Positions 1 through 64,000 of a stretch of DNA of 64,000 bases are shown here, one piece after another (positions within the stretch are counted from its first letter, which is position 1; each line of letters starts with the position of its first letter). The stretch comes from Candidatus Glassbacteria bacterium (GTDB lineage: Bacteria > Gemmatimonadota > Glassbacteria > GWA2-58-10). Below the pieces are notes generated by a model. That model was not told where the DNA came from. It ran no database searches and was given only the letters and a program-made list of their open reading frames with translations. Made by a program: the position numbers and the translations under genes. The DNA is taken from NCBI GenBank assembly GCA_019456185.1, contig VRUH01000007.1:6829-70828 (forward strand), read 5' to 3'.

Positions 1-1503
1 CGGCGGTAAAGCTCAGCGCGACAGTCCAGATCCACCACTCGAGCTGCCTGCTCAAGAAGACTGTCTACTTCCGGGTCGGCGAACCGGGAGTAGTTGCCGG
101 CATCGCCCCAGTTTGACGAGTGGAACAGGGTGTGGAGGAAATTGTGCGCATCGGGAAAATCCCCGACCCAGCTTCCGCGGAAAATCCCGGCCTCCCCCGC
201 GCGAACAGCGGCCAGGAACGCGGCCCATTCCAGGCTCTTGAGCCGGATATCCACGCCGAGCTCGCCCAGGCAGGCCTGGATGAACACGGCCACCCGCCGG
301 TCCACCGGATCGTTGTTGTAGAGCAGGGTCAGCTCCGGCAGGCCCTCCCCGCCCGGATAACCGGATTCGGCCAGCAGGCTGCGGGCGCGCTCGGGGTCGT
401 AGGGGTAGCCGTCCAGGCCGGGATTGTGCCCCGGCAGTCCCGGCGGGACAGCTCCGGCGGAGACCACGTCGACTCCCTCGCCAAGCACTTCCACGATAGC
501 TTTCTTGTTGATCGCGAAATTGAACGCCTGGCGCAGGGTACGGTTACCCCTGAACGGCTCGCGGGTGAGGTTGAAGCCCAAGTAGCGCACCGAGAGTCCG
601 GGCCAGACATGGAGCTGTTCCGGCGTGCGCTTACGCACCAGCCCGACATGGCCGGGCGGGAGCTGGTCGAGCAGGTCCAGCTCGCCGGCGCGGTATTTCT
701 CGTAGGCCACGCTGATATTGGGCGCCACCTCGAACTCCACCCGCTCCACGGCCCGGCCGGCCGCAGGAGGCGAAGCATGTCCGGCGCGCTCCAGCACGAT
801 CCGGCTGTCGTGCTGCCAGCTGACGAAACGGAACGGCCCGGAACCGACCGGCTCCTGGCCAAAGTTGTCCGCGCCCAGCCGCTCCACTTCCTCGCGCGGA
901 ACGATACTGGCCGCGGTCATGGTCAATTGCACCAGAAACGGCGCATAGGGTTCTGCCAGACGGATCACCACCGCGCTGTCGCCCTCGGCGCTCAGCCCCT
1001 CAACGCTGTCCGCGCGTCCCTCGCGGAAATCAGCAGCCCCGGCAACCGGGGTCAGAATCCAGGGCCGCGGGCTGGCGTTGGCCGGGTCAAGCAGGCGGTG
1101 GAACGAATAGACCACATCAGCGGCCGCCACCCTGCGTCCGTTGTGAAAGCGGGCGCCGGGACGGAGCACGAACCGGAACGAGAGGCCGTCGGCTGAAACC
1201 TCCCAGCGCTCCGCCAGCGCGCCGGTCAGTCCGGCGGTGGACGGGTCCAGGCGCAGCAGGGGATCGAACAGGTTGTTGACCACACTCTGGCTCACCAAGT
1301 CCGCGCTGTGGATCGGGTCCAGGCTGGGCGGGTCGCCGGGAATCCGGAAGCGGAAAGTGAGCGTACCCTCGCCGTGCTGCCCGCGCCGATCACCGCCGGA
1401 GCATGCCGCCAGCAGCGCTAAGGACAGTATCAACCAGCAGGCAACTGTGAAAACCGAATAATGCCCACGGGCCCTGATTACCCGCGTATCCAGATAATTG
1501 GTC
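1..1503 (-). CDS. ABC transporter substrate-binding protein, family 5 (peptide/nickel type), lipoprotein. The C-terminus lies beyond the window start, so it is absent from the ORF track
   Basis: Minus-strand ATG at 1503..1501. I translated MTNYLDTRVI..LILSLALLAACSGG (lipobox)..VSWQHDSRIVLERA..GYPYDPERARSLLAESGYPGG..LKSLEWAAFLAAVRAGE with no stop down to position 1. These motifs are typical of SBP_bac_5. Confidence 0.8.
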
Positions 1504-1588
1504 ATGCCGGGAATATAGTCCGCCGGTCCCGGCCGTGTCCAGAGGGGAAGGTTTCAAAAGAACCAGGAGGCACAACCGGCAGCATCAC

Positions 1589-2308
1589 TTACTTATCAGC
1601 TCCCGGCAGTTTCCAGCGCTCCGGATCGTCCTTGACAAAATAGCCGGAGCGCACGATCCGGCCGCTTTCGGCCAGGACGTAGTCGGTGGTGTCGTGGCGG
1701 ACGAAATGCGGATTGCCAAGCAGGTTGACCCCCACCACGGAGCTGTCGGAGGGACCGGTATAGACCAGCAGGTAACGGCTGTCGTTGCGCGGGTTGGGGA
1801 CAGTGAATACCAGCCGCCAGTCCTGTCCGAAAGCAGTCAGATCGCCGATCCGGGCGGTGTCGGCGCTGAACTCGAACGGGAATGTCCCGGCCAGCCGGCG
1901 GGTCACCCGGTTACTCTCCACCGGGCCGTAAAGCAGCAGCGAGTAGTCGCGGATAAGGCCTGAATCGACCTCGCGGTCGGGGTAGACCAGAATGTCCCGG
2001 TCCAGACTCCTGCCCAGCAGGTCGGCGACCTTGTGGGCGTAATCACGCAGGGCGGCGGTGCTTTCGCCATCGGTGCCGTAGACGATCAGCAGGCCCGAGG
2101 GATCGCGGAGAAAGACATCATCGATCGGCCCCGTCAGCGGCCTGTCGCCGCGGTTGGTAAACTTGAGGACCAGCACACAGGCCAGGATCGCGATCAGGCC
2201 GAACTTGACCGACCTGTTGCCGCCAAATATGCCGCGCGATACGGGGAACACGGGCTTCCCGCCCCTGCGTCCGATACGATCAGGCTGTCCCGGGGAACGA
2301 TAGCTCAC
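1589..2308 (-). CDS. Hypothetical protein with one N-terminal transmembrane segment and a likely periplasmic domain
   Basis: 239-aa ORF with hydrophobic stretch FGLIAILACVLVLKF near the N-terminus. It starts 7 nt after the upstream lipoprotein gene ends. No motif recognised. Confidence 0.45.
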   Translation of the reverse strand: MSYRSPGQPDRIGRRGGKPVFPVSRGIFGGNRSVKFGLIAILACVLVLKFTNRGDRPLTGPIDDVFLRDPSGLLIVYGTDGESTAALRDYAHKVADLLGRSLDRDILVYPDREVDSGLIRDYSLLLYGPVESNRVTRRLAGTFPFEFSADTARIGDLTAFGQDWRLVFTVPNPRNDSRYLLVYTGPSDSSVVGVNLLGNPHFVRHDTTDYVLAESGRIVRSGYFVKDDPERWKLPGADK

Positions 2309-2315
2309 AGGGCGC

Positions 2316-3323
2316 TCAGACCAATCCCTGCGACGAGAGGTTGCGGGCCAACTCCTGCAGGTAGGAATTGACCTGCTCGGGGTCGTCCAGACCCAGAATT
2401 CCGATCACCGCGCGGCCTGACTGGACAGCCACCACCTTGCCGTAGTACGAATCCTGCGCGGTAAACAGCGGGGACTCCATCCCCTCCGGCTCCTCGACAT
2501 TCCGGCCGTATTTCTCCATGAATTCCTTGTAGACCCGGTAGCTGCGGGCAGCTTGTTCGAGGTTGTCGTGGAGGATGAAAAACAGCTTGAACTCGCTGCC
2601 GCCGGACTCGTAATCAGCGATAAAACCGTTCTTCAATTCGCTGTGCCCCAGGACGTCCTGGGCCAGATAGCGCTGAGTACCAGCCTGCAGGCCGTTCTCG
2701 GGGAATGCGGCGAGCTGGGACGGATTGCCCGCGGGCGCATCGAGGCGTGCGCTGACGGCGCCGGCGAGCACTTCCAGCAAATCGCCCTTGCCGGTCTGGA
2801 ACGCGGTGACTTTTACGTAGTAGGGTCCCTGCCAGAAATGCAGGGCATTGTCGGTGAGATAGCCCTCGGCGCCGACATCCACGCGCGGTGCCAAGCTGTT
2901 ACGCTCGGCCGAATAGATCCCGAATCCGCAGAGCTGGTCGGCCATCCGGTAGATATCCACCACCGCCTGCAGGGAGCCATCCGAGGTTTCGCAGTCGGCG
3001 GTGATGACGGCCTCGAATTTGTAGACCAGATAGCCCTCGGCGCCGCCGTTGATATACTCCCACAGGTTGTCCGGAACGAATATCCGGGGGTCTCCGCTTA
3101 GCGCCCAGCCTTCCACCTCGCCCTGAACCGGCAGCAGCGCGGTCATCTCGCCGGCCAGCCGGCTGCTGTCGCCCGCCGGCTCCGAGGCTTTTTCAGCGGC
3201 TGCCTGGCGCTCTTGTTCCGATCCGGAGCAGCCGGCAGAGATAAGCACAACAGCAGCCAGGAGAAACACCAACAGGGGTTGAACAACTGAGTGACTGCGC
3301 GACATCGCCCGATGCTCCTTCAA
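2316..3323 (-). CDS. Lipoprotein of unknown function, paralog A of a two-member family in this window
   Basis: Signal peptide plus lipobox LISAGCSG. Shares motifs with the 9865..10923 product: LWEYINGGAEGYL vs LYDLINGGADIFM, and DIYRMADQLCGFGIYS vs KIYRMEDSEAAYGIFS. Confidence 0.6.
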   Translation of the reverse strand: MKEHRAMSRSHSVVQPLLVFLLAAVVLISAGCSGSEQERQAAAEKASEPAGDSSRLAGEMTALLPVQGEVEGWALSGDPRIFVPDNLWEYINGGAEGYLVYKFEAVITADCETSDGSLQAVVDIYRMADQLCGFGIYSAERNSLAPRVDVGAEGYLTDNALHFWQGPYYVKVTAFQTGKGDLLEVLAGAVSARLDAPAGNPSQLAAFPENGLQAGTQRYLAQDVLGHSELKNGFIADYESGGSEFKLFFILHDNLEQAARSYRVYKEFMEKYGRNVEEPEGMESPLFTAQDSYYGKVVAVQSGRAVIGILGLDDPEQVNSYLQELARNLSSQGLV

Positions 3324-3380
3324 AGTTAACTGTACCGGCGGATAAGCCTGTCTCCTTCATAATATAATCAACTTTCAGGC

Positions 3381-4676
3381 TCACCACCACCTGCGATCGC
3401 GGATATACTCGTCGAATTCGCCGCGGTTGCGCAGATTGTGGCCGAAAAAGTGCATCACCAGGCCCTCGTACTCGTAAATCCAGATCTGGTTCAGGCGGCT
3501 GCCGTAAATCTCGGTGGGAGGACCGAGGAGAATATAGACCTCGCCCATATTGGTCTCCCAGCCTTCTTTCTTCTCGGTGGTAAAGTGTTTGTTGGCGTAG
3601 TCGATCCGCTCGAAATACTGGACGCGCAGTTCATTGACCGCCGTGGCCGGCACGGGATCGATTTTGGTCCAGAACTCCTCGAGCGCTTTGGCCTGCTCGT
3701 CCTCGGCGATCGCCTCCAAGCGCTCCATCTCGTTTTCCCGTACCAGGTAGCGAAGGTACTTGATCTCGTTCTTGTAATTTTTGGTCACCCAGTCGGCGCT
3801 GCGGACGATTTTGAATTTGAACGAGGTGGCGCGGGCCAGGCTGGTGTTGTTGGAATCCCGTAACTGGACGTCCAGCTCGTAGGTGCCCAGTCCCATCGTA
3901 CCCGTCGGGATTTCGATCATCTTGCGCTGGCGGATCAAACCGTCCTCCAGCGGCACGTCGACCCGCGGGAAGAGCATCAGCGCTTTCACCACCTCGGCGG
4001 TAAGCTGCCAGTCTTCGGGCAGCGAGGAGCTGTCGGCGTAGATCTCGACCAGCAGCCAGATCGGTTTACCGCTGGGGATCTTCAGGCTGCCCTCGTTCGG
4101 AATCTCGCCTTCCGGCGGCATCGGCGGTCTCCGGCCCTGTTCCAGTCCCTCGGGAGCCGCGTAGAACAACGGAGTGCTGAGCTTGGGCAGGTCAGCGTTA
4201 AAATCGGGCACCTGGACGCTCACGCGGCCGTTGCCGTAGGTGCTGGCCTGCACGTCCTTGACCTCAACGAACCCTTCGTATTTGCCCGGCACCGCGCGGA
4301 TGGTGATAGTCAACGGGTCGAAATGCTCGGCCAGGCTGGTTTCATCGTAGCTGGGAACGTGCACTTTCTTGTCCCATAAGCCCTTGAGGATATTGCGGGT
4401 CTCGGTCTCGCGCATGTTCAGGAACGTTTCGTAATGGGCCTCGTAGTACCTTTCGCCACGGTAAAACAGCAAGTGCTCGTTCTCCACGGTCAGGGTGACC
4501 AGGCAGAGGGTACTGTCCCGGCCGTCCTTGTAAAAACTCATTCTGAACCCGAACGGGACGTCATTTTCGAACGAGTGCAGGTCCTGGGCCAGGGTGATTT
4601 CCGGCTCCGGCAGCGTAACCGCCAGCGCTGCAAACAGCACTCCGGCGGTGATAATCCTCAACGATAATTTCGACAT
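3381..4676 (-). CDS. GWxTD-domain protein, secreted. Start moved to the internal Met before the signal peptide
   Basis: C-terminal KEGWETNMGEVYILLGPPTEIYG matches the GWxTD(RG)...GxP signature. MSKLSLRIITAGVLFAALAV is a signal peptide. ATG at 4676 sits 10 nt after a GGGAGGGGAG RBS. Confidence 0.6.
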   Translation of the reverse strand: MSKLSLRIITAGVLFAALAVTLPEPEITLAQDLHSFENDVPFGFRMSFYKDGRDSTLCLVTLTVENEHLLFYRGERYYEAHYETFLNMRETETRNILKGLWDKKVHVPSYDETSLAEHFDPLTITIRAVPGKYEGFVEVKDVQASTYGNGRVSVQVPDFNADLPKLSTPLFYAAPEGLEQGRRPPMPPEGEIPNEGSLKIPSGKPIWLLVEIYADSSSLPEDWQLTAEVVKALMLFPRVDVPLEDGLIRQRKMIEIPTGTMGLGTYELDVQLRDSNNTSLARATSFKFKIVRSADWVTKNYKNEIKYLRYLVRENEMERLEAIAEDEQAKALEEFWTKIDPVPATAVNELRVQYFERIDYANKHFTTEKKEGWETNMGEVYILLGPPTEIYGSRLNQIWIYEYEGLVMHFFGHNLRNRGEFDEYIRDRRWW

Positions 4677-4719
4677 GCCGTTCACTTTCTCCCCTCCCAG
4701 ATCCTGCCGGCCGATAATG

Positions 4720-6972
4720 TCAATCCCGGACAAAAAACCGGGAATTCCGGCGGAAAGACCTGCCCTGCTGGTTGAGGTCTTCAATATTGATTGAAAGCTC
4801 GTAGAGACCGTTCTCGTTGTCACTGATGTCGATAGCCAGGTCTTCGGTCACCAGATCGCTTTCCAGCGGCGCCTTCTCCTTCTCCATCGTCAGGATCACT
4901 TTCTCCTTGCCGGGACTCGCGCCCAACAGCTTCCGGAAACCGTCATATATTTTACCAAACACGTTGCGGTCGCGTTCCAGTAAAGACATCGAATAGGTGA
5001 TCCGGTAATTGCACCTGCCGTTGGAATCGGGAACCAGGTTGTAGATCTCCTGGTAGACGTACATTTTCTGCGACGGGTGGAACGTGCGCGAGGGCTCCGG
5101 CTGGACCTCCAGCCCGTGGCGCAGGAATTTGCCGGAATCCGCCGGCGAGGCGAAAATCTGCCGGGCGGCGATTATCTGGCTGGCCTGCAGTGAATCCTCC
5201 CGGTAGCTGTCCACCGTCAAGTCGCCGTTGAACGTCCCGACCGAGCCGCCGTTGAGGATTTTGATGAAATAATGGTAATCCCCGGGTTCCAGCTCGATCC
5301 GGACCAGACCCACAATCTGGCGGTCCATCAGATCCCGCGGGTTGATCGAGGTTGTATGGCGGTCGAGCTGCTCGTGCCATTTCACCTGCTCCCAGGCCTG
5401 GTTGTAAATCGCCAGCTGGCTTTTGACCTCGAACTGGAAGCCCTCGCCAGTGTTGTTGGACGTAATCGCCCGCCCGGGCACGCCGGAATAGAACTCAACC
5501 GTACTTTTGCCATTTTCCCGGCCGCGAAATTCCACGAAATCGTACGAGCTTTCCAGCCTGTCGGTATAGGGATAGAGGACGCTTTCGCTGGACAGGGCTT
5601 TTTTCAGGGAAGTGATATTCTGGTCGTATTCATCGAGATGGGTGAACGGATCGTAGGGATTACGCGAGAGGCGGGCGTATATTCCGTTGCCGATTTCCAT
5701 CCGCGAACTGTACAGCTCGGTCATCCACTGGAGCCTGTGCGACTCCTCGGGCGCCGTATGGCTGACCCCTCCCAGCACGCCGCGAAAGTTCATAACCGCG
5801 GCCGTAAGCGAGGTAACCAGCTGGTAGTCGTAACTGCCCTTGAGCGCCACGAAATTGATAATCATGTCGCCGTCGTCGCGATAGTACACCCAGGTCACGT
5901 TGGGATGAAGGCCCTCGCCCATATGCTTGACCGACCGGTTGGGAGCCCCGTGGCGGATATGAATCACCCCGCGGTCATCGTAGCCCAGCGCCTCCTCCGG
6001 CACATAGCCCATCGAGGGATGAATGGAGGGACTGCGGCTGATAAACGGTACGCGGAACAGCGAATCGGCGGCCTGAAGGCGGCCATAGTGCTGGACAATC
6101 CTCACGCCGGGGGTAAGTCCGAGTTCGTGGTCTCGTTTGAGCCAGAAAGAACGGAAAAACTCCTCTGCCCGCTCCGGGCCGATATTCTTGTAAGTGTCAT
6201 GCTCTTCCCTGCCGGCCAGCATGACCAGGTCGTGAAAAAAAGGCTGCATCTGCTCCCGGGTTTTGATATCCGAGACGCCCTGCCAGTAATAGCGGAGTCC
6301 CTCGGCATATTTGGACCTGTAAAAATTTATCCGCGCCAGCTCCAGTTCCACCAGCGGATCGCCCTCGGCGACCTGGTGTTCCACGGCCTCGCGCAGAATC
6401 CGCTCGGCATTGACCAGATCTCCGCTGGCTTTGTGCAGTACGGCCAGCTTGAGGATGATGTCCCGCTTCAGGCCCCCAAGCTCGTAAGCCCGCCGCATGT
6501 GATCCAGCGCCAGGCCGGTATCGCTCTGGTCGAAACGGCGCATATAGGCGCTGCCGAGCCAGTAATGGGCCACCCACCATTCCGGGGCCAGCTCGACCGC
6601 GGTCTTTAGATGCCCTATCGCGCGGGAGATGTTGTCGTGGTGGAACAGGCGCTCCAAGGCCTGGAAGATGATAATCCGGCTGTCCCTGCTGATCAACTGG
6701 CTGCGGCCCAGCCCCACATGTACGCGGGAGTCGTCGGGTGCAATCTCCCTCGCCTGCTTAAAGGTGTGGCCGGCCAGTTCGCTGTCATCGTTCAGCAGCT
6801 GCTGCTCGCCGAGGCGGATCAGGGTGGTGAGCCTGGTGCGGACCGTGTCCTGGGGGATAGTCCGGTCGGGAATCATCTCAGCGGCGTTATCACCGGCGGC
6901 GGCAGCGGAAGGTCCGGCGGCTGCGATCAGCCACAAGAGCAGTACGGCCGTCGGGGAGGATAATTTTTGCAT
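4720..6972 (-). CDS. TPR-repeat plus GWxTD-domain protein, secreted
   Basis: 750 aa with an N-terminal signal (LLLWLIAAAGPSAAAA), helical TPR-like repeats (WLGSAYMRRFD..) and the signature EALGYDDRGVIHIRHGAPN. It lies 43 nt upstream of the other GWxTD gene. Confidence 0.6.
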   Translation of the reverse strand: MQKLSSPTAVLLLWLIAAAGPSAAAAGDNAAEMIPDRTIPQDTVRTRLTTLIRLGEQQLLNDDSELAGHTFKQAREIAPDDSRVHVGLGRSQLISRDSRIIIFQALERLFHHDNISRAIGHLKTAVELAPEWWVAHYWLGSAYMRRFDQSDTGLALDHMRRAYELGGLKRDIILKLAVLHKASGDLVNAERILREAVEHQVAEGDPLVELELARINFYRSKYAEGLRYYWQGVSDIKTREQMQPFFHDLVMLAGREEHDTYKNIGPERAEEFFRSFWLKRDHELGLTPGVRIVQHYGRLQAADSLFRVPFISRSPSIHPSMGYVPEEALGYDDRGVIHIRHGAPNRSVKHMGEGLHPNVTWVYYRDDGDMIINFVALKGSYDYQLVTSLTAAVMNFRGVLGGVSHTAPEESHRLQWMTELYSSRMEIGNGIYARLSRNPYDPFTHLDEYDQNITSLKKALSSESVLYPYTDRLESSYDFVEFRGRENGKSTVEFYSGVPGRAITSNNTGEGFQFEVKSQLAIYNQAWEQVKWHEQLDRHTTSINPRDLMDRQIVGLVRIELEPGDYHYFIKILNGGSVGTFNGDLTVDSYREDSLQASQIIAARQIFASPADSGKFLRHGLEVQPEPSRTFHPSQKMYVYQEIYNLVPDSNGRCNYRITYSMSLLERDRNVFGKIYDGFRKLLGASPGKEKVILTMEKEKAPLESDLVTEDLAIDISDNENGLYELSINIEDLNQQGRSFRRNSRFFVRD

Positions 6973-7160
6973 AATCTATATCCACCACCCGTCAACTGAC
7001 GGGTTCAGATGTGATCCGGTCTGTTGCACAGCTTTATACATTGCCTGTCACCCAAAGGTTCCGGTGCTTTGATATTTGCCGCGAAATACCTTAAAACGCA
7101 GCCGTGCACTATATTTATAACAGTCCATCAGCCATTTTTCCACTCTCATTTTCTGCCTGA

Positions 7161-7194
7161 AGCCCAAAAAAAGGCGCCCCGCCCGGGCCGCCCA
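7161..7194 (-). terminator. Rho-independent terminator after the polyferredoxin gene
   Basis: On the minus strand a GC-rich imperfect hairpin (GGGCGGCCCGGGCGGGGCGCC) is followed by TTTTTTT. It lies 33 nt past the stop at 7227. Confidence 0.5.
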
Positions 7195-7226
7195 TCAACG
7201 CTCTCACATGTTTTCAACCGCTCATC

Positions 7227-8843
7227 TCAAACTTCGCCCCCGCCGTAGACATCCAGCAGCAGCTGATTTTCCTGACTGCGGGACTCGCCGATCGAGGTGC
7301 AGTAAATTCCCGGCTTGTCGACCAGCGGGCAGGCATACTCGCAGATTCCGCAGCCGATACACAGGTGCGGGTCCACTTTGGGCTGCTTGATCACCTTGGA
7401 AACTCCCTCGCGGTCTGTTACCTCCACTTCCTCGAAATAGATCGCCTTCTTGGGCGTCGGGCAGACTTCCTCGCAGACGATGCAGCTGCGCCCGAGCGAG
7501 TATGGGAGACAGCGGTTCATGTCGAAAATCGCCAGGCCGATAACCGTCCGGTGCTTCTGCTCGGTGGTCAGTAGCTCGATAGCGCCCGTGGGACAGACCT
7601 GACCGCAGAGGGTGCAGTTGAACTCGCAGTAGCCGAGCTGCATTTTCAGGTACGGGGACCAGAACCCCTCCAGGCCGGCCTCCATCAGGGTGGGATGGAT
7701 CGCGTTCTTGATGCAGACTTTCATGCACTCTCCGCACTTGATACAGCGCTTGAGGAACTCCTCCTCGGCCACCGCGCCCGGCGGACGGATCAGGACGGGA
7801 TTGAACTTCCTGCCCTCGCGTCCGCTCCCCACCCGCGCTGACGGCGGCGGCTTGCGCGGATCGATCCGGAACAGGGCCAGCGCGCCCACAGCCGCGGCCG
7901 CCGAGGCCAGCACAGCCCGTTTACCGATATCCACCGAGGCTTCTCCGCGGGCGGGCAGGCCCAGACCCAGGCTGATCGAATCGTGGGGGCAGGCCTCCAC
8001 GCAGTTCCAACAGGTCAGGCACTCGCTGCGCATCCAGCTTTCTGTGCTGTGCGGCTCGCAGGCTCCCTCGCAGTTGCGCTTGCAGAGCATGCAGTTGGTG
8101 CAGGTCTGTTTGTCCACTTTCAGCTTGAGCAGGCTGAACCGGCCCAGCAGTCCCAGCAGGGCGCCCAGCGGACAGAGGTAGCGGCACCAGAATCTGCGGC
8201 GGAGTTGGTTCAGCACCGCAATCGCCACGAACAGCAGACCGATAAACAGGCCCTGGTAGAAATAGGGCTGCTCGAAAGACAGCACGTGGCTGCGCAGGAA
8301 CAGGAACACAGGCTCGACAATCGCGCTCAGCCAGGGCCGGTCCAACACCAGCAGCGGGTAGAACAGCGCCCGCGTGAGAAAATTGAACACCGGGTTAACC
8401 GCCAGGCTGAACGAGCGGATCAGCACGGAGAACGGGTCGAGGAAGCCGACAATCTGCAAGCCCAGGATTGATGCGATCAGCAAAAAGATAACGGCCACGT
8501 ATTTCCAGCTCTGGCGGCGGTCGTAGCGGTTGCGGCGGACATTTTCGGCCGTCTTGAGCCGGTTGTGGCTCAGGACGTGGTTCAGCGTGCCCATCGGGCA
8601 GACCCAGGCGCAGAAAAAGCGGCCGAACGCCACGGTAACCGCCACGGTCAGCAGGCTCCAGAGCATCATCGCGGGCAGGCTGTGAGCGGCGAAAAAAGCG
8701 GCCGCGGCCACCAGGGGATCGAAATCGAAGAAAATCTTGACCGGGTAACTGATCTGGTCGGTGCCCTTGTACTCGGTCATCACCAGCAGGAAGAGGAACA
8801 GAACGAAAAACAGAACCTGGCTGACCCTGCGCGCGTTCCGCAT
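7227..8843 (-). CDS. Membrane polyferredoxin of the NapH/MauN type (4Fe-4S binding protein)
   Basis: Two FxxCxWxCP membrane motifs (GRFFCAWVCPMG and RRFWCRYLCPLG). Several CxxCxxCxxxCP ferredoxin clusters (CIKCGECMKVC, CTLCGQVCP, CIGCGICEYACP). Multiple hydrophobic helices. Confidence 0.7.
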   Translation of the reverse strand: MRNARRVSQVLFFVLFLFLLVMTEYKGTDQISYPVKIFFDFDPLVAAAAFFAAHSLPAMMLWSLLTVAVTVAFGRFFCAWVCPMGTLNHVLSHNRLKTAENVRRNRYDRRQSWKYVAVIFLLIASILGLQIVGFLDPFSVLIRSFSLAVNPVFNFLTRALFYPLLVLDRPWLSAIVEPVFLFLRSHVLSFEQPYFYQGLFIGLLFVAIAVLNQLRRRFWCRYLCPLGALLGLLGRFSLLKLKVDKQTCTNCMLCKRNCEGACEPHSTESWMRSECLTCWNCVEACPHDSISLGLGLPARGEASVDIGKRAVLASAAAAVGALALFRIDPRKPPPSARVGSGREGRKFNPVLIRPPGAVAEEEFLKRCIKCGECMKVCIKNAIHPTLMEAGLEGFWSPYLKMQLGYCEFNCTLCGQVCPTGAIELLTTEQKHRTVIGLAIFDMNRCLPYSLGRSCIVCEEVCPTPKKAIYFEEVEVTDREGVSKVIKQPKVDPHLCIGCGICEYACPLVDKPGIYCTSIGESRSQENQLLLDVYGGGEV

Positions 8844-9787
8844 CAGATCTCGACCTCCGAGGTCCGGACGGCGTTCAGATCGAGAGTGCCCAGGCCCATC
8901 CGGCTGCCGATTTCAAGATAGCCGATCGCGGCGGGATCGATCCCGAAAAAGCCCGCGGCGCGGGCATCGGCGGCCACCGGGTCTACTGAGGCGATCACCG
9001 TGTCCAGCTGCTTGACATCGCCCAGGCTGCCGCCCGAGGGTCCGTTGGCGGTCAGAATCCGCACGGCGTCGATCACGGTCAGGGCCGGGGCGAAAAAGCG
9101 GGTCATCTCGGCAATCGAGAGGTGGACATCCTGGTGGAGCTGGTTGCGCCGTCCGCCCATCAGCCCGTAGAAGTTCTTCATCCCCAGCGTCAGGCGGCTC
9201 AACGAGTGGTGCTTGGCGATCGGGACGTTGATAATCCGGTCCACCTCCAGCGCCTCGCGGTAAACCGGCCACTCCTTGATCAACTCGCCGCCCACATTCA
9301 CTCGCCGGAAATTGTAGTCCTCCAGGAACGGCACCTCCGCGCCGACTTCCTCGGCCGCGGCTTTGATCCCGCTGCGCACGTAACAGCGCCTAGGGTCGTT
9401 GATCGTGTTGTCCAGCACGGTCACTTTGGCCGCGCCGGCATCCAGGCACATGGCGCACAGCTCGGCGACAACCTCGGGATTTGTCGTGGCCGCCTGGGCC
9501 GGGACCCTGTCCCAGCCGATATTGGGCTTGATCATCACCTTGTCGCCCCGGCTGACAAACACGCCCATCCCGCCGAGTTCCTCCACCGCCCGCCGGGTAA
9601 TCGCGCGGGCGTCCGCACCCTTGACCACCGACATTTCAGCCCCGACCACGTTAACCGGCCTGGGGCTGCGTCCGCCGGCGGCGGCAACTGACCCGCCCGA
9701 GCCCTCGCCTCCCCCACAGGCCCCCAGAGCGGCCGCGGCAGCCGAGCCACCCAGGAGTTTGAGAAAGCTTTTTCTATTCAGAGACAT
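8843..9787 (-). CDS. DUF362-domain protein carrying a Tat-like (RK variant) signal and a lipobox
   Basis: MSLNRKSFLKLLGG..AALGACGGG at the N-terminus, then a DUF362-like core (MIKPNIGW.., NVPIAKHHSLSRLTLGMKNFYG). Its stop overlaps the polyferredoxin start as ATGA, which suggests translational coupling. Confidence 0.55.
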   Translation of the reverse strand: MSLNRKSFLKLLGGSAAAAALGACGGGEGSGGSVAAAGGRSPRPVNVVGAEMSVVKGADARAITRRAVEELGGMGVFVSRGDKVMIKPNIGWDRVPAQAATTNPEVVAELCAMCLDAGAAKVTVLDNTINDPRRCYVRSGIKAAAEEVGAEVPFLEDYNFRRVNVGGELIKEWPVYREALEVDRIINVPIAKHHSLSRLTLGMKNFYGLMGGRRNQLHQDVHLSIAEMTRFFAPALTVIDAVRILTANGPSGGSLGDVKQLDTVIASVDPVAADARAAGFFGIDPAAIGYLEIGSRMGLGTLDLNAVRTSEVEI

Positions 9788-9864
9788 AGTTAGGTCCTCC
9801 TGAGACCTTAAACGTCTTAATCGTGCCGATGGTACACTTTTGCCGATAACTGCCGGTGAGCCTG

Positions 9865-10923
9865 TTAATTCTTGCTGCCCGAGCCCGTGGACATGCCGCC
9901 GCCGGGGGGATTACCCGTCCCGTGCGGTGATGCCGACCGCTCCGGCTTGACCGCACTGTGGGGATTGCTTTTCCCCGTGTCGTGCAGCGCACCGGCCTGA
10001 TCGAACAGGGCGGTAATCTGGGTTGTCCGCAGGATTACCACGTCCATTCTGTCCAGATGAGTGTAGACTATCCGCTTGTCGGTGATCTTGGCGGTCGCGC
10101 TGTCGGCGGCGGCCAGATCGGCCTTGTCACGGTAAAAGGCGGTCACCGAAGAGAAAACAGCCTCGGCGAGGGTGGAATCCGGGTACTGGACCACCAGGAA
10201 ACTGGCCGGGTTGCTGTTTTCGCGCATCCGGTAGGCACCAAACGCGCCGGGAATGCTGTCGCTGATGGTAAACACGTTCTCGTCACCGACAAAGCGTAGT
10301 GAATTCAGCCCCAGCGGACCCTCGAGATAGGTCTCCGTATGCGGGATCAATCCGCGGCGCGGCAGCAGGGACAGGATATCGGGCCAATCATCCGGCTCAT
10401 CGGCCAGTTCAAGCTCGATTCGCGAGGCGATCTCATCGAGAGCCGCGGCGGTAACCTGATCGCGGTCCGCAGCCTGAACATCGACAAAATATTCTCCCGC
10501 ACAGAACAGGACCCGGTAGTCTCCGCGAGCGCCGATAGTGCCTTTCGAGACCGGGCGGTGCGAAATCTTCCGGTTGACACTGAAGATCCCGTACGCGGCT
10601 TCGGAGTCTTCCATGCGGTAGATCTTGGCCACGATCGAAACGCCGCTGCCGGATGCGTACTCTTTGACCGCGGTTTCCTCGCAGCCGAACTCCATGAAGA
10701 TATCCGCGCCGCCGTTAATGAGATCATAGAGTTCGCGGCCGCTGTAGACTTGGGCTTGACTGCCGGCAACCGTGCCCTCCGGCAGTTCGCTCAACGGGAA
10801 CAGGGCCGTCAACTCGCTCGGCCCATCAGAGCCCGCTTGCTTAGCTCCGCCACAGGCAATCAGCGCAGTAATAACCGCAGCCAGCAGCAAGCGGGTGATC
10901 CCGTTTAGAGAATTCTGACTCAT
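9865..10923 (-). CDS. Lipoprotein of unknown function, paralog B
   Basis: Lipobox LIACGG. Shared motifs with the 2316..3323 product (LINGGAD, KIYRMEDSEAAYGIFS). Confidence 0.6.
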   Translation of the reverse strand: MSQNSLNGITRLLLAAVITALIACGGAKQAGSDGPSELTALFPLSELPEGTVAGSQAQVYSGRELYDLINGGADIFMEFGCEETAVKEYASGSGVSIVAKIYRMEDSEAAYGIFSVNRKISHRPVSKGTIGARGDYRVLFCAGEYFVDVQAADRDQVTAAALDEIASRIELELADEPDDWPDILSLLPRRGLIPHTETYLEGPLGLNSLRFVGDENVFTISDSIPGAFGAYRMRENSNPASFLVVQYPDSTLAEAVFSSVTAFYRDKADLAAADSATAKITDKRIVYTHLDRMDVVILRTTQITALFDQAGALHDTGKSNPHSAVKPERSASPHGTGNPPGGGMSTGSGSKN

Positions 10924-11027
10924 CCAGACCTCCAGCCGGGCATCGGTCTTCCCGGCAGTAGCTGATAACCTGCTCAGTTAAAGGTTGGAATTTACCGGAT
11001 CATAACCGAATTGTCAATTGCGGGCGG

Positions 11028-11942
11028 TCATCCCTGACAGCCCTCAAAAAAGCGTATCGTGGCCAGCAGGCATTCACGCTGATCCGGTTCCGGCCGGTAA
11101 CCCAGCGATTTGAGGCGCGAGATGTCGGCGTAGCTGGTATGGATATCGCCCGAACGGGGACCGGCATGGATCAGCTTGCTCGAGGAGCCGGTGAGGTCGA
11201 TAATCTGCCGGGCGATATCGTTGATCGTGATATGTTCGCCGCGGGCGACGTTGCACACCGGACCACCTTTTTCCGAAGCCAGTACGCAGGCGGAAACGAC
11301 GTCTTTGACATAGACGAAATCGCGTACCTGGGTACCGTCGCCGTACACCGTGATATCCTCGCCACGCAAGGCCCTGTGAATGAAAATCGGAATAGCGGCG
11401 GCATACTGGCTCCGGGGGTCCTGGCGCGGCCCGAAGACGTTGAAAAACCTGAGCGGTCCCGCCCCCACGCCCCACTCGTCCTCGAAAATCTTCAGGTAAT
11501 ACTCGCCATCGAGCTTGGTCACAGCGTAAGGACTCTTGGGTTCGGGCAGCATATCCTCGCGTTTGGGCACCACCGGGTTATCGCCATAGACCGCCGCGCT
11601 GGAGGTGAATACCACGCGTTCCACTCCGTGTTCACGGGCGGCTTCGAGGACATTGAGCGTACCCTGTGTATTGATCTCCACGCACTCCGCCGGCTTTCCC
11701 AGACTTTCCGGCACACTGATCATCGCCGCCAGGTGAAACACCCGGTCCACGCCCTCGAACAGCGGAAACAGTCTCTCCCTGTCCGTAATCGTCACCTCGT
11801 GGAACTGATGGTTCAGGCCATCCAGGTTGCTCCGGTAACCGGTACGAAGGTTGTCGACAACTACTACCTCGTGGCCGGCATGAAAATGCTCGACAACGTG
11901 ACTGCCGATAAAACCGGCTCCGCCGGTAACCAGAATGCGCAT
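11028..11942 (-). CDS. NAD-dependent epimerase/dehydratase (UDP-sugar 4-epimerase-like, SDR family)
   Basis: MRILVTGGAGFIGSH Rossmann motif at the adjusted start (ATG 11942). Catalytic YAVTK (YxxxK). Length is typical for GalE/WcaG-like enzymes. Confidence 0.8.
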   Translation of the reverse strand: MRILVTGGAGFIGSHVVEHFHAGHEVVVVDNLRTGYRSNLDGLNHQFHEVTITDRERLFPLFEGVDRVFHLAAMISVPESLGKPAECVEINTQGTLNVLEAAREHGVERVVFTSSAAVYGDNPVVPKREDMLPEPKSPYAVTKLDGEYYLKIFEDEWGVGAGPLRFFNVFGPRQDPRSQYAAAIPIFIHRALRGEDITVYGDGTQVRDFVYVKDVVSACVLASEKGGPVCNVARGEHITINDIARQIIDLTGSSSKLIHAGPRSGDIHTSYADISRLKSLGYRPEPDQRECLLATIRFFEGCQG

Positions 11943-12193
11943 CAGCAAGTGCTCCGGGACAATGAAAAACTTACGGACCGTCCTGAATTCCAACCGGCTG
12001 TTAATTTGCCACCCTCCCGCTGATAAATCAAGCGCATACGGTGGGCGCAAGCCGTTTCAAAACATCCACGTCATTGACAAAATTTGGCAGTTCCGCTAAC
12101 TTTCGGACTCTTTCCCGGTTATACCAGAACCGATTACCCGGATAATAATTAAGCGTTTGATCTCATCATAAAGTTTGTCTGCAAGGAGGACCG

Positions 12194-13558
12194 GTGGCTA
12201 ATACATTTTCGACTACGCCGAAAACAGTTCCCGAGGTGTCCACTGCCAACCGCACGATTAAAACCCGGATTCCGGTACCTGAATCTCTGCCTGTTATCGA
12301 TAAACTGCGCAAGTACGAGCCGATCTCGATGTCCGGCCAGCCGCTGGTGCTGTGGAACAAGGGTGAGGGCGCAACTGTCTGCGACTCGTGGGGCAACCGC
12401 TGGATCGACTGGTCGAGCGGAGTGCTGATCACCAACGCGGGCCACAACAACCCCCGAATCCGTCAGGCGATTATCGACCAGGCCGAGTCGGGGCTGCTGA
12501 CCAGCTACTGTTTTCCCAACAACCCCAGGGCGCGCCTTGCCGAACTGCTGGTGGAGATTACGCCGAAAGAACTGACCAAGGCGTTTATCCTCACCACCGG
12601 CAGCGAAACTGTGGAATGCTGCCTTAAGCTGATGCGCACCAACGGCCTGCGCAAACACGGCAAAGACAAGATAACGATTGTCAGCTTCACTAACGCGTTT
12701 CACGGCCGCACCCTGGGAGCCCAGCAGCTCGGCGGGATCCCCAAGCTGAAAGACTGGATCGTCAACACCGATCCCAATATCGTACAGGTAGCGTTCCCCG
12801 ACGGGTTCCGTAACCCGGACACCAGTTTCGCGGGGTTCGAGAAAGCCCTGGCCGAACAAGGGGTCACACCGGAGTCGGTGGCCGGCGTGATCCTGGAAAC
12901 TTACCAGGGCGGCGGCGCCAGTTTCGCTCCTGTCGAGTATATCATGGCCCTGCGTGAGTGGTGCGACAAGCATGGAGCGCTGCTCACGTTCGATGATGTC
13001 CAGGCAGGGTTCGGACGCTGCGGCAAGATGTTCGGCTTCGAGCACTACGGAGTCATCCCCGACCTGACATGTTTCGGCAAGGGTATCAGCAGCAGCCTGC
13101 CGGTTAGCGCCGTGCTGGGCCGCGAGGAAGTGATGAACCTCTACGGTCCGAACGAAATGACCAGCACACATACGGGCAACCCCGTCTGCGCGATGGCCGC
13201 GGTGGCCAATATCGGATCGATTATCGATGACAAGCTGGTCGAGAACGCCGCCGCCATGGGCCAGGTGCTGCTCGACGCTCTGGCGGGTCTGATGACCAAG
13301 TACGACTCGGTGATCGGCGCAGTACACGGCAAAGGCCTGGTGGCCGGGGTTCATGTAGTCAAGCCGGGTGGGATCGAGCCGGATGCCGACCTGGCCTGGC
13401 ACGTGGTCAACAGCTGCGTGGAAAAGGGCCTGCTGATGTTCGCGCCGGTTGGTTTCGGCGGCGGCACCGTGAAAATCTGCCCGCCGCTGGTGATCAACCG
13501 CGATCAGGTGGAGGAAGGCCTGGCCGTGCTGGACGAGGCTTTCGAGGAAAATCTCTAG
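12194..13558 (+). CDS. Class-III (PLP-dependent) aminotransferase family protein
   Basis: 454 aa with motifs LTFDDVQAGFGRCGKMFGFEHYG and TCFGKGISSSLP (Schiff-base Lys region). GTG start 3 nt after AAGGAGG. Confidence 0.8.
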   Translation: MANTFSTTPKTVPEVSTANRTIKTRIPVPESLPVIDKLRKYEPISMSGQPLVLWNKGEGATVCDSWGNRWIDWSSGVLITNAGHNNPRIRQAIIDQAESGLLTSYCFPNNPRARLAELLVEITPKELTKAFILTTGSETVECCLKLMRTNGLRKHGKDKITIVSFTNAFHGRTLGAQQLGGIPKLKDWIVNTDPNIVQVAFPDGFRNPDTSFAGFEKALAEQGVTPESVAGVILETYQGGGASFAPVEYIMALREWCDKHGALLTFDDVQAGFGRCGKMFGFEHYGVIPDLTCFGKGISSSLPVSAVLGREEVMNLYGPNEMTSTHTGNPVCAMAAVANIGSIIDDKLVENAAAMGQVLLDALAGLMTKYDSVIGAVHGKGLVAGVHVVKPGGIEPDADLAWHVVNSCVEKGLLMFAPVGFGGGTVKICPPLVINRDQVEEGLAVLDEAFEENL

Positions 13559-13585
13559 GCCACGGTATTATAAAAAACAAACTAT

Positions 13586-13626
13586 AAAAGGCCGCGCCGG
13601 GATCGACCCGGTGCGGCCTTTTGCTT
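13586..13626. terminator. Bidirectional rho-independent terminator between convergent genes
   Basis: AAAA, then GGCCGCGCCGGG, ATCGA loop, CCCGGTGCGGCC, then TTTT on the plus strand. On the minus strand the same hairpin is followed by TTTTATAGTTTGTTTTTT. Confidence 0.6.
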
Positions 13627-13655
13627 CGCATCCTGCGGTGAAGCGGGTAATGCAT

Positions 13656-13741
13656 GCGGGCCGGCACGTTCATTGCCAGGAGCCGCCGATGGGACAGTGG
13701 GGCCGGGCGGACGGCGGGAAGCAATGAACGTGCCGGCCCGC
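13656..13741. repeat. Perfect 21-bp inverted repeat with a 44-nt spacer, of unknown role
   Basis: GCGGGCCGGCACGTTCATTGC at 13656-13676 and its exact reverse complement at 13721-13741. Checked base by base. Confidence 0.8.
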
Positions 13742-13766
13742 GTCCTTACGGTTTTTCTCTTCTCAA

Positions 13767-13802
13767 GCTTTTCCGCTTTTGGCTTTGCTTTTGCTTTTGC
13801 CT
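13767..13802. repeat. Imperfect tandem hexamer (GCTTTT) of about 5 units in the lptD 3' flank
   Basis: gcttttccgcttttggctttgcttttgcttttgcc, read directly. Confidence 0.6.
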
Positions 13803-13844
13803 CTCTCCTCATAGCCCCTAGAAATCACGGTTCTGTTAGCAATA

Positions 13845-16424
13845 TTAGTTGCTGGCCCGACGGACGTCGGGAACGCGGATCGCCGGGTTGGCCAGCAGGT
13901 AGGTGCTGAACACGAACTCGAACCGTCCGTTGGTCAGCGTGATCAGGCTCAGGTTGGCGCGCCAGCAGTGAAGGTCGCGGTTGAGGATAAACCGCTGCCC
14001 CTGCAGGCCGCGGGCGTTGAAATTGAAACTGCTGCTGTAGACCAGGTGCCACTTGGCGGTCGGGTTGAACGTGAACGACCAGCGGATACTCTGGTTGTTC
14101 CGTGCTGCGGACCGGGATCGGCTGAGGTTGTGGCTGATATTCACGCTCCACGGCATCGCCCGGCTGAAAGCCAGGTCGCGTTGAGTTTCGTAGTCGCTCA
14201 TCCGCGGGTTGAACGCGCTGCCGGCGGTGCCTGGATAGCGCATGCTCTCGCGGTATGCCTCCTCTTCCAGCTCCGCAGGCGATTGCTGCCGGCCTTCGCC
14301 CTTGTAAGTCCCTCTCAACGTGATAGTCGTGCTCAGGCTGCGCATGAACGGATCGAACCGTTCCCGCTGCCCCGGTTCAACCAGGTCGTGGTTCATCAGC
14401 AGCTGGACGTTTAGGAACGAGGTAGGACTGGAGGTAATCGAAGTCGAAAGATTCCCCCAGCCCAGAGTGTCACGCTTGGCCGCGCGGGTAAAATCGTAGT
14501 TCAGGCTGTTTCGCACTCTCACAAGCTGGCCGTTGCGCGAGGGCCGCTCGTCATCGTTCGCCGCGGCGCTGTCGGTTCTGGAATCCGTATCGGTGAAGTA
14601 CTTGTAGTCGATATCATTGGAGATCGACAGGCTCAGCCGGCTGACCTTGCCCCGGGTTCTGAGCTCGGTCAGGTCGGGCTGGAAATTATAGGTCAAGGTG
14701 GGCCGGATCGTGTGGCGCCAGCGGTAAATCGGACCCAGCCGCGGACCATCGAAAAAACCGTAGATCTGGGTGGACATCGACGAGGAGAAATTCAGGGTCT
14801 GTTCGTGATCGAACCGCTCGCCGTCAGCGCGAAAATTGTCGTGGGAAAGGCGGGTACTGTAACGCAGGCTCGGATTAACCTTGAGCCAGCCGTAAAGTGT
14901 CTGCGGAGAATCGAGTTCGAACCGGCTGTTGGAGTTGTGGACAGAGCGGGTGGAATCGTTGCTCTCGGTGGTCCGGTTGTGGCTGTAGCTTGTCGAGGCG
15001 CCCCAGGTGATATTGTACAGCCAGCCGCTGGAGACCAGGCCGTGACGGCGCGGGACGGTCCGGGACATGTAGGGAAACAGGCCGCGCTTGTTCAGGCTCA
15101 GGCTGGCCGAGGGGAGGTTCGTCACGGTGCGGTCGCTGCTCAGGAATTTCTCGTGACGCGCGCTGGTGGTGAATGATCCCCAGGACGGTCGCCAGTAGTA
15201 ACTGGCCGTGGAGCGCACGCTCTGGCGAAGGAGGTCCTGCTGGTCGAATCCCGTGCGCTGCAGGAGGTCCCGGCTGGAGGTGTAGTTGACCTCGGCATTG
15301 AACCTGCTGCTTTCGCTGAGAGTCTGGTTGTGACGGCCGAAGATGCTGAAATCCGTGGAATTGTTTATTTTGTCGTTAATCCGACGGATGTCGAAATTCC
15401 CGTCGTAGCTGTATCGCTTGCGGTAGCGTGTCCGGCCGCGGAACGTAGTCTGGCTGCTGGTGCGGATATCAACCGCGCCCAGAAAATCGACGTAATCGCT
15501 GGGCGCCCAGAAATAGCCCAGGTTACCGAAAGTACGGCCTGTGATCCTGTCGTAGGCGATACTGTTGACGCCGATCCTGGGCTGGAGGATTCCCGACTTC
15601 CGGTTGCCCCGCGTGACCGGGAAAAAGACGAACGGCAGGGCGAACACCGGCACCTTGCCCACCTTGAGCACCACCGGCGAGGCGAATACCCGCTTGTCGC
15701 GGATTACCTTGATCCGCCTGCTTTCAAAATGGAAGTGCTTGGACTGCTCCAGGTCACAGGAAGAGAACACGTTGCCCCGGCCGAAAACACTATCCGCTCC
15801 CACCTTGGCCATCCGGCTGCTGTGCAGCTCCCACTCGGCAAACTGCGTACTTCCCTCGGAAATAACCCCGTGGTTGTGGTCAAGGTTGTAGCGCACCCGG
15901 CCGCCCTCAAGCTCGTCGGTACCATCGGAGAGCCGCGTCTTGCCGCTGACAAAGATATCGCCTGTGGAGCGGTTGTAGGCAATCAGCGAGTCGCTGGCCA
16001 CTTCCTGCTGCTGGCTGGACACATCGGCCTGGCCCTGCAGCACCATCACGTTGCGCTGCATGAAAAACACGATCCGGTTCCCGGCATAACGAACCGAGCT
16101 AACGCGGCCCATGCCTTTCTCGATCAGCGCCTGCATAATACTGTCTGGTTCGGGGATCCTGAGAGAATCTGCTCCGGCTGAGGTGTCCGCGCTGGTTGAA
16201 TCGGAACTCGAAGAATCCCGGCTGGCAGGGGCTGATGTTGTATCAACTGATAATCGAACGGCTTCCGGCCGCTGCGCCCACGCGCGAGGCTGCCAGCAGC
16301 AAACCAATACGGCGGCCAGCAGTGCGAGCGGCAACACACTGCCCGGGCGGGCCGGATGGGGGAAAAACAACGGATCAGCCTGCCCGCTCGCCCTTCTGCT
16401 TTTTGCGGGCCACGACATAGGCAA
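13845..16424 (-). CDS. lptD: LPS-assembly outer-membrane protein LptD/OstA-like
   Basis: Signal peptide. N-terminal OstA/LptA-like fold (AGNRIVFFMQRNVMVLQGQADVSS...IAYNRSTGDIFVSGK). A large C-terminal region rich in beta-strand-like alternating patterns ending in aromatic residues. The start is ambiguous because it overlaps tatC by 50 nt. Confidence 0.6.
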   Translation of the reverse strand: MPMSWPAKSRRASGQADPLFFPHPARPGSVLPLALLAAVLVCCWQPRAWAQRPEAVRLSVDTTSAPASRDSSSSDSTSADTSAGADSLRIPEPDSIMQALIEKGMGRVSSVRYAGNRIVFFMQRNVMVLQGQADVSSQQQEVASDSLIAYNRSTGDIFVSGKTRLSDGTDELEGGRVRYNLDHNHGVISEGSTQFAEWELHSSRMAKVGADSVFGRGNVFSSCDLEQSKHFHFESRRIKVIRDKRVFASPVVLKVGKVPVFALPFVFFPVTRGNRKSGILQPRIGVNSIAYDRITGRTFGNLGYFWAPSDYVDFLGAVDIRTSSQTTFRGRTRYRKRYSYDGNFDIRRINDKINNSTDFSIFGRHNQTLSESSRFNAEVNYTSSRDLLQRTGFDQQDLLRQSVRSTASYYWRPSWGSFTTSARHEKFLSSDRTVTNLPSASLSLNKRGLFPYMSRTVPRRHGLVSSGWLYNITWGASTSYSHNRTTESNDSTRSVHNSNSRFELDSPQTLYGWLKVNPSLRYSTRLSHDNFRADGERFDHEQTLNFSSSMSTQIYGFFDGPRLGPIYRWRHTIRPTLTYNFQPDLTELRTRGKVSRLSLSISNDIDYKYFTDTDSRTDSAAANDDERPSRNGQLVRVRNSLNYDFTRAAKRDTLGWGNLSTSITSSPTSFLNVQLLMNHDLVEPGQRERFDPFMRSLSTTITLRGTYKGEGRQQSPAELEEEAYRESMRYPGTAGSAFNPRMSDYETQRDLAFSRAMPWSVNISHNLSRSRSAARNNQSIRWSFTFNPTAKWHLVYSSSFNFNARGLQGQRFILNRDLHCWRANLSLITLTNGRFEFVFSTYLLANPAIRVPDVRRASN

Positions 16425-17229
16425 TCCAGACGCTCAGCTCGTAGAGAAACGCCATCGGCACGGCCACCAGGACCATACTGCCCGGGTCCGGAGGAGTCAC
16501 TACCATCGAGAGGAGAAAAATACCGACAATCGCATGCCTGCGCTTGGCGCGCAGAAACTGGGGTGAAATAATCCCCAGCCGGGCCAGCAGCATAATCGCG
16601 ATCGGCAGTTCGAAGACGAACCCGGTGGCCATGATCATTTTCAGAGCCATGTCCAGGTAGCTGCTGGCCGTGAGCATGAACTCGGTGGAGGCGAACTGGA
16701 ACTTGCTGAAAAACGCCATCCCCAGCGGCAGGGTGATATAAAAGGCCATCACCGCGCCGAGGACGAACATGAAAATCGAGGCGAACAGGAGCGGGAATAC
16801 CAGTCTGCGCTCCTTTTTCAGCAGGGCGGGTGCGAGAAAGGCCCAGAGCTGGTAAAGAATGACAGGCGAGGCCACAATCAGTCCGAACCCGAACGAGAGC
16901 TTAAGCGCGATCATGAACCCTTCGGTGGGCCTGATAATCATCAGCTTCCCGTCGCGAAGGTACGGGGCTACGGGTTTGACCAGGATCTGCAGGATATCGT
17001 ACCTGCTGTTGAGGTAGAAGCCGATACAGATGCCGATAAAGAGGGTGGCCAGGCTCCAGAGGATGCGCATGCGCAACTCCTCCAGATGGTCAAGGAAAGG
17101 CATCTCGCTCTTGCGGTTGAGGTCGTCTTCATCTTCCTCCTGGCTGTCATCGTAAACCACCGGCGGTGGCGGCGGAGGGGATTCGACCGGAACCAGCTTT
17201 TTAGTTTCTTCGTCCATCGCACCCTGCAA
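16375..17229 (-). CDS. tatC: Twin-arginine translocase subunit TatC
   Basis: MPFLDHLEELRMRILWSL plus six predicted TM helices and the conserved TPPDP motif. Confidence 0.85.
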   Translation of the reverse strand: MQGAMDEETKKLVPVESPPPPPPVVYDDSQEEDEDDLNRKSEMPFLDHLEELRMRILWSLATLFIGICIGFYLNSRYDILQILVKPVAPYLRDGKLMIIRPTEGFMIALKLSFGFGLIVASPVILYQLWAFLAPALLKKERRLVFPLLFASIFMFVLGAVMAFYITLPLGMAFFSKFQFASTEFMLTASSYLDMALKMIMATGFVFELPIAIMLLARLGIISPQFLRAKRRHAIVGIFLLSMVVTPPDPGSMVLVAVPMAFLYELSVWIAYVVARKKQKGERAG

Positions 17230-17430
17230 AACATTGTTGCGGAGCCGGCAAGTGTCTGCCGGCGGATTGAATAAATCACGTCGGCGAAATATACGAATTT
17301 CAGGGGGTTACGGTCAAGGTTTACTGCGCATGGCATTGCCGGCGGAACCGGGAAACTCCTTGCACACGGGGCTTAAGCTGTTAACTTGTGTGCCGTGAGA
17401 AAATTTGCCAACTTGAGTACGGATACGAAG

Positions 17431-18270
17431 ATGACCGGACAGGACAGCCGGGAATTCGAGAAAATCACCACTGTCGAGCAGCTTGTCGCGCTGGTGGATT
17501 TCCTGCGCAGCGAACAGGGCTGCCCCTGGGACCGCAGGCAGACCAGCGAATCGCTCAAACCCTACCTGCTGGAGGAGCTCTACGAACTGCTGGATGCGAT
17601 CGAGCAAGGGGACGAGGCCAAGCTTAACGACGAGCTGGGCGACGTGCTGCTGCATCTCTGCTTCCAGGTCTCGCTGGCGCGGGAGGCCGGGAATTTCGGG
17701 ATGGAGGACGTGGTGGCGGGAATCCGGGACAAGATGATCCGCCGTCACCCGCACGTATTCGGTGAAGAGCAGTTCGCCAGCCGCGAGGACCAGCTTTTCG
17801 CCTGGGAACAGATCAAGCACCGCGAAAAACAGAACGGCGCTGAGGACGAGCAAAATAAATCCGTACTGGACGGCCTGCCGCGCTCACTGCCCGCCCTGCT
17901 GCGCGCTTTCCGGATCCAGGGCCGGGTGAGCAAGTTTCAATTCGACTGGGACGGACCGGAGGAGCTGTTCGGTAAGCTGGATGAGGAGATCGCCGAACTC
18001 AAAGAGGCGATGGCGGCCGGAGACCAGGCGGCGGTGGAAGAGGAACTCGGCGATCTGCTGTTCACCGCGGTCAACCTGGGCCGGCTGCTGAACCTCCATC
18101 CCCACGAGGCGCTGGAGAGGACCAACGAGAAGTTTATCCGGCGGTTCAAGGCGATGGAGGGTCTGCTGGTCCAGAGGGGCCTCAGGCTCGGGGAACTGAA
18201 TCTGGAGCAGCTCGACAAATTCTGGGAGCAAGTGAAAGACACGGAGCGAGGCGGGGAACTCAACGCTTGA
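17431..18270 (+). CDS. mazG: Nucleoside triphosphate pyrophosphohydrolase MazG
   Basis: Tandem EExxE-type MazG motifs (LLEELYELLDAIE and ELGDLLFTAV). Start set at the ATG at 17431. Confidence 0.75.
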   Translation: MTGQDSREFEKITTVEQLVALVDFLRSEQGCPWDRRQTSESLKPYLLEELYELLDAIEQGDEAKLNDELGDVLLHLCFQVSLAREAGNFGMEDVVAGIRDKMIRRHPHVFGEEQFASREDQLFAWEQIKHREKQNGAEDEQNKSVLDGLPRSLPALLRAFRIQGRVSKFQFDWDGPEELFGKLDEEIAELKEAMAAGDQAAVEEELGDLLFTAVNLGRLLNLHPHEALERTNEKFIRRFKAMEGLLVQRGLRLGELNLEQLDKFWEQVKDTERGGELNA

Positions 18271-19432
18271 ACAGCAGCCTACGGACCGCATCGAAAAAGT
18301 AACGGTTGTCCTGGACTCCATCGTAGGAGAAAAAACAAATCCCGCCGGCGTTCAGCGGCACTATTTTCCGGGCCCGCTCCATAATCCCGCTCACCGGAAC
18401 ATCCCACGCACGCAAGCCCGCCCAGACATGCCCGGCTCCAATTTCCCTGCATGCGGCTTCGATCTGGGCATGCACCAATTCCGGATCGGTACTGTAGGCC
18501 ATCGGCAACACCATCCGTACGTAACCCTCGCGCACCCAGCTTGGCCAGTCCTGTCCGAAAACGGTATACGCGTCTTCGATATCCGGTTTCACCGCCGCGC
18601 TCAGCACGGTGCCGGGACGCTGTGACTCAACCACGGTTTTCACCCGCGCAACTATCCCGCTCACATACCCGGCTCTTACCGCCCGCCACTGATCCATCAG
18701 TTCCTCGAAGCGCTCCTTCCCGTATTTCTTCTTTACCGTATCAGGCTGTCTGACCAGCTTCAACGGATCGATTCCGGCGGTTGAGTGGAACCCCCGGCGC
18801 GCCTCCGGACCGTAATCCACCGAACTCATCGGATAACGGATATAATCGAGGTGGACGCCGTCGAGCGGGTAGCGGGAAACCATGTCGCGGATAAAGTCCT
18901 CGAGGTAGGCGCGAACCCCCGGATCGGCCGGCGAGAGGAAAGCTCCGGCGATATTGTGTTTGTTAAGCCGTGCCGGGGAGTAATCGGCAAGCGAACGGCT
19001 GTCGCTGTCGTACATCATCCAGTCAGGATGGCGGTTGTAGGCGTGCGAGGGGTCCGCGGGAGGCGAGGGCGCGCTCCAGACCAGCAGCGTATTGACCCAG
19101 GCGTGGACCCTGATACCGCGGGCGTGGGCTTTTTCGAGCACGTAGGCCAGCGGATCGAACCCCGTGGCCAGCAGGCCGCGGATCGGCTCTGACTGCGGAT
19201 ACACGCGGGACGGGAACCAGGCGTCTCCCCTGCCGCAGACCTGGACGAACAGGTTGTCGAAACCGGCGTCAGCGGCGCGCTGAACCATCCTGTCGATACT
19301 CTCGGCCGAAAGCAGGCTGTAGCGCACAACCCACATCGCCCTGGCCTGGCCATCGGCGGCCGCAAGGCCCAGCTGGGCGAATGTGAAAGATGCCGCCAGC
19401 AGAGTCATGGAAACGGCGCGTTGAATACTCAC
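18260..19432 (-). CDS. Family-10-like glycosyl hydrolase (GHL10/DUF187-type), secreted
   Basis: Signal peptide. TIM-barrel-like motifs including GVHLDYIRYP, recalled from the GHL10 family. Moderate certainty. Confidence 0.45.
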   Translation of the reverse strand: MSIQRAVSMTLLAASFTFAQLGLAAADGQARAMWVVRYSLLSAESIDRMVQRAADAGFDNLFVQVCGRGDAWFPSRVYPQSEPIRGLLATGFDPLAYVLEKAHARGIRVHAWVNTLLVWSAPSPPADPSHAYNRHPDWMMYDSDSRSLADYSPARLNKHNIAGAFLSPADPGVRAYLEDFIRDMVSRYPLDGVHLDYIRYPMSSVDYGPEARRGFHSTAGIDPLKLVRQPDTVKKKYGKERFEELMDQWRAVRAGYVSGIVARVKTVVESQRPGTVLSAAVKPDIEDAYTVFGQDWPSWVREGYVRMVLPMAYSTDPELVHAQIEAACREIGAGHVWAGLRAWDVPVSGIMERARKIVPLNAGGICFFSYDGVQDNRYFFDAVRRLLFKR

Positions 19433-19450
19433 GCAAGCTCCGATGCGGGG

Positions 19451-19493
19451 AAAAAACTAAAAAGCGGGAGAGGGAATACTATCCCTCTCCCGC
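19451..19493 (-). terminator. Strong rho-independent terminator ending the ribosomal-protein array after rplQ
   Basis: Minus strand reads GCGGGAGAGGGA, TAGTAT loop, TCCCTCTCCCGC (perfect 12-bp stem), then TTTTTAGTTTTTTCC. Confidence 0.75.
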
Positions 19494-19532
19494 CTGCATA
19501 TAATGTCAATACGAGCCGGGGCCGAACCGATG

Positions 19533-20291
19533 CTACTTGTCTTCCTGCTGCTCTTCGTCAGCGTCCTGCTCCTGCTCAGCTTCGGCCTTTAACTCTTCCT
19601 GCCCGGCGGGAGCTTCCGCCGGCTGCTCCTCTTCGACCGGAGGTACCTCGGCTTCCGCGGCGGCTTCGGCCTCGGCTTCCGCGGCGGCTTCGGCCTCGGC
19701 TTCCGGTGCGCTTTCCTCGCTCACGGCATCATCGGCGGGCGTATCCTCGGCAGCGGCCTCTGTTTCAGCAGCACTTCCTTCTGCTTCAGCCTGTTCAGCG
19801 GCGCTCTCCTCAACGGCAGCGGCCTCGGCCGGCTGCTCCTGATCATCGGCGGCCTGCTGCACCTGCTGCACGGCCTCCGGAGCCTCTTTCTTTTTCGAGC
19901 GACGGCGGCGTTTGCGGCCTCCGCCCCTGCTGACTTCCTCGGTCACCAGCTCCAGCAGCGCCATCTCGGCGTTGTCTCCGTGACGGTTGGCCAGCTTGAG
20001 AATGCGGGTATAGCCGCCCGGCCGTTCCTTGAACCGTTCGCCCAGGGTATCGAATAACTTGGAGACGGCGTCCTTGTCCTTGACTAACCGCAGAACCTGG
20101 CGCCGGGCGTGAAGGTCACCGCGCTTGGCGAAGGTGATCATCTTCTCCGCCAGCGGCCTGGCCTCCTTGGCCTTGGCCGTGGTGGTGCGGATCTTCTCGT
20201 GCAGGATCAGGCCGGTGATCAGGTTGCCCATCAGCGCCCGGCGGTGACTTGCGGTACGGTTGAGCTTTCTGCCCTTCTTCATATGTCTCAT
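19533..20291 (-). CDS. rplQ: 50S ribosomal protein L17 with a roughly 130-aa Ala/Glu-rich C-terminal extension
   Basis: [24 protein letters not shown] is the canonical L17 N-terminus. The tail is [19 protein letters not shown]..., encoded partly by 24-bp tandem repeats. Confidence 0.85.
19651..19706. repeat. 24-bp tandem direct repeat (2.3 units) inside the rplQ tail-coding region
   Basis: gcttccgcggcggcttcggcctcg occurs twice then gcttccgg follows. Read directly. Confidence 0.8.
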
Positions 20292-20375
20292 CTTAGCAGG
20301 TCCTTAATGTCCTTGCTCCCACGCTCACCACGCACCTCATGTGGAACGTCCGGATCGTCGCGGGAAAAGCCGGTT

Positions 20376-21425
20376 TTATTCCTGGTCGTCTTTCTCGTCC
20401 GGATTGTCAAGCTGGTTCTGCTCCGCTTCCTCGTCCGGTTCCCATTCGCCCTTTTCATTTTTCTGCAGCTTCATCCCGAAATGCATCCCGTGGCGGGAGA
20501 GGATTTCGCTGATCTCGTTGAGAGATTTGCGGCCGAAATTGCGGAACTTGATCATCTCGTTCTCGGATTTCTGCACCAGATCGCCGAGGGTTTTGATGTT
20601 GGAGGTCTTGAGGCAGTTGCTGCTGCGCACGGACAGTTCGAGTTCCTCGACACTGCGATTGAGCCGCTCTTTGAGCTGATTGTGCTTCAGGTCCTGGGCG
20701 CTGGTTTTCTGCTCCTGGGGCTCACTGAAGCTCTTGAGATACTCCAGGTGCTCGATCAGCAGCTCGGCGGCCTTGATCATCGACTTTTCAGGGTCGAGGG
20801 CACCGTTGGTGTGCACACGCATGATCAGCTTATCGTAATCCGTGCGCTGGCCCACGCGCTGCTCCTCAACCTCGAACGAGGCGCGCACGACGGGCGAATA
20901 GATCGAGTCGGCCGGGATAAGCTGCGGATCGTTATCGGGCAGTTCGTGCTGGTCGACGGGGGTGAAGCCGCGGCCGAGCTTTACCAGCAATTCGATCCGA
21001 ACCTTCTTGTTCTTCTGGAGGCTGAACAGGTAGTGGTCCTTGTTGACCACTTCGAGACCGGCGGGCACCTCGATATCAGCCGCGGTGATCTCGCCCTTCT
21101 TGCTGACTTCCAGCTTGCACACCCATTCTTCGTCCTCGTCGTCCGTTTTCTTTTTGAGCACGACCCGCTTGACGTTCAGGACCAGCTCCGAGACATCTTC
21201 CAGCACACCGGGGATGGTCGTCAACTCGTGCAGCACGCCGTCGATCCGGACGCCCCAGATCGCGATTCCCTCGAGCGAGGAGAGCAACACCCTGCGCAGG
21301 GCATTACCAAGAGTCAGGCCGAAACCTCTTTCCAGCGGGTAAACGTTGAACTCGCCGTAGGTTGCATCGCCGACTCCACTCTGCTTTTCGATCCTCGAGG
21401 GCAAAACAATATTTTTGAGACTCAT
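20376..21425 (-). CDS. rpoA: DNA-directed RNA polymerase alpha subunit
   Basis: [40 protein letters not shown] before the ATG at 21425. Confidence 0.9.
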
Positions 21426-21622
21426 AACCGCTATTTCTCCCGCTTGAAGTAACCTGATTCTGGGAAATAGCTCCGCAAAAACTTTAATCCCCAATCTTCA
21501 GGGGGCCTTATAGCCTGTTTCCGGTCAGTTCCCGCCCTCTGATGGCTCCAGCAACATCGCCGCACAACCGGGCGGGGGTTCGGTGAAGAGCGCCAACGAG
21601 GGTCTCCACCGGGTCTGCGCGC

Positions 21623-22258
21623 CTACTTGGAATACAACTCCACGATCAACTGCTCCTGGGCAATGATCGGAATACTCTCCCGCATCGGGACCTCCAGCAG
21701 CTTGCCGCTCTGGCTCTTGTAGTCCACGCTGAGCCAGGAGACAGGTTCCTGCTTGCCCCTGCGCTCGATAGTGGAGAGGATCAGTCCGAGTTCGTTGCTG
21801 GGCTGCTTGACCGAGATTTCCTCGCCAGGGCTGACCTGGCAGGAGGGAATATCGACTATCCGCCCGTTGATCTTGATATGGCGGTGACGGACAAGCTGCC
21901 GCGCGCTCTTGCGGCTGGGCGCGAACCCGAGACGGTAGAGCACGTTATCGAGCCTGGTTTCGAGCATCTGCAACAGGTTTTCGCCGGTAACGCCGCTCTT
22001 CTTGCTGGCTTTCACGTAATAATTGCGGAACTGTTGTTCCAGCACACCGTAGATCCGTTTCACTTTCTGTTTTTCACGCAACTGGATCTGGTAATCGCTC
22101 ACCTTGCGGCGGCGGGCGGTCATGCGGCCGTGCTGCCCCGGAGCGAAATTACGGCGCTCGATCGCACATTTATCGGTGTAGCACCTTTCTCCCTTGAGAA
22201 AGAGCTTCATCCCTTCTCTACGGCACAACTTGCAACTGGCTTCCGTGTATCGCGCCAT
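21623..22258 (-). CDS. rpsD: 30S ribosomal protein S4
   Basis: MARYTEASCKLCRREGMKLFLKGERC zinc-ribbon N-terminus. The track ORF is N-extended, so the start is set at the ATG at 22258. Confidence 0.9.
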   Translation of the reverse strand: MARYTEASCKLCRREGMKLFLKGERCYTDKCAIERRNFAPGQHGRMTARRRKVSDYQIQLREKQKVKRIYGVLEQQFRNYYVKASKKSGVTGENLLQMLETRLDNVLYRLGFAPSRKSARQLVRHRHIKINGRIVDIPSCQVSPGEEISVKQPSNELGLILSTIERRGKQEPVSWLSVDYKSQSGKLLEVPMRESIPIIAQEQLIVELYSK

Positions 22259-22280
22259 CAGATATCCTCCACCAATGAAA

Positions 22281-22679
22281 CTAGACCCGTCTGCGCTTGG
22301 GCGGACGGCAACCGTTGTGTGGGATTGGAGTAACGTCCTTGATCGAACGGATCGACAGTCCCGCGGCCTGGATGGCCTGGATGGCCGACTCGCGCCCGGC
22401 GCCGGGTCCCTGCACACGCACGTGCACCCTTTTCATCCCCAGATTGACCGCTTCCCTGGCGGCCGTATCGGCGATGATCGTGGCTGCAAACGGCGTGCTC
22501 TTCTTGGAACCCTTGAACCCGCACTTGCCGGCGCTGGACCACAACAAGACGTTGCCGTCCAGGTCGGTGATCGTCACTAAAGTGTTGTTGAAACTTGCCT
22601 TGATGTGAGCGACACCCTCGCTCTCCACCTTCTTGATTCTCTTCTTAGGCTTGGCGCCTTTTTTTCCTGGACTCGCCAT
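22281..22679 (-). CDS. rpsK: 30S ribosomal protein S11
   Basis: [18 protein letters not shown]. Adjusted ATG at 22679. Confidence 0.9.
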
Positions 22680-22801
22680 TATCACTCCTGTAACAGATAC
22701 TCTGGAAATGCGGTCCGGCCACTGCCCGCCGAACCATCCCGGGGCGGCTTGTCCGCAGTTTTCCGGTTCCTGTCTCACCGCCCACAGGGCTGGTGAGAGC
22801 G

Positions 22802-23185
22802 TTACTTCTTGGCCTTAACCTTCTTCTTGCCCGCGATCGCGACTCTCGGACCCTTGTTCGTGCGCGCGTTGGTGTGCGTGCGCTGTCCGCGGACCGGCAG
22901 CTTGCGGCGGTGGCGGATACCGCGGTAGCAGCCGATATCCATCAGCCGCTTGATATTCATCGCCACCTCGGTACGCAGAGCGCCCTCGACCTTGAAATCG
23001 CGCTCGATGACGCTGCGAAGCCTGGTCTGTTCGCTGTCCGAAAGATCGTTGACCTTGGTGTTCAGATCGATCCCGGTTTCCTCGAGGATCTTTTTGGCCG
23101 AGCTGCGGCCGATCCCGAAGATGTACGTCAGGCCGATCTCCACTCTTTTGTTTCTGGGCAGGTCGACTCCGGCTATACGAGCCAT
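22802..23185 (-). CDS. rpsM: 30S ribosomal protein S13
   Basis: [26 protein letters not shown]. Confidence 0.9.
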
Positions 23186-23226
23186 TACCTAATCTCCCAA
23201 CGTAAAATTTACAAATGCCTGAGGAC

Positions 23227-23340
23227 TCAACCCTGGCGTTGTTTATGCTTGGGGTTGCGGCAGATGATGCGCACCACCCCGCGCCGGCGAATTACCTTGC
23301 AGTATTCGCAGATTGGTTTAACCGAGCTGCGCACTTTCAT
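23227..23340 (-). CDS. rpmJ: 50S ribosomal protein L36 (absent from the ORF track, below the size cutoff)
   Basis: Hand translation gives [37 protein letters not shown], 37 aa then TGA. The frame was checked (114 nt). Confidence 0.85.
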
Positions 23341-23369
23341 CGCTTACTCCACTGCCTAGCGGTTCACGT

Positions 23370-23588
23370 TCACTTATAGCGGTAAGTAATCCGGCCCCGG
23401 CTGAGATCGTAGGGGCTCAATTCGAGCGCCACTTTGTCGCCGGGCAGAATCCGGATGAAATTCATCCGCATCTTGCCGCTGATATGAGCCAGCACCTCGT
23501 GATCGTTCTCCAGCTTGACCCGGAACATCGCGTTGGGCAGCGGCTCGACTACCGTACCGGTTACCTGTACTGCTTCTTCCTTTGCCAT
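23370..23588 (-). CDS. infA: Translation initiation factor IF-1
   Basis: [41 protein letters not shown]. Confidence 0.9.
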
Positions 23589-23659
23589 TCCTCATTCCCT
23601 GTTCAATACGTCAGGGTGGTTCTGCGTTTACTGCTGTAGTGCAAACAACATAAATTCGC

Positions 23660-24409
23660 TCAGTTGGTTAAAATCTCCGGTCCGTTCGGCCCCACCGCTA
23701 CCGTATGCTCGATATGGGCGCTCAGCTTGCCGTCGGCCGTAACCACGGTCCAGTTGTCGTCCAGCGTACGGACCTCGTGGGTCCCCTCGTTGATCATCGG
23801 CTCGATCGCGATCACCAGCCCCTCCTTGAGAGGATAGCCGCTTTGCGGTTTCCCGAAATTGGGCACCTGCGGGTCTTCGTGGAGGTTCTGACCGATACCG
23901 TGACCGACCAGATCACGAACCACCGAATAGTTTTCCTGCTTCGCCACCCGGTCGACCGCATGGCCGATATCGCCGATCCGGTTGCCGGCCACCGCCTGCC
24001 CGATCCCCGCATCCAGCGCCCTGGCGGCGCACTCGAGCAGCCGTGTCTGATTCTTCCGGGGCTTGCCGATAATAAACGTGGCCGCCGCATCGGCGTAGAA
24101 GCTCCTGCGCACCACGCCCACATCCACACTGAGCAGGTCGCCATCGCGCAGGATATTCTCGCGGCTGGGAATCCCGTGCACCACCTGCTCGTTCAGCGAG
24201 GTGCAGAGCGTGCCGGGGAATCCGCCGTAGCCCTTGAACGCGGGCCGGCAATCGGGGTACGAGCCGATCAGGTTCTCCGCCGCCTCGTTGAGTTCCCAGG
24301 TGGAAACTCCCGGGACAACCAACTCCTTGACCCGGTTCAGGGTTTCGGCGACGATCTTGCCGGCCTCCCTGATCTTATCGATATCCGATCGTGTCTTTAA
24401 AAATACCAT
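23660..24409 (-). CDS. map: Methionine aminopeptidase, type I
   Basis: 249 aa. Pita-bread metal ligands D..D..H..E..E in conserved spacing (DVGVV, GHGIG). Confidence 0.85.
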   Translation of the reverse strand: MVFLKTRSDIDKIREAGKIVAETLNRVKELVVPGVSTWELNEAAENLIGSYPDCRPAFKGYGGFPGTLCTSLNEQVVHGIPSRENILRDGDLLSVDVGVVRRSFYADAAATFIIGKPRKNQTRLLECAARALDAGIGQAVAGNRIGDIGHAVDRVAKQENYSVVRDLVGHGIGQNLHEDPQVPNFGKPQSGYPLKEGLVIAIEPMINEGTHEVRTLDDNWTVVTADGKLSAHIEHTVAVGPNGPEILTN

Positions 24410-24416
24410 CGTTCCG

Positions 24417-25718
24417 CTACATTGTTCGTCGGCCGGGCACTTTCGATTTCTTCATGAAACCGTCGTAGTGACGCATCAGCAGGTGGCTCTCCATCTGCTG
24501 AATCGTATCCAGCGCGACGCCGACCACGATCAGCAAGCTGGTGCCGCCGAAATAGAACGGCACGTTGAGCCAGCGGTACATGTAAATCGGCAATACGGCG
24601 ATCGCGGCCAGGAAAACCGATCCCGGCAGGGTAATCCTGGTCAGGACCTTGTCGATATATTCGGCGGTACGCGCTCCGGGCCTGATCCCCGGGATAAACC
24701 CTCCCTGGCGCTTGAAATTCTCCGCCAGGTCGACCGGGTTGAAAATCACCGCCGTGTAAAAGTAGGTAAAGAATACGATCATCAAGCTGTAAACCACCAC
24801 ATACGAATCGGTATTCGGCTGAAAGAAGCTCGTCACATCCTCCAGAAAACCACCGGGGGCCAGGAACGAACTCAAAGTCGCAGGCACCACGATAATCGAC
24901 TGGGCGAAGATGATCGGCATCACGCCCGCGCTGTTGATCCGCAGCGGCAGGTGTGTCTGCTGGCCGCCCATCACCTTACGGCCCACCATCCGTTTGGGAA
25001 TCTGGATCGGTATTTTGCGCGTGCCCAGGGTCATCACGATTACGCCGGCCACCACGGCCACCATCACCACACAGACCAGCAGCATCGGGATAATCCCGAT
25101 CACGTCGTTGCGCAGCATCTCGATACTCTGGAACACCGCGGCGGGAAAGCGGTCGATAATGCTGAAAAAAATCAGCAGGCTCATGCCGTTGCCGATCCCG
25201 CGCTCGGTGATCTGCTCCCCCAGCCACATCACCATGATCGCGCCGGTGGTGAGTGTTACCACGGTGGTGACCCTGAACAGCCAGGGGTTATCCATGGTCA
25301 CCGCGCCGAGGCTATCCAGCCAGGTGGCGATACCCACGCTCTGGATAAAAGCAAGCAGCACAGTGCAGTAACGCGTGTACTGCGTGATCTTCTTGCGGCC
25401 TTCCTCGCCCTCTTTCTGCAGCTTCTCGAAATAGGGGAACACCGGCGGCAGCAGCTGGAAAATAATCGAGGCGCTGATGTAGGGCATAATGCCCAGCGCA
25501 AACACGGTCGCCCGCTGCAGCCCGCCTCCGACGAACATGTCCATCAGTCCGAAGAAGGTGTCCTGCTGAGTGCTGAACCACTCCATCAGCCGGTTGACCG
25601 CGATTCCCGGCACCGTGATATGTCCACCGATCCGGTAGATCACGACGATCAGGAAAGTGAATCCCAGCTTACGCTTCAGCTCCGGTACATCAAAAATATT
25701 CCGCAGCCCCGCAGCCAT
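24417..25718 (-). CDS. secY: Preprotein translocase subunit SecY
   Basis: 433 aa, 10 TM helices, GIMPYISASI motif. Confidence 0.95.
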   Translation of the reverse strand: MAAGLRNIFDVPELKRKLGFTFLIVVIYRIGGHITVPGIAVNRLMEWFSTQQDTFFGLMDMFVGGGLQRATVFALGIMPYISASIIFQLLPPVFPYFEKLQKEGEEGRKKITQYTRYCTVLLAFIQSVGIATWLDSLGAVTMDNPWLFRVTTVVTLTTGAIMVMWLGEQITERGIGNGMSLLIFFSIIDRFPAAVFQSIEMLRNDVIGIIPMLLVCVVMVAVVAGVIVMTLGTRKIPIQIPKRMVGRKVMGGQQTHLPLRINSAGVMPIIFAQSIIVVPATLSSFLAPGGFLEDVTSFFQPNTDSYVVVYSLMIVFFTYFYTAVIFNPVDLAENFKRQGGFIPGIRPGARTAEYIDKVLTRITLPGSVFLAAIAVLPIYMYRWLNVPFYFGGTSLLIVVGVALDTIQQMESHLLMRHYDGFMKKSKVPGRRTM

Positions 25719-26164
25719 TACAGCACCTCGACTTTGCCACCCGCGGCCTTAATCACCTCGCGGGCTTTGGCGCTGAAAGCGTTAGCTCTGACATTGACCG
25801 CAAAACTCAGCTTACCGCCGTCGCCCAGTACTTTCACCGGCTGGTCGGGCTTGCGGATCAGTCCCAGCCCGGCCATCGCCTGCGGGTCGAGGCTGTCGCG
25901 CTTGCCCGCCCGCTCGATATCCGAAAGGTTGACCACCTGGTAAGTCTTGCGGAACGGGTTATTGAACCCCCGCTTGGGAAGGCGCCGCTGGATCGGCATC
26001 TGTCCGCCCTCGAACCAGACGGGCATCTTGTTCTTGCCGCTGCGCGACTTCTGTCCATTTTCGCCGCGGCCACTGGTGCCGCCCCGACCGGAACCCCTGC
26101 CCCGTCCGACACGCTTGCGCCCGCGGGTAGCTCCCTCGGGTTTTTTCAATTCGCTCAGTTTCAT
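25718..26164 (-). CDS. rplO: 50S ribosomal protein L15
   Basis: MKLSELKKPEGATRGRKRVGRGRGSG. Confidence 0.9.
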   Translation of the reverse strand: MKLSELKKPEGATRGRKRVGRGRGSGRGGTSGRGENGQKSRSGKNKMPVWFEGGQMPIQRRLPKRGFNNPFRKTYQVVNLSDIERAGKRDSLDPQAMAGLGLIRKPDQPVKVLGDGGKLSFAVNVRANAFSAKAREVIKAAGGKVEVL

Positions 26165-26242
26165 TACACGCTCTCGGAAGTTCGATTACCGTTAGAGTTC
26201 AATGCCAGCGCACTGCAGAAAAACCAGCGGCGAACCGCCCGG

Positions 26243-26437
26243 TCAGGTGTTTTCCTCAACCCGGACCAGGTGGCTGACCCTGAAGATCATCCCGCGCACC
26301 GAAGGAGTGTCGTCGTGGATGACGGTTTTCTGGTGGTGGGTCAGCTTGAGTGCCTCCAAAGTGGCTTTCTGCTTTTTGTTCGAGCCGATCCCGCTCTTGA
26401 TCTGGGTAATTTTCAGCTTTTTCGTCTTACTACTCAC
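26243..26437 (-). CDS. rpmD: 50S ribosomal protein L30 (GTG start)
   Basis: [16 protein letters not shown] at 26437 sits 6 nt after GGAGG. The track ORF is N-extended. Confidence 0.8.
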
Positions 26438-26969
26438 TGGTGGCCTCCACAACTACCTTGTCTCCGCCGGCCACTTCCTCGGGTGTCACTCCCCTGATCC
26501 TGGCCACTTTCTGCAGGGTCATCAGCCCTTTCAGACCCTCCATGGTAGCCTTGGCCATGTTGTGCGGATTGTTACTGCCCAGGGACTTGGAGAGGATGTT
26601 ATGGATCCCGGCGCATTCGAGCACGGCGCGCACGCTGCTGCCGGCGATAACACCGGCGCCCGGAGCCGCCGGACGCAGCATCACGCGGCCCGCCCCGAAA
26701 CGTCCCACAATCTCGTGCGGGATAGTCCCGCGGATCACCGAAACCTTGACGATATTCTTCTTGGCCGTCTCCATGCCCTTGCGGATCGCGTCGGCGACCT
26801 CGTTGGCCTTGCCCTTGCCCAGGCCGACACTGCCCTTGCCGTCGCCCACGGCCACGAGGGCGCTGAAGGAGAACCGGCGTCCACCCTTGACCACTTTGGC
26901 GCAGCGGTTGATTGAAATCACGTTTTCGATCAGGTCGCTTTTTTCTCTGTCACGCTTCATGTCTGCCAC
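26430..26969 (-). CDS. rpsE: 30S ribosomal protein S5
   Basis: [30 protein letters not shown]. Confidence 0.9.
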
Positions 26970-27010
26970 TTTAAATACTCCTTGCGGTGCACGGGGTTAG
27001 ATCGCCGGTG

Positions 27011-27373
27011 TCAGAATTGGAGGCCGCCTTCGCGGGCTCCATCGGCAAACGCCTTGACCCGCCCGTGGAAGATATAGCCGTTGCGGTCGAAAACGATCTT
27101 CTCGATCCCTTTCTTGCGGGCTTTCTCGGCCAGCATCTTACCGACTTCCTTGCTTACCTCGATTTTTTTCTTGTCTTTGGAATCAATTTCCTTGCACAGC
27201 GAGGAGAGGCCCAGCAGGGTCGTGCCCCGGGTATCGTCGATTATCTGGCCCTGGATATTTCCCAGGGTCCGGGAGACCACCAGCCGCGGACGTTCCGGCG
27301 TGCCGGAAATGTGCTTGCGGATCCGGGCATGTCTCCTGGCTCTTGCACTCCTGCGGTCGAAAGCTTTCATCAT
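27011..27373 (-). CDS. rplR: 50S ribosomal protein L18 (start approximate)
   Basis: ARARRHARIRKHISGTPERPRLVVSRTLGNIQGQIIDD. Confidence 0.85.
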   Translation of the reverse strand: MMKAFDRRSARARRHARIRKHISGTPERPRLVVSRTLGNIQGQIIDDTRGTTLLGLSSLCKEIDSKDKKKIEVSKEVGKMLAEKARKKGIEKIVFDRNGYIFHGRVKAFADGAREGGLQF

Positions 27374-27426
27374 CAGTTCCTGTTTCTGCAACATTTTGCG
27401 GAAGATCAATTCTTCCGAATACCAGT

Positions 27427-27975
27427 TTACACGCCGATAGTCGCGCCGGCCTTACCGGCCTTGCGGATAATCCGCTCGCCCTCGTAACGCACGCCCTTGC
27501 CCTTGTAAGGTTCCGGCGGACGGAAGGAGCGGATCTTGGCCGCGATCTCGCCCACCACCTGCTTGTCGATTCCCGTGACCACGATCTCGGTCAGCGAGGG
27601 AGTCTCGAAGGTGACATTTTCCGGTGGCGGAACGTCGATCTTATGCGAAAATCCCAGTTCGAGGGTCAGGGACTTGCCGGACATCTGGGCCCGGTAGCCC
27701 ACACCCTCGATCAGCAGTTTCCTGGTGAATCCCTCGGTGACCCCGACAATCGCGTTATTGATCAGCGAACGGGTCAGTCCGTGCAGGCTACGGTTGAACT
27801 TATTGTCGTCGGGCCGCTTGACCAGGATCTCTTTTTCAGCGATCTCGACAATCATGTTGGGGTGAACGGTTTCGAAGTTCTTACCCCGTGGTCCCTCGAC
27901 CACGATTTTGTCGCCCTCCCGGCTGACCTTGACGCCGTCGGGAACGGGGATCGGCATTTTTCCGATTCGGGACAC
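27427..27975 (-). CDS. rplF: 50S ribosomal protein L6
   Basis: MSRIGKMPIPVPDGVKV. Confidence 0.9.
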   Translation of the reverse strand: MSRIGKMPIPVPDGVKVSREGDKIVVEGPRGKNFETVHPNMIVEIAEKEILVKRPDDNKFNRSLHGLTRSLINNAIVGVTEGFTRKLLIEGVGYRAQMSGKSLTLELGFSHKIDVPPPENVTFETPSLTEIVVTGIDKQVVGEIAAKIRSFRPPEPYKGKGVRYEGERIIRKAGKAGATIGV

Positions 27976-28048
27976 TTGGGTCCTCTCCTGAATCTCAGTG
28001 TCGTTACTTTAGGATTGCCCGGTTCTTCTAGTGCTTCAGGCTCAGTGA

Positions 28049-28447
28049 TTACCAGACGTGGGCAATCACTTCGCCACCGACATGCCTGGCCCGCGCCAGC
28101 CGGTCGGTCATCAGACCCTTGCTGGTGGAGATAATCGCCACACCCAGGCCGTTGCGCACGCGGCGGATCTGGTCCGCCCTGATGTAAACCCTGCGGCCGG
28201 GCTTGCTGATCTTACACAGGCCGATTACTGCCGGGGTTTCATCCATGCCGTAGCGCAGGTAAATCCTCAGGATATTCTGCGGCGGGTCCGTGATTTCCCT
28301 GAAGTTGGCGATCAGCTTTTCCTCCAACAGGATGCGAGCCATTTCCCTGACCAGCTTGCTGACCGGCACATCGACACGGATCTTCTTGGCCTGGTATCCG
28401 TTACGGATCCTGGTCAGCATGTCGGCGATTGGATCGGTCATCGTCAT
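28049..28447 (-). CDS. rpsH: 30S ribosomal protein S8
   Basis: MTMTDPIADMLTRIRNG. Confidence 0.9.
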   Translation of the reverse strand: MTMTDPIADMLTRIRNGYQAKKIRVDVPVSKLVREMARILLEEKLIANFREITDPPQNILRIYLRYGMDETPAVIGLCKISKPGRRVYIRADQIRRVRNGLGVAIISTSKGLMTDRLARARHVGGEVIAHVW

Positions 28448-28545
28448 TGCGCCGTACTCTCCAAACTAATGGTTTTACAGTGTGAATGTCCCTGCGTCAA
28501 CGTACGCGCCATCCGGTGCGCGCGGATTTGCCGCCCGAACTCTCT

Positions 28546-28731
28546 CTACCAGCTTGCCTTGCGCATGCCGGGAATCATCCCGTCCAGGGCCAGCTCGCGC
28601 AGACAGATCCGGCAGACGCCGAACTTGCGGTAGTAGCCGCGCGGCCGTCCGCAGCGCTGACAGCGATTGTACTGGCGAACCTTGAACTTCTGTTTTCTTT
28701 TCGCCTTGGCGATAAGGGCCTTCTTAGCCAC
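28546..28731 (-). CDS. rpsZ: 30S ribosomal protein S14, zinc-binding type Z (61 aa)
   Basis: [20 protein letters not shown] carries the CxxC...CxxC zinc motif. Confidence 0.85.
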
Positions 28732-28840
28732 TTTACCGTCCTTTCGTGAATACTCTTGAAGCGGTCCCTGCAGCGCTCATTCGGAGGCGATACAGGGTCT
28801 CCCGATCATTCAACAAATACATCACAAATACATTGCCTGC

Positions 28841-29419
28841 TCAGGCCACCTCTTCGGCCTTGGCGCCCTTCTGCAACGTTGTGGTGCGGAACGGCATGCC
28901 GAGTTCGCGCAGCAGGGCGAAAGCCTGGTCGTCACGCTCGGAGGAGGTGACTAAAGTAATGTCGATACCGTGGATCCCCTCGATCTTGTCGTAGTCTATC
29001 TCGGTGAAAGTCACCTGCTCCCTGACACCCAGCGTGTAGTTCCCGCGCCCGTCGAAACTCCTGGTCGGCAGACCGCGGAAATCCCGGATACGCGGGATCG
29101 CGATCGAGATCAGACGATCCAGGAACTCCCACATCCTGTTGCGGCGCAGGGTGACCCGGCAGCCGATTTTCATACCCTCGCGGAGCTTGAAATTGGAGAT
29201 CGACTTCTTGGCGGTGGTAATGACCGCGTGCTGGCCGGTAATCTGGCGCAGTTCTTCCTGGGCAGCCTCCAGAGATTTCGGGTTCTGGATCGCATCGCCC
29301 ATGCCGACGTTAAGCACGATCTTCACCAGGCGGGGGATCTGGTTGGCATTGGAGATTTCAAAATCCTCCTTGAGCCTGGGAACCACGGCTTTTTCGTAAT
29401 GTTCTTTAAGCCTTGACAT
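28841..29419 (-). CDS. rplE: 50S ribosomal protein L5
   Basis: MSRLKEHYEKAVVPRLKEDF. Confidence 0.9.
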   Translation of the reverse strand: MSRLKEHYEKAVVPRLKEDFEISNANQIPRLVKIVLNVGMGDAIQNPKSLEAAQEELRQITGQHAVITTAKKSISNFKLREGMKIGCRVTLRRNRMWEFLDRLISIAIPRIRDFRGLPTRSFDGRGNYTLGVREQVTFTEIDYDKIEGIHGIDITLVTSSERDDQAFALLRELGMPFRTTTLQKGAKAEEVA

Positions 29420-29480
29420 TGCTATGCTACCTGTCTACTTGAGTGATTCTGCCGCTTAGGATCACAATCGATTTCAGCGC

Positions 29481-29819
<339 letters not shown>

Positions 29820-29850
29820 ATCACCCTGTCATGTTACCGGGTTTCGTTTA

Positions 29851-30219
29851 TCAGAGCACTTCCGGGGCGAGCGAGATAATTTTCATGAACAGTTTTTCTC
29901 TCAGCTCGCGGGCAACGGGTCCGAAGATACGGGTGGCGCGCGGCTCCTTGCGCTCGTCGATAATCACCGCCGCGTTCTCATCGAACCGGATATAGGACCC
30001 GTCCTTGCGCCTCGTTTCCTTCTTACAGCGAACCACCACGGCCCGCGCCACCTCGCCCTTGCGCATGTTGCTGTTGGGCATGGCGTCCTTGACAGTTACA
30101 ACGATAATATCGCCGACACGGGCGTAGCGGCGGCCCGAACCACCGAGAACCCTGATACAGAGGGCCTTTTTGGCGCCGGAATTATCCGCGATTTTAAGGA
30201 TTGACTCTTGCTGAATCAT
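29851..30219 (-). CDS. rplN: 50S ribosomal protein L14
   Basis: [18 protein letters not shown]. Confidence 0.9.
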
Positions 30220-30255
30220 TTTTCAACCGTCCGTATGCTTAGAAGTTGGCGCAGA

Positions 30256-30522
30256 TCAGGTCCGCTGCTCCTCGCCGACGGAAAGGAGCTCCACCACGCG
30301 CCAGCGTTTCTGCTTGCTCAGCGGCCTGGTTTCGATGATTTTCACCATGCTGCCGACCTTGTACTCGTTATTTTCGTCGTGCGCCTTGAAATTCTTGATG
30401 CGGCGCACCGCTTTGCCGTAGAACGGGTGCTTGAACTGGCGCTCGACCTTGACCACGATGGTTTTGTCCATTTTGTCGCTCACCACTACCCCGATACGGG
30501 TTTTACGGTCATTGCGTTCCAT
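30256..30522 (-). CDS. rpsQ: 30S ribosomal protein S17
   Basis: [22 protein letters not shown]. Confidence 0.9.
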
Positions 30523-30593
30523 CTTGACTCCGATTCACAGGTCATTCCTGCTGGTTGCGCTGTCTCATGAAAGCCAGCCTTCGCGCGGCGCGT

Positions 30594-30803
30594 CTACTGC
30601 GCCACGGCCTGGGACTGCCCTTCCATTTCTCTCAAAACTGTCCGGCAACGGGCGATATCCCGTCTCAGGTAACGTAACTGCAACGGGTTCTCGATATTGT
30701 GCACCGCGTTGCGGAAGGAGAGCCGGAAGTACTCTTCTTTCAACTCTCCCAGCTTGCCCCTGATCTCGTCTTCGGTCATGCTCCTGATTTCAAGAGCTTT
30801 CAT
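30594..30803 (-). CDS. rpmC: 50S ribosomal protein L29
   Basis: 69 aa, [24 protein letters not shown]. Confidence 0.85.
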
Positions 30804-31227
30804 CTTTACCCTCGCTTAGCGTATGCCTGGTTACCACCTTGCACTTGACCGGCAGCTTGTGGGCGGCCAGCCGGAGGGCCTCCATCGCCAGTTCGTGGCT
30901 CACGCCACCAATCTCGAACATGATTCTGCCGCTTTTGACCACGGCAACCCAGCCCTCGGGAGCGCCCTTACCCTTGCCCATCCGGGTCTCGGCCGGCTTT
31001 TTGGTAATCGGCTTATCCGGAAAAATGCGGATCCACACCTTACCGCCGCGGCGGATATGGCGGGTGAGAGCCACCCGGGCGGACTCGATCTGCCGGTTGG
31101 TGATCCAGGCCGGCTCAAGAGACTGCAGGCCGAACTCACCGAAGGAGACCGTGCTGCCGCGATAGGCCAGACCCCTCATCCTGCCGCGCTGCTGCTTGCG
31201 GTGTTTGACTCTTTTCGGAGAAAGCAT
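30790..31227 (-). CDS. rplP: 50S ribosomal protein L16
   Basis: [19 protein letters not shown]. Confidence 0.9.
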
Positions 31228-31348
31228 TTCAGTTCACTCCCTTGCCCGCCCCTCCAGTCGCTATCGCGGCGCCTGGTGCGGGTTACCGTTCTCTAGTTAC
31301 AGACTCTTCCCGTTCGCTCAATCCCGCCCCTCAGATGGGAGTGGCGTT

Positions 31349-32005
31349 CTACTCGATCTTGCCGGCCCGTTTCTGCTTGGAACGGATTACCTCGCCCTTG
31401 CAGATCCACACTTTGACACCGATAGTGCCGAAAGTTGTATTAGCCGTCGAGGTGGCGTAGTCGATATCGGCGCGGATCGTGTGCAGCGGAACGCGACCTT
31501 CGTGGTAGCCCTCGCTGCGGGCGATTTCCGCACCGCCCAAGCGACCGCCGGCGATAATCTTCACACCCTGGGCGCCCATGCGCATCGCGCTGGTGACCGC
31601 TTTCTTCATGGCCCGGCGGAAACTCACCCGCTGTTCGAGCTGGAACGCGATCCCGTCGGCAACAAGCTGGCCGTCCAGTTCAGGAGTCTTGATCTCCTCG
31701 ATTTTGATGAAGATTTCGTCCTTGGACAGATGAGCCAGCTCGTCACGCAGCTTGTCCACTTCCTGCCCCTTGCGGCCGATGACCACCCCGGGCCTGGCGG
31801 TGTGGATGATCACGGTCATTTTCTGCGGCGTCCGTTCGATCACCACCAGGCTGATCGCCGCGTGGCTCATCCTGCTGTGGATGTACTTACGGATCAGCTC
31901 GTCTTCCTTGAGCATGGGGCCGAAATTCTTGTCGGTGTACCATACTGAGCGCCACTGCTTGACCACGCCAAGCCTGAAACCGATCGGGTGTGTCTTCTGA
32001 CCCAC
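31349..32005 (-). CDS. rpsC: 30S ribosomal protein S3 (GTG start)
   Basis: [20 protein letters not shown] at 32005 sits 6 nt after GGAGAG. The track's first codon is TTG further upstream. Confidence 0.9.
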
Positions 32006-32087
32006 TGCTGACTCTCCTTGCAACTGTATAGAGTCCCGCGGAAAACCCTTCGCCGCTTCCGGCCCTCAGGGCGCGGGACCCATGTGA

Positions 32088-32447
32088 TTACTGCCCTGCT
32101 TCAGGTTCCGGAATATCGAGTTCAACGCTAATGTGGCTCGAGCGTTTGAGGATCGGGGTAGCCCGGCCCATCGCCCGGGGACGCCAACGCTTGTAGGTCG
32201 GTCCCTGGTCGACCCTGATACTGTGCACTGTAATCTCGTTCGTATCCAGATCGAAACTGCCCAGTTGATTGACCGCGTTGCTGTAGGCCGACTGGACCAG
32301 CTTGCGAACCGGCTCGGCGGCGGCTTTCCTGGTGAAACGCAGGATATTGAACGCTTCCTCCAGGTCCTTGCCCCGGATAAGGTCGATCACCAGTTTTACC
32401 TTGCGCGAACTGATACGCACGAACCTTGCTTTAGCTGTCGCAATCAT
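32088..32447 (-). CDS. rplV: 50S ribosomal protein L22
   Basis: MIATAKARFVRISSRKVKLVIDLIRGK. Adjusted ATG at 32447. Confidence 0.85.
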   Translation of the reverse strand: MIATAKARFVRISSRKVKLVIDLIRGKDLEEAFNILRFTRKAAAEPVRKLVQSAYSNAVNQLGSFDLDTNEITVHSIRVDQGPTYKRWRPRAMGRATPILKRSSHISVELDIPEPEAGQ

Positions 32448-32535
32448 TTTGCCGTTCTCTGTCTTGTTGGTTAAGCTCTCAACACCCATCATCGGATACA
32501 GTCCCCGCAGGGACAGCCGCCCGCTGACGGCAATG

Positions 32536-32823
32536 CTACCTCTTCTTGGCCGTGCGCTCTGCGAGCTTACCGCCGTGGCCGCGGAAGAACCGGGTGGGCG
32601 AAAACTCGCCCAGCTTGTGCCCCACCATGTTCTCGGTCACATAGACCGGGATGAACTTGTTGCCGTTGTGCACGGCCAGCGTGTGGCCGACAAACTCCGG
32701 GCTGATAGTGGAACGGCGCGACCAGGTTTTGATAACCTTCTTTTCCCCGGCCTCGTTCATCCGATCGACCTTCCGCTGCAGCGAAGGCTCGATATAGGGT
32801 CCTTTTTTCAGCGATCTCGTCAT
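32536..32823 (-). CDS. rpsS: 30S ribosomal protein S19
   Basis: [18 protein letters not shown] at 32823. The track's start codon is an upstream TTG. Confidence 0.9.
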
Positions 32824-32846
32824 AAATGCCAATTACCGGTTAAGTT

Positions 32847-33680
32847 TTACTTTCTCTTCGTCCTGCGCCTGACAATCAACCTGTTGCTGGCCTTGTTGCG
32901 ACGGCGGGTGTTGTTACCCTTGGTCGCCTTGCCCCAGGGCGTGCAGGGGTGGCGTCCGCCGCTGGTGCGGCCCTCGCCGCCGCCCATCGGGTGGTCCACA
33001 GGGTTCATCGCCACGCCGCGGACATGGGGCCTGCGACCCAGCCAGCGCCTGGCGCCGGCCTTGCCATAGTTGATACCCATGTGCTCCTGGTTGCCGATTT
33101 CGCCGATCGTGCCCATGCACTCGCGGGGAACCAGCCTGACCTCGCCCGATGGCATCTTGCAGTGGACATAGCGGCCCTCCTTGGCCACGACCTGGATTCC
33201 TGCTCCGGCACTGCGGGCAACCTGCCCGCCCTTGCCGGGCTTGAGCTCCACGTTGTGCACTATCGTGCCCATGGGAATCTCGCTGAGCGGCAGGGCGTTG
33301 CCGTTATTGATATCGCTGCCCGGCCCGGCCTCGATAATGTCGCCCACCCGCAATCCCTTGCAATGTAGGATATAGCGTTTCTCTCCATCTGCGTACTTGA
33401 CCAGGCAGATGAACGGGGTGCGGTTGGGATCGTATTCGATCGACGCCACCCGGCCCTTGACGCCGTGCTTGTTCCGCTTGAAATCGATCACGCGGTAACG
33501 GCGCTTGGCGCCGCCGCCACGAAAGCGGACAGTGATGTGCCCGTCGTTGTTGCGTCCGCCCGTCTTTTTCATCGGGGCCAGCAGCGACTTCTCCGGCTTG
33601 TCGGTGGTCAGCAGGTCGTAGGCGTTAATCGAACGGAACCTGCTGGCACTCGTTATCGGTTTCAGTTTCTTCAGAGCCAT
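32847..33680 (-). CDS. rplB: 50S ribosomal protein L2
   Basis: 277 aa with [16 protein letters not shown]. Confidence 0.95.
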
Positions 33681-33702
33681 TTGCTCGTTACCCGGCTATG
33701 GA

Positions 33703-33993
33703 TTAAACACCTTCAAACAATTCGATATGGTCGTCGGCGGCAAGCGAGACGAACGCTTTTTTCCACGATGACCTGCGGCCCTGACTGCGTCCCTGCTTCT
33801 TGAGCTTGCCCAGGCGGTTCTGCAGCCTGACCTTGGTAACCCTCACGCCGAACAGTTCCTCGACAGCCGCCTTGACGTCGTGCTTGGAAGCGGCCACATC
33901 GACCTCGAAACAGTACTGGTTCTCGGTCTCGCGCAGCAGGTCACTTTTTTCAGTCAGCAGCGGCCGTTTTATGATCTGATGCTGATCCTTCAT
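33703..33993 (-). CDS. rplW: 50S ribosomal protein L23
   Basis: [14 protein letters not shown] at 33993. Overlaps the rplD 3' end by about 44 nt. Confidence 0.85.
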   Translation of the reverse strand: MKDQHQIIKRPLLTEKSDLLRETENQYCFEVDVAASKHDVKAAVEELFGVRVTKVRLQNRLGKLKKQGRSQGRRSSWKKAFVSLAADDHIELFEGV

Positions 33994-34618
33994 TGCCAAC
34001 TCGCTTCAGTTTTTTGATTACGCTTTTTTCGATTACCAGCTTGTCGGCCAGCAACACATCGTAAGCGTTGCAATCGGTGAAGTTCTTCATCGCCACCCGG
34101 GCGATATTGCGCATCGATTTCCAGGCCATCTGCCTGCCGCCGTCCACCATCACCAGCACCTTGCCCTCGCCGGCGCCGATGCAGTCAAGCAGGGCGGCCG
34201 CGCGGGAAGTTTTCGGCTCGTCGAAAGTCAGGTCCTCGACCACCACAACCGCCCCGTCCTCGGCGGCCTTGGCGCTCAGCGCGCTGGCCAGGGCCTTGCG
34301 GCGCACCTTGCGCGGCACCCGGACATCGTAGTCTTTGGCCAGCGGCCCGAAAGTGGTGCCGCCCCCGCGCCAGATCGGACTGCGGCGCGTTCCCGCGCGC
34401 GCCCGGCCGGTACCCTTCTGCCGCCAGGGCTTGCTAGTGGAGTAATTGACCTCGCTGCGCGTTTTCGTATTGGCGTCGCCCTGGCGCTTGTTGGTCAGGG
34501 TGGCGTTGACCGAATAGTAGACAGCGGCCTCGCTCGGATCGGTACCGAAATAGCTGTCCGGCAGACCGATCCGGCCGGCCTTTTCTCCGTTTTCCTTCAA
34601 CACCGCTACTCGTTTCAT
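33950..34618 (-). CDS. rplD: 50S ribosomal protein L4
   Basis: 222 aa with [14 protein letters not shown]. Confidence 0.9.
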
Positions 34619-34673
34619 CAGTATCCTCAGAAACTTGAACCGTCTCGAACGGTCCCGATTTAAGCAAGCAATC

Positions 34674-35297
34674 TTATTTCTTCTTGAAAACAGTCACCAG
34701 GCCGCTGGCCGGACCCGGCACCGCACCCCTGACAAACAGGCGGTTGCCCTCGGTGTCGACCTTGGCCACTACCAGGTTACGGACTTTCTGGTTCGCGTTG
34801 CCGTACTGGCCGGGCATCTTCTTGTTCTTCCAGACCCGCGCGGGATCAGCAGATGCTCCGATCGAGCCGGGTACGCGATGGGCGGTGTTGCCGTGAGTGG
34901 CATCGCCGCCGCTGAAGCCGTAGCGCTTGATAACGCCCTGGAAACCGCGTCCCTTGGTCACGCCGCTGACATCCACGCCCTCGCCGGCCTCGAACATCCC
35001 GACATTCAATTCCTGGCCGAGCTCGCAAGAGGCCGCGTCCTCGATCCGGAACTCGCCCAGGGATTCGGGATAGTAGTCCGCGGCGGCTTTCGCCAGATGG
35101 CCCTGCTCCGGTTTGGTGATATTCTTGGGCTTGCGCTCGCCGAATCCCACCTGCACCGCGTTGTAGCCGTCCTTCTCAGCGGTCTTGATCTGGGTGACAC
35201 GGCACGGACCGGCCTGGATCACAGTCACCGGGACCATCATACCGTCGTCATCGAAAATCCTGGTCATTCCGACCTTTTTACCGATCAGTCCAAGCAT
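34674..35297 (-). CDS. rplC: 50S ribosomal protein L3
   Basis: [19 protein letters not shown]. Confidence 0.9.
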
Positions 35298-35383
35298 TAC
35301 TACCTCATTAAGGCCCTTGTTAAACCGACTCAGCCGGTCAAGCGCAATTCGTCACGGCACGACAGGCAACGTCCGGGGCGGTA

Positions 35384-35692
35384 TCAGGTCTTGATCTCGA
35401 TATCGACCCCGGCCGGCAGATCGAGCTTGGTAAGCGCATCGATAGTCTGCGGCTTACTGTTGTAGATCTCGATCAGGCGTTTGTGCGTGCGGATCTCGAA
35501 CTGCTCGCGGCTTTTTTTGTCAATGTTCGGCGAACGGTTGACCGTAAACACGCTGCGGCGCGTGGGCAGCGGGATCGGGCCCACCACCTCGGCGCCGGAC
35601 TCGACCGCGGTCCTGAAAATATCCTCGGTCGAGCGGTCAATCAACGCGTGGTCAAACGATTTAAGCCGGATGCGAATCTTCTGTCCCTGCAC
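35384..35692 (-). CDS. rpsJ: 30S ribosomal protein S10
   Basis: [19 protein letters not shown]. Confidence 0.9.
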
Positions 35693-35719
35693 TTGTTCCT
35701 CTTTATCTGCAAAAAGTAA

Positions 35720-36913
35720 CTACTCGATAATCTCGGTAACGACACCGGCGCCCACCGTGCGGCCGCCCTCGCGGATAGCAAAGCGCAGCTCCTTCTCCAT
35801 CGCTATCGAGGTGATTAACTCCACGGTCAGCTCCACGCTGTCGCCCGGCATCACCATCTCCACGCCCGAGGGCAAACTCGCCGAGCCAGTCACATCGGTC
35901 GTGCGAAAGTAAAACTGCGGACGGTAACCCTCGAAAAACGGCGTGTGGCGGCCGCCCTCTTCCTTCTTCAGCACGTACACCGTTCCCTTGAACTTCGTGT
36001 GCGGCGTGATCGAGCCCGGCTTGGCGATCACCTGGCCCCGCTCCAGCTCTCGCTTGTCTACTCCGCGAAGAAGCAATCCCACATTATCTCCCGCCTGTCC
36101 GTCATCAAGCAGCTTGCGGAACATCTCCACACCCGTCACCACGCTCTTGCGGCTGTGGCCCATCCCCAGTATCTCCACTTCCTCGCCGACCTTGATCTTC
36201 CCCCGCTCGATTCGTCCGGTGCCTACCGTGCCACGGCCCGTGATCGAAAACACGTCCTCCACCGGCAGCAAAAACGGCTTGTCCGTCTCACGTACCGGCT
36301 CCGGGATGTAGTTGTCGATCGCATCCATCAGCTCGTCGATACACTTCGTATCTTCCGCGCCAGGCTCGCCGCTCTCCAGCGCCTTCAATGCACTGCCCTT
36401 GATCACCGGAATATCATCGCCCGGAAACTCGTAGCTGCTCAAAAGCTCCCGTACCTCAAGCTCCACCAACTCCAACAGCTCCGGATCGTCCACCTGGTCA
36501 ACCTTGTTCAAAAACACCACGATATACGGCACGTTAACCTGGCGGGCCAGCAATACGTGCTCCCGCGTCTGGGGCATCGGACCATCGGCCGCGCTCACCA
36601 CCAAAATCGCCCCGTCCATCTGGGCCGCGCCCGTGATCATGTTCTTCACGTAGTCGGCGTGTCCCGGACAGTCAACGTGTGCGTAATGCCGGTTCTCCGT
36701 CTCGTACTCCACGTGTGCCGTGGCGATCGTGATCCCCCGCTCCCGCTCCTCCGGTGCCTTGTCGATCGCGTCAAACGGGACATAGTCGGCCAGACCCCGC
36801 TTCGAAAGTACCTCCGTGATCGCCGCGGTCAACGTCGTCTTGCCGTGGTCTACGTGGCCGATCGTGCCCACGTTTACATGCGGCTTCGTCCGCTCAAACT
36901 TCTTCTTTGCCAT
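35720..36913 (-). CDS. tuf: Elongation factor Tu, copy 1 (tufA position, downstream of fusA)
   Basis: [32 protein letters not shown]. Nucleotide-identical to 52374..53567. Confidence 0.95.
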
Positions 36914-36985
36914 TTTGGCATCTCCTTGCGTTTTTTTATTCCTACAGTTTCTTTCGTCGCTCTATCCGGCAGTCTTACGGCTCGG

Positions 36986-39067
36986 TCAGCCGACCAGAAT
37001 CGCCTCGGCCTTTTCCCTGCTGACTTCCTCGTAGTTGGAAAACTGCATGGAAAACACCGCCCGGCCCTGAGTAAGCGAGCGCAGACTGGTGGCATAACCA
37101 AACATGTTTCTCAGCGGGACCGTGGCGTTGACAACCTGAGCCTCTTTTTTCTGGCTCATGCCGCGGACCTTGGCCGCGCGGCTGGCGAGATCGCCCATCA
37201 CGTCGCCCAGATACTCGGACGGGACGGTGATCTCGACATCGAACACCGGCTCGAGCAGTCTCACTCCGGCCTTGCGGACAGCGTCCTTGACCGCCATGGA
37301 GCCGGCGATCTTGAACGTCATCTCGCTGGAGTCGACCTCGTGGTGGGAACCGTCGATCAGCCTGGCCTGGATGTCGACCAGCGGGTAACCCGCATCGCCG
37401 CCGCTGACCAACGCCTCGCGCACTCCCTGCTCCACCGACGCAATATACTCGCGGGGAACCGAGCCGCCGACAACCTTGTTCTCGAAATGGAAACCCTTGC
37501 CGCGCTCCAGGGGCTCGAACTCCATTTTTACATGGGCGAACTGGCCGCGACCGCCGGTCTGGCGGACAAACTTGACTACGATCTTCACCGGCCTGGCCAG
37601 GGCCTCGCGGTAGGCCACCTGGGGCTCGCCCACGTTGGCCTCCACTTTAAACTCGCGCAGCATGCGGTCGACCAGGATTTCGAGATGCAACTCGCCCATG
37701 CCGGAAATCAGGGTCTGGCCCGTGTCCTCGTCGATCCGCACCTGGAAAGTCGGGTCTTCCTCGGAGAGCTTCTCCAGTGCCGCGTCCAGCTTGTCCTGAT
37801 CGGCCTTGGTCTTGGGCTCGATAGCCACCGAGATCACGGGCTCGGGGAACACCATCCGCTCCAGGATAATCGGGTGGCCCTGCTCGCAGAGCGTATCGCC
37901 GGTGCGCGCCTGTTTGAGTCCCACCACGGCGGCGATATCACCGCAATAGAGGTGGTTGCGCTCTTCGCGTTTGTTGGCGTGCATCTGCAGGATACGGCTG
38001 ATCCGCTCCTTGCGGCCCTGCGTACTGTTACTGATATGCGTTCCGGCTTTGAGCACGCCGCTGTAAGCGCGCACGAAAGTCAGCCTGCCCACATAGGGGT
38101 CGGTCATGATCTTGAAGGCCAGCCCGGCGAACGGCTCGTCGTCGGCCGGCTTGCGCTCCACCAGTTCCTCTTCCTGCTGGGGAAGGTGTCCCACCACCGG
38201 CGGCACGTCAATCGGCGAGGGCAGGTAATCGGTGATAGAGTCGAGCAGCTTCTGCACGCCCTTGTTCTTGAACGCGCTGCCGCAGAGGACGGGGATTACA
38301 TCGACAGCGCAGGTAGCCTTGCGGATCGCCCGCTTGAGCAACTCTTCGTCTTCGGCATCGACACGTTCGTCCTCGAGATATTTGTGCATCAGATCGTCAT
38401 CGAAATCGGAGAGCGCTTCAAGCAGGTCGTAACGGTACTTTTTGGAGGTCTCCAGCAGGTCTTTAGGGATTTCGACTTCCTCGTAAACCGCGCCCAGGCT
38501 GCTATCCTGCCAGACAATGCCTTTCATGCGGACCAGGTCGACCAGGCCGGTGAACAACTCCTCGGTGCCGAACGGGATCTGCAGTATCAGCGGCCTGGCG
38601 CCGAGACGCTCCTTCATCATTTCCACGGCATGAAAAAAATCGGCGCCCGCGCGGTCCATTTTATTGACAAACGCGATCCGGGGCACCTGGTAACGGTCGG
38701 CCTGACGCCAGACCGCCTCGCTTTGCGGCTCCACGCCGCCGACAGCGCAGAACACCACCACCGCGCCATCGAGCACCCGCAGGCTGCGCTCCACCTCGAC
38801 CGTGAAATCGACATGGCCGGGGGTATCGATAATATTGATCCGGTGATCGTCCCAGAAGCAGGTAGTGGCTGCGCTGGTGATAGTAATCCCGCGCTCTTTC
38901 TCCTGCTCCATCCAGTCCATGGTGGCCGCACCCTCATGGACCTCGCCCATGCGGTGCAGCCTGCCGGTATAGAACAGGATGCGCTCGGTTATGGTAGTCT
39001 TACCGGCATCGATATGCGCCAAGATGCCGATATTCCTGATCCTGTCAAGCGGTATTCTTCTGGACAT
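36986..39067 (-). CDS. fusA: Elongation factor G
   Basis: [28 protein letters not shown] at 39067 sits 5 nt after AAGGA. The track ORF is N-extended. Confidence 0.95.
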
Positions 39068-39244
39068 TTTCCTTAACTTCGTCCTTTCAACTATCCAACT
39101 TCGCCCTAACTGCGACAATTGGCATAAAACGCCGCCCCACGAATACTCAAAAGGGCGGCGAAAAAAGACGTCAGTAAGAAGACCCGCTTCGTCACGCTGA
39201 GACCCATGCCCGCCAGGCAGGCTCCGAGTGTACGAGAGCGGGAA

Positions 39245-39715
39245 TTACCACCGGTAATGGGCGAACGCCCGGTTGGCCTCGGCCATCCGGTGGGTATCTT
39301 CCTTTTTCTTGACTGTACTTCCTTCGTTGCGATAAGCCGCTGTCAATTCCGCGGCCAGCCTTTCATACATTGTCTTTTCGCTGCGGGCTCTGGCGAAGCC
39401 GATCAGCCAGCGGAGCGCCAGCGCCGTGCGTCTGTCCGGCCTGACCTCGACCGGCACCTGGTAGGTGGCGCCACCCACGCGACGACTTTTGACCTCCAGG
39501 GCAGGCTTGGTGTTATTGACCGCCTGCTTGAACACGTTCAGTCCCGGCTGTCCGGTTTTTTCCTCCACCAGCGCCAGGCTGCGGTAGAAAATGTTCTCTG
39601 CCGTGCTTCTCTTGCCGTCAAGCATCATGCAGTTGATAAACTTGGTGACAAGCGTGCTCTGGAACCTGGGGTCCGGCTGAATCTCTCTTTTTTCCGCTAC
39701 TTTTCTTCTCGACAT
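39245..39715 (-). CDS. rpsG: 30S ribosomal protein S7
   Basis: [18 protein letters not shown]. Confidence 0.9.
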
Positions 39716-39738
39716 CTAGCTAGTCCGCTCGCTAATCA

Positions 39739-40110
39739 TTATTTTGGTTTTTTGGTGCCGTACTTGCTCCGGCCCTTTCTACGATCATCGACACCGCTGG
39801 CGTCCAGCGTGCCGCGGATGATATGGTAACGCACACCGGGCAAATCCTTGACTCGCCCGCCCCGGATCAAAACGATCGAGTGCTCCTGCAGGTTATGCCC
39901 CTCGCCGGGGATATAGGAAGTCACCTCGAAGCCGTTGGTCAAGCGCACGCGGGCCACCTTGCGCAGAGCCGAGTTCGGCTTCTTGGGCGTAGTGGTGTAG
40001 ACCCTGGTGCAAACCCCCCTGCGCTGCGGGCAGCCGGCAAGCGCCGGTGCATTGGTCTTGCTCTTGATTTTTTTCCTGCCCTTGCGGACCAACTGATTGA
40101 TACTCGGCAA
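39739..40110 (-). CDS. rpsL: 30S ribosomal protein S12 (apparent TTG start)
   Basis: [13 protein letters not shown]. The first codon is TTG, 4 nt after GGAGG. There is no in-frame ATG upstream. Confidence 0.9.
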
Positions 40111-40139
40111 AAAACCTCCGTAAAAGTAAAGAGTCTTTA

Positions 40140-40168
40140 AAAATAGTCAGTTAATTCTCATTTGTCAA
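40140..40168 (-). promoter_or_regulatory. Sigma70-like promoter of the str operon (TTGACA, 17 nt, TATTTT)
   Basis: Minus-strand TTGACA at 40168..40163, a 17-nt spacer, and TATTTT at 40145..40140. It sits in an AT-rich spacer about 30 nt upstream of rpsL. Confidence 0.5.
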
Positions 40169-40300
40169 CCTTAAACAACTCATTTTAACCCTTATCGGAA
40201 GCCGCTTTCCACCGCCGGGGGTGCGTCCTGCCGGGGGCCTCAAATTCAGGTCACCGGCGCGCGAAAATAACGCTTTATTACGCCGCTGCAACGCAACCGG

Positions 40301-44407
<4,107 letters not shown>

Positions 44408-44482
44408 CCTCTTGAGGGTAAAATTGAAAGTTTCTCAAATTATTCCAGTTAACAAGCTGCGGCCTCAGGGGCCCGGGAGTCC

Positions 44483-56198: not shown

Positions 56199-57137
56199 TC
56201 AAAGCTTGTGGGCGGTGCCGATCAGGGAACCGATCTCCTCGACTTCCATCTCAGCGCACCACCCGGCCAGGCCCTCGATCACCTGGCGCGCGGCCTGGGG
56301 ATGGACGAAACTGGCGGTGCCCACCTGGACCAGGCTGGCCCCGGCCATGATATATTCCAGCGCGTGCTCGGCGTTGACAATCCCGCCGATCCCGATAATC
56401 GGCAGCGGGTGGTCCATCCGCAGCATCTGCTGGTAGACCTTGTACACACAGGCCACGCCCACCGGTCGAATGGCCGGGCCGCTCAGCCCGCCGAAGCCGT
56501 GGGCCAGCACGGGCTTGCGGCGCTTGATGTCGATTTTCATCCCGGGCAGGGTGTTGATCAGACTCAGCGCGTCGGCCCCCGCCTCCACGGCCGCTTCGGC
56601 CAGGGCGGCGATATCGGTGACATTGGGGGTTAGCTTGGCGATCACCGGCACTTCGACTTTAGCGCGGATACCCGAGACAACGCTACGCACGCTCTTGCAG
56701 TCGGCGCCGAAATGGATATAGCCGGCCTTGATATTGGGGCAGCCCAGGTTGACCTCCAGGGCGTCCACGCCATCGGCCCGCCCCACCGCCTCGGCCACCT
56801 CGATAAATTCCTCGACACTGAAACCCGCGACATTGACCACCACCCGCGAGTTACCGGCGTGTTTCACAATCCAGGGCAGCTTCTCGTCCAGGAACACGTC
56901 GAGCCCCACGTTGGCCAGGCCGATAGAGTTGAGCATCCCGCTGTCGGTCTCCACAATCCGCGGAGTCGGGTTGCCCTTGCGCGCCTGGCGGGTGATTGTC
57001 TTGGTCACCAGCGCGCCGAGTTCGCTGAACGGCATGATGTCGAAATACTCATCCCCGTAGCCGAACGTGCCGCTGGCCACCAGTACCGGGTTCTGGAACT
57101 CCAGGCCCATGCAGCGGATTGTCAGGTCAGGGTCCAT
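56199..57137 (-). CDS. pyrD: Dihydroorotate dehydrogenase catalytic subunit (class 1B)
   Basis: MDPDLTIRCMGLEFQNPVLVASGTFGYG and NLGCPN. Adjusted ATG at 57137. Confidence 0.85.
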   Translation of the reverse strand: MDPDLTIRCMGLEFQNPVLVASGTFGYGDEYFDIMPFSELGALVTKTITRQARKGNPTPRIVETDSGMLNSIGLANVGLDVFLDEKLPWIVKHAGNSRVVVNVAGFSVEEFIEVAEAVGRADGVDALEVNLGCPNIKAGYIHFGADCKSVRSVVSGIRAKVEVPVIAKLTPNVTDIAALAEAAVEAGADALSLINTLPGMKIDIKRRKPVLAHGFGGLSGPAIRPVGVACVYKVYQQMLRMDHPLPIIGIGGIVNAEHALEYIMAGASLVQVGTASFVHPQAARQVIEGLAGWCAEMEVEEIGSLIGTAHKL

Positions 57138-57928
57138 GCGACCTCGAAACCGTTGAATACCGGACCGTCGGTGCAGCAGCGCCTGTAAACCGTCTCGTCC
57201 CCGTTCCAGACCGGGATCACGCATCCCTGGCAGATACCCTTGCCGCAGGCCATGTACTCCTCGCAGCCTGTCTGGAACAGTTCCACTTTTTCCGGAGATA
57301 TGATCGCGGCCACGGCCGCCATCATCGCGTTGGGTCCGCAGGCGTAGAGCGCCGGAGGGGATTCGACAGCGGAGAACATCGGGGCGAAAATATCGGTGAT
57401 CAGGCCGCGGTGGCCCACCACGCCGTCCTCGGTGGCCACGTGGATTTTAACCCCGTCCGGCAGGATTCCCGCCAGGTCCACAACTCTGGCGCCGGTCAAC
57501 TCACCGTAGATCAACTCCACTTCCAGGCCGAGTTCCCCGGCCAGCTTGCCGGCCAGCATCGCCATCGGCGGCAGGCCGATCCCGCCGCCGAGCAGGATCG
57601 CGCGGCCCGCTTTCCGGGGCATCGTGAAGGAATTACCCAGCGGACCGAACTCGCCGATCCTGTCGCCCGGCTGAAGCCCCGCCATCCAGCGGGTCGCCTT
57701 GCCGAACGTGCGGAACATGATTTCTACCCGGCCGGCTCCATCGGTGCGGTAATAACTGAACGGCCTGGGCAGAAACACGTTCGAGGCGCCCGGGCTGGGG
57801 CTGATCATGCAGAACTGTCCCGGCTGGATAACTCCCGCCAGCGCCGGGAGATCGTAAGACAGAACGAAGGTATCCTCGGCCAGCTGAGTTATTCCCGCGA
57901 CTTCCACCCACTCGAAAGACGGACTCAA
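57122..57928 (-). CDS. pyrK: Dihydroorotate dehydrogenase electron-transfer subunit
   Basis: FAD/NAD-binding fold and a C-terminal 2Fe-2S cysteine cluster CGKGICQGC. Overlaps pyrD by 16 nt. Confidence 0.8.
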   Translation of the reverse strand: MSPSFEWVEVAGITQLAEDTFVLSYDLPALAGVIQPGQFCMISPSPGASNVFLPRPFSYYRTDGAGRVEIMFRTFGKATRWMAGLQPGDRIGEFGPLGNSFTMPRKAGRAILLGGGIGLPPMAMLAGKLAGELGLEVELIYGELTGARVVDLAGILPDGVKIHVATEDGVVGHRGLITDIFAPMFSAVESPPALYACGPNAMMAAVAAIISPEKVELFQTGCEEYMACGKGICQGCVIPVWNGDETVYRRCCTDGPVFNGFEVAWTLT

Positions 57929-59670
57929 ACACCACCTCCCGCACCCGCTCCGTGTTGCTCCCAGTATAACCGCCTGCGCATCTGCAGCCAGCTCTCCTGG
58001 CCCGGCAGCGGACGCGCGCCGGGGGCCACGGCTCCACCAGCCGGGCTGGCGGCCCGCTCGATTCTGGGGGGCGTGTAAGCGGCCAGTTCATCGAGGTAGA
58101 AATTGGCCGGCCGCTCCGGGATTTCGAGTCCCAGTCTGCGGCGGGCGCGGTCGGCGTAGCGGGTGTCGGGGAAATTGGCGATCACGAGGTCCAGCGCCTG
58201 GCTGTAGCGTGCGCTGTCACCGAGCATCTCGCTGACCCCGGCGATATTGATCGCGGCCTTGGGCGCCCAGATCGTATTGGGATATTCGAACAGCACGCGC
58301 TCGTAGCGGGCGAGGGCGATCTGGTAGTCGCCCTTGTTTTCGTGGTTTTCGGCCAGCAGAAATTCCAGCCGGGCCAGGGCGTCGCGGTTGGTGGTACTGT
58401 CGCTGGCCTCGATCTGCACGTAGATCGTGAACAGGTCCCGCACGTCACTGATCTGCTCTGCGGCAGCCTCGATAAAAACCGAGTTAGGGTCATCGCGGCG
58501 CACGCCCCTTAAGCTCATCTCGGCCAGCTTGTAGGACAGCAGACGCTGGCTGAGTCCGAGCAGAGGCTCGATCGTTTTGGAGGTGAGGCGGAATTCCAGC
58601 AGTTCCAGGCTGTCGACCGCAATCGAATCAAGCTGGCCGGGATGTTTGATATAGTCTTTATAGAGCAAACCCAGCTCGTACCAGGCGGCGGCCGAATAGC
58701 CCGTGCGCGGCACATCTTCGAGAATTTTCTCGAAACCCTCCTTGGCCTCCCGGTAACGGTTCAGATATGTGTACTCCACATTGATCCCCAGCCTGGCCTC
58801 CGCGCGCTCCTCGATAAAGCGCGCCTGCTGGAGAGCCTGGTTGTAAAGCTCGAGAGCTTCCTCGTGCTCCTCCATCCTGCTGCGGCTGCGGGCCATGCTG
58901 ATCAATCCCTCCCACTTCTGGGCCTCGTTGTCGCCTTTTTCATAAAGCTCCCCGAAAATCTTCAGGGCCTGTTCGTACTCGGCATTTTCGAAATGGATCG
59001 AGGCGATCAGCGAGAGGACCTCGCCCATCCGGTCGAAATCATCGTAGTTCTCGCGAATGCCGATAAGCACTTCCCAGGCGCGCTCGTAATTTTCCAGTTC
59101 GAACAGGGTGCGACCCAGGTTGAACTGGGCCAGGGGACGGTACTCGCTTTTGGGGAAATTATCCAGCAGCCTTTCGATACCAAGTTCGGCCAGGCCGATA
59201 TCGCCGCGCTCCAGATCGGTCAGAACGAGGTAGTACTGGGCGTCATCGCGGAACTTACTCTTTTTCTGGGTTTCGAGCAGCTTACGGAAACTGGATTCGG
59301 CCTGGATAAACCGGTTGAGCTGAAAGAACGCCTTGCCCATCAGGATCAGCGCGTCGTCGCTGCGACGGCCCTCGGGGGCCTGGGCCAGGAAGGCCAGGCA
59401 TTTGCGCGCCGCCTCCTCGAAAAACTGCTGGCCCGGGACCTGAGTCTGGTTTCCCACTCGTCTGGTGAAGGCGTAGTTGATTCCCTTGGTCTGCAGCCGG
59501 ACCCGTTCGACCTCGGCCATGCCCTGTTTATAAGCCTCCTTGGCCCAGAACACCGAGTTATATGTCCGGTAGCCCGTACACCCGGCCGCAATCAATACCG
59601 CCAGTGTGGTCGAGACACCCACGGCGGCCAACATTTTCCCAAGCATACTCAACTCCATGCCAGCTAACAA
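57925..59670 (-). CDS. Large TPR-repeat lipoprotein of unknown function
   Basis: Lipobox LIAAGCTG followed by about 550 aa of TPR-like helical repeats. ATGA overlap with pyrK. Confidence 0.55.
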   Translation of the reverse strand: MLAGMELSMLGKMLAAVGVSTTLAVLIAAGCTGYRTYNSVFWAKEAYKQGMAEVERVRLQTKGINYAFTRRVGNQTQVPGQQFFEEAARKCLAFLAQAPEGRRSDDALILMGKAFFQLNRFIQAESSFRKLLETQKKSKFRDDAQYYLVLTDLERGDIGLAELGIERLLDNFPKSEYRPLAQFNLGRTLFELENYERAWEVLIGIRENYDDFDRMGEVLSLIASIHFENAEYEQALKIFGELYEKGDNEAQKWEGLISMARSRSRMEEHEEALELYNQALQQARFIEERAEARLGINVEYTYLNRYREAKEGFEKILEDVPRTGYSAAAWYELGLLYKDYIKHPGQLDSIAVDSLELLEFRLTSKTIEPLLGLSQRLLSYKLAEMSLRGVRRDDPNSVFIEAAAEQISDVRDLFTIYVQIEASDSTTNRDALARLEFLLAENHENKGDYQIALARYERVLFEYPNTIWAPKAAINIAGVSEMLGDSARYSQALDLVIANFPDTRYADRARRRLGLEIPERPANFYLDELAAYTPPRIERAASPAGGAVAPGARPLPGQESWLQMRRRLYWEQHGAGAGGGV

Positions 59671-59700
59671 GTTCCCCGCTTCATTGTCTCCGGCGCAGGC

Positions 59701-60915
59701 TCACGAGCCGTTGGCTAGCTTGCGATGATACTGTTCCACGTATTTGATTATCCCGTTGGTGATCGCATCGGCCAACCTGTCGCGGAAAGCCGAGGTGTTC
59801 AGTTTTTTCTCATCGCCCGGATTGGAGATATAGGCTGTTTCCACCAGCGCCGCGGGCATGTAACTTCCGCGCAGTACCGCAAAATTCGCTTGCCCCAATC
59901 CGAGGTCCTTCAATCCGTTGATAACCGCCAAATCCCTCTGAATAAACATACTCAGATCCTGACTCTCCCGTAGTTGCTCATTCTGGGCCATATCCTGGAG
60001 AATCAGGCCAATCTCATCGTTACCCGGGCTGACTTTCCCCTCGACTTCGTATTTCAGCGCCTCATTTTCCAGCATCTCGGTAGCTCGATCTTCATTCGTC
60101 TTGGCTTCGCTGAGGAAAAACGTTTTAGAGCCATTTGTACTTCTGCTCGATGAGGCATTAACATGGATACTGACAAACAAATCGCCATTCAGTTTATTGG
60201 CAATCGAGCCTCTATCGCCCGCATAAATGTATTTATCGTTATCCCGAATAAGCAGGATTTTAAGATTTGTTTTATTTTTGAGGTTTCGTACAAGTTTTTT
60301 TGCGATATCCAGGACAATGTGCTTTTCGTGAAGTTTGTAATTTCTGGCAATTGTACCTGGGTCTTTTCCCCCGTGGCCGGGATCGATCACCACCGTTCGG
60401 ATCCGGTAGCTCCGGCCGTCATGGGTGGCGACAGCCGGCCGGGACGGTGAGCTTGCTCCGCGGTCGACCAGACGGCGCCCGGTCTTGTCGTAGATGAACC
60501 TGTGGGGCAGCAGACGCGGAAGGTATTCTACGGCCAGCTGCAACGGCACCAGGAACCGTCCGGCCTCCAGGCGGGGGGCGGCCACCAGTTGATAGCTGTT
60601 CCCCCCGGCCTGGAAAAACGCGACCATATCATCGAAACTGAACTCCGTTCCGCCGATACGCCAATCGATCCCGGCTCCCGGAATTCTCCAGACCAGCCGG
60701 CCGCCGAGAAACTTATCGAGTTCCCGCAGATCGAGAAACCCGCCTGAGTCGCGGCTGAAGACTTCGATCTCCCCGGCCGCCGCGCCCGGCTCACCGACGA
60801 TTCTGAACACAGCCGCGGCGGACAGTTCAGCGTTTCCGCCAACCAGCGCCGCAATCAGCGCCAGTCCGGCCATCCAGGTAACAGCCTTGTTCCGGTCATG
60901 TGGCGTTGATCTCAT
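59701..60915 (-). CDS. N-acetylmuramoyl-L-alanine amidase (AmiC-like, with an N-terminal AMIN domain)
   Basis: TVVIDPGHGGKDPG and LFVSIHVNAS place it in the Amidase_3 family. The N-terminal beta-rich region is consistent with an AMIN domain. Confidence 0.8.
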   Translation of the reverse strand: MRSTPHDRNKAVTWMAGLALIAALVGGNAELSAAAVFRIVGEPGAAAGEIEVFSRDSGGFLDLRELDKFLGGRLVWRIPGAGIDWRIGGTEFSFDDMVAFFQAGGNSYQLVAAPRLEAGRFLVPLQLAVEYLPRLLPHRFIYDKTGRRLVDRGASSPSRPAVATHDGRSYRIRTVVIDPGHGGKDPGTIARNYKLHEKHIVLDIAKKLVRNLKNKTNLKILLIRDNDKYIYAGDRGSIANKLNGDLFVSIHVNASSSRSTNGSKTFFLSEAKTNEDRATEMLENEALKYEVEGKVSPGNDEIGLILQDMAQNEQLRESQDLSMFIQRDLAVINGLKDLGLGQANFAVLRGSYMPAALVETAYISNPGDEKKLNTSAFRDRLADAITNGIIKYVEQYHRKLANGS

Positions 60916-60924
60916 CGGCCCGGC

Positions 60925-61410
60925 TCACAGATCCCTTACTTTACGCAATTCGCGTTCGGTTTCACGCTCGGCGGTCTTTCGCTTGAGGTCCTCGCGCTTG
61001 TCGTGGAGCTTTTTGCCCCGTGCCAGTGCGATTTTGACTTTCGCCCAGCCATCGCGGAAATAGATACTCAGCGGGACGAGGGTGAGCCCGCGTTCGAGCA
61101 CTTTCGTCTGCAGCCTGCCGATCTCCCGGCGGCTGAGCAGCAGCTTGCGTTCGCGCAGCGGGTCGTGGTTGTTCCGGTTACCCTGGCTGTATTCGTCGAT
61201 GTGGCAGCCCACCAGGAACACTTCGCCGTCACGGAGCTGGGCGTAGCTCTCCGGCAGGCTGGCCTTGCCGCTGCGCAGTGATTTGACCTCGGTGCCTGTC
61301 AGCACGAGACCGGCCTCGAACTCCTCGATAATATGGTACCGGTAGCGGGCCTTGCGGTTACGGCACACCACCCGGACATTTTCCTCGTCCTTTGTATCTT
61401 TTCCAGCCAT
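60925..61410 (-). CDS. smpB: SsrA-binding protein SmpB
   Basis: 161 aa with RKARYRYHIIEEFEAGLVLTGTEVKSLR. Confidence 0.9.
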   Translation of the reverse strand: MAGKDTKDEENVRVVCRNRKARYRYHIIEEFEAGLVLTGTEVKSLRSGKASLPESYAQLRDGEVFLVGCHIDEYSQGNRNNHDPLRERKLLLSRREIGRLQTKVLERGLTLVPLSIYFRDGWAKVKIALARGKKLHDKREDLKRKTAERETERELRKVRDL

Positions 61411-61555
61411 GATTGATGTCTTGTCCTGGATGATCCGACCAGCCGCGAGTGCTCCTCCGGGTTAATACACCCGGCCTGCTTCCGATGTTCGCGCGGGGCG
61501 CCCGCGACGAACTATGTATGATAGATTTACGGACGTTGAAAATCAAGAAAAATGC

Positions 61556-61584
61556 TTGACACTACCTGATGGTCCGGCTATTTT
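61556..61584 (+). promoter_or_regulatory. Sigma70-like promoter (TTGACA, 17 nt, TATTTT) upstream of tRNA-Leu
   Basis: TTGACA at 61556-61561, 17-nt spacer, TATTTT at 61579-61584. The predicted leader before the tRNA is about 90 nt. Confidence 0.5.
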
Positions 61585-61680
61585 ACACGCCCTAAATACA
61601 CGGGGGTCCCATTGATGGGGGCGGACGTCTGGAAAAGGCGCCCGGGTTGTACGGACAGCCCGCCTCGTACGATTTGCGGT

Positions 61681-61767
61681 GCCGAAGTGGTGAAATTGGT
61701 ATACACGCTAGTTTCAGGGACTAGTGGGAGCAATCCCGTGGGGGTTCGAGTCCCCCCTTCGGCACCA
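61681..61767 (+). tRNA. tRNA-Leu (anticodon CAG), class II with a long variable arm
   Basis: GCCGAAGTGGTGAAATTGGTATACACGCTAGTTTCAGGGACTAGTGGGAGCAATCCCGTGGGGGTTCGAGTCCCCCCTTCGGCACCA. The acceptor stem GCCGAAG pairs with CTTCGGC. Confidence 0.85.
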
Positions 61768-62109
61768 AGTTCTTGCAAACCCGCCACAGTTAAGCATCTG
61801 CCGCCTCACCCTCCCCGCCGGGAGCGTATAGGGAGCGTTTGGGAGCATCCAGCAGGGCGACAGGGCGGTAATCATCAAGCCACCGCTTTGCATCTTTGCA
61901 ATGAACCATCATCCCCGCCTCGGACTACCGCGTTTTTATCGTCTTTCAACAAATCGATGACCCTGAATTTAAGCCTGTCATGATCGACTTTTTCGACTCG
62001 GATACCATAGTTTTCTAACAGTGATACACTCCTGGCGGCACAGCCAAAAGACAATAGGAATAGACATGGGAGCAAGATTGGCTGACTGATATTGAACCCT
62101 TATCTGTTG

Positions 62110-64000
62110 TCAATCATTCCCCGCTTCCTTCCTGCCAAACACGCTGAACAGGCTGGGAATAACGATCATATTCAGAGCTGTGGAGCTTAGCAGCCCTCCA
62201 AGGATTACGATAGCCATCGGCGTTTCGATTTCCTTACCAGGCTCACCTCCGCCGAGAGCCAACGGAACAAGCGCCAGCGCAGCGGTCAGGGCGGTCATCA
62301 AGATCGGGTTAAGCCGTTCAAGCGATCCTCTGACAATTGCCTCACCGAACTCCAAGCCCTCTCCAAGCAAGTGCTGGTAATGGCTGACCATCAGGATGCC
62401 GTTTCGGGTAGCGATCCCAAACAGGGTAATAAAGCCCACCAGAGAGGCGATGCTTATTACGCCGCTGGAAAAGTACACGGCCCAAATACCACCGATCAGA
62501 GCCAGAGGGAGATTGGCCAGGATGAACAGTGCAGGCCTCATCGTGCCAAACTCGATGTAAAGAATCAGGAAAATCCCTGCCATTACTAGCAGGCTGAGTA
62601 ATGATATGGTTCGGGTAGCCTGCTGCTCGCTCTCGAACTGCCCGCCGTACTCGACATGGTATCCAACGGGCAACTCGACATTCCGGTCCACTCTTTCGCG
62701 GATTTCTTCGACCACTCCCCGAAGGTCACCGCCGGTCACGTTGGCCTGAACCACGATCTTGCGCTGGACGTTCTCGCGGCTGATGGAGTTTGGCCCCCGC
62801 TCGTAATAGACATCGGCCAAGCCGCTGAGCGGGACCTTGGCCCCCATCGGCGTATCGAACATTGCCGTGCGAACTTTTTCCAGGCTGCCCCAGCTCGACG
62901 AGTCGTAGCGCACATTTAGACTGAAACTGCGCTGCTGCTCCATCACCTGCGTGGCTTCCTCTCCGGCCAGCGCGATATCCACCATCTCCGCAAGTTCCCG
63001 GACCGAAATCCCGTATGCAGCCAACCGGTTTCTGTCCGGCCTGATTCTCACCTGCGGGACATCCACCTGCTGCTCCACCGCCAGGTCCACCAATCCTTCC
63101 ACGCCCTCCATCTGTGCCTGTACGTTCTGGGCCAGAGAGCGAAGGCGATAGAGATCAGTGCCGAAAATTTTAACCGCGATGTTGGCTCTGGTACCGGAAA
63201 GCATGTGGTCAATCCGGTGGCCGATCGGCTGGCCGATAGTGATACTTGTACCGGGGACTGTTGCGAGTGAATTGCGCAGTCTCTCCAGGAACTCATCCTT
63301 GTCGGCACCATTAAGCTCGATATCCACGTCGATCTCCGCTCCGTTTACTCCCTGCGCGTGCTCATCAAGCTCGGCACGGCCTGTGCGCCTGGCAGTAGAT
63401 ATCACTTCCGGATGCCGCAGCAATATCCGCTCGACCAGCCTGCCGATCCCGTTGGACTCATCCAGCGAGGTCCCAGGCATTGTTGCCACACTGAGCGTAA
63501 GCGAACCCTCGTTAAATTCCGGCAGGAAGGACCTGCCCAACGTGGGCACTACAGCCAACGAAATAGCCAGGGCCACAGTGGAAGCTGCGATAACGGCGCG
63601 TGGATAGCGCAAGGTCACATCCAGCACCTTGCGGTATACCTGTTTGAGCCTGCTGACCAGCCAGCTGTCACCCTCGGTCCGCAGTGCTTTGGATTCAGGC
63701 AGCAGGTATGAGCTAAGTGCGGGAGTAACTGTCAGGGCGACCAGCAGGGAGGCGAAAATCGAAGTGATGTAGGCGAACCCCATCGGTTGCAGCAGCCGTC
63801 CCTCAATTCCGCTAAGGAAGAACAGCGGGACGAAGACTATGATGATAATCAGCGTGGCATTGATCATTGGAGCCATGATTTCGGTCGAGGCTCCGGCGAT
63901 CACCTCCTGGACCGGCCGTTTTTCCGCTGGAGGACGATGGTGGTTTTCTTTGATCCGGCGAAACACGTTTTCCACATAAATAATTGCGTCGTCAACCAGC
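62110..64000 (-). CDS. CzcA/CusA-family heavy-metal efflux RND transporter permease. The N-terminal roughly 40% lies beyond the window end
   Basis: The window's last bases encode LVDDAIIYVENVFRRIKEN, the conserved mid-protein motif, and the reading frame is open to position 64000. The C-terminal half has 6 TM helices and a periplasmic loop. Confidence 0.8.
   Translation of the reverse strand, partial: LVDDAIIYVENVFRRIKENHHRPPAEKRPVQEVIAGASTEIMAPMINATLIIIIVFVPLFFLSGIEGRLLQPMGFAYITSIFASLLVALTVTPALSSYLLPESKALRTEGDSWLVSRLKQVYRKVLDVTLRYPRAVIAASTVALAISLAVVPTLGRSFLPEFNEGSLTLSVATMPGTSLDESNGIGRLVERILLRHPEVISTARRTGRAELDEHAQGVNGAEIDVDIELNGADKDEFLERLRNSLATVPGTSITIGQPIGHRIDHMLSGTRANIAVKIFGTDLYRLRSLAQNVQAQMEGVEGLVDLAVEQQVDVPQVRIRPDRNRLAAYGISVRELAEMVDIALAGEEATQVMEQQRSFSLNVRYDSSSWGSLEKVRTAMFDTPMGAKVPLSGLADVYYERGPNSISRENVQRKIVVQANVTGGDLRGVVEEIRERVDRNVELPVGYHVEYGGQFESEQQATRTISLLSLLVMAGIFLILYIEFGTMRPALFILANLPLALIGGIWAVYFSSGVISIASLVGFITLFGIATRNGILMVSHYQHLLGEGLEFGEAIVRGSLERLNPILMTALTAALALVPLALGGGEPGKEIETPMAIVILGGLLSSTALNMIVIPSLFSVFGRKEAGND

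Follow-up and report, generated by a model that had tools for sequence, protein, structure and literature searches.

Several described systems or families come close to the genes considered here. The GWxTD family (PF20094/TIGR04514) is uncharacterised, and the GWxTD module of other phyla has partners of its own, namely another GWxTD gene, a TPR protein and CarboxypepD_reg/outer-membrane-barrel proteins. The recurrent neighbours of DUF6599 genes elsewhere are genes for a DUF362 protein and a NapH/NapG-like polyferredoxin, or for Fe-S aldo-keto reductases; a literature search found no published mention of the DUF6599 family. A complete Opp/Dpp operon (OppABCDF, DppABCDF) holds together a family-5 substrate-binding protein (SBP), two permeases and one or two ATPases. 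In Candidatus Glassbacteria, relatives of these proteins are encoded in a single gene array, along with a membrane-anchored protein termed X. The protein families of the array are already catalogued but unstudied, and the domain of X has no family model. Probably, the array is a mosaic of separable envelope modules that is specific to this class, rather than a dedicated machine built of GWxTD proteins and an importer.

Composition of the array

The window, i.e. the whole 64-kb stretch of DNA that was analysed, originates from Candidatus Glassbacteria (Gemmatimonadota), and an exact copy of its 750-aa protein is present on the source contig (L001). The placement of this lineage is also backed by PMC11596202. 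An earlier note had described a five-gene cluster on the minus strand, and the ORF list locates all five ORFs in the order given, with starts and gaps slightly corrected:

1..1505, minus strand: SBP gene, family-5 SBP lipoprotein (SBP_bac_5), cut by the window edge
1512..1541, minus strand: sigma-70-like promoter match TGGACA-18 nt-TATATT in the gap between the X and SBP genes, 10 of 12 positions
1589..2308, minus strand: X gene, 239 aa, one N-terminal transmembrane helix and a periplasmic domain of ~180 aa
2316..3305 (or ..3323), minus strand: DUF6599b gene, lipoprotein with lipobox LISAGC (PF20244)
3381..4676, minus strand: GWxTD gene, 431 aa, secreted (PF20094 and TIGR04514)
4720..6972, minus strand: TPR-GWxTD gene, 750 aa, secreted (ORF list, HMMs, hhalign)
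7172..7184, minus strand: terminator-like GC hairpin with a run of seven T in the 254-nt gap 5' of the TPR-GWxTD gene (sequence scan)

The first intergenic gap is 43 nt and the last is 83 nt; the second and third are, depending on the starts chosen, 57 or 75 nt and 7 or 64 nt. Of the gaps originally reported, 43 nt stands, 57 and 7 nt hold with the longer starts, and the last, given as 85 nt, is 83 nt. An export signal can be read in each of the five products: a Sec signal peptide in two of them, a lipobox in two (LISAGC and LLAAC) and an N-terminal membrane anchor in one. The earlier note had suggested looking for the rest of the transporter just left of the window, and two BPD_transp_1 permease genes follow the SBP gene on L001 (17135-18915, at +2 and -1 nt). 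The earlier statement that this side carries neither permease nor ATPase genes is correct for the ATPase, whereas the permeases were missing only because the window stops within the SBP gene. The full array comprises seven genes on one strand, in the order TPR-GWxTD, GWxTD, DUF6599, X, SBP, permease, permease.

The two GWxTD proteins

HMM searches bear out both GWxTD assignments, TIGR04514 scoring above its cut-off of 28 bits for the 750-aa product (33.4 bits) and for the 431-aa product (99.5 bits). The larger protein consists of a Sec signal, TPR repeats (~50-230), a divergent GWxTD domain (~243-389) and a beta-rich C-terminal region. Its TIGR04514 alignment covers model positions 3-64 only, and a Pfam search gives no PF20094 match at E <= 0.01. 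The hhalign comparison of five orthologs with 16 GWxTD proteins yields a probability of 98.4% (E 8.7e-15, 130 columns) over residues 243-389. In place of the GWxTD signature this protein has LGYDDRG, and its orthologs have PYDDRG, with W changed to Y and the register shifted. Judged from these alignments, it is a divergent member of the family with a complete domain. Assignment to PrsT, the TPR lipoprotein of XrtA/PEP-CTERM systems (TIGR02917), was rejected, its 18.9 bits falling short of the 312-bit cut-off and reflecting generic TPR similarity only.

The 431-aa protein, already annotated at NCBI as a GWxTD domain-containing protein, begins with a signal peptide, continues with two beta-sandwich domains (~40-290) and ends in a GWxTD domain (~296-431), which is matched by PF20094 with 76.4 bits (cut-off 26.9) and by TIGR04514 at model positions 3-105. 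If translated from an alternative GTG at 4685, the protein would be 434 aa long, as several orthologs are. Its motif, GWETNMG, retains G, W and T, has N for D, and is invariant in 12 orthologs; across 60 diverse GWxTD members G is invariant and W nearly so. For the beta-sandwich pair, AF2 models give generic structural matches only (TM ~0.2). All 38 orthologs of this protein are on Glassbacteria-type contigs.

The pair resembles its counterparts in other lineages in that a large TPR-containing GWxTD protein is encoded beside a smaller one with beta-sandwiches. In domain order, however, the large protein runs TPR, GWxTD, beta and its smaller partner beta, beta, GWxTD, in contrast to GWxTD, beta, TPR in P0037, P0038 and locus L103, and the motif has drifted to GYDDR and GWETN, respectively. 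The two secreted proteins may together serve as a non-enzymatic scaffold in the periplasm or associated with the outer membrane, built of TPR repeats, beta-sandwiches and a GWxTD domain composed of a helical bundle and a small sheet. We infer this role from the fact that neither a catalytic motif nor an enzyme-like fold was found in them.

The DUF6599 lipoprotein and its second copy

The lipoprotein encoded next, initially regarded as novel, belongs to the Pfam family PF20244 (DUF6599), the match scoring 140.1 bits (cut-off 27) and covering positions 2-183 of the 186 in the model. Translation from ATG 3305 yields 329 aa and from TTG 3323 yields 335 aa; the former start is the likelier one, because it is preceded by the Shine-Dalgarno motif AAGGAG, and the gene caller chose the 329-aa form on the source contig. 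A second copy, DUF6599a, is encoded at 9865-10923 (103.9 bits with PF20244; 29% identity to DUF6599b) and directly precedes the genes for a DUF362 protein and a polyferredoxin. The DUF362 protein has both a lipobox and a Tat motif of the RK type, and the 538-aa polyferredoxin unites NapH-like and NapG-like parts. DUF6599b is a clear member of the family, and it is its paralog that adjoins the redox pair.

At the nearest outgroup locus of DUF6599b the order DUF362, polyferredoxin, DUF6599 is contiguous, whereas here two GWxTD genes, and sometimes also a PP-loop gene, part DUF6599b from the redox pair. Since the DUF362-polyferredoxin pair lies just upstream, the GWxTD pair looks inserted between it and DUF6599b, if this one outgroup locus reflects the older arrangement. 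Distant DUF6599 genes adjoin Aldo_ket_red genes, with or without Fer4. In the four distant loci examined, neither GWxTD nor SBP genes are found beside DUF6599.

Membrane-anchored protein X

The start preferred by the gene caller for X, GTG 2251, yields 220 aa instead of 239. Searches with X give no Pfam or NCBIfam match, and its domain has no match among PDB sequences. Exhaustive HMMER searches yield 466 relatives at E <= 1e-3, and the domain recurs in proteins bearing DUF4932, Peptidase_S9, Esterase and NPCBM domains. Residues ~55-235 of X align with the accessory C-terminal domains of the S9 peptidases, esterases and DUF4932 proteins with E values down to 1e-19, with GP, D, G, PNP, D, G and W among the positions conserved in both. 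Unlike these proteins, X has the domain alone behind a membrane anchor, without a hydrolase. X carries an accessory domain whose other occurrences are in fusions with secreted S9 peptidases, esterases and DUF4932.

Substrate-binding protein and importer

The SBP is 554 aa long on the source contig; the part of it inside the window matches SBP_bac_5 (PF00496) with 293.9 bits (cut-off 32.4), and the alignment takes in positions 3-367 of the 368 in the model. Its best NCBIfam match is DppA, yet at 200 bits it is far below the equivalog cut-off of 1005, and the scores for OppA (157 against 947) and NikA (100 against 393) likewise reject equivalog assignments; the query used was short by 53 residues, too few to explain these shortfalls. 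Its best relatives in the PDB, with E values from 1e-71 to 1e-60, are binding proteins for peptides, dipeptides and glutathione/haem (HbpA). By these similarities the SBP is of the DppA/OppA/HbpA type, and together with the two permeases it would form a peptide-type importer, as homology suggests, with ATPases encoded elsewhere.

The resemblance to DppABCDF and OppABCDF lies in a family-5 SBP gene followed by two BPD_transp_1 permease genes, one of them with an OppC_N-type N-terminus in L004. The difference lies in the low equivalog scores and in the ATPase genes, which are not adjacent. No ORF with both Walker A and LSGGQ is present in the 64-kb window or on L001, and gene calls at five loci (L001, L003-L006) show no ATPase gene adjoining the SBP and permease genes. 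The combination of an SBP, two permeases and one or two ATPases is therefore incomplete at this locus.

Transcription of the array

The genes had been proposed to form an operon. This agrees with their common strand, their short gaps, which range across five genomes from -4 to 134 nt and in L004 from -4 to 24 nt, and the hairpin ahead of the first gene. The hairpin at 7172..7184 is likely the 5' boundary of the transcription unit, and in L004 and L005 a similar hairpin with a T-run can be read ahead of the TPR-GWxTD gene. Within the array there are also a weak hairpin at 4751-4737 and the promoter-like match at 1541-1512, which ends 7 nt ahead of the SBP ATG and is possibly an internal promoter. 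Neither of them is conserved; in particular, the gap between the X and SBP genes is 3 nt in L004 and consists of unrelated sequence in L003, L005 and L006. The promoter scan returned 4 sites against 2.5 +/- 1.6 expected by chance, under promoter rules that are not established for this class. Both the scan and the orthologous loci show no strong conserved internal terminator in the array. Probably, the seven genes form one transcription unit starting after the terminator at ~7180, to judge from gene arrangement and sequence signals.

Conservation within and outside Glassbacteria

The seven-gene order is intact in all 15 Glassbacteria contigs examined, wherever the contig extends far enough; the array is unbroken in each, with protein identities of 44-81%. 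This synteny is not specific to the array, because the unrelated genes that flank it over ~20 kb (among them aminotransferase, epimerase, YggT, FtsX, polyprenyl synthase and ApbE) are collinear and equally conserved in the same contigs. Gene gain and loss is observed only at the junction between the polyferredoxin and TPR-GWxTD genes, never within the array; L003, L004 and L006 have a PP-loop gene there, and L003 additionally has a GFO_IDH_MocA gene on the opposite strand.

Outside the class we compared 80 metagenome loci, a biased sample that is essentially one Acidobacteriota-type orthologous subfamily, three further GWxTD loci (L018, L102, L103) and the four distant DUF6599 loci. Genes for DUF6599, X, a family-5 SBP, the permeases and DUF362 are found within 10 kb in 0 of the 80 Acidobacteriota-type loci, and those for DUF6599, X, the SBP and the permeases are also absent from the further three. 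The SBP and permease HMMs used were built from five orthologs, and very distant family-5 systems could escape them. Among the 58 Acidobacteriota-type loci with at least 1.5 kb of downstream sequence, 52 have a same-strand CarboxypepD_reg gene in the +1 position (median gap 39 nt). In L103 the order is GWxTD+TPR (685 aa), GWxTD (288 aa), CarboxypepD_reg+TPR, and in L102 it is GWxTD, TPR, GWxTD, with a CarboxypepD_reg outer-membrane barrel protein nearby. Two non-Glassbacteria lineages retain a module of GWxTD, TPR and GWxTD. The CarboxypepD_reg/outer-membrane partner is absent from the Glassbacteria array, which has DUF6599, X and the importer instead. The pairing of GWxTD genes with an SBP, put forward earlier as a contextual lead, therefore is a weak lead that is restricted to the class, the pairing being lost outside Glassbacteria, and not one for the family as a whole.

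Alternative explanations

A mosaic of modules has to be reconciled with the unbroken array and with the L004 junctions packed at 3-24 nt, both of which fit a shared function. One alternative is a dedicated functional system of Glassbacteria, in which an extracellular, polymer-derived substrate, e.g. peptides, would be captured or processed at the envelope by the GWxTD pair together with DUF6599b and X, and then passed to the Dpp-type SBP and the permeases. The invariant order in 15 contigs, the L004 spacing, the export of all products and the terminator ahead of the first gene with no conserved internal one are consistent with such a system, as are the peptide-type SBP and the fusion of the X domain elsewhere to S9 peptidases and esterases. 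We nevertheless regard it as rather unlikely, given that the association recurs in none of the 83 GWxTD loci from elsewhere and in none of the four distant DUF6599 loci, that the high background synteny of the class makes conservation little informative, that Pfam and NCBIfam recognise a hydrolase domain in none of the four non-SBP proteins, and that the ATPases are absent.

A wider unit, a supercluster of ~13 kb running from DUF6599a to the importer (10923 to past position 1), in which a quinol-linked periplasmic DUF362 redox enzyme would work with the downstream genes, appears improbable. Two DUF6599 paralogs flank the block, the adjacency of the genes is retained in all Glassbacteria loci, DUF362, polyferredoxin and DUF6599 adjoin one another at the outgroup locus, and the Tat motif and lipobox of DUF362 and the NapH-like and NapG-like parts of the 538-aa protein suit such an enzyme. 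However, in L001, L004 and L005 terminator-like hairpins lie between the TPR-GWxTD gene and the polyferredoxin (or PP-loop) gene, the same junction is the spot of gene gain and loss, including the opposite-strand gene in L003, and GWxTD loci elsewhere lack DUF362. The opposite extreme, mere neighbours with separate promoters and an independent SBP/permease unit, their short gaps reflecting a compact genome, is in our view very improbable. It would account for the promoter-like match 7 nt upstream of the SBP ATG, for an X-SBP gap that varies from 3 to 104 nt without sequence conservation, for gaps of 107-134 nt in L003, L005 and L006, and for the different partners of the modules elsewhere. Yet the promoter scan is close to chance expectation, no strong internal terminator is conserved, and in L004 every junction is at most 24 nt, with just 3 nt between the X and SBP genes.

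Gene content of the array

The segment 1-6972 contains five consecutive minus-strand ORFs, as the earlier note had proposed, and ORF calls bear out this arrangement:

4720-6972, minus strand: TPR-GWxTD gene, ORF of 750 aa
3381-4676, minus strand: GWxTD gene, ORF of 431 aa
2316-3323, minus strand: lipoprotein gene DUF6599b, ORF of 335 aa
1589-2308, minus strand: gene of the membrane-anchored protein X, ORF of 239 aa
1-1505, minus strand: family-5 substrate-binding protein (SBP) gene, ORF interrupted by the window edge

ORFs on the opposite strand of this segment (58-67% GC) overlap the five genes and have no family support. Two starts can be placed alternatively. In DUF6599b, ATG 3305 lies 9 nt behind an AAGGAG and was picked by the source-contig gene caller, giving 329 aa; the same caller starts X at GTG 2251, giving 220 aa. 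The 239-aa version of X is favoured because the orthologs have long N-termini and 12-18 nt gaps. Given these alternatives, the gaps are 43, 57 or 75, 7 or 64, and 83 nt. Of the previously claimed gaps, the first (43 nt) is confirmed, the next two (57 and 7 nt) are possible, with 75 and 64 nt as alternatives, and the last one is 83 rather than 85 nt. Judged by directly read N-termini, the five products are all predicted to be extracytoplasmic: both GWxTD proteins carry Sec signal peptides, DUF6599b and SBP have lipoboxes (LISAGC and LLAAC, respectively), and the 239-aa X has one N-terminal membrane helix. At NCBI, the array products are named as proteins of Candidatus Glassbacteria, a class of Gemmatimonadota in PMC11596202, and the entry for the 431-aa gene, whose start there gives 450 aa, already bears the name "GWxTD domain-containing protein".

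Family assignments

Both GWxTD assignments were upheld by HMM and profile comparison, the 750-aa protein being a divergent member. HMM search places the 431-aa protein clearly within the GWxTD family (PF20094, 76.4 bits; TIGR04514, 99.5 bits). The 750-aa protein combines TPR repeats with a TIGR04514 match of 33.4 bits (cut-off 28) that covers only the initial portion of the model, and the Pfam GWxTD model does not match it. When an alignment of five 750-aa orthologs was compared with 16 diverse GWxTD proteins by hhalign, the GWxTD domain was found at residues 243-389 (probability 98.4%, E 8.7e-15), with YDDRG occupying the usual position of GWxTDRG. BLASTP gives no match between the 431-aa and 750-aa proteins, and their homology is visible at the profile level only. 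Assignment of the 750-aa protein to PEP-CTERM/PrsT, PilW, YbgF, or MamA was rejected as generic TPR similarity, far under cut-offs.

The lipoprotein, previously taken to be novel, is a member of DUF6599 (PF20244, 140 bits). The reading of the fifth protein as a family-5 SBP was correct (SBP_bac_5, 293.9 bits); among proteins of solved structure, it is most similar to peptide, dipeptide, and HbpA-type binding proteins (E 1e-71 to 1e-60). Its score is far under all NCBIfam equivalog cut-offs.

The AF2 model of the 431-aa protein contains two confident beta-sandwich domains (residues 40-290); the GWxTD domain had pLDDT of ~30 in the first run on the full protein. Foldseek with this model returned only generic tandem beta-sandwich matches (TM ~0.2), namely transglutaminase C-terminal barrels, arrestins, and RbmA, and the PDB has no convincing counterpart of the GWxTD domain model. 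Profile searches of PDB sequences with the 431-aa protein, DUF6599, and X gave nothing significant.

The predicted periplasmic domain of X (residues ~55-235) defines an unnamed domain family: neither the 239-aa protein nor the family has a matching Pfam or NCBIfam model, and the family has no match among PDB sequences. An exhaustive HMMER search yielded 466 relatives of X at E <= 1e-3, most of them larger proteins that contain the X-like domain (~180 aa) as a single module. Among 83 domain carriers, DUF4932 is found in 23, Peptidase_S9 in 20, Esterase in 17, and NPCBM in 10. The X-domain also occurs with PDZ and TPR, and among the retrieved relatives P0095-P0239 it is found repeatedly C-terminal to Peptidase_S9/esterase and DUF4932.

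Importer genes and probable transcription unit

The 750-aa protein is encoded identically on the ENA contig ZHAO22-1_SAMN11268109 scaffold_67 (116.7 kb). On the source contig SBP is 554 aa long and is followed by two BPD_transp_1 permease genes at +2 and -1 nt and then by an opposite-strand gene. The search left of the window for the rest of an ABC transporter, suggested in the earlier note, thus produced two permease genes and no ATPase gene after them. No ORF with both Walker A and LSGGQ is present in the 64-kb window or in the 22-kb source-contig locus L001; therefore, the SBP/permease set and a nearby FtsX/MacB_PCD permease are without a reachable ATPase gene.

Gaps in the seven-gene array were compared between the source contig and four orthologous Glassbacteria loci.

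Table. Gaps (nt) along the seven genes, from TPR-GWxTD to the second permease
L001 (source contig): 43, 75, 64, 83, 2, -1
L003: 114, 44, 107, 104, -4, -4
L004: 22, 24, 18, 3, -1, -4
L005: 119, 52, 12, 56, -4, -4
L006: 122, 46, 16, 71, 134, -4

Co-transcription of the array appears plausible in general, and for L004 very likely. In the 254-nt intergenic stretch before the first gene, a GC hairpin is followed by a T7 run (7184-7172), and similar hairpin and T-run elements were read directly in the sequence upstream of the TPR-GWxTD ortholog in L004 and L005. Neither a weak hairpin located at 4751-4737, in the 3' end of the first gene, nor a site resembling a promoter at 1541-1512, directly before the SBP ATG, is conserved; totals of the promoter/terminator scan were close to chance expectation.

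Synteny within Glassbacteria

The 431-aa protein has 38 relatives at an identity of at least 52%. A profile search of genome contigs found it in Glassbacteria- or Gemmatimonadota-labelled MAGs only, plus two evidently mislabelled ones and the distant locus L018. L014 and L017, from MAGs registered as 'Planctomycetota bacterium' and 'archaeon', contain clear Glassbacteria-type array orthologs; these names probably arose from errors in binning or labelling.

Searched with ortholog-derived HMMs, 15/15 contigs show an identical seven-gene order as far as each reaches. The same contigs also retain the upstream flank (aminotransferase, epimerase, DUF6599a, DUF362, and polyferredoxin genes) and the downstream flank (small ORF, YggT, FtsX, polyprenyl synthase, and ApbE genes). 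Since the flanks are equally collinear, conservation of the five genes does not exceed the background collinearity of a narrow lineage.

The one feature of within-class synteny that is informative is where genes have been gained or lost. The genes concerned (PP-loop, GFO_IDH_MocA on the opposite strand, and an additional DUF362) are observed at the polyferredoxin/TPR-GWxTD junction or further upstream, and none inside the array. The PP-loop (NAD_synthase/QueC-like) gene of ~280-300 aa lies at this junction in L003 (4877-7409), L004 (6607-7488), and L006 (6499-7410); it is absent at the equivalent window junction, 6973-7226, and in L005. L003 additionally has the opposite-strand GFO_IDH_MocA gene and a split polyferredoxin. 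On the other side, at L001 19671-20249, ~2.7 kb past the left end of the window, lies an ORF of 192 aa that faintly matches Y1_Tnp (IS200-like); this ORF and an extra 151-aa opposite-strand ORF lie between YggT and FtsX in L001 and are absent in L003-L006.

Genomic context outside the class

The neighbourhood of GWxTD, lipoprotein, and SBP_bac_5 genes, proposed earlier for a cross-genome comparison, is constant in the 15 Glassbacteria contigs, as far as each extends, and absent in the outside loci examined. A metagenome scan yielded 80 loci of an Acidobacteriota-type GWxTD subfamily (~580 aa; one cluster member is labelled Thermoanaerobaculia). The outside sample as a whole, dominated by this one GWxTD subfamily and including four distant DUF6599 loci, is small and biased. 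Within <=10 kb around these GWxTD genes, HMMs for DUF6599, X, SBP5, permease, and DUF362 (those for SBP and permease built from five orthologs) had no match. Hence, family-wide synteny of GWxTD with DUF6599 or SBP5 was rejected (0/80 metagenome loci; the single GWxTD-like gene of L018 lies amid the housekeeping genes valS, prfA, prmC, and murA). A candidate GWxTD gene near DUF6599 in the Calditrichia locus L021 was not confirmed by Pfam, its ORF matching TPR, HEAT, and YfiO only.

The next same-strand gene encodes a CarboxypepD_reg protein of ~595 aa in 52/58 of those metagenome loci that have at least 1.5 kb of downstream sequence, with a median gap of 39 nt. An example is provided by L062:

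9135-10913: GWxTD gene
10930-12714, same strand: CarboxypepD_reg gene

Two loci of other lineages have related arrangements. L103 contains GWxTD+TPR (685 aa), GWxTD (288 aa), and CarboxypepD_reg+TPR genes with junctions that overlap or span 18 nt, and L102 contains GWxTD, TPR, and GWxTD genes with a CarboxypepD_reg outer-membrane barrel nearby. Searches for CarboxypepD_reg relatives were negative both for the window and for five Glassbacteria loci (L001, L003-L006). As a contextual lead for GWxTD, the CarboxypepD_reg neighbour is much stronger than SBP: across phyla, the recurrent companions of GWxTD genes are TPR and CarboxypepD_reg or outer-membrane-barrel genes.

DUF6599 has partners of another kind. 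Its second copy in the window, 29% identical to DUF6599b, belongs to a trio upstream of the array:

9865-10923, minus strand: lipoprotein gene DUF6599a
8843-9787, minus strand: DUF362 gene, with an RK-type Tat motif (NRKSFLK) and a lipobox
7227-8843, minus strand: polyferredoxin gene, fused NapH-like/NapG-like, 538 aa

On the non-Glassbacteria contig of P0079, the closest outgroup of DUF6599b (37% identity), members of these three families also adjoin one another, ordered DUF362, polyferredoxin, DUF6599. The trio (window 7227-10923) is also observed in L003-L010, L015, and L016. It appears to be a quinol-linked periplasmic redox module that has not been described before. DUF362 and the LarA N-terminal domain belong to the same Pfam clan (PMC11770544). 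Three distant DUF6599 members adjoin Aldo_ket_red genes, with Fer4 domains in two of the latter; none of four distant DUF6599 loci examined has GWxTD or SBP5, and the scan found no DUF6599 relatives on viral contigs. Thus, the contextual lead for DUF6599 is its association with DUF362/polyferredoxin or with Fe-S aldo-keto reductase genes; like that for GWxTD, it is sounder than the link proposed in the earlier note.

Origin and meaning of the array

The array is real and probably co-transcribed. Because its components have other partners in all the other contexts examined, it is best described as a class-specific mosaic. It combines (i) a GWxTD/TPR module, which in other lineages is associated with CarboxypepD_reg or outer-membrane proteins; (ii) a DUF6599 lipoprotein, elsewhere found with redox modules of the periplasm or membrane, such as the one located immediately upstream here; (iii) X as a stand-alone copy of a hydrolase-accessory domain; and (iv) a probable Dpp/Opp-type importer without its ATPases. 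The simplest history, drawn from a single outgroup locus, would be insertion of the GWxTD pair between polyferredoxin and DUF6599b.

Another scenario is that the GWxTD pair, DUF6599, X, and the Dpp-type importer form one operon for an undescribed capture-and-uptake envelope system in Glassbacteria. The gene order invariant within the class, the tight packing in L004, the export of all products, and the peptidase affinities of X are in line with such a system, which would offer a first clue to what the GWxTD and DUF6599 families do. However, we consider it unlikely, because it has no support outside Glassbacteria and synteny within the class says little.

Each of the named families already has a catalogue entry; what is new is their arrangement, a lineage-restricted one of known but unstudied kinds. 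A full-text search of a literature library found no paper mentioning GWxTD or DUF6599; both are widespread families of exported proteins without published function, which the window locus does not reveal. The GWxTD-SBP juxtaposition is limited to one poorly sampled class and should not be transferred as functional annotation to other genomes.

Elsewhere in the window, very large ORFs are located at 40301-48289 and a six-tRNA set at 51857-61767.

Follow-up and report, generated by a model that had tools for sequence, protein, structure and literature searches.

Domains of the RseB/MucB and Mog1/PsbP/DcrB/LpqN types work by binding of a partner or a lipid and not by catalysis. Those of the PsbP type serve membrane redox complexes (PSII, NDH) as extrinsic accessory subunits. 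All of these domains fall into the same broad fold class as DUF6599, the family of two predicted lipoproteins encoded in the window analysed here, i.e. the whole stretch of 64,000 nucleotides from a Candidatus Glassbacteria bacterium, and the accessory role of the PsbP type may be the closest analogy to how DUF6599 works. The fold of DUF6599 is also common to the PknH extracellular sensor domain (4esq), TiME (7cu8), TP0453 (3k8g) and TM1622 (1vr8). However, these proteins have no sequence or profile similarity to DUF6599 and match a single lobe-sized region, whereas DUF6599 has two. Their gene contexts (mycobacterial kinase, spirochete outer membrane) are also unrelated to that of DUF6599.

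DUF362, a family encoded beside one of the two copies, shares Pfam clan CL0471 with LarA/DUF2088 (PMC11770544), and a literature search on DUF362 yielded nothing beyond this clan statement. No paper was found in searches for DUF6599, for GWxTD, or for aldo-keto reductase, twin-arginine and 4Fe-4S combined. DUF6599 is a large exported family of poorly studied sediment and soil phyla, without a solved structure. Its name was already known, and the gene context described below is new.

The DUF6599 family and its two copies in the window

Both proteins matched PF20244 (DUF6599) in Pfam, copy 1 with 140.1 bits (E 7.7e-41) and copy 2 with 103.9 bits (E 9.9e-30), at a gathering threshold of 27 bits. 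Relatives are labelled 'DUF6599 family protein' at NCBI, and the family is thus not nameless, as the initial annotation had assumed. The annotation was right in assigning no function, as DUF6599 is catalogued without one. The window copies and PF20244 are alike in size, signature motifs and N-terminal export signal. The Pfam model spans approximately residues 71-250, corresponding to the N-lobe and linker, and the C-terminal lobe lies outside the model. No other Pfam domain was found in either copy. The family comprises about 7,500 clusters at 50% identity from at least 8 phyla, mostly of uncultured bacteria, and a signature pattern derived from the family alignment was matched in at least 554 species genomes. 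Sequence prediction placed a hydrophobic region at the N-terminus of 247 out of 259 members, and a lipobox cysteine in 77.

Copies 1 and 2 are 29% identical over 254 aa (BLASTP, E = 1e-17), which is far beyond chance. The relationship proposed between the two lipoproteins, for which a pairwise alignment had been suggested as a check, was thereby confirmed, and both open reading frames and all four motif strings were recovered (Table 1). The shared motifs are the family signature of DUF6599, an L[WYF][ED][YF]I[ND]G[GA]A helix and an IYxM...FGIY segment, both present in each copy. No third copy was found in the 64 kb window by tblastn. The coordinates given earlier were correct for copy 2 and for the end of copy 1, while the start of copy 1 was moved from 3323 to 3305. 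The longest open reading frame starts with TTG at 3323, but the ATG at 3305 is preceded by an AAGGAG Shine-Dalgarno sequence 7 nt upstream, and the protein of 329 aa translated from this ATG is 100% identical to the deposited protein P0001 of a Candidatus Glassbacteria MAG, which points to ATG 3305 as the likely start. Copy 2 exactly matches the deposited protein P0119. A lipobox cysteine follows the hydrophobic N-terminal signal in copy 1 (ISAGC, Cys32 counted from the TTG start) and in copy 2 (LIAC, Cys24).

Judged by its sequence, copy 2 is a diverged, faster-evolving paralog specific to Glassbacteria and an atypical member of DUF6599. Only five close homologs were found in 5.8 billion proteins. 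Copy 1 has all four residues of the polar set E140, R141, K171 and D291, whereas copy 2 has kept the arginine, with N, D and I in place of E140, K171 and D291, respectively, the alignment being less certain in the C-terminal half. The C-terminal tail of copy 2 is rich in Gly, Pro and Ser and predicted to be disordered, and the terminal helix is lost. In the AF2 model of copy 2 (pLDDT 81.4, pTM 0.77), residues 310-352 of the tail were of low confidence.

Table 1. Features of the window around the two DUF6599 genes.
Feature	Position	Strand	Remarks
SBP_bac_5 solute-binding protein gene	3..1403	-	truncated by window edge; tblastn with L001 ortholog, 79% identity
239-aa membrane-anchored protein	1589..2308	-	starts 7 nt past copy 1 stop; lineage-specific
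DUF6599 copy 1	2316..3305	-	329 aa from ATG 3305; predicted lipoprotein; widespread canonical family type
Copy 1 motif DIYRMADQLCGFGIYS	2910..2957	-	residues 123-138; strand end and second helix of N-terminal lobe; checked by translation
Copy 1 motif LWEYINGGAEGYL	3027..3065	-	residues 87-99; first helix of N-terminal lobe; checked by translation
GWxTD-domain protein	3381..4685	-	434 aa; TIGR04514 99 bits; homologs in 4/80 loci
TPR + GWxTD protein	4720..6972	-	homologs in only 3/80 DUF6599 loci
Terminator-like GC hairpin + T7 run	7172..7184	-	43 nt past polyferredoxin stop
Membrane polyferredoxin	7227..8843	-	538 aa; Fer4_5 + Fer4 domains; fusion of NapH-like N-part and NapG-like C-part
DUF362 protein	8843..9787	-	PF04015 E 1.4e-50; Tat-like signal NRKSFLK; lipobox LGAC
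DUF6599 copy 2	9865..10923	-	352 aa; predicted lipoprotein; diverged Glassbacteria-specific paralog
Copy 2 motif KIYRMEDSEAAYGIFS	10579..10626	-	checked by translation
Copy 2 motif LYDLINGGADIFM	10693..10731	-	checked by translation
Sigma-70-like promoter candidate TTGACA-17-TAAATT	10989..11017	-	intergenic, upstream of copy 2; 10/12 consensus matches

Fold and conserved residues

The AF2 model of copy 1 (pLDDT 92.3, pTM 0.83) contains helices at residues 88-100 and 130-140 and a strand at residues 119-127. As modelled, DUF6599 is a two-lobed alpha/beta protein of about 300 residues, the lobe-sized units of which resemble envelope sensor and ligand-binding domains, the resemblance going no further than a common alpha/beta sandwich. 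Phmmer sequence searches and hmmsearch profile searches of the PDB gave noise only, and no PDB match at E <= 1e-3 was obtained with Foldseek. No SBP family HMM or SBP fold was matched that would identify DUF6599 as an ABC-type solute-binding protein. A comparison of the two lobes with hhalign for internal duplication was weak (probability 40%, E 3e-4).

In an alignment of 198 sequences, the nearly or fully invariant sites were L87, I91, G93, A95, G135 and G151, all of which are hydrophobic or small. L87 and G93 of helix 1 were invariant, I91 was conserved in 99% and A95 in 97% of the sequences, and in the helix 2 segment Y125 was conserved in 95%, F134 in 92% and G135 in 99%. Conserved polar sites in the same alignment were E89 (E/D 96%), N/D92 (100%), E140 (91%), R141 (82%), K171 (90%), S/T216 (97%) and D291 (83%). 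No conserved His or Cys was found among the 198 sequences. The INGGA and IYxM...GI(Y/F)S motifs correspond to the pair of helices along one face of this lobe, the N-terminal one, and their invariant glycines and hydrophobic residues make up the core. The seven polar sites, on or near these helices, would be candidates for a binding surface.

Gene neighbourhood in the window and across phyla

The gene order agrees with the placement of copy 1 in a GWxTD/SBP cluster, after the TPR-GWxTD and GWxTD genes and before the 239-aa and truncated SBP_bac_5 genes, and of copy 2 as the immediate upstream neighbour of the DUF362-polyferredoxin pair. The initial annotation had treated these as two separate contexts, but comparison between genomes showed that both copies flank one conserved Glassbacteria cluster. 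For the window itself the results are mostly a clean-up, with a name for the family, a structural role for the motifs and a single conserved cluster for both copies. A TPR-GWxTD gene in the position between polyferredoxin and copy 1 was seen only in Glassbacteria and close relatives. The other GWxTD gene probably starts at 4685 and not at 4823, judging from the ortholog at locus L001. The 239-aa protein had no Pfam or NCBIfam match, and its homologs were confined to four Glassbacteria-type loci. Between the window and L001, the identity was 63-67% for DUF6599 and 84-86% for the redox core, and DUF6599 therefore evolves faster than the redox core.

The start of the polyferredoxin gene overlaps the stop of the DUF362 gene. 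The polyferredoxin matched NapH (E 4e-30, residues 176-292) and NapG (E 2e-27, residues 345-513), with scores far under the NapG/NapH equivalog cutoffs (105 vs 234 bits and 96 vs 269 bits). In contrast to the NapGH quinol dehydrogenase, there is no NapA, NapB or NapC, and a DUF362 protein of uncharacterised activity takes the partner's place. The combination of NapH-like and NapG-like parts suggests that electrons pass between the quinone pool and a partner in the periplasm. The hairpin downstream of polyferredoxin is a possible end of a copy 2-DUF362-polyferredoxin transcription unit, which copy 2 would head in Glassbacteria. The promoter candidate upstream of copy 2 is weak evidence, since promoter-like sites were not enriched over shuffles. 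An Rfam scan of positions 1..12500 for a riboswitch that could name a ligand gave nothing at E <= 1. A nickel link between the SBP_bac_5 transporter and the LarA-clan DUF362 protein was rejected, as only their co-location in Glassbacteria was behind it.

Linkage was measured in 46 species-level DUF6599 loci whose flanks extended for 4.5 kb or more to either side. Profiling of these neighbourhoods, as had been proposed, revealed a recurring redox-type partner gene within 4.5 kb in 40 of the 46 loci (87%). The recurring partners were a Tat-exported aldo-keto reductase with two 4Fe-4S motifs (AKR-FeS), a Tat-exported DUF362 protein with a NapH/NapG-like polyferredoxin, a second DUF362 type and an AmmeMemoRadiSam radical SAM enzyme. 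AKR-FeS was present at 24 loci, any DUF362 at 27, DUF362 with polyferredoxin at 16 and all three at 12. The linked loci span Glassbacteria, Acidobacteriota, KSB1, Latescibacterota, Ignavibacteria, NC10, Desulfobacterota/delta-proteobacteria and Bacteroidota. In other phyla, genes of the copy 1 type follow immediately after the same pair of DUF362 and polyferredoxin genes. AKR-FeS, DUF362b and radical SAM genes were not found in the window. The median gap was 8 nt from AKR to DUF6599 (at most 150 nt in 19 of 20 cases), 33 nt from polyferredoxin to DUF6599 and 42 nt from DUF6599 to AKR. At locus L003, independent gene calls gave an overlap of 4 nt. An RRxFL-type Tat motif was observed in 37 of 43 AKR-FeS and 19 of 23 DUF362a proteins. 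In AKR-FeS, H162 of the D/Y/K/H tetrad was invariant and the remaining three residues were present in at least 90% of the sequences; seven of the eight cysteines were invariant, and C378 was present in at least 90%. At the Aminicenantes-type loci the neighbouring DUF362b gene is transcribed divergently, and a Tat motif is missing from most of the DUF362b proteins (present in 4 of 20); this part of the association may therefore be mere conserved synteny. Unannotated neighbours of 240-265 aa were considered as one hidden partner family and discarded, as the proteins were unrelated between loci.

In the reverse direction, 35 AKR-FeS metagenome loci could be evaluated, and 14 of them (40%) had DUF6599, as did two of six DUF362-polyferredoxin loci. 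The AKR-FeS scan was based on an alignment of closer sequences (A4), the broader one (A3) being too diverse. DUF362 homologs of the window type were paired with polyferredoxin at all six loci. No common substitute neighbour was found at AKR-FeS loci without DUF6599. The partial reverse linkage is in line with an accessory and not a core subunit. Many redox modules were without DUF6599.

Proposed role of DUF6599

With a probability of roughly 0.5, DUF6599 serves Tat-exported redox modules in the periplasm as an optional adaptor or ligand-binding partner, the gene linkage being the sole functional clue. This reading builds on the family assignment, the fold class, the export signals and a gene linkage seen from either side, the reverse being partial. 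One redox module would consist of the DUF362 protein and the NapH/NapG-like membrane polyferredoxin, and the other of the aldo-keto reductase with two 4Fe-4S motifs. In a binding or adaptor role, DUF6599 would be in physical contact with the redox proteins and would either capture or present a substrate for the enzymes or serve as their docking site at the membrane, and the two copies may pair. The operon setting with DUF362, NapGH-like polyferredoxin and two-4Fe-4S AKR offers a testable hypothesis for four 'unknown' families together. Copy 1 may serve the GWxTD, 239-aa or SBP genes here, considering the two GWxTD genes and the terminator-like site that separate it from polyferredoxin.

The same features of the window are in line with DUF6599 being a general lipoprotein of the envelope, either structural or for the binding of lipids or ligands, comparable to TP0453, TiME, LpqN or RseB, in which case the redox adjacency would imply no shared function and the window proteins would serve the GWxTD, TPR, 239-aa and SBP cluster. 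The best structural matches of DUF6599 are indeed proteins of the envelope that bind lipids or ligands. GWxTD genes adjoin copy 1, the gene for the membrane-anchored 239-aa protein begins 7 nt after it, the terminator-like site sets it apart from the redox genes, and this layout is kept in Glassbacteria. However, GWxTD, 239-aa and TPR neighbours occurred at only 3-4 of 80 loci, whereas the redox partners recur in 87% of the full-flank loci, in at least 8 phyla and with operon-like gaps, which makes a general lipoprotein unlikely. Still more improbable is a role of DUF6599 as a sensor module outside the cytoplasm, comparable to the PknH sensor or RseB, with signalling via neighbouring regulators. 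Neighbouring signalling genes are convergent and not co-transcribed with DUF6599, none of the long family members tested was fused to a kinase, anti-sigma or GGDEF domain, and no regulator gene flanks copy 1 or copy 2 in the window.

The initial annotation had taken the INGGA motif as a sign of a conserved fold or an active site. Of these two the conserved fold is the better reading; an active site is disfavoured by the invariant positions, which are L, G, I and A, and by the structural neighbours, all of them non-enzymatic envelope binding or sensor domains. The well-conserved polar residues, together with the fusion of one family member to an FGE-sulfatase domain, could be taken to mean that DUF6599 is an enzyme with INGGA and ER motifs at its active site, but this is very improbable and the family is most likely non-enzymatic.

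The preferred reading of an optional adaptor can be extended, tentatively, to an undescribed but widespread periplasmic electron-transfer system, in which DUF6599 would be the substrate-capture or docking subunit. The system would include the Tat-exported DUF362 protein of the LarA clan, the NapH/NapG-fusion polyferredoxin with its link to the quinone pool, and the Tat-exported AKR with two 4Fe-4S clusters in place of NAD(P)H. It would reduce or oxidise an extracytoplasmic organic substrate of carbonyl or quinone type in uncultured anaerobic sediment bacteria of many phyla. Copies 1 and 2 would form a heterodimer, mirrored by the tandem DUF6599-DUF6599 fusions observed in 7 of the best 150 family representatives.

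The two DUF6599 paralogs

Both genes were found as open reading frames on the minus strand where the initial annotation had placed them, and its four motif strings were exact translations of the DNA (Table). Copy 1 most likely begins at an in-frame ATG at 3305 and not at the TTG of the longest open reading frame, because an AAGGAG Shine-Dalgarno sequence lies 7 nt upstream of this ATG and the deposited protein P0001 (329 aa) is identical to copy 1 read from there. Database entries identical to the two copies were FVQ81_04080 and FVQ81_04105. BLASTP aligned the two proteins above background, with 29% identity over 254 residues (E = 1e-17). A third copy was not found in the 64-kb window by tblastn with both copies as queries.

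No named family could be given in the initial annotation. This was settled by matches to the Pfam entry PF20244, "Family of unknown function (DUF6599)", with 140.1 bits (E 7.7e-41) for copy 1 and 103.9 bits (E 9.9e-30) for copy 2, at a gathering score of 27. There is no NCBIfam model for DUF6599, relatives in the databases carry either the name "DUF6599 family protein" or the label "hypothetical protein", and no mention of DUF6599 was found in a full-text literature search. From the Pfam matches, the labels and the lack of papers, the two proteins are therefore new members of a known, named but uncharacterised family. A profile of 47 members searched against 1.84 billion 50%-identity representatives detected 7,519 proteins at E <= 1e-3, of which 5,676 also passed E <= 1e-10. 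The pattern L[WYF][ED][YF]I[ND]G[GA]A[EDP] had at least 600 matching stretches in GTDB contigs (one genome per species), at least 554 of them encoding relatives. Among the matches listed, relatives occurred in Glassbacteria, Gemmatimonadota, Acidobacteriota, Aminicenantes, KSB1, Latescibacterota, Ignavibacteria, Bacteroidota, NC10, Planctomycetota and several Desulfobacterota or delta-proteobacterial lineages, and nearly all source genomes were MAGs.

The description of both copies as secreted lipoproteins was a reasonable prediction, since each has a hydrophobic N-terminus followed by a lipobox-type cysteine (...LISAGC in copy 1, ...ALIAC in copy 2). A hydrophobic N-terminal region was present in 247 of 259 full-length members and was accompanied by a lipobox cysteine in 77; the family is predicted to be exported, about one third of its members as lipoproteins.

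Copy 1 is of the widespread type, with 118 database matches at identities as low as 24%. A search of 5.8 billion proteins gave only five close relatives of copy 2; four have 59-61% identity and the fifth 41%, and several of the five share contigs with copy-1 orthologs. Four family-conserved residues are changed in copy 2 (W73 to T, E140 to N, K171 to D and D291 to I). At L006, a related locus labelled Gemmatimonadales, an epimerase gene is followed directly by DUF362 and copy 2 is absent. Together these findings make copy 2 a diverged paralog specific to its lineage.

Features of the cluster, in gene order, with identity to the orthologs at L001, another Glassbacteria locus
Feature	Coordinates	Strand	Description	Identity
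Copy 2	9865..10923	-	352 aa, ATG start	63%
Copy 2 motif strings	10693..10731; 10579..10626
Copy 2 tail	9865..9993	-	residues about 310-352, low confidence
DUF362	8843..9787	-	77-nt gap after copy 2; Tat-like NRKSFLK motif and lipobox	86%
Polyferredoxin	7227..8843	-	membrane NapH/NapG-like fusion; start overlaps DUF362 stop	84%
Two GWxTD-domain genes in succession	3381..6972	-
TPR-GWxTD		-	N-terminal TPR region; after 254-nt gap	75%
GWxTD		-	longest-ORF start 4823 overlaps first GWxTD gene; ortholog-supported start 4685	77%
Copy 1	2316..3305	-	corrected from 2316..3323	67%
Copy 1, longest ORF	2316..3323	-	335 aa, TTG start
Copy 1 motif strings	3027..3065; 2910..2957
239-aa protein	1589..2308	-	N-terminal membrane anchor; start 7 nt past copy 1 stop	64%
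SBP_bac_5		-	truncated by window edge	79%
Shadow ORF, rejected	120..1196	+	antisense to SBP_bac_5
Shadow ORF, rejected	5272..6609	+	antisense to TPR-GWxTD
Shadow ORF, rejected	12149..13402	-	antisense to aminotransferase

Predicted structure and conserved residues

AlphaFold2 with the family alignment gave a confident model of copy 1 (mean pLDDT 92.3, pTM 0.83), and a good AlphaFold2 model was obtained for copy 2 (mean pLDDT 81.4, pTM 0.77). The order of elements was the same in both: an N-terminal lobe of two helices and about seven strands, a Pro-containing linker, and a C-terminal lobe of one long helix and about six strands. The copy 1 model ends in an additional helix, which most members have but copy 2 lacks; its place is taken by about 40 disordered residues rich in Gly, Pro and Ser (…SASPHGTGNPPGGGMSTGSGSKN). 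The structural neighbours, with their two scores in brackets, were the PknH extracellular sensor (4esq; 11.3, 12.0), TiME (7cu8; 11.0, 11.3), TM1622 (1vr8; 11.5, 9.3), Dip2269 (3v7b; 10.4, 9.1), TP0453 (3k8g; 9.0, 9.4), the Rv0999 ortholog (4tmd; 8.0, 8.9) and RseB/MucB (8.4-8.6, 7.6). The predicted fold thus has two lobes and is of the type seen in binding or sensor domains of the cell envelope. Foldseek returned no match at E <= 1e-3, sequence and profile searches returned none in the PDB, and by these searches the two-lobe architecture is absent from solved structures. When the profiles of the two lobes were compared, they matched weakly but in register (93 columns, E 3e-4, probability 40%), which is consistent with an ancient internal duplication without proving it.

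In a 198-sequence alignment, all invariant or near-invariant positions (L87, I91, G93, A95, F103, Y125, F134, G135, G151, F163, Y169, P208 and Y238) were small, hydrophobic or aromatic, and no His or Cys was conserved. The motifs LWEYINGGAEGYL and FGIYSAER correspond to helices H88-100 and H130-140 of the copy 1 model, and the invariant glycines in the middle of both would permit tight helix packing. INGGA had initially been proposed to mark a conserved fold or active site; the second reading is disfavoured because no His or Cys is conserved, the invariant positions are of the kinds named, and the structural neighbours are non-enzymatic. The best candidates for a binding surface, judged from the same alignment, are the polar residues E89 (E/D 96%), N/D92 (100%), E140 (91%), R141 (82%), K171 (90%), S/T216 (97%) and D291 (83%).

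Gene neighbourhood and linkage to exported redox genes

All genes between 10923 and the window edge are carried on the minus strand. As initially described, copy 2 was found immediately upstream of the DUF362-polyferredoxin pair and copy 1 within the GWxTD/SBP cluster. A sigma-70-like site (TTGACA-17-TAAATT) in the intergenic region before copy 2 and a GC hairpin with a T7 run downstream of the polyferredoxin stop, both consensus matches only, suggest two transcription units. An Rfam scan found no element in the region of the two copies. The whole arrangement is kept at the Glassbacteria loci L001, L008 and L090. Of 80 DUF6599 loci, only 3-4 had the GWxTD pair and the 239-aa protein as neighbours, and these genes look like an insertion particular to the lineage. 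The 239-aa protein had no Pfam or NCBIfam match, and its conservation was limited to Glassbacteria and their close relatives (4 of the 80 loci); for the GWxTD family (TIGR04514/PF20094) no literature was found in our search. Long antisense shadow ORFs such as those rejected here are typical at about 60% GC.

Open reading frames were called in 80 species-level loci anchored on DUF6599 and clustered by all-against-all BLASTP, and recurrent clusters were annotated. Five neighbour types recurred: AKR-FeS, an aldo-keto reductase that is about 407 aa long, bears a twin-arginine signal and ends in a 4Fe-4S dicluster domain (37 loci); DUF362a, the Tat-signal subtype of the window (22); the same NapH/G-like polyferredoxin as in the window (23); DUF362b, a second, divergently transcribed type (19); and an AmmeMemoRadiSam-type radical SAM protein (17; TIGR04337, 381 bits). 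Of the 46 loci flanked by 4.5 kb or more on each side, 40 (87%) had at least one of the five within 4.5 kb; AKR-FeS was present in 24, any DUF362 in 27, DUF362a with polyferredoxin in 16 and the three together in 12. Spacing was operon-like, with median gaps of 8 nt from AKR to DUF6599, 33 nt from polyferredoxin to DUF6599, 42 nt from DUF6599 to AKR and 0 nt from DUF362 to polyferredoxin; at L003 database gene calls gave a 4-nt overlap. Since the order DUF362-polyferredoxin-DUF6599 recurs in Acidobacteriota, KSB1, Latescibacterota, Ignavibacteria, NC10, Bacteroidota and delta-proteobacterial MAGs, copy 1 is the counterpart of the DUF6599 gene directly after polyferredoxin in those phyla. With RRxFL-type motifs in 37 of 43 AKR-FeS and 19 of 23 DUF362a proteins, the partners are predicted exported redox proteins. 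Across phyla, DUF6599 is closely tied to genes for Tat-exported Fe-S redox proteins.

In the opposite direction, linkage was only partial. Polyferredoxin adjoined DUF362 at all six distant loci (L085-L090) anchored on DUF362 homologs of about 50-60% identity on long contigs, at L089 directly after nuoJKLMN, and DUF6599 was near the pair at only two. DUF6599 occurred in 34 of 80 metagenome loci anchored on Tat-AKR-FeS, and in 14 of the 35 (40%) that had 1.5 kb or more of sequence on each side, 12 times adjacent and on the same strand; no common substitute neighbour was found among the metagenome loci lacking it. DUF6599 is nearly always beside a redox module, whereas the modules are frequently without DUF6599, and an optional accessory rather than a core subunit is therefore expected.

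At E <= 1e-10, at least 7,917 proteins belong to this DUF362 subfamily; DUF362 is part of the LarA clan. Tat-DUF362 and the NapH/NapG-fusion polyferredoxin together resemble a periplasmic redox module, so far uncharacterised, with a link to quinones. In AKR-FeS, RRxF is invariant, as are H162 of the catalytic AKR tetrad (D88, Y93, K119, H162) and seven of the eight cysteines in two CxxCxxCxxxC motifs; the other three tetrad residues and the eighth cysteine, C378, are kept in at least 90% of sequences. The Fe-S clusters may replace the nicotinamide cofactor, because an exported AKR would be without NAD(P)H. No literature was found on Tat-exported AKR-FeS. The subfamily is widespread (L054:3018-4241 (+) and 42 other ORFs in L005-L084; also L091-L170), with at least 571 copies in metagenome contigs.

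Among radical SAM genes beside DUF362b and DUF6599, 14 of 17 had an N-terminal RRxFLK-like twin-arginine motif (L020:2116-3237 (-) and 16 other loci, Aminicenantes-type), which is odd on a SAM-dependent enzyme and could be an artefact of longest-ORF starts.

Proposed role of DUF6599

Fold and linkage suggest that DUF6599 may be an adaptor for periplasmic redox modules, which would bind a substrate or the enzymes themselves at a putative surface formed by the conserved polar residues; the modules would draw on or feed the quinone pool via the NapH/G-like polyferredoxin. A general role in binding lipids or ligands in the envelope, with no relation to the redox genes, would suit the predicted fold and is unlikely beside the tight forward linkage. 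A sensor, to which the PknH neighbour would be akin, seems quite improbable. An enzyme is very improbable, given the residue conservation and the non-enzymatic structural neighbours.

Two findings go beyond the databases, and neither was described in the literature searched: the predicted PknH/TiME-like fold with two lobes, and the strong association in operons with the Tat-exported DUF362-polyferredoxin and AKR-FeS modules. Although drawn only from predicted structure and genomic context, they give this large family a useful lead that can be tested.

An unannotated secreted protein of about 261 aa (L088:4720-5505 (-)), unrelated to the 239-aa protein of the window, adjoined DUF6599 and AKR-FeS in eight loci, with homologs at L011, L017, L019, L025, L027, L043, L059 and L065. 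One DUF6599 member was fused to an FGE-sulfatase domain (P0277). Seven of the top 150 family representatives were tandem DUF6599-DUF6599 proteins of 610-690 aa (P0249, P0257, P0312, P0330, P0331, P0375 and P0387), so it is plausible that two DUF6599 units act together, which fits the two paralogs in one Glassbacteria cluster.

Follow-up and report, generated by a model that had tools for sequence, protein, structure and literature searches.

A DUF362–polyferredoxin gene pair in Candidatus Glassbacteria as a candidate exported redox module

Organization of the locus

The window, i.e. the whole 64,000-nt stretch of Candidatus Glassbacteria DNA that was analyzed, carries on its minus strand a DUF362 gene and a polyferredoxin (PFD) gene, both at the coordinates given in an earlier note on this DNA. 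Together with the upstream gene for a DUF6599 lipoprotein, they are best explained as a three-gene unit. The elements of the unit, and the nearby tatC gene, are as follows.

16375..17229, tatC (PF00902, E=2e-65), 6,588 nt away from the start of DUF362
10989..11017, minus strand, promoter-like TTGACA-17-TAAATT 5' of the DUF6599 gene (consensus scan, 10/12 matches)
9865..10923, minus strand, gene of the 352-aa DUF6599 lipoprotein, leading the unit (PF20244, E=1e-29)
9796..9801, minus strand, Shine-Dalgarno AGGAGG, 8 nt 5' of the DUF362 ATG (direct sequence reading)
8843..9787, minus strand, DUF362 gene (PF04015), 314 aa: signal peptide, Gly/Ser tether and LarA-fold domain
8841..8845, minus strand, TGATG junction, where the TGA stop of DUF362 and the ATG start of the polyferredoxin have one base in common
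7227..8843, minus strand, polyferredoxin gene, 538 aa, NapH-NapG fusion of the 'PFD' architecture
~7162..7192, minus strand, terminator-like G+C hairpin followed by T7 (pattern scan and sequence)

The promoter-like site is a putative start of the unit by pattern match only, and the count of such sites in the region does not exceed that in shuffled sequences (consensus scan). The paired genes share a single base rather than the four-base ATGA overlap described previously, and the same 1-nt overlap of DUF362 and PFD is found in other Glassbacteria loci (L006 and L086–L089). The terminator reported 3' of the pair corresponds to the terminator-like hairpin, which lies ~40 nt 3' of the polyferredoxin stop; a wider region of 106 nt has an unexceptional folding energy (z = -0.17).

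The DUF6599 protein has a hydrophobic Sec-type signal with the lipobox L-I-A-C (h-region hydrophobicity 2.9), and its gene is separated from that of DUF362 by 77 nt. DUF6599 adjoins DUF362/PFD in 19 of the 80 loci surveyed and in every Glassbacteria locus not cut off upstream. It thus appears to be a recurrent third component of the module, and would act as a Sec-exported accessory lipoprotein. A DUF6599 paralogue lies within the window at ~2319-3356, so an earlier remark on a paralog of the lipoprotein was correct.

TatC retains the motifs HLxELR and PALxxxERR, which we take to correspond to those of E. coli TatC. The distance of 6.6 kb between tatC and the pair was given correctly before, but its value as evidence does not hold: the order MazG-TatC-LptD-...-DUF362-PFD is kept in all Glassbacteria loci examined and is absent elsewhere, and the proximity therefore represents lineage synteny only. 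The genes in between are unrelated and of mixed orientation.

Signal peptide and export of DUF362

The identity of DUF362 is confirmed by the PF04015 HMM (E=1.4e-50, 172.6 bits, cut-off 24). Its minus-strand gene can be divided into four parts:

9758..9784, minus strand, Tat-type n-region S-L-N-R-K-S-F-L-K, aa 2-10, with R5-K6 at 9770-9775
9716..9727, minus strand, lipobox L-G-A-C, aa 21-24, lipidation being predicted at Cys24
9641..9715, minus strand, disordered Gly/Ser/Pro-rich tether, aa 25-49 (low pLDDT)
8846..9640, minus strand, LarA-fold, catalytic-looking domain, aa 50-314 (193-sequence alignment)

The N-terminus, quoted accurately in the earlier note, consists of the initial M followed by the n-region motif, L-L-G-G-S-A-A-A-A-A and the lipobox. 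The canonical motif (D/N/K)RRxFLK occupies the homologous position in 80 of 120 DUF362 homologues, with R-K in 32, which supports the proposal that this N-terminus descends from a canonical twin-arginine signal. Among the 32 Glassbacteria-clade sequences, R5 and F8 are conserved at 100 % and K6 at 97 %; the lipobox Cys is kept in 31 of them and is missing from RR-type relatives. The earlier view of a Tat-exported DUF362 as unusual is wrong: a Tat signal is the norm for a large DUF362 subfamily, found in at least ~600 genome stretches, and only the combination of R-K with the lipobox is lineage-specific, a fixed variant of Glassbacteria. The tether is the least conserved DUF362 segment within this clade (mean 0.52), and in the structural model aa 24-35 have pLDDT <50, with values staying low as far as ~aa 49. 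Since the Glassbacteria signal gained a lipobox, DUF362 would be membrane-tethered, held by Cys24 and a flexible linker of ~25 residues.

Export of DUF362 is well supported, and the Tat route is probable for the R-K form of the signal; the protein would then be exported folded, via a signal descended from a twin-arginine signal. As a control, other RR-type signals were sought in ~150 kb of Glassbacteria sequence and none was found. Alternatively, Glassbacteria DUF362 may have left Tat, the R-K pair and lipobox marking a switch to Sec/SPII; the lipoprotein would then leave the cytoplasm unfolded and cofactor-less and fold in the periplasm, a scenario that we regard as possible but doubtful. R-R gave way to R-K in the very clade that acquired the lipobox Cys, a coincidence that would fit such a switch; moreover, Tat is reported to tolerate single Arg-to-Lys substitutions of the twin-arginine pair poorly, and some families can use either route (PMC7317946). 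The h-region of the R-K clade is also slightly more hydrophobic than that of the RR relatives (1.67 versus 1.51, p = 0.004), but a modest rise in hydrophobicity can offset the loss of RR with Tat use kept (PMC7317946), and the h-region of the window protein is still Ala/Gly-rich; its score of 1.53 is far lower than those of all other signal peptides in the window (2.1-3.5). Although the mature protein has no motif for Fe-S or another obligatorily cytoplasm-loaded cofactor, R5, K6, F8 and K10 are fixed among sequences up to ~40 % different, which would be needless for a Sec n-region, and the window TatC keeps both of its motifs.

Architecture and predicted topology of the polyferredoxin

The polyferredoxin has the 538 residues ascribed to it earlier. 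The NCBIfam models NapH and NapG match at aa 176-292 (E=4e-30) and aa 345-513 (E=2e-27), respectively, with scores far below their equivalog cut-offs (~100 versus 213-269 bits). The previous designation as NapH-type is thus appropriate for the N-terminal half, which is NapH-like, and not for the whole protein, a NapH-NapG fusion with the following parts.

7968..8843, minus strand, NapH-like half, aa 1-292, four membrane helices and predicted cytoplasmic clusters (Fer4_5 x2)
7908..7931, minus strand, internal Tat-type motif D-I-G-K-R-A-V-L, aa 305-312
7869..7916, minus strand, TMD5, aa 310-325, AVLASAAAAVGALALF, Ala-rich and weakly hydrophobic
7851..7868, minus strand, positive patch R-I-D-P-R-K, aa 326-331, directly after TMD5
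7305..7811, minus strand, NapG-like half, aa 345-513, predicted periplasmic (NCBIfam NapG/MauM matches)

The NapH-like half contains CxxxCP motifs at aa 78-83 (C-A-W-V-C-P) and aa 220-225 (C-R-Y-L-C-P) and Cys4 motifs at aa 248-258 and 275-285. Two CxWxCP motifs had been claimed, of which the first stands; because the second reads C-R-Y-L-C-P, both are classed here as CxxxCP. Four further Cys4 motifs (aa 367-377, 406-417, 445-461 and 495-505), with 16 invariant Cys, are located in the NapG-like half. The Cys4 ferredoxin motifs thus number six (two N-terminal, four C-terminal), where at least four 4Fe-4S clusters had been given earlier; with the two CxxxCP pairs they make up 28 cluster Cys that are all invariant in 27 homologues.

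K/R-rich loops at aa 1-6, 83-115 and 212-222 fit the four-TM, N-in topology of NapH, and AF2 helices in this half span residues 2-23, 60-81, 109-126 and 196-214. The AF2 model of the whole PFD is of low confidence (pLDDT 56), with an unreliable C-terminal half; a discrete helix is modeled at 308-326 with pLDDT ~77. TMD5 has the lowest 19-residue hydropathy of the five helices (1.70). The internal motif preceding it reads D-L-G-R-R-R-V in ~100 non-Glassbacteria homologues and has K-R or R-R in the Glassbacteria clade, with D305 and R309 invariant across 27 polyferredoxin sequences, and the patch following it is kept as R-(I/V)-D-x-R-K in that clade. Given that the internal K-R stands directly before a weakly hydrophobic fifth helix, the four [4Fe-4S] motifs of the NapG-like half should face the periplasm. 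This assignment, drawn from the motif-plus-helix arrangement and from an experimentally tested family, agrees with the earlier suggestion that part of the Fe-S chain is periplasmic.

One PFD-family member was demonstrated to depend on both Sec and Tat (Tooke et al. 2017, eLife, PMC5449189). The window protein is likened by architecture only to the PFD Q1NSB0 of delta proteobacterium MLMS-1 from that study: both have a NapH-like four-helix N-half with cytoplasmic clusters, a twin-arginine-type motif immediately ahead of a weakly hydrophobic fifth helix, positive charges after this helix, and a NapG-like C-half with four [4Fe-4S] motifs, although the window protein has K-R instead of R-R. Both also have homologues in Nitrospirae and other uncultured phyla. 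Positive charges after TMD5 have been linked to release of the helix by Sec (PMC5449189). By extension from this family, Sec would insert the first four helices, leaving the two CxxxCP and two [4Fe-4S] sites in the cytoplasm, and would release the fifth, which has K308-R309 before it and R326/R330/K331 after it; the NapG-like domain, its four [4Fe-4S] clusters loaded in the cytoplasm, would then be translocated by Tat.

That the whole system faces the cytoplasm, aa 310-325 forming no membrane helix and the DUF362 N-terminus being an uncleaved anchor or non-functional, is very improbable. Such an arrangement would be compatible with the modest hydropathy of this segment (1.70), with the ambiguous TM prediction in the PFD family (PMC5449189) and with the unreliable C-terminal half of the model. 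However, ~120 homologues have kept the combination of RR motif, helix and positive patch, and in a member with the PFD architecture, export of the reporters MBP and AmiA depended on Tat and on RR (PMC5449189). Furthermore, NapG homologues are periplasmic Tat substrates (PMC5449189), and full Tat consensus signals are present in the DUF362 family.

Conserved pairing, the LarA-like domain and possible cofactors

A same-strand PFD gene is found within 6 kb of DUF362 in 76 of the 80 species-level loci surveyed, which are the closest relatives and represent many phyla. The gap is usually <250 nt and flanking contexts are unrelated among loci. The pair turns up across hundreds of species of bacteria. 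The arrangement is thus not due to chance, and the co-occurrence supports the trans-membrane electron-transfer module proposed earlier. The PFD architecture itself was described in 2017, in a paper that mentions no partner protein (PMC5449189), whereas here DUF362 is almost always adjacent. On balance, we favor the interpretation that DUF362 and PFD constitute a quinol-linked, periplasm-facing redox module of the NapGH kind, with DUF362 as its LarA-fold partner. DUF362 would dock on the periplasmic NapG-like domain as the redox client of an Fe-S chain leading to the quinone pool; the conserved adjacency and the stop/start overlap, seen here and in relatives, point to such coupling. If NapGH and NosGH are a guide, quinol would most likely be the electron donor and the exported enzyme the acceptor.

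Like NapGH of E. coli and Wolinella succinogenes, the window system has a membrane NapH-like part with CxxxCP and predicted cytoplasmic [4Fe-4S] sites. Unlike in NapGH, the NapH and NapG parts are fused in one polypeptide, and the client would be the LarA-fold DUF362, not NapAB or NosZ; no nap, nos or mau genes are found near the pair. The NosGH and MauMN pairs parallel NapGH. NapG is a Tat-exported periplasmic protein with four [4Fe-4S] clusters, and NapGH passes quinol electrons to an exported enzyme (PMC5449189). MsrPQ (YedYZ) similarly joins a Sec-inserted redox subunit of the respiratory chain to a Tat-exported, cofactor-bearing periplasmic enzyme, a logic that occurs as two genes or as a fusion, e.g. 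in Sco3746-type relatives (PMC5449189). In place of Fe-S and a LarA fold, however, MsrPQ relies on heme b and molybdopterin, and it is without sequence relationship to the present pair.

In the 193-sequence DUF362 alignment, which takes in paralogues of 21-25 % identity, D126, N187, K192, H194, K204 and G208 are invariant, and K87, D93, R94, R134, C135 and H218 nearly so. An active site comprising H194, K192, K204, N205, D126 and C135 would lie at the position of the LarA cofactor. The LarA superfamily (PF09861/PF21113; PDB 5HUQ, 2YJG, 6D6Z, 9EIA, 9Q3J) consists of nickel-pincer nucleotide (NPN) 2-hydroxyacid racemases/epimerases, and all characterized members racemise or epimerise with no net redox change. 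Genuine LarA proteins score E ~1e-5 against the Pfam DUF362 model. DUF362 shares 10-14 % identity with LarA, is shorter (~265 versus 420 residues), has no match to the Lar_N and LarA_C HMMs and, unlike LarA, would be an exported protein with a lipid anchor and an Fe-S conduit as its partner.

Against the redox-client role, mature DUF362 has no Fe-S motif and no demonstrated redox cofactor for electron exchange with [4Fe-4S] clusters. The lack of a recognizable site for an electron-accepting cofactor would suit a different and rather unlikely reading, namely that PFD serves another exported enzyme, e.g. a Tat-signal AKR that has its own Fe-S domain and is encoded elsewhere in the genome, with DUF362 as an accessory, scaffold or substrate-binding subunit. 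Indeed, an AKR with 8-10 C-terminal Cys is contiguous with DUF6599-DUF362-PFD in eight loci; the gene order takes three forms among them, which indicates a functional link, and this AKR with its own Cys-rich domain could be the real Fe-S client in some loci. Nevertheless, DUF362 is the only conserved PFD neighbor in most of the 80 loci, and AKR was found neither within 10 kb in any Glassbacteria locus nor in the 64 kb window. Moreover, the invariant polar pocket of DUF362 is typical of an enzyme, and in other proteins DUF362 domains are reportedly found together with domains that bind Fe-S (PMC5742341).

In some species, the neighboring genes suggest a connection with the nickel-pincer cofactor, which is rare. 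Tentatively, and with lower probability than the redox module as such, DUF362 could use NPN that LarB/LarE/LarC synthesize; its loading in the cytoplasm would account for the use of Tat by the family, while PFD couples hydride chemistry to Fe-S/quinone or keeps the cofactor reduced; this idea sharpens the redox-module interpretation and does not exclude it. NPN-dependent LarA enzymes are the only structural relatives of DUF362, and both belong to one Pfam clan (PMC11770544). LarA residues H174, N199, D163 and G182 correspond to H194, N205, D183 and G202 of DUF362, the histidines being paired by hhalign with a posterior of 0.90, but the entire profile alignment has E = 0.019 and in its best form K184, H200 and H108 of LarA are not retained: the tethering K184 falls within a 14-residue insertion missing from DUF362, the nickel ligand H200 pairs with an aromatic residue and H108 is not conserved. 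An alternative gap placement that equates DUF362 K204 with K184 scores ~3 bits lower.

In five of eight Glassbacteria loci, LarE (303-339 bits versus a cut-off of 150) directly follows PFD on the same strand, and neither AKR nor LarA is found within 10 kb, but LarE is adjacent alone, without LarB or LarC. LarC, LarB and LarE flank the module in L055, L077 and L078, and in L076 they share one same-strand cluster with PFD-DUF6599-DUF362-DUF362. DUF2088 LarA was found in none of the loci, and NPN is made without LarA in hundreds of genomes (PMC13524815). On the other hand, a Lar gene occurs within 6 kb in only 6 of the 80 surveyed loci and none is present in the 64 kb window, and each Lar-linked locus outside Glassbacteria also has a Tat-signal AKR in which an NphT-like G-x-T-x-H motif is present. 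Since use of NPN has now been proven for the AKR family, it may be the AKR that the Lar genes serve. NphT and the NPN-dependent AKRs (Semersky et al. 2026, Nat Chem, PMC13524815; PDB 9YEB) are TIM-barrel proteins unrelated to the DUF362 fold, discovered via larB/C/E linkage in LarA-less genomes; the study left out LarA homologues, and DUF362 is absent from its text. The G-x-T-x-H motif (compare NphT T142/H144) is carried by the Tat-signal AKR contiguous with DUF6599-DUF362-PFD in the eight related loci.

Architecture of the gene unit and of its polyferredoxin

The DUF6599, DUF362 and polyferredoxin genes form a head-to-tail trio on the minus strand, with tatC further upstream:

9865-10923, minus strand: DUF6599 lipoprotein gene (DUF6599 match, E=1e-29)
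8843-9787, minus strand: DUF362 gene, 314 aa (Pfam PF04015, E=1.4e-50)
7227-8843, minus strand: polyferredoxin gene, 538 aa
16375-17229, minus strand: tatC

The DUF362 assignment, for which the earlier note had proposed an HMM check, is secure: PF04015 matches with 172.6 bits against a cut-off of 24, and residues 84-277 cover profile positions 1-198 of 200. AGGAGG precedes the DUF362 ATG by 8 nt. The junction with the polyferredoxin gene, previously read as an ATGA stop/start overlap, is TGATG, with one base common to both genes; with small corrections of this kind, the earlier observation as a whole is confirmed. By pattern matching only, a promoter-like site (10 of 12 consensus positions) lies upstream of the DUF6599 gene and a G+C-rich hairpin followed by a T7 run lies ~40 nt past the polyferredoxin stop. 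No unusual folding was seen in the wider hairpin region, and an Rfam scan of 6900-11400 matched no family.

The N-terminal half of the polyferredoxin is matched by NCBIfam NapH (E=4e-30) and residues 345-513 by NapG (E=2e-27). Because the scores stay far below the equivalog/subfamily cut-offs, both for NapH (NF007013 and TIGR02163, 104.8 and 100.7 bits; cut-offs 234 and 213) and for NapG (NF007012 and TIGR00397, 95.8 and 73.7 bits; cut-offs 269 and 179), the protein is NapH- and NapG-like and not NapH or NapG. The CxxxCP motif occurs twice in it (as CAWVCP and as CRYLCP) and the Cys4 motif six times, two copies lying before residue 290 and four after residue 360; all 28 cysteines of these motifs are invariant among 27 homologues. 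The two halves are separated by D-I-G-K-R-A-V-L, an Ala-rich hydrophobic stretch of 16 residues and R-I-D-P-R-K. This fifth-helix segment (aa 310-325) has the lowest hydropathy of the five helices (1.70) and is followed by the positive charges R326, R330 and K331. The K/R-rich loops fit the four-helix, N-in topology of NapH, and an AF2 model of low confidence (pLDDT 56), whose poor C-terminal half restricted its use to helix boundaries and not fold search, contains a discrete helix at 308-326. At the position of the internal motif, ~100 homologues from outside Glassbacteria display D-L-G-R-R-R-V, and the Glassbacteria clade has K-R or R-R. The window protein carries K308-R309, of which R309 is invariant; therefore, the twin-arginine motif holds at the family level and the window protein represents a K-R variant.

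The same architecture defines the PFD polyferredoxins of Tooke et al. 2017 (PMC5449189): NapH is fused to NapG, and the fifth helix, of weak hydrophobicity, comes immediately after a twin-arginine motif and is followed by positive charges. In these proteins, three clusters are predicted to reside inside the cell and four outside. In the tested member, from MLMS-1 (Q1NSB0), export of reporters required Tat and the arginines (PMC5449189). The window protein, in which a NapH-like membrane N-half is joined to a NapG-like C-half with 4x[4Fe-4S], is a new member of this described family; the match is one of architecture, and none of the PFD accessions of Table 5 of Tooke et al. occurs in the six clusters of polyferredoxin matches looked up. 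From the architecture and the tested relative we conclude that the NapG-like half is most likely periplasmic.

Several further features of the window were recorded. A second DUF6599 lipoprotein paralogue (~2319-3356, minus strand; jackhmmer, 182 bits) has a very hydrophobic Sec-type signal and a lipobox, and its position after a GWxTD gene is common to four other Glassbacteria loci (L086-L089). The longest LptD_2 frame (13845-16424, minus strand) and tatC (16375-17229) share 50 nt at the 3' end of tatC, and the true LptD start is probably further downstream. Long antisense ORFs at 5272-6609 (plus), 12149-13402 (minus) and 11139-12023 (plus) oppose the TPR, aminotransferase and epimerase genes, have no family matches and look like artefacts of G+C-rich composition.

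Pairing of DUF362 with the polyferredoxin across phyla

Using one genome per species, we found at least ~600 stretches encoding relatives, and adjacency was counted in the best 80 of these loci. A PFD gene is located on the same strand within 6 kb of DUF362 in 76 of the 80, so that the co-occurrence survey bears out the earlier proposal of a trans-membrane pair acting as a unit. In these best 80 loci, PFD is mostly found directly downstream of DUF362, with a gap of <250 nt, and in a set of Acidobacteriota upstream of it; the genes flanking the pair are otherwise unrelated between loci. DUF362 and PFD are paired in Nitrospirota, Acidobacteriota, Aminicenantes, Myxococcota, Syntrophales, Krumholzibacteriota, Glassbacteria and other groups. 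DUF6599 adjoins in 19 of the best 80 loci. Among Glassbacteria loci it does so wherever the sequence extends far enough upstream, and the conserved block there reads MazG-TatC-LptD-aminotransferase-epimerase-DUF6599-DUF362-PFD. The position of tatC is kept in all Glassbacteria loci examined and tatC is missing from the loci of other phyla; its distance of 6.6 kb from the pair thus reflects lineage synteny and was rejected as a functional clue.

Individual loci depart from this arrangement. Four have a Tat-type DUF362 without a polyferredoxin (L032, L053, L064 and L068; e.g. L064:706-1977 and 1935-3608, L032:3604-5796, minus strand) and have in common a 730-aa spermine-synthase-like protein (c20). 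L064 and L068 also contain a radical SAM gene and a Memo-AMMECR1 fusion (AmmeMemoRadiSam-like), and L032 and L064 a second, divergent DUF362. Between the DUF362 and polyferredoxin genes, one locus (L001:9179-10285) has an inserted gene for a DAO-type FAD oxidoreductase; in another (L014:2217-3749), the insert encodes a DUF4070 radical SAM protein of the B12-binding type. An additional 277-aa DUF362 gene precedes the DUF6599 gene in the Glassbacteria locus L087 (7811-8644). On a long-read Glassbacteria contig (L004:8001-10592), the DUF362 call has 412 aa and the polyferredoxin comes in two pieces of 393 and 68 aa; both are probably assembly frameshift errors and not biology. In Sorangium (L074), what looks like a 2.9-kb ORF fusing DUF362 to PFD was rejected as an over-extended frame, since DUF362 and PFD are not encoded in the same frame.

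The DUF362 export signal and a proposed mechanism

The N-termini of 120 DUF362 homologues were read. Canonical (D/N/K)-R-R-x-F-L-K, without a cysteine, is found in 80 of them (Nitrospirota, Acidobacteriota and others), R-K in 32, all of the Glassbacteria clade, which also carries a G-C-G lipobox, and R-N in one; the other seven are either truncated or without a recognisable motif. Given RRxFLK at the aligned position in 80 homologues, the DUF362 signal descends from a Tat signal, and both targeting motifs of the pair are homologous to RR-type motifs. Tat-signal DUF362 proteins, which the earlier note had called unusual, are common. The interpretation given in that note is, as a whole, borne out in part.

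The window protein lacks two consecutive arginines, having R5-K6 with the lysine shared by 31 of the 32 clade members, and PF10518 (Tat signal) does not match it. The rest of the Tat consensus is present, S-L-N-R-K-S-F-L-K being followed by a weakly hydrophobic, Gly/Ala-rich h-region. Within the 32 clade members, conservation reaches 100 % for R5 and F8 and 97 % for K6, G13 and C24, and is lowest in the Gly/Ser tether (mean 0.52). The signal closes with a lipobox, L21-G-A-C24, of the type [LVI]-x-[AGS]-C with the cysteine within ~35 residues; Cys24 is found in 31 of the 32 members and precedes the Gly-rich tether.

These features have to be weighed between Tat export by a variant signal and a switch of the Glassbacteria DUF362 to Sec export. 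Single Arg-to-Lys changes in the twin-arginine pair are poorly tolerated (PMC7317946), which would suit a switch to Sec, and ~150 kb of Glassbacteria DNA contained no other RR-type signal that could serve as a positive control. On the other hand, the Tat arginines are mechanistically non-essential and h-region hydrophobicity can offset their loss (PMC7317946). The h-region hydropathy of the window DUF362 is 1.53 vs 2.1-3.5 for every other signal peptide found in the window, including 2.9 for the DUF6599 lipoprotein of the same operon, and the DUF362 h-region is only slightly above that of the relatives with canonical RRxFLK (1.67 vs 1.51, p = 0.004). On the sequence, we favour a natural R-K Tat lipoprotein signal and consider the switch to Sec the less probable of the two. 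We are aware of no description of this R-K lipoprotein variant in the literature searched; fixed as it is in the clade, it offers a natural test case for the strictness of the twin-arginine requirement.

With a Tat-exported R-K lipoprotein, the following mechanism can be proposed. Helices 1-4 of PFD would be inserted by Sec, and helix 5 together with the NapG-like domain by Tat. DUF362 would cross the membrane in folded form, with a lipid added at Cys24 and a flexible tether to hold it; it could then dock on the NapG-like domain, and the Fe-S chain would carry electrons between DUF362 and the quinone pool. NapGH-type modules link the quinone pool to exported nitrate and nitrous oxide reductases, and after NapGH the most likely direction of electron flow would be from quinol to the exported enzyme. 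The module is classed as of the NapGH kind; the conduit is of the same type, here in a fused, probably Sec/Tat-inserted form that is nearly always found beside DUF362. Since the pairing spans many phyla, it probably represents a periplasmic redox activity that is widespread in sediments, soils and groundwater and has gone unrecognised. For the polyferredoxin of Tooke et al., an orphan until now, DUF362 is a candidate partner; DUF362 itself can be given a putative location in the cell, a candidate active site and a redox context. No description of the conserved pairing with a LarA-fold DUF362 was found in the literature searched.

The LarA-like pocket of DUF362 and a possible link to the nickel-pincer cofactor

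To our knowledge, the DUF362 family has no known function and no solved structure, and the literature searched contained no functional study of DUF362 (PF04015, COG2006) or DUF6599. The AF2 model of the window protein (pLDDT 88.4, pTM 0.84) comprises a signal helix, a disordered tether and, from ~aa 50, a compact alpha/beta domain with the LarA fold. Consistent with this fold, DUF362 and the LarA N-terminal domain belong to one Pfam clan (PMC11770544), and genuine LarA proteins reach E ~1e-5 against the Pfam DUF362 model. Even at E<=10, the window protein has no Pfam match besides DUF362, and none to Lar_N (PF09861) or LarA_C (PF21113); a PDB sequence search with the DUF362 profile also gave no match at this threshold.

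D126, N187, K192, H194, K204 and G208 never vary in an alignment of 193 DUF362 sequences, which takes in tandem paralogues of 21-25 % identity. LarA sequences for residue mapping came from a Lactiplantibacillus plasmid and PDB alignments, and profiles were compared by hhalign; a third large search intended to diversify the LarA profile returned mostly sequences 77-90 % identical to L. plantarum LarA, raising Neff only from 2.4 to 2.8. In the final alignment (E = 0.019, 243 co-linear columns), H194 is paired with the catalytic H174 of LarA (posterior 0.90), D183 with D163 and N205 with N199. K184, the NPN-tethering lysine of L. plantarum LarA, falls in a 14-residue insertion and K204 is paired with A198 (posterior 0.77); with the gap moved by two residues, K204 corresponds to K184 at a cost of ~3 bits. 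The nickel ligand H200 is paired with F206, and H108, at low posterior, with Y136, so that one of the three LarA histidines (H174, as H194) is retained. Thus, the DUF362 pocket coincides with the LarA active site, and the LarA cofactor ligands are not demonstrably retained. The spacing of R94/H194/K204/H218, which resembles that of LarA R75/H174/K184/H200, was rejected as a sign of NPN-ligand retention: the ungapped register scores -8 bits, and hhalign backs only H194 = H174 plus an Arg-containing loop near R75. A purpose-built DUF362 HMM run against 120 LarA sequences gave only noise, placing them inconsistently and with scores close to zero, and the global mode of hhalign gave a meaningless end-to-end overlap.

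LarE, LarC and LarB, biosynthesis proteins of the nickel-pincer cofactor (NPN) on which the LarA racemases/epimerases depend, adjoin the module in some loci, all above the NCBIfam equivalog cut-offs. LarE is the next gene after PFD in five of eight Glassbacteria loci:

L004:10728-11567, LarE
L005:8655-9509, LarE
L006:2915-3769, LarE
L088:12791-13672, LarE
L089:12634-13527, LarE

LarE is cleanly missing after PFD in L086, L087 and the window, where a spacer of 254 nt leads up to the TPR gene, and the 64 kb window has no larB, larC or larE; LarB, LarC, LarA and aldo-keto reductases (AKRs) were not found within 10 kb in Glassbacteria loci. LarC/B/E are present in four loci of two non-Glassbacteria phyla. 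Three are Syntrophales-type loci, with LarC-LarB-LarE flanking the module; in the fourth, on an Acidobacteriaceae chromosome, the Lar genes and PFD-DUF6599-DUF362-DUF362 lie together in a single cluster on the same strand. Lar genes are confined to loci with DUF6599 (5/19 vs 0/60, p = 5e-4), and no locus examined contains a canonical LarA gene. The LarA fold and the recurring Lar neighbours make DUF362 a candidate NPN user in organisms without LarA.

AKRs constitute a second NPN-binding family, discovered through larBCE linkage in a 2026 study, which left LarA homologues out and does not mention DUF362 (PMC13524815). In the four non-Glassbacteria loci, the Lar genes may serve such an AKR and not DUF362: a Tat-signal AKR is present in all four, contiguous with DUF6599-DUF362-PFD. 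This protein could belong to the NPN-dependent AKRs, as a form that is exported and linked to Fe-S. No paper linking DUF362 to NPN was found in the searchable literature, and we regard binding of NPN or a derivative by DUF362 as rather unlikely. About as doubtful is the fuller scheme in which Tat-type DUF362 would be a second, exported NPN or NPN-like branch, loaded in the cytoplasm, moved by Tat and wired to the quinone pool via the NapH-NapG polyferredoxin. If the scheme is true, NPN enzymes would for the first time be known outside the cytoplasm and with a net redox role tied to an Fe-S chain, and hundreds of species, mostly uncultured, would couple pincer-type hydride chemistry to respiratory electron transfer.

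Three different gene orders were seen for the Tat-signal AKR genes that are contiguous with DUF6599-DUF362-PFD, often with LarC/LarB/LarE beside them:

L055:3592-4758, Tat-signal AKR
L069:3394-4611, Tat-signal AKR
L077:3535-4785, Tat-signal AKR
L078:3722-4888, Tat-signal AKR
L057:3502-4686, Tat-signal AKR
L060:8507-9763, Tat-signal AKR
L056:7820-9035, Tat-signal AKR
L076:8855-9964, minus strand, Tat-signal AKR
L018, L021 and L038, Tat-signal AKR also present

The encoded proteins have an RRxFL Tat signal and 8-10 cysteines among the C-terminal 110 residues; in place of the GVSN of ordinary AKRs they show G-x-(S/T)-x-H, at the position of T142/H144 in the NPN-dependent AKR NphT. Tandem DUF362 paralogues, 21-25 % identical to the Tat-type copy, were observed in six loci (L030, L037, L040, L046, L062 and L079; e.g. 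L040:4902-5924 and 5929-6942), the Acidobacteriota gene order with tandem copies being PFD - short DUF6599 - DUF362 - DUF362. These paralogues keep all six invariant residues and have often lost H218.
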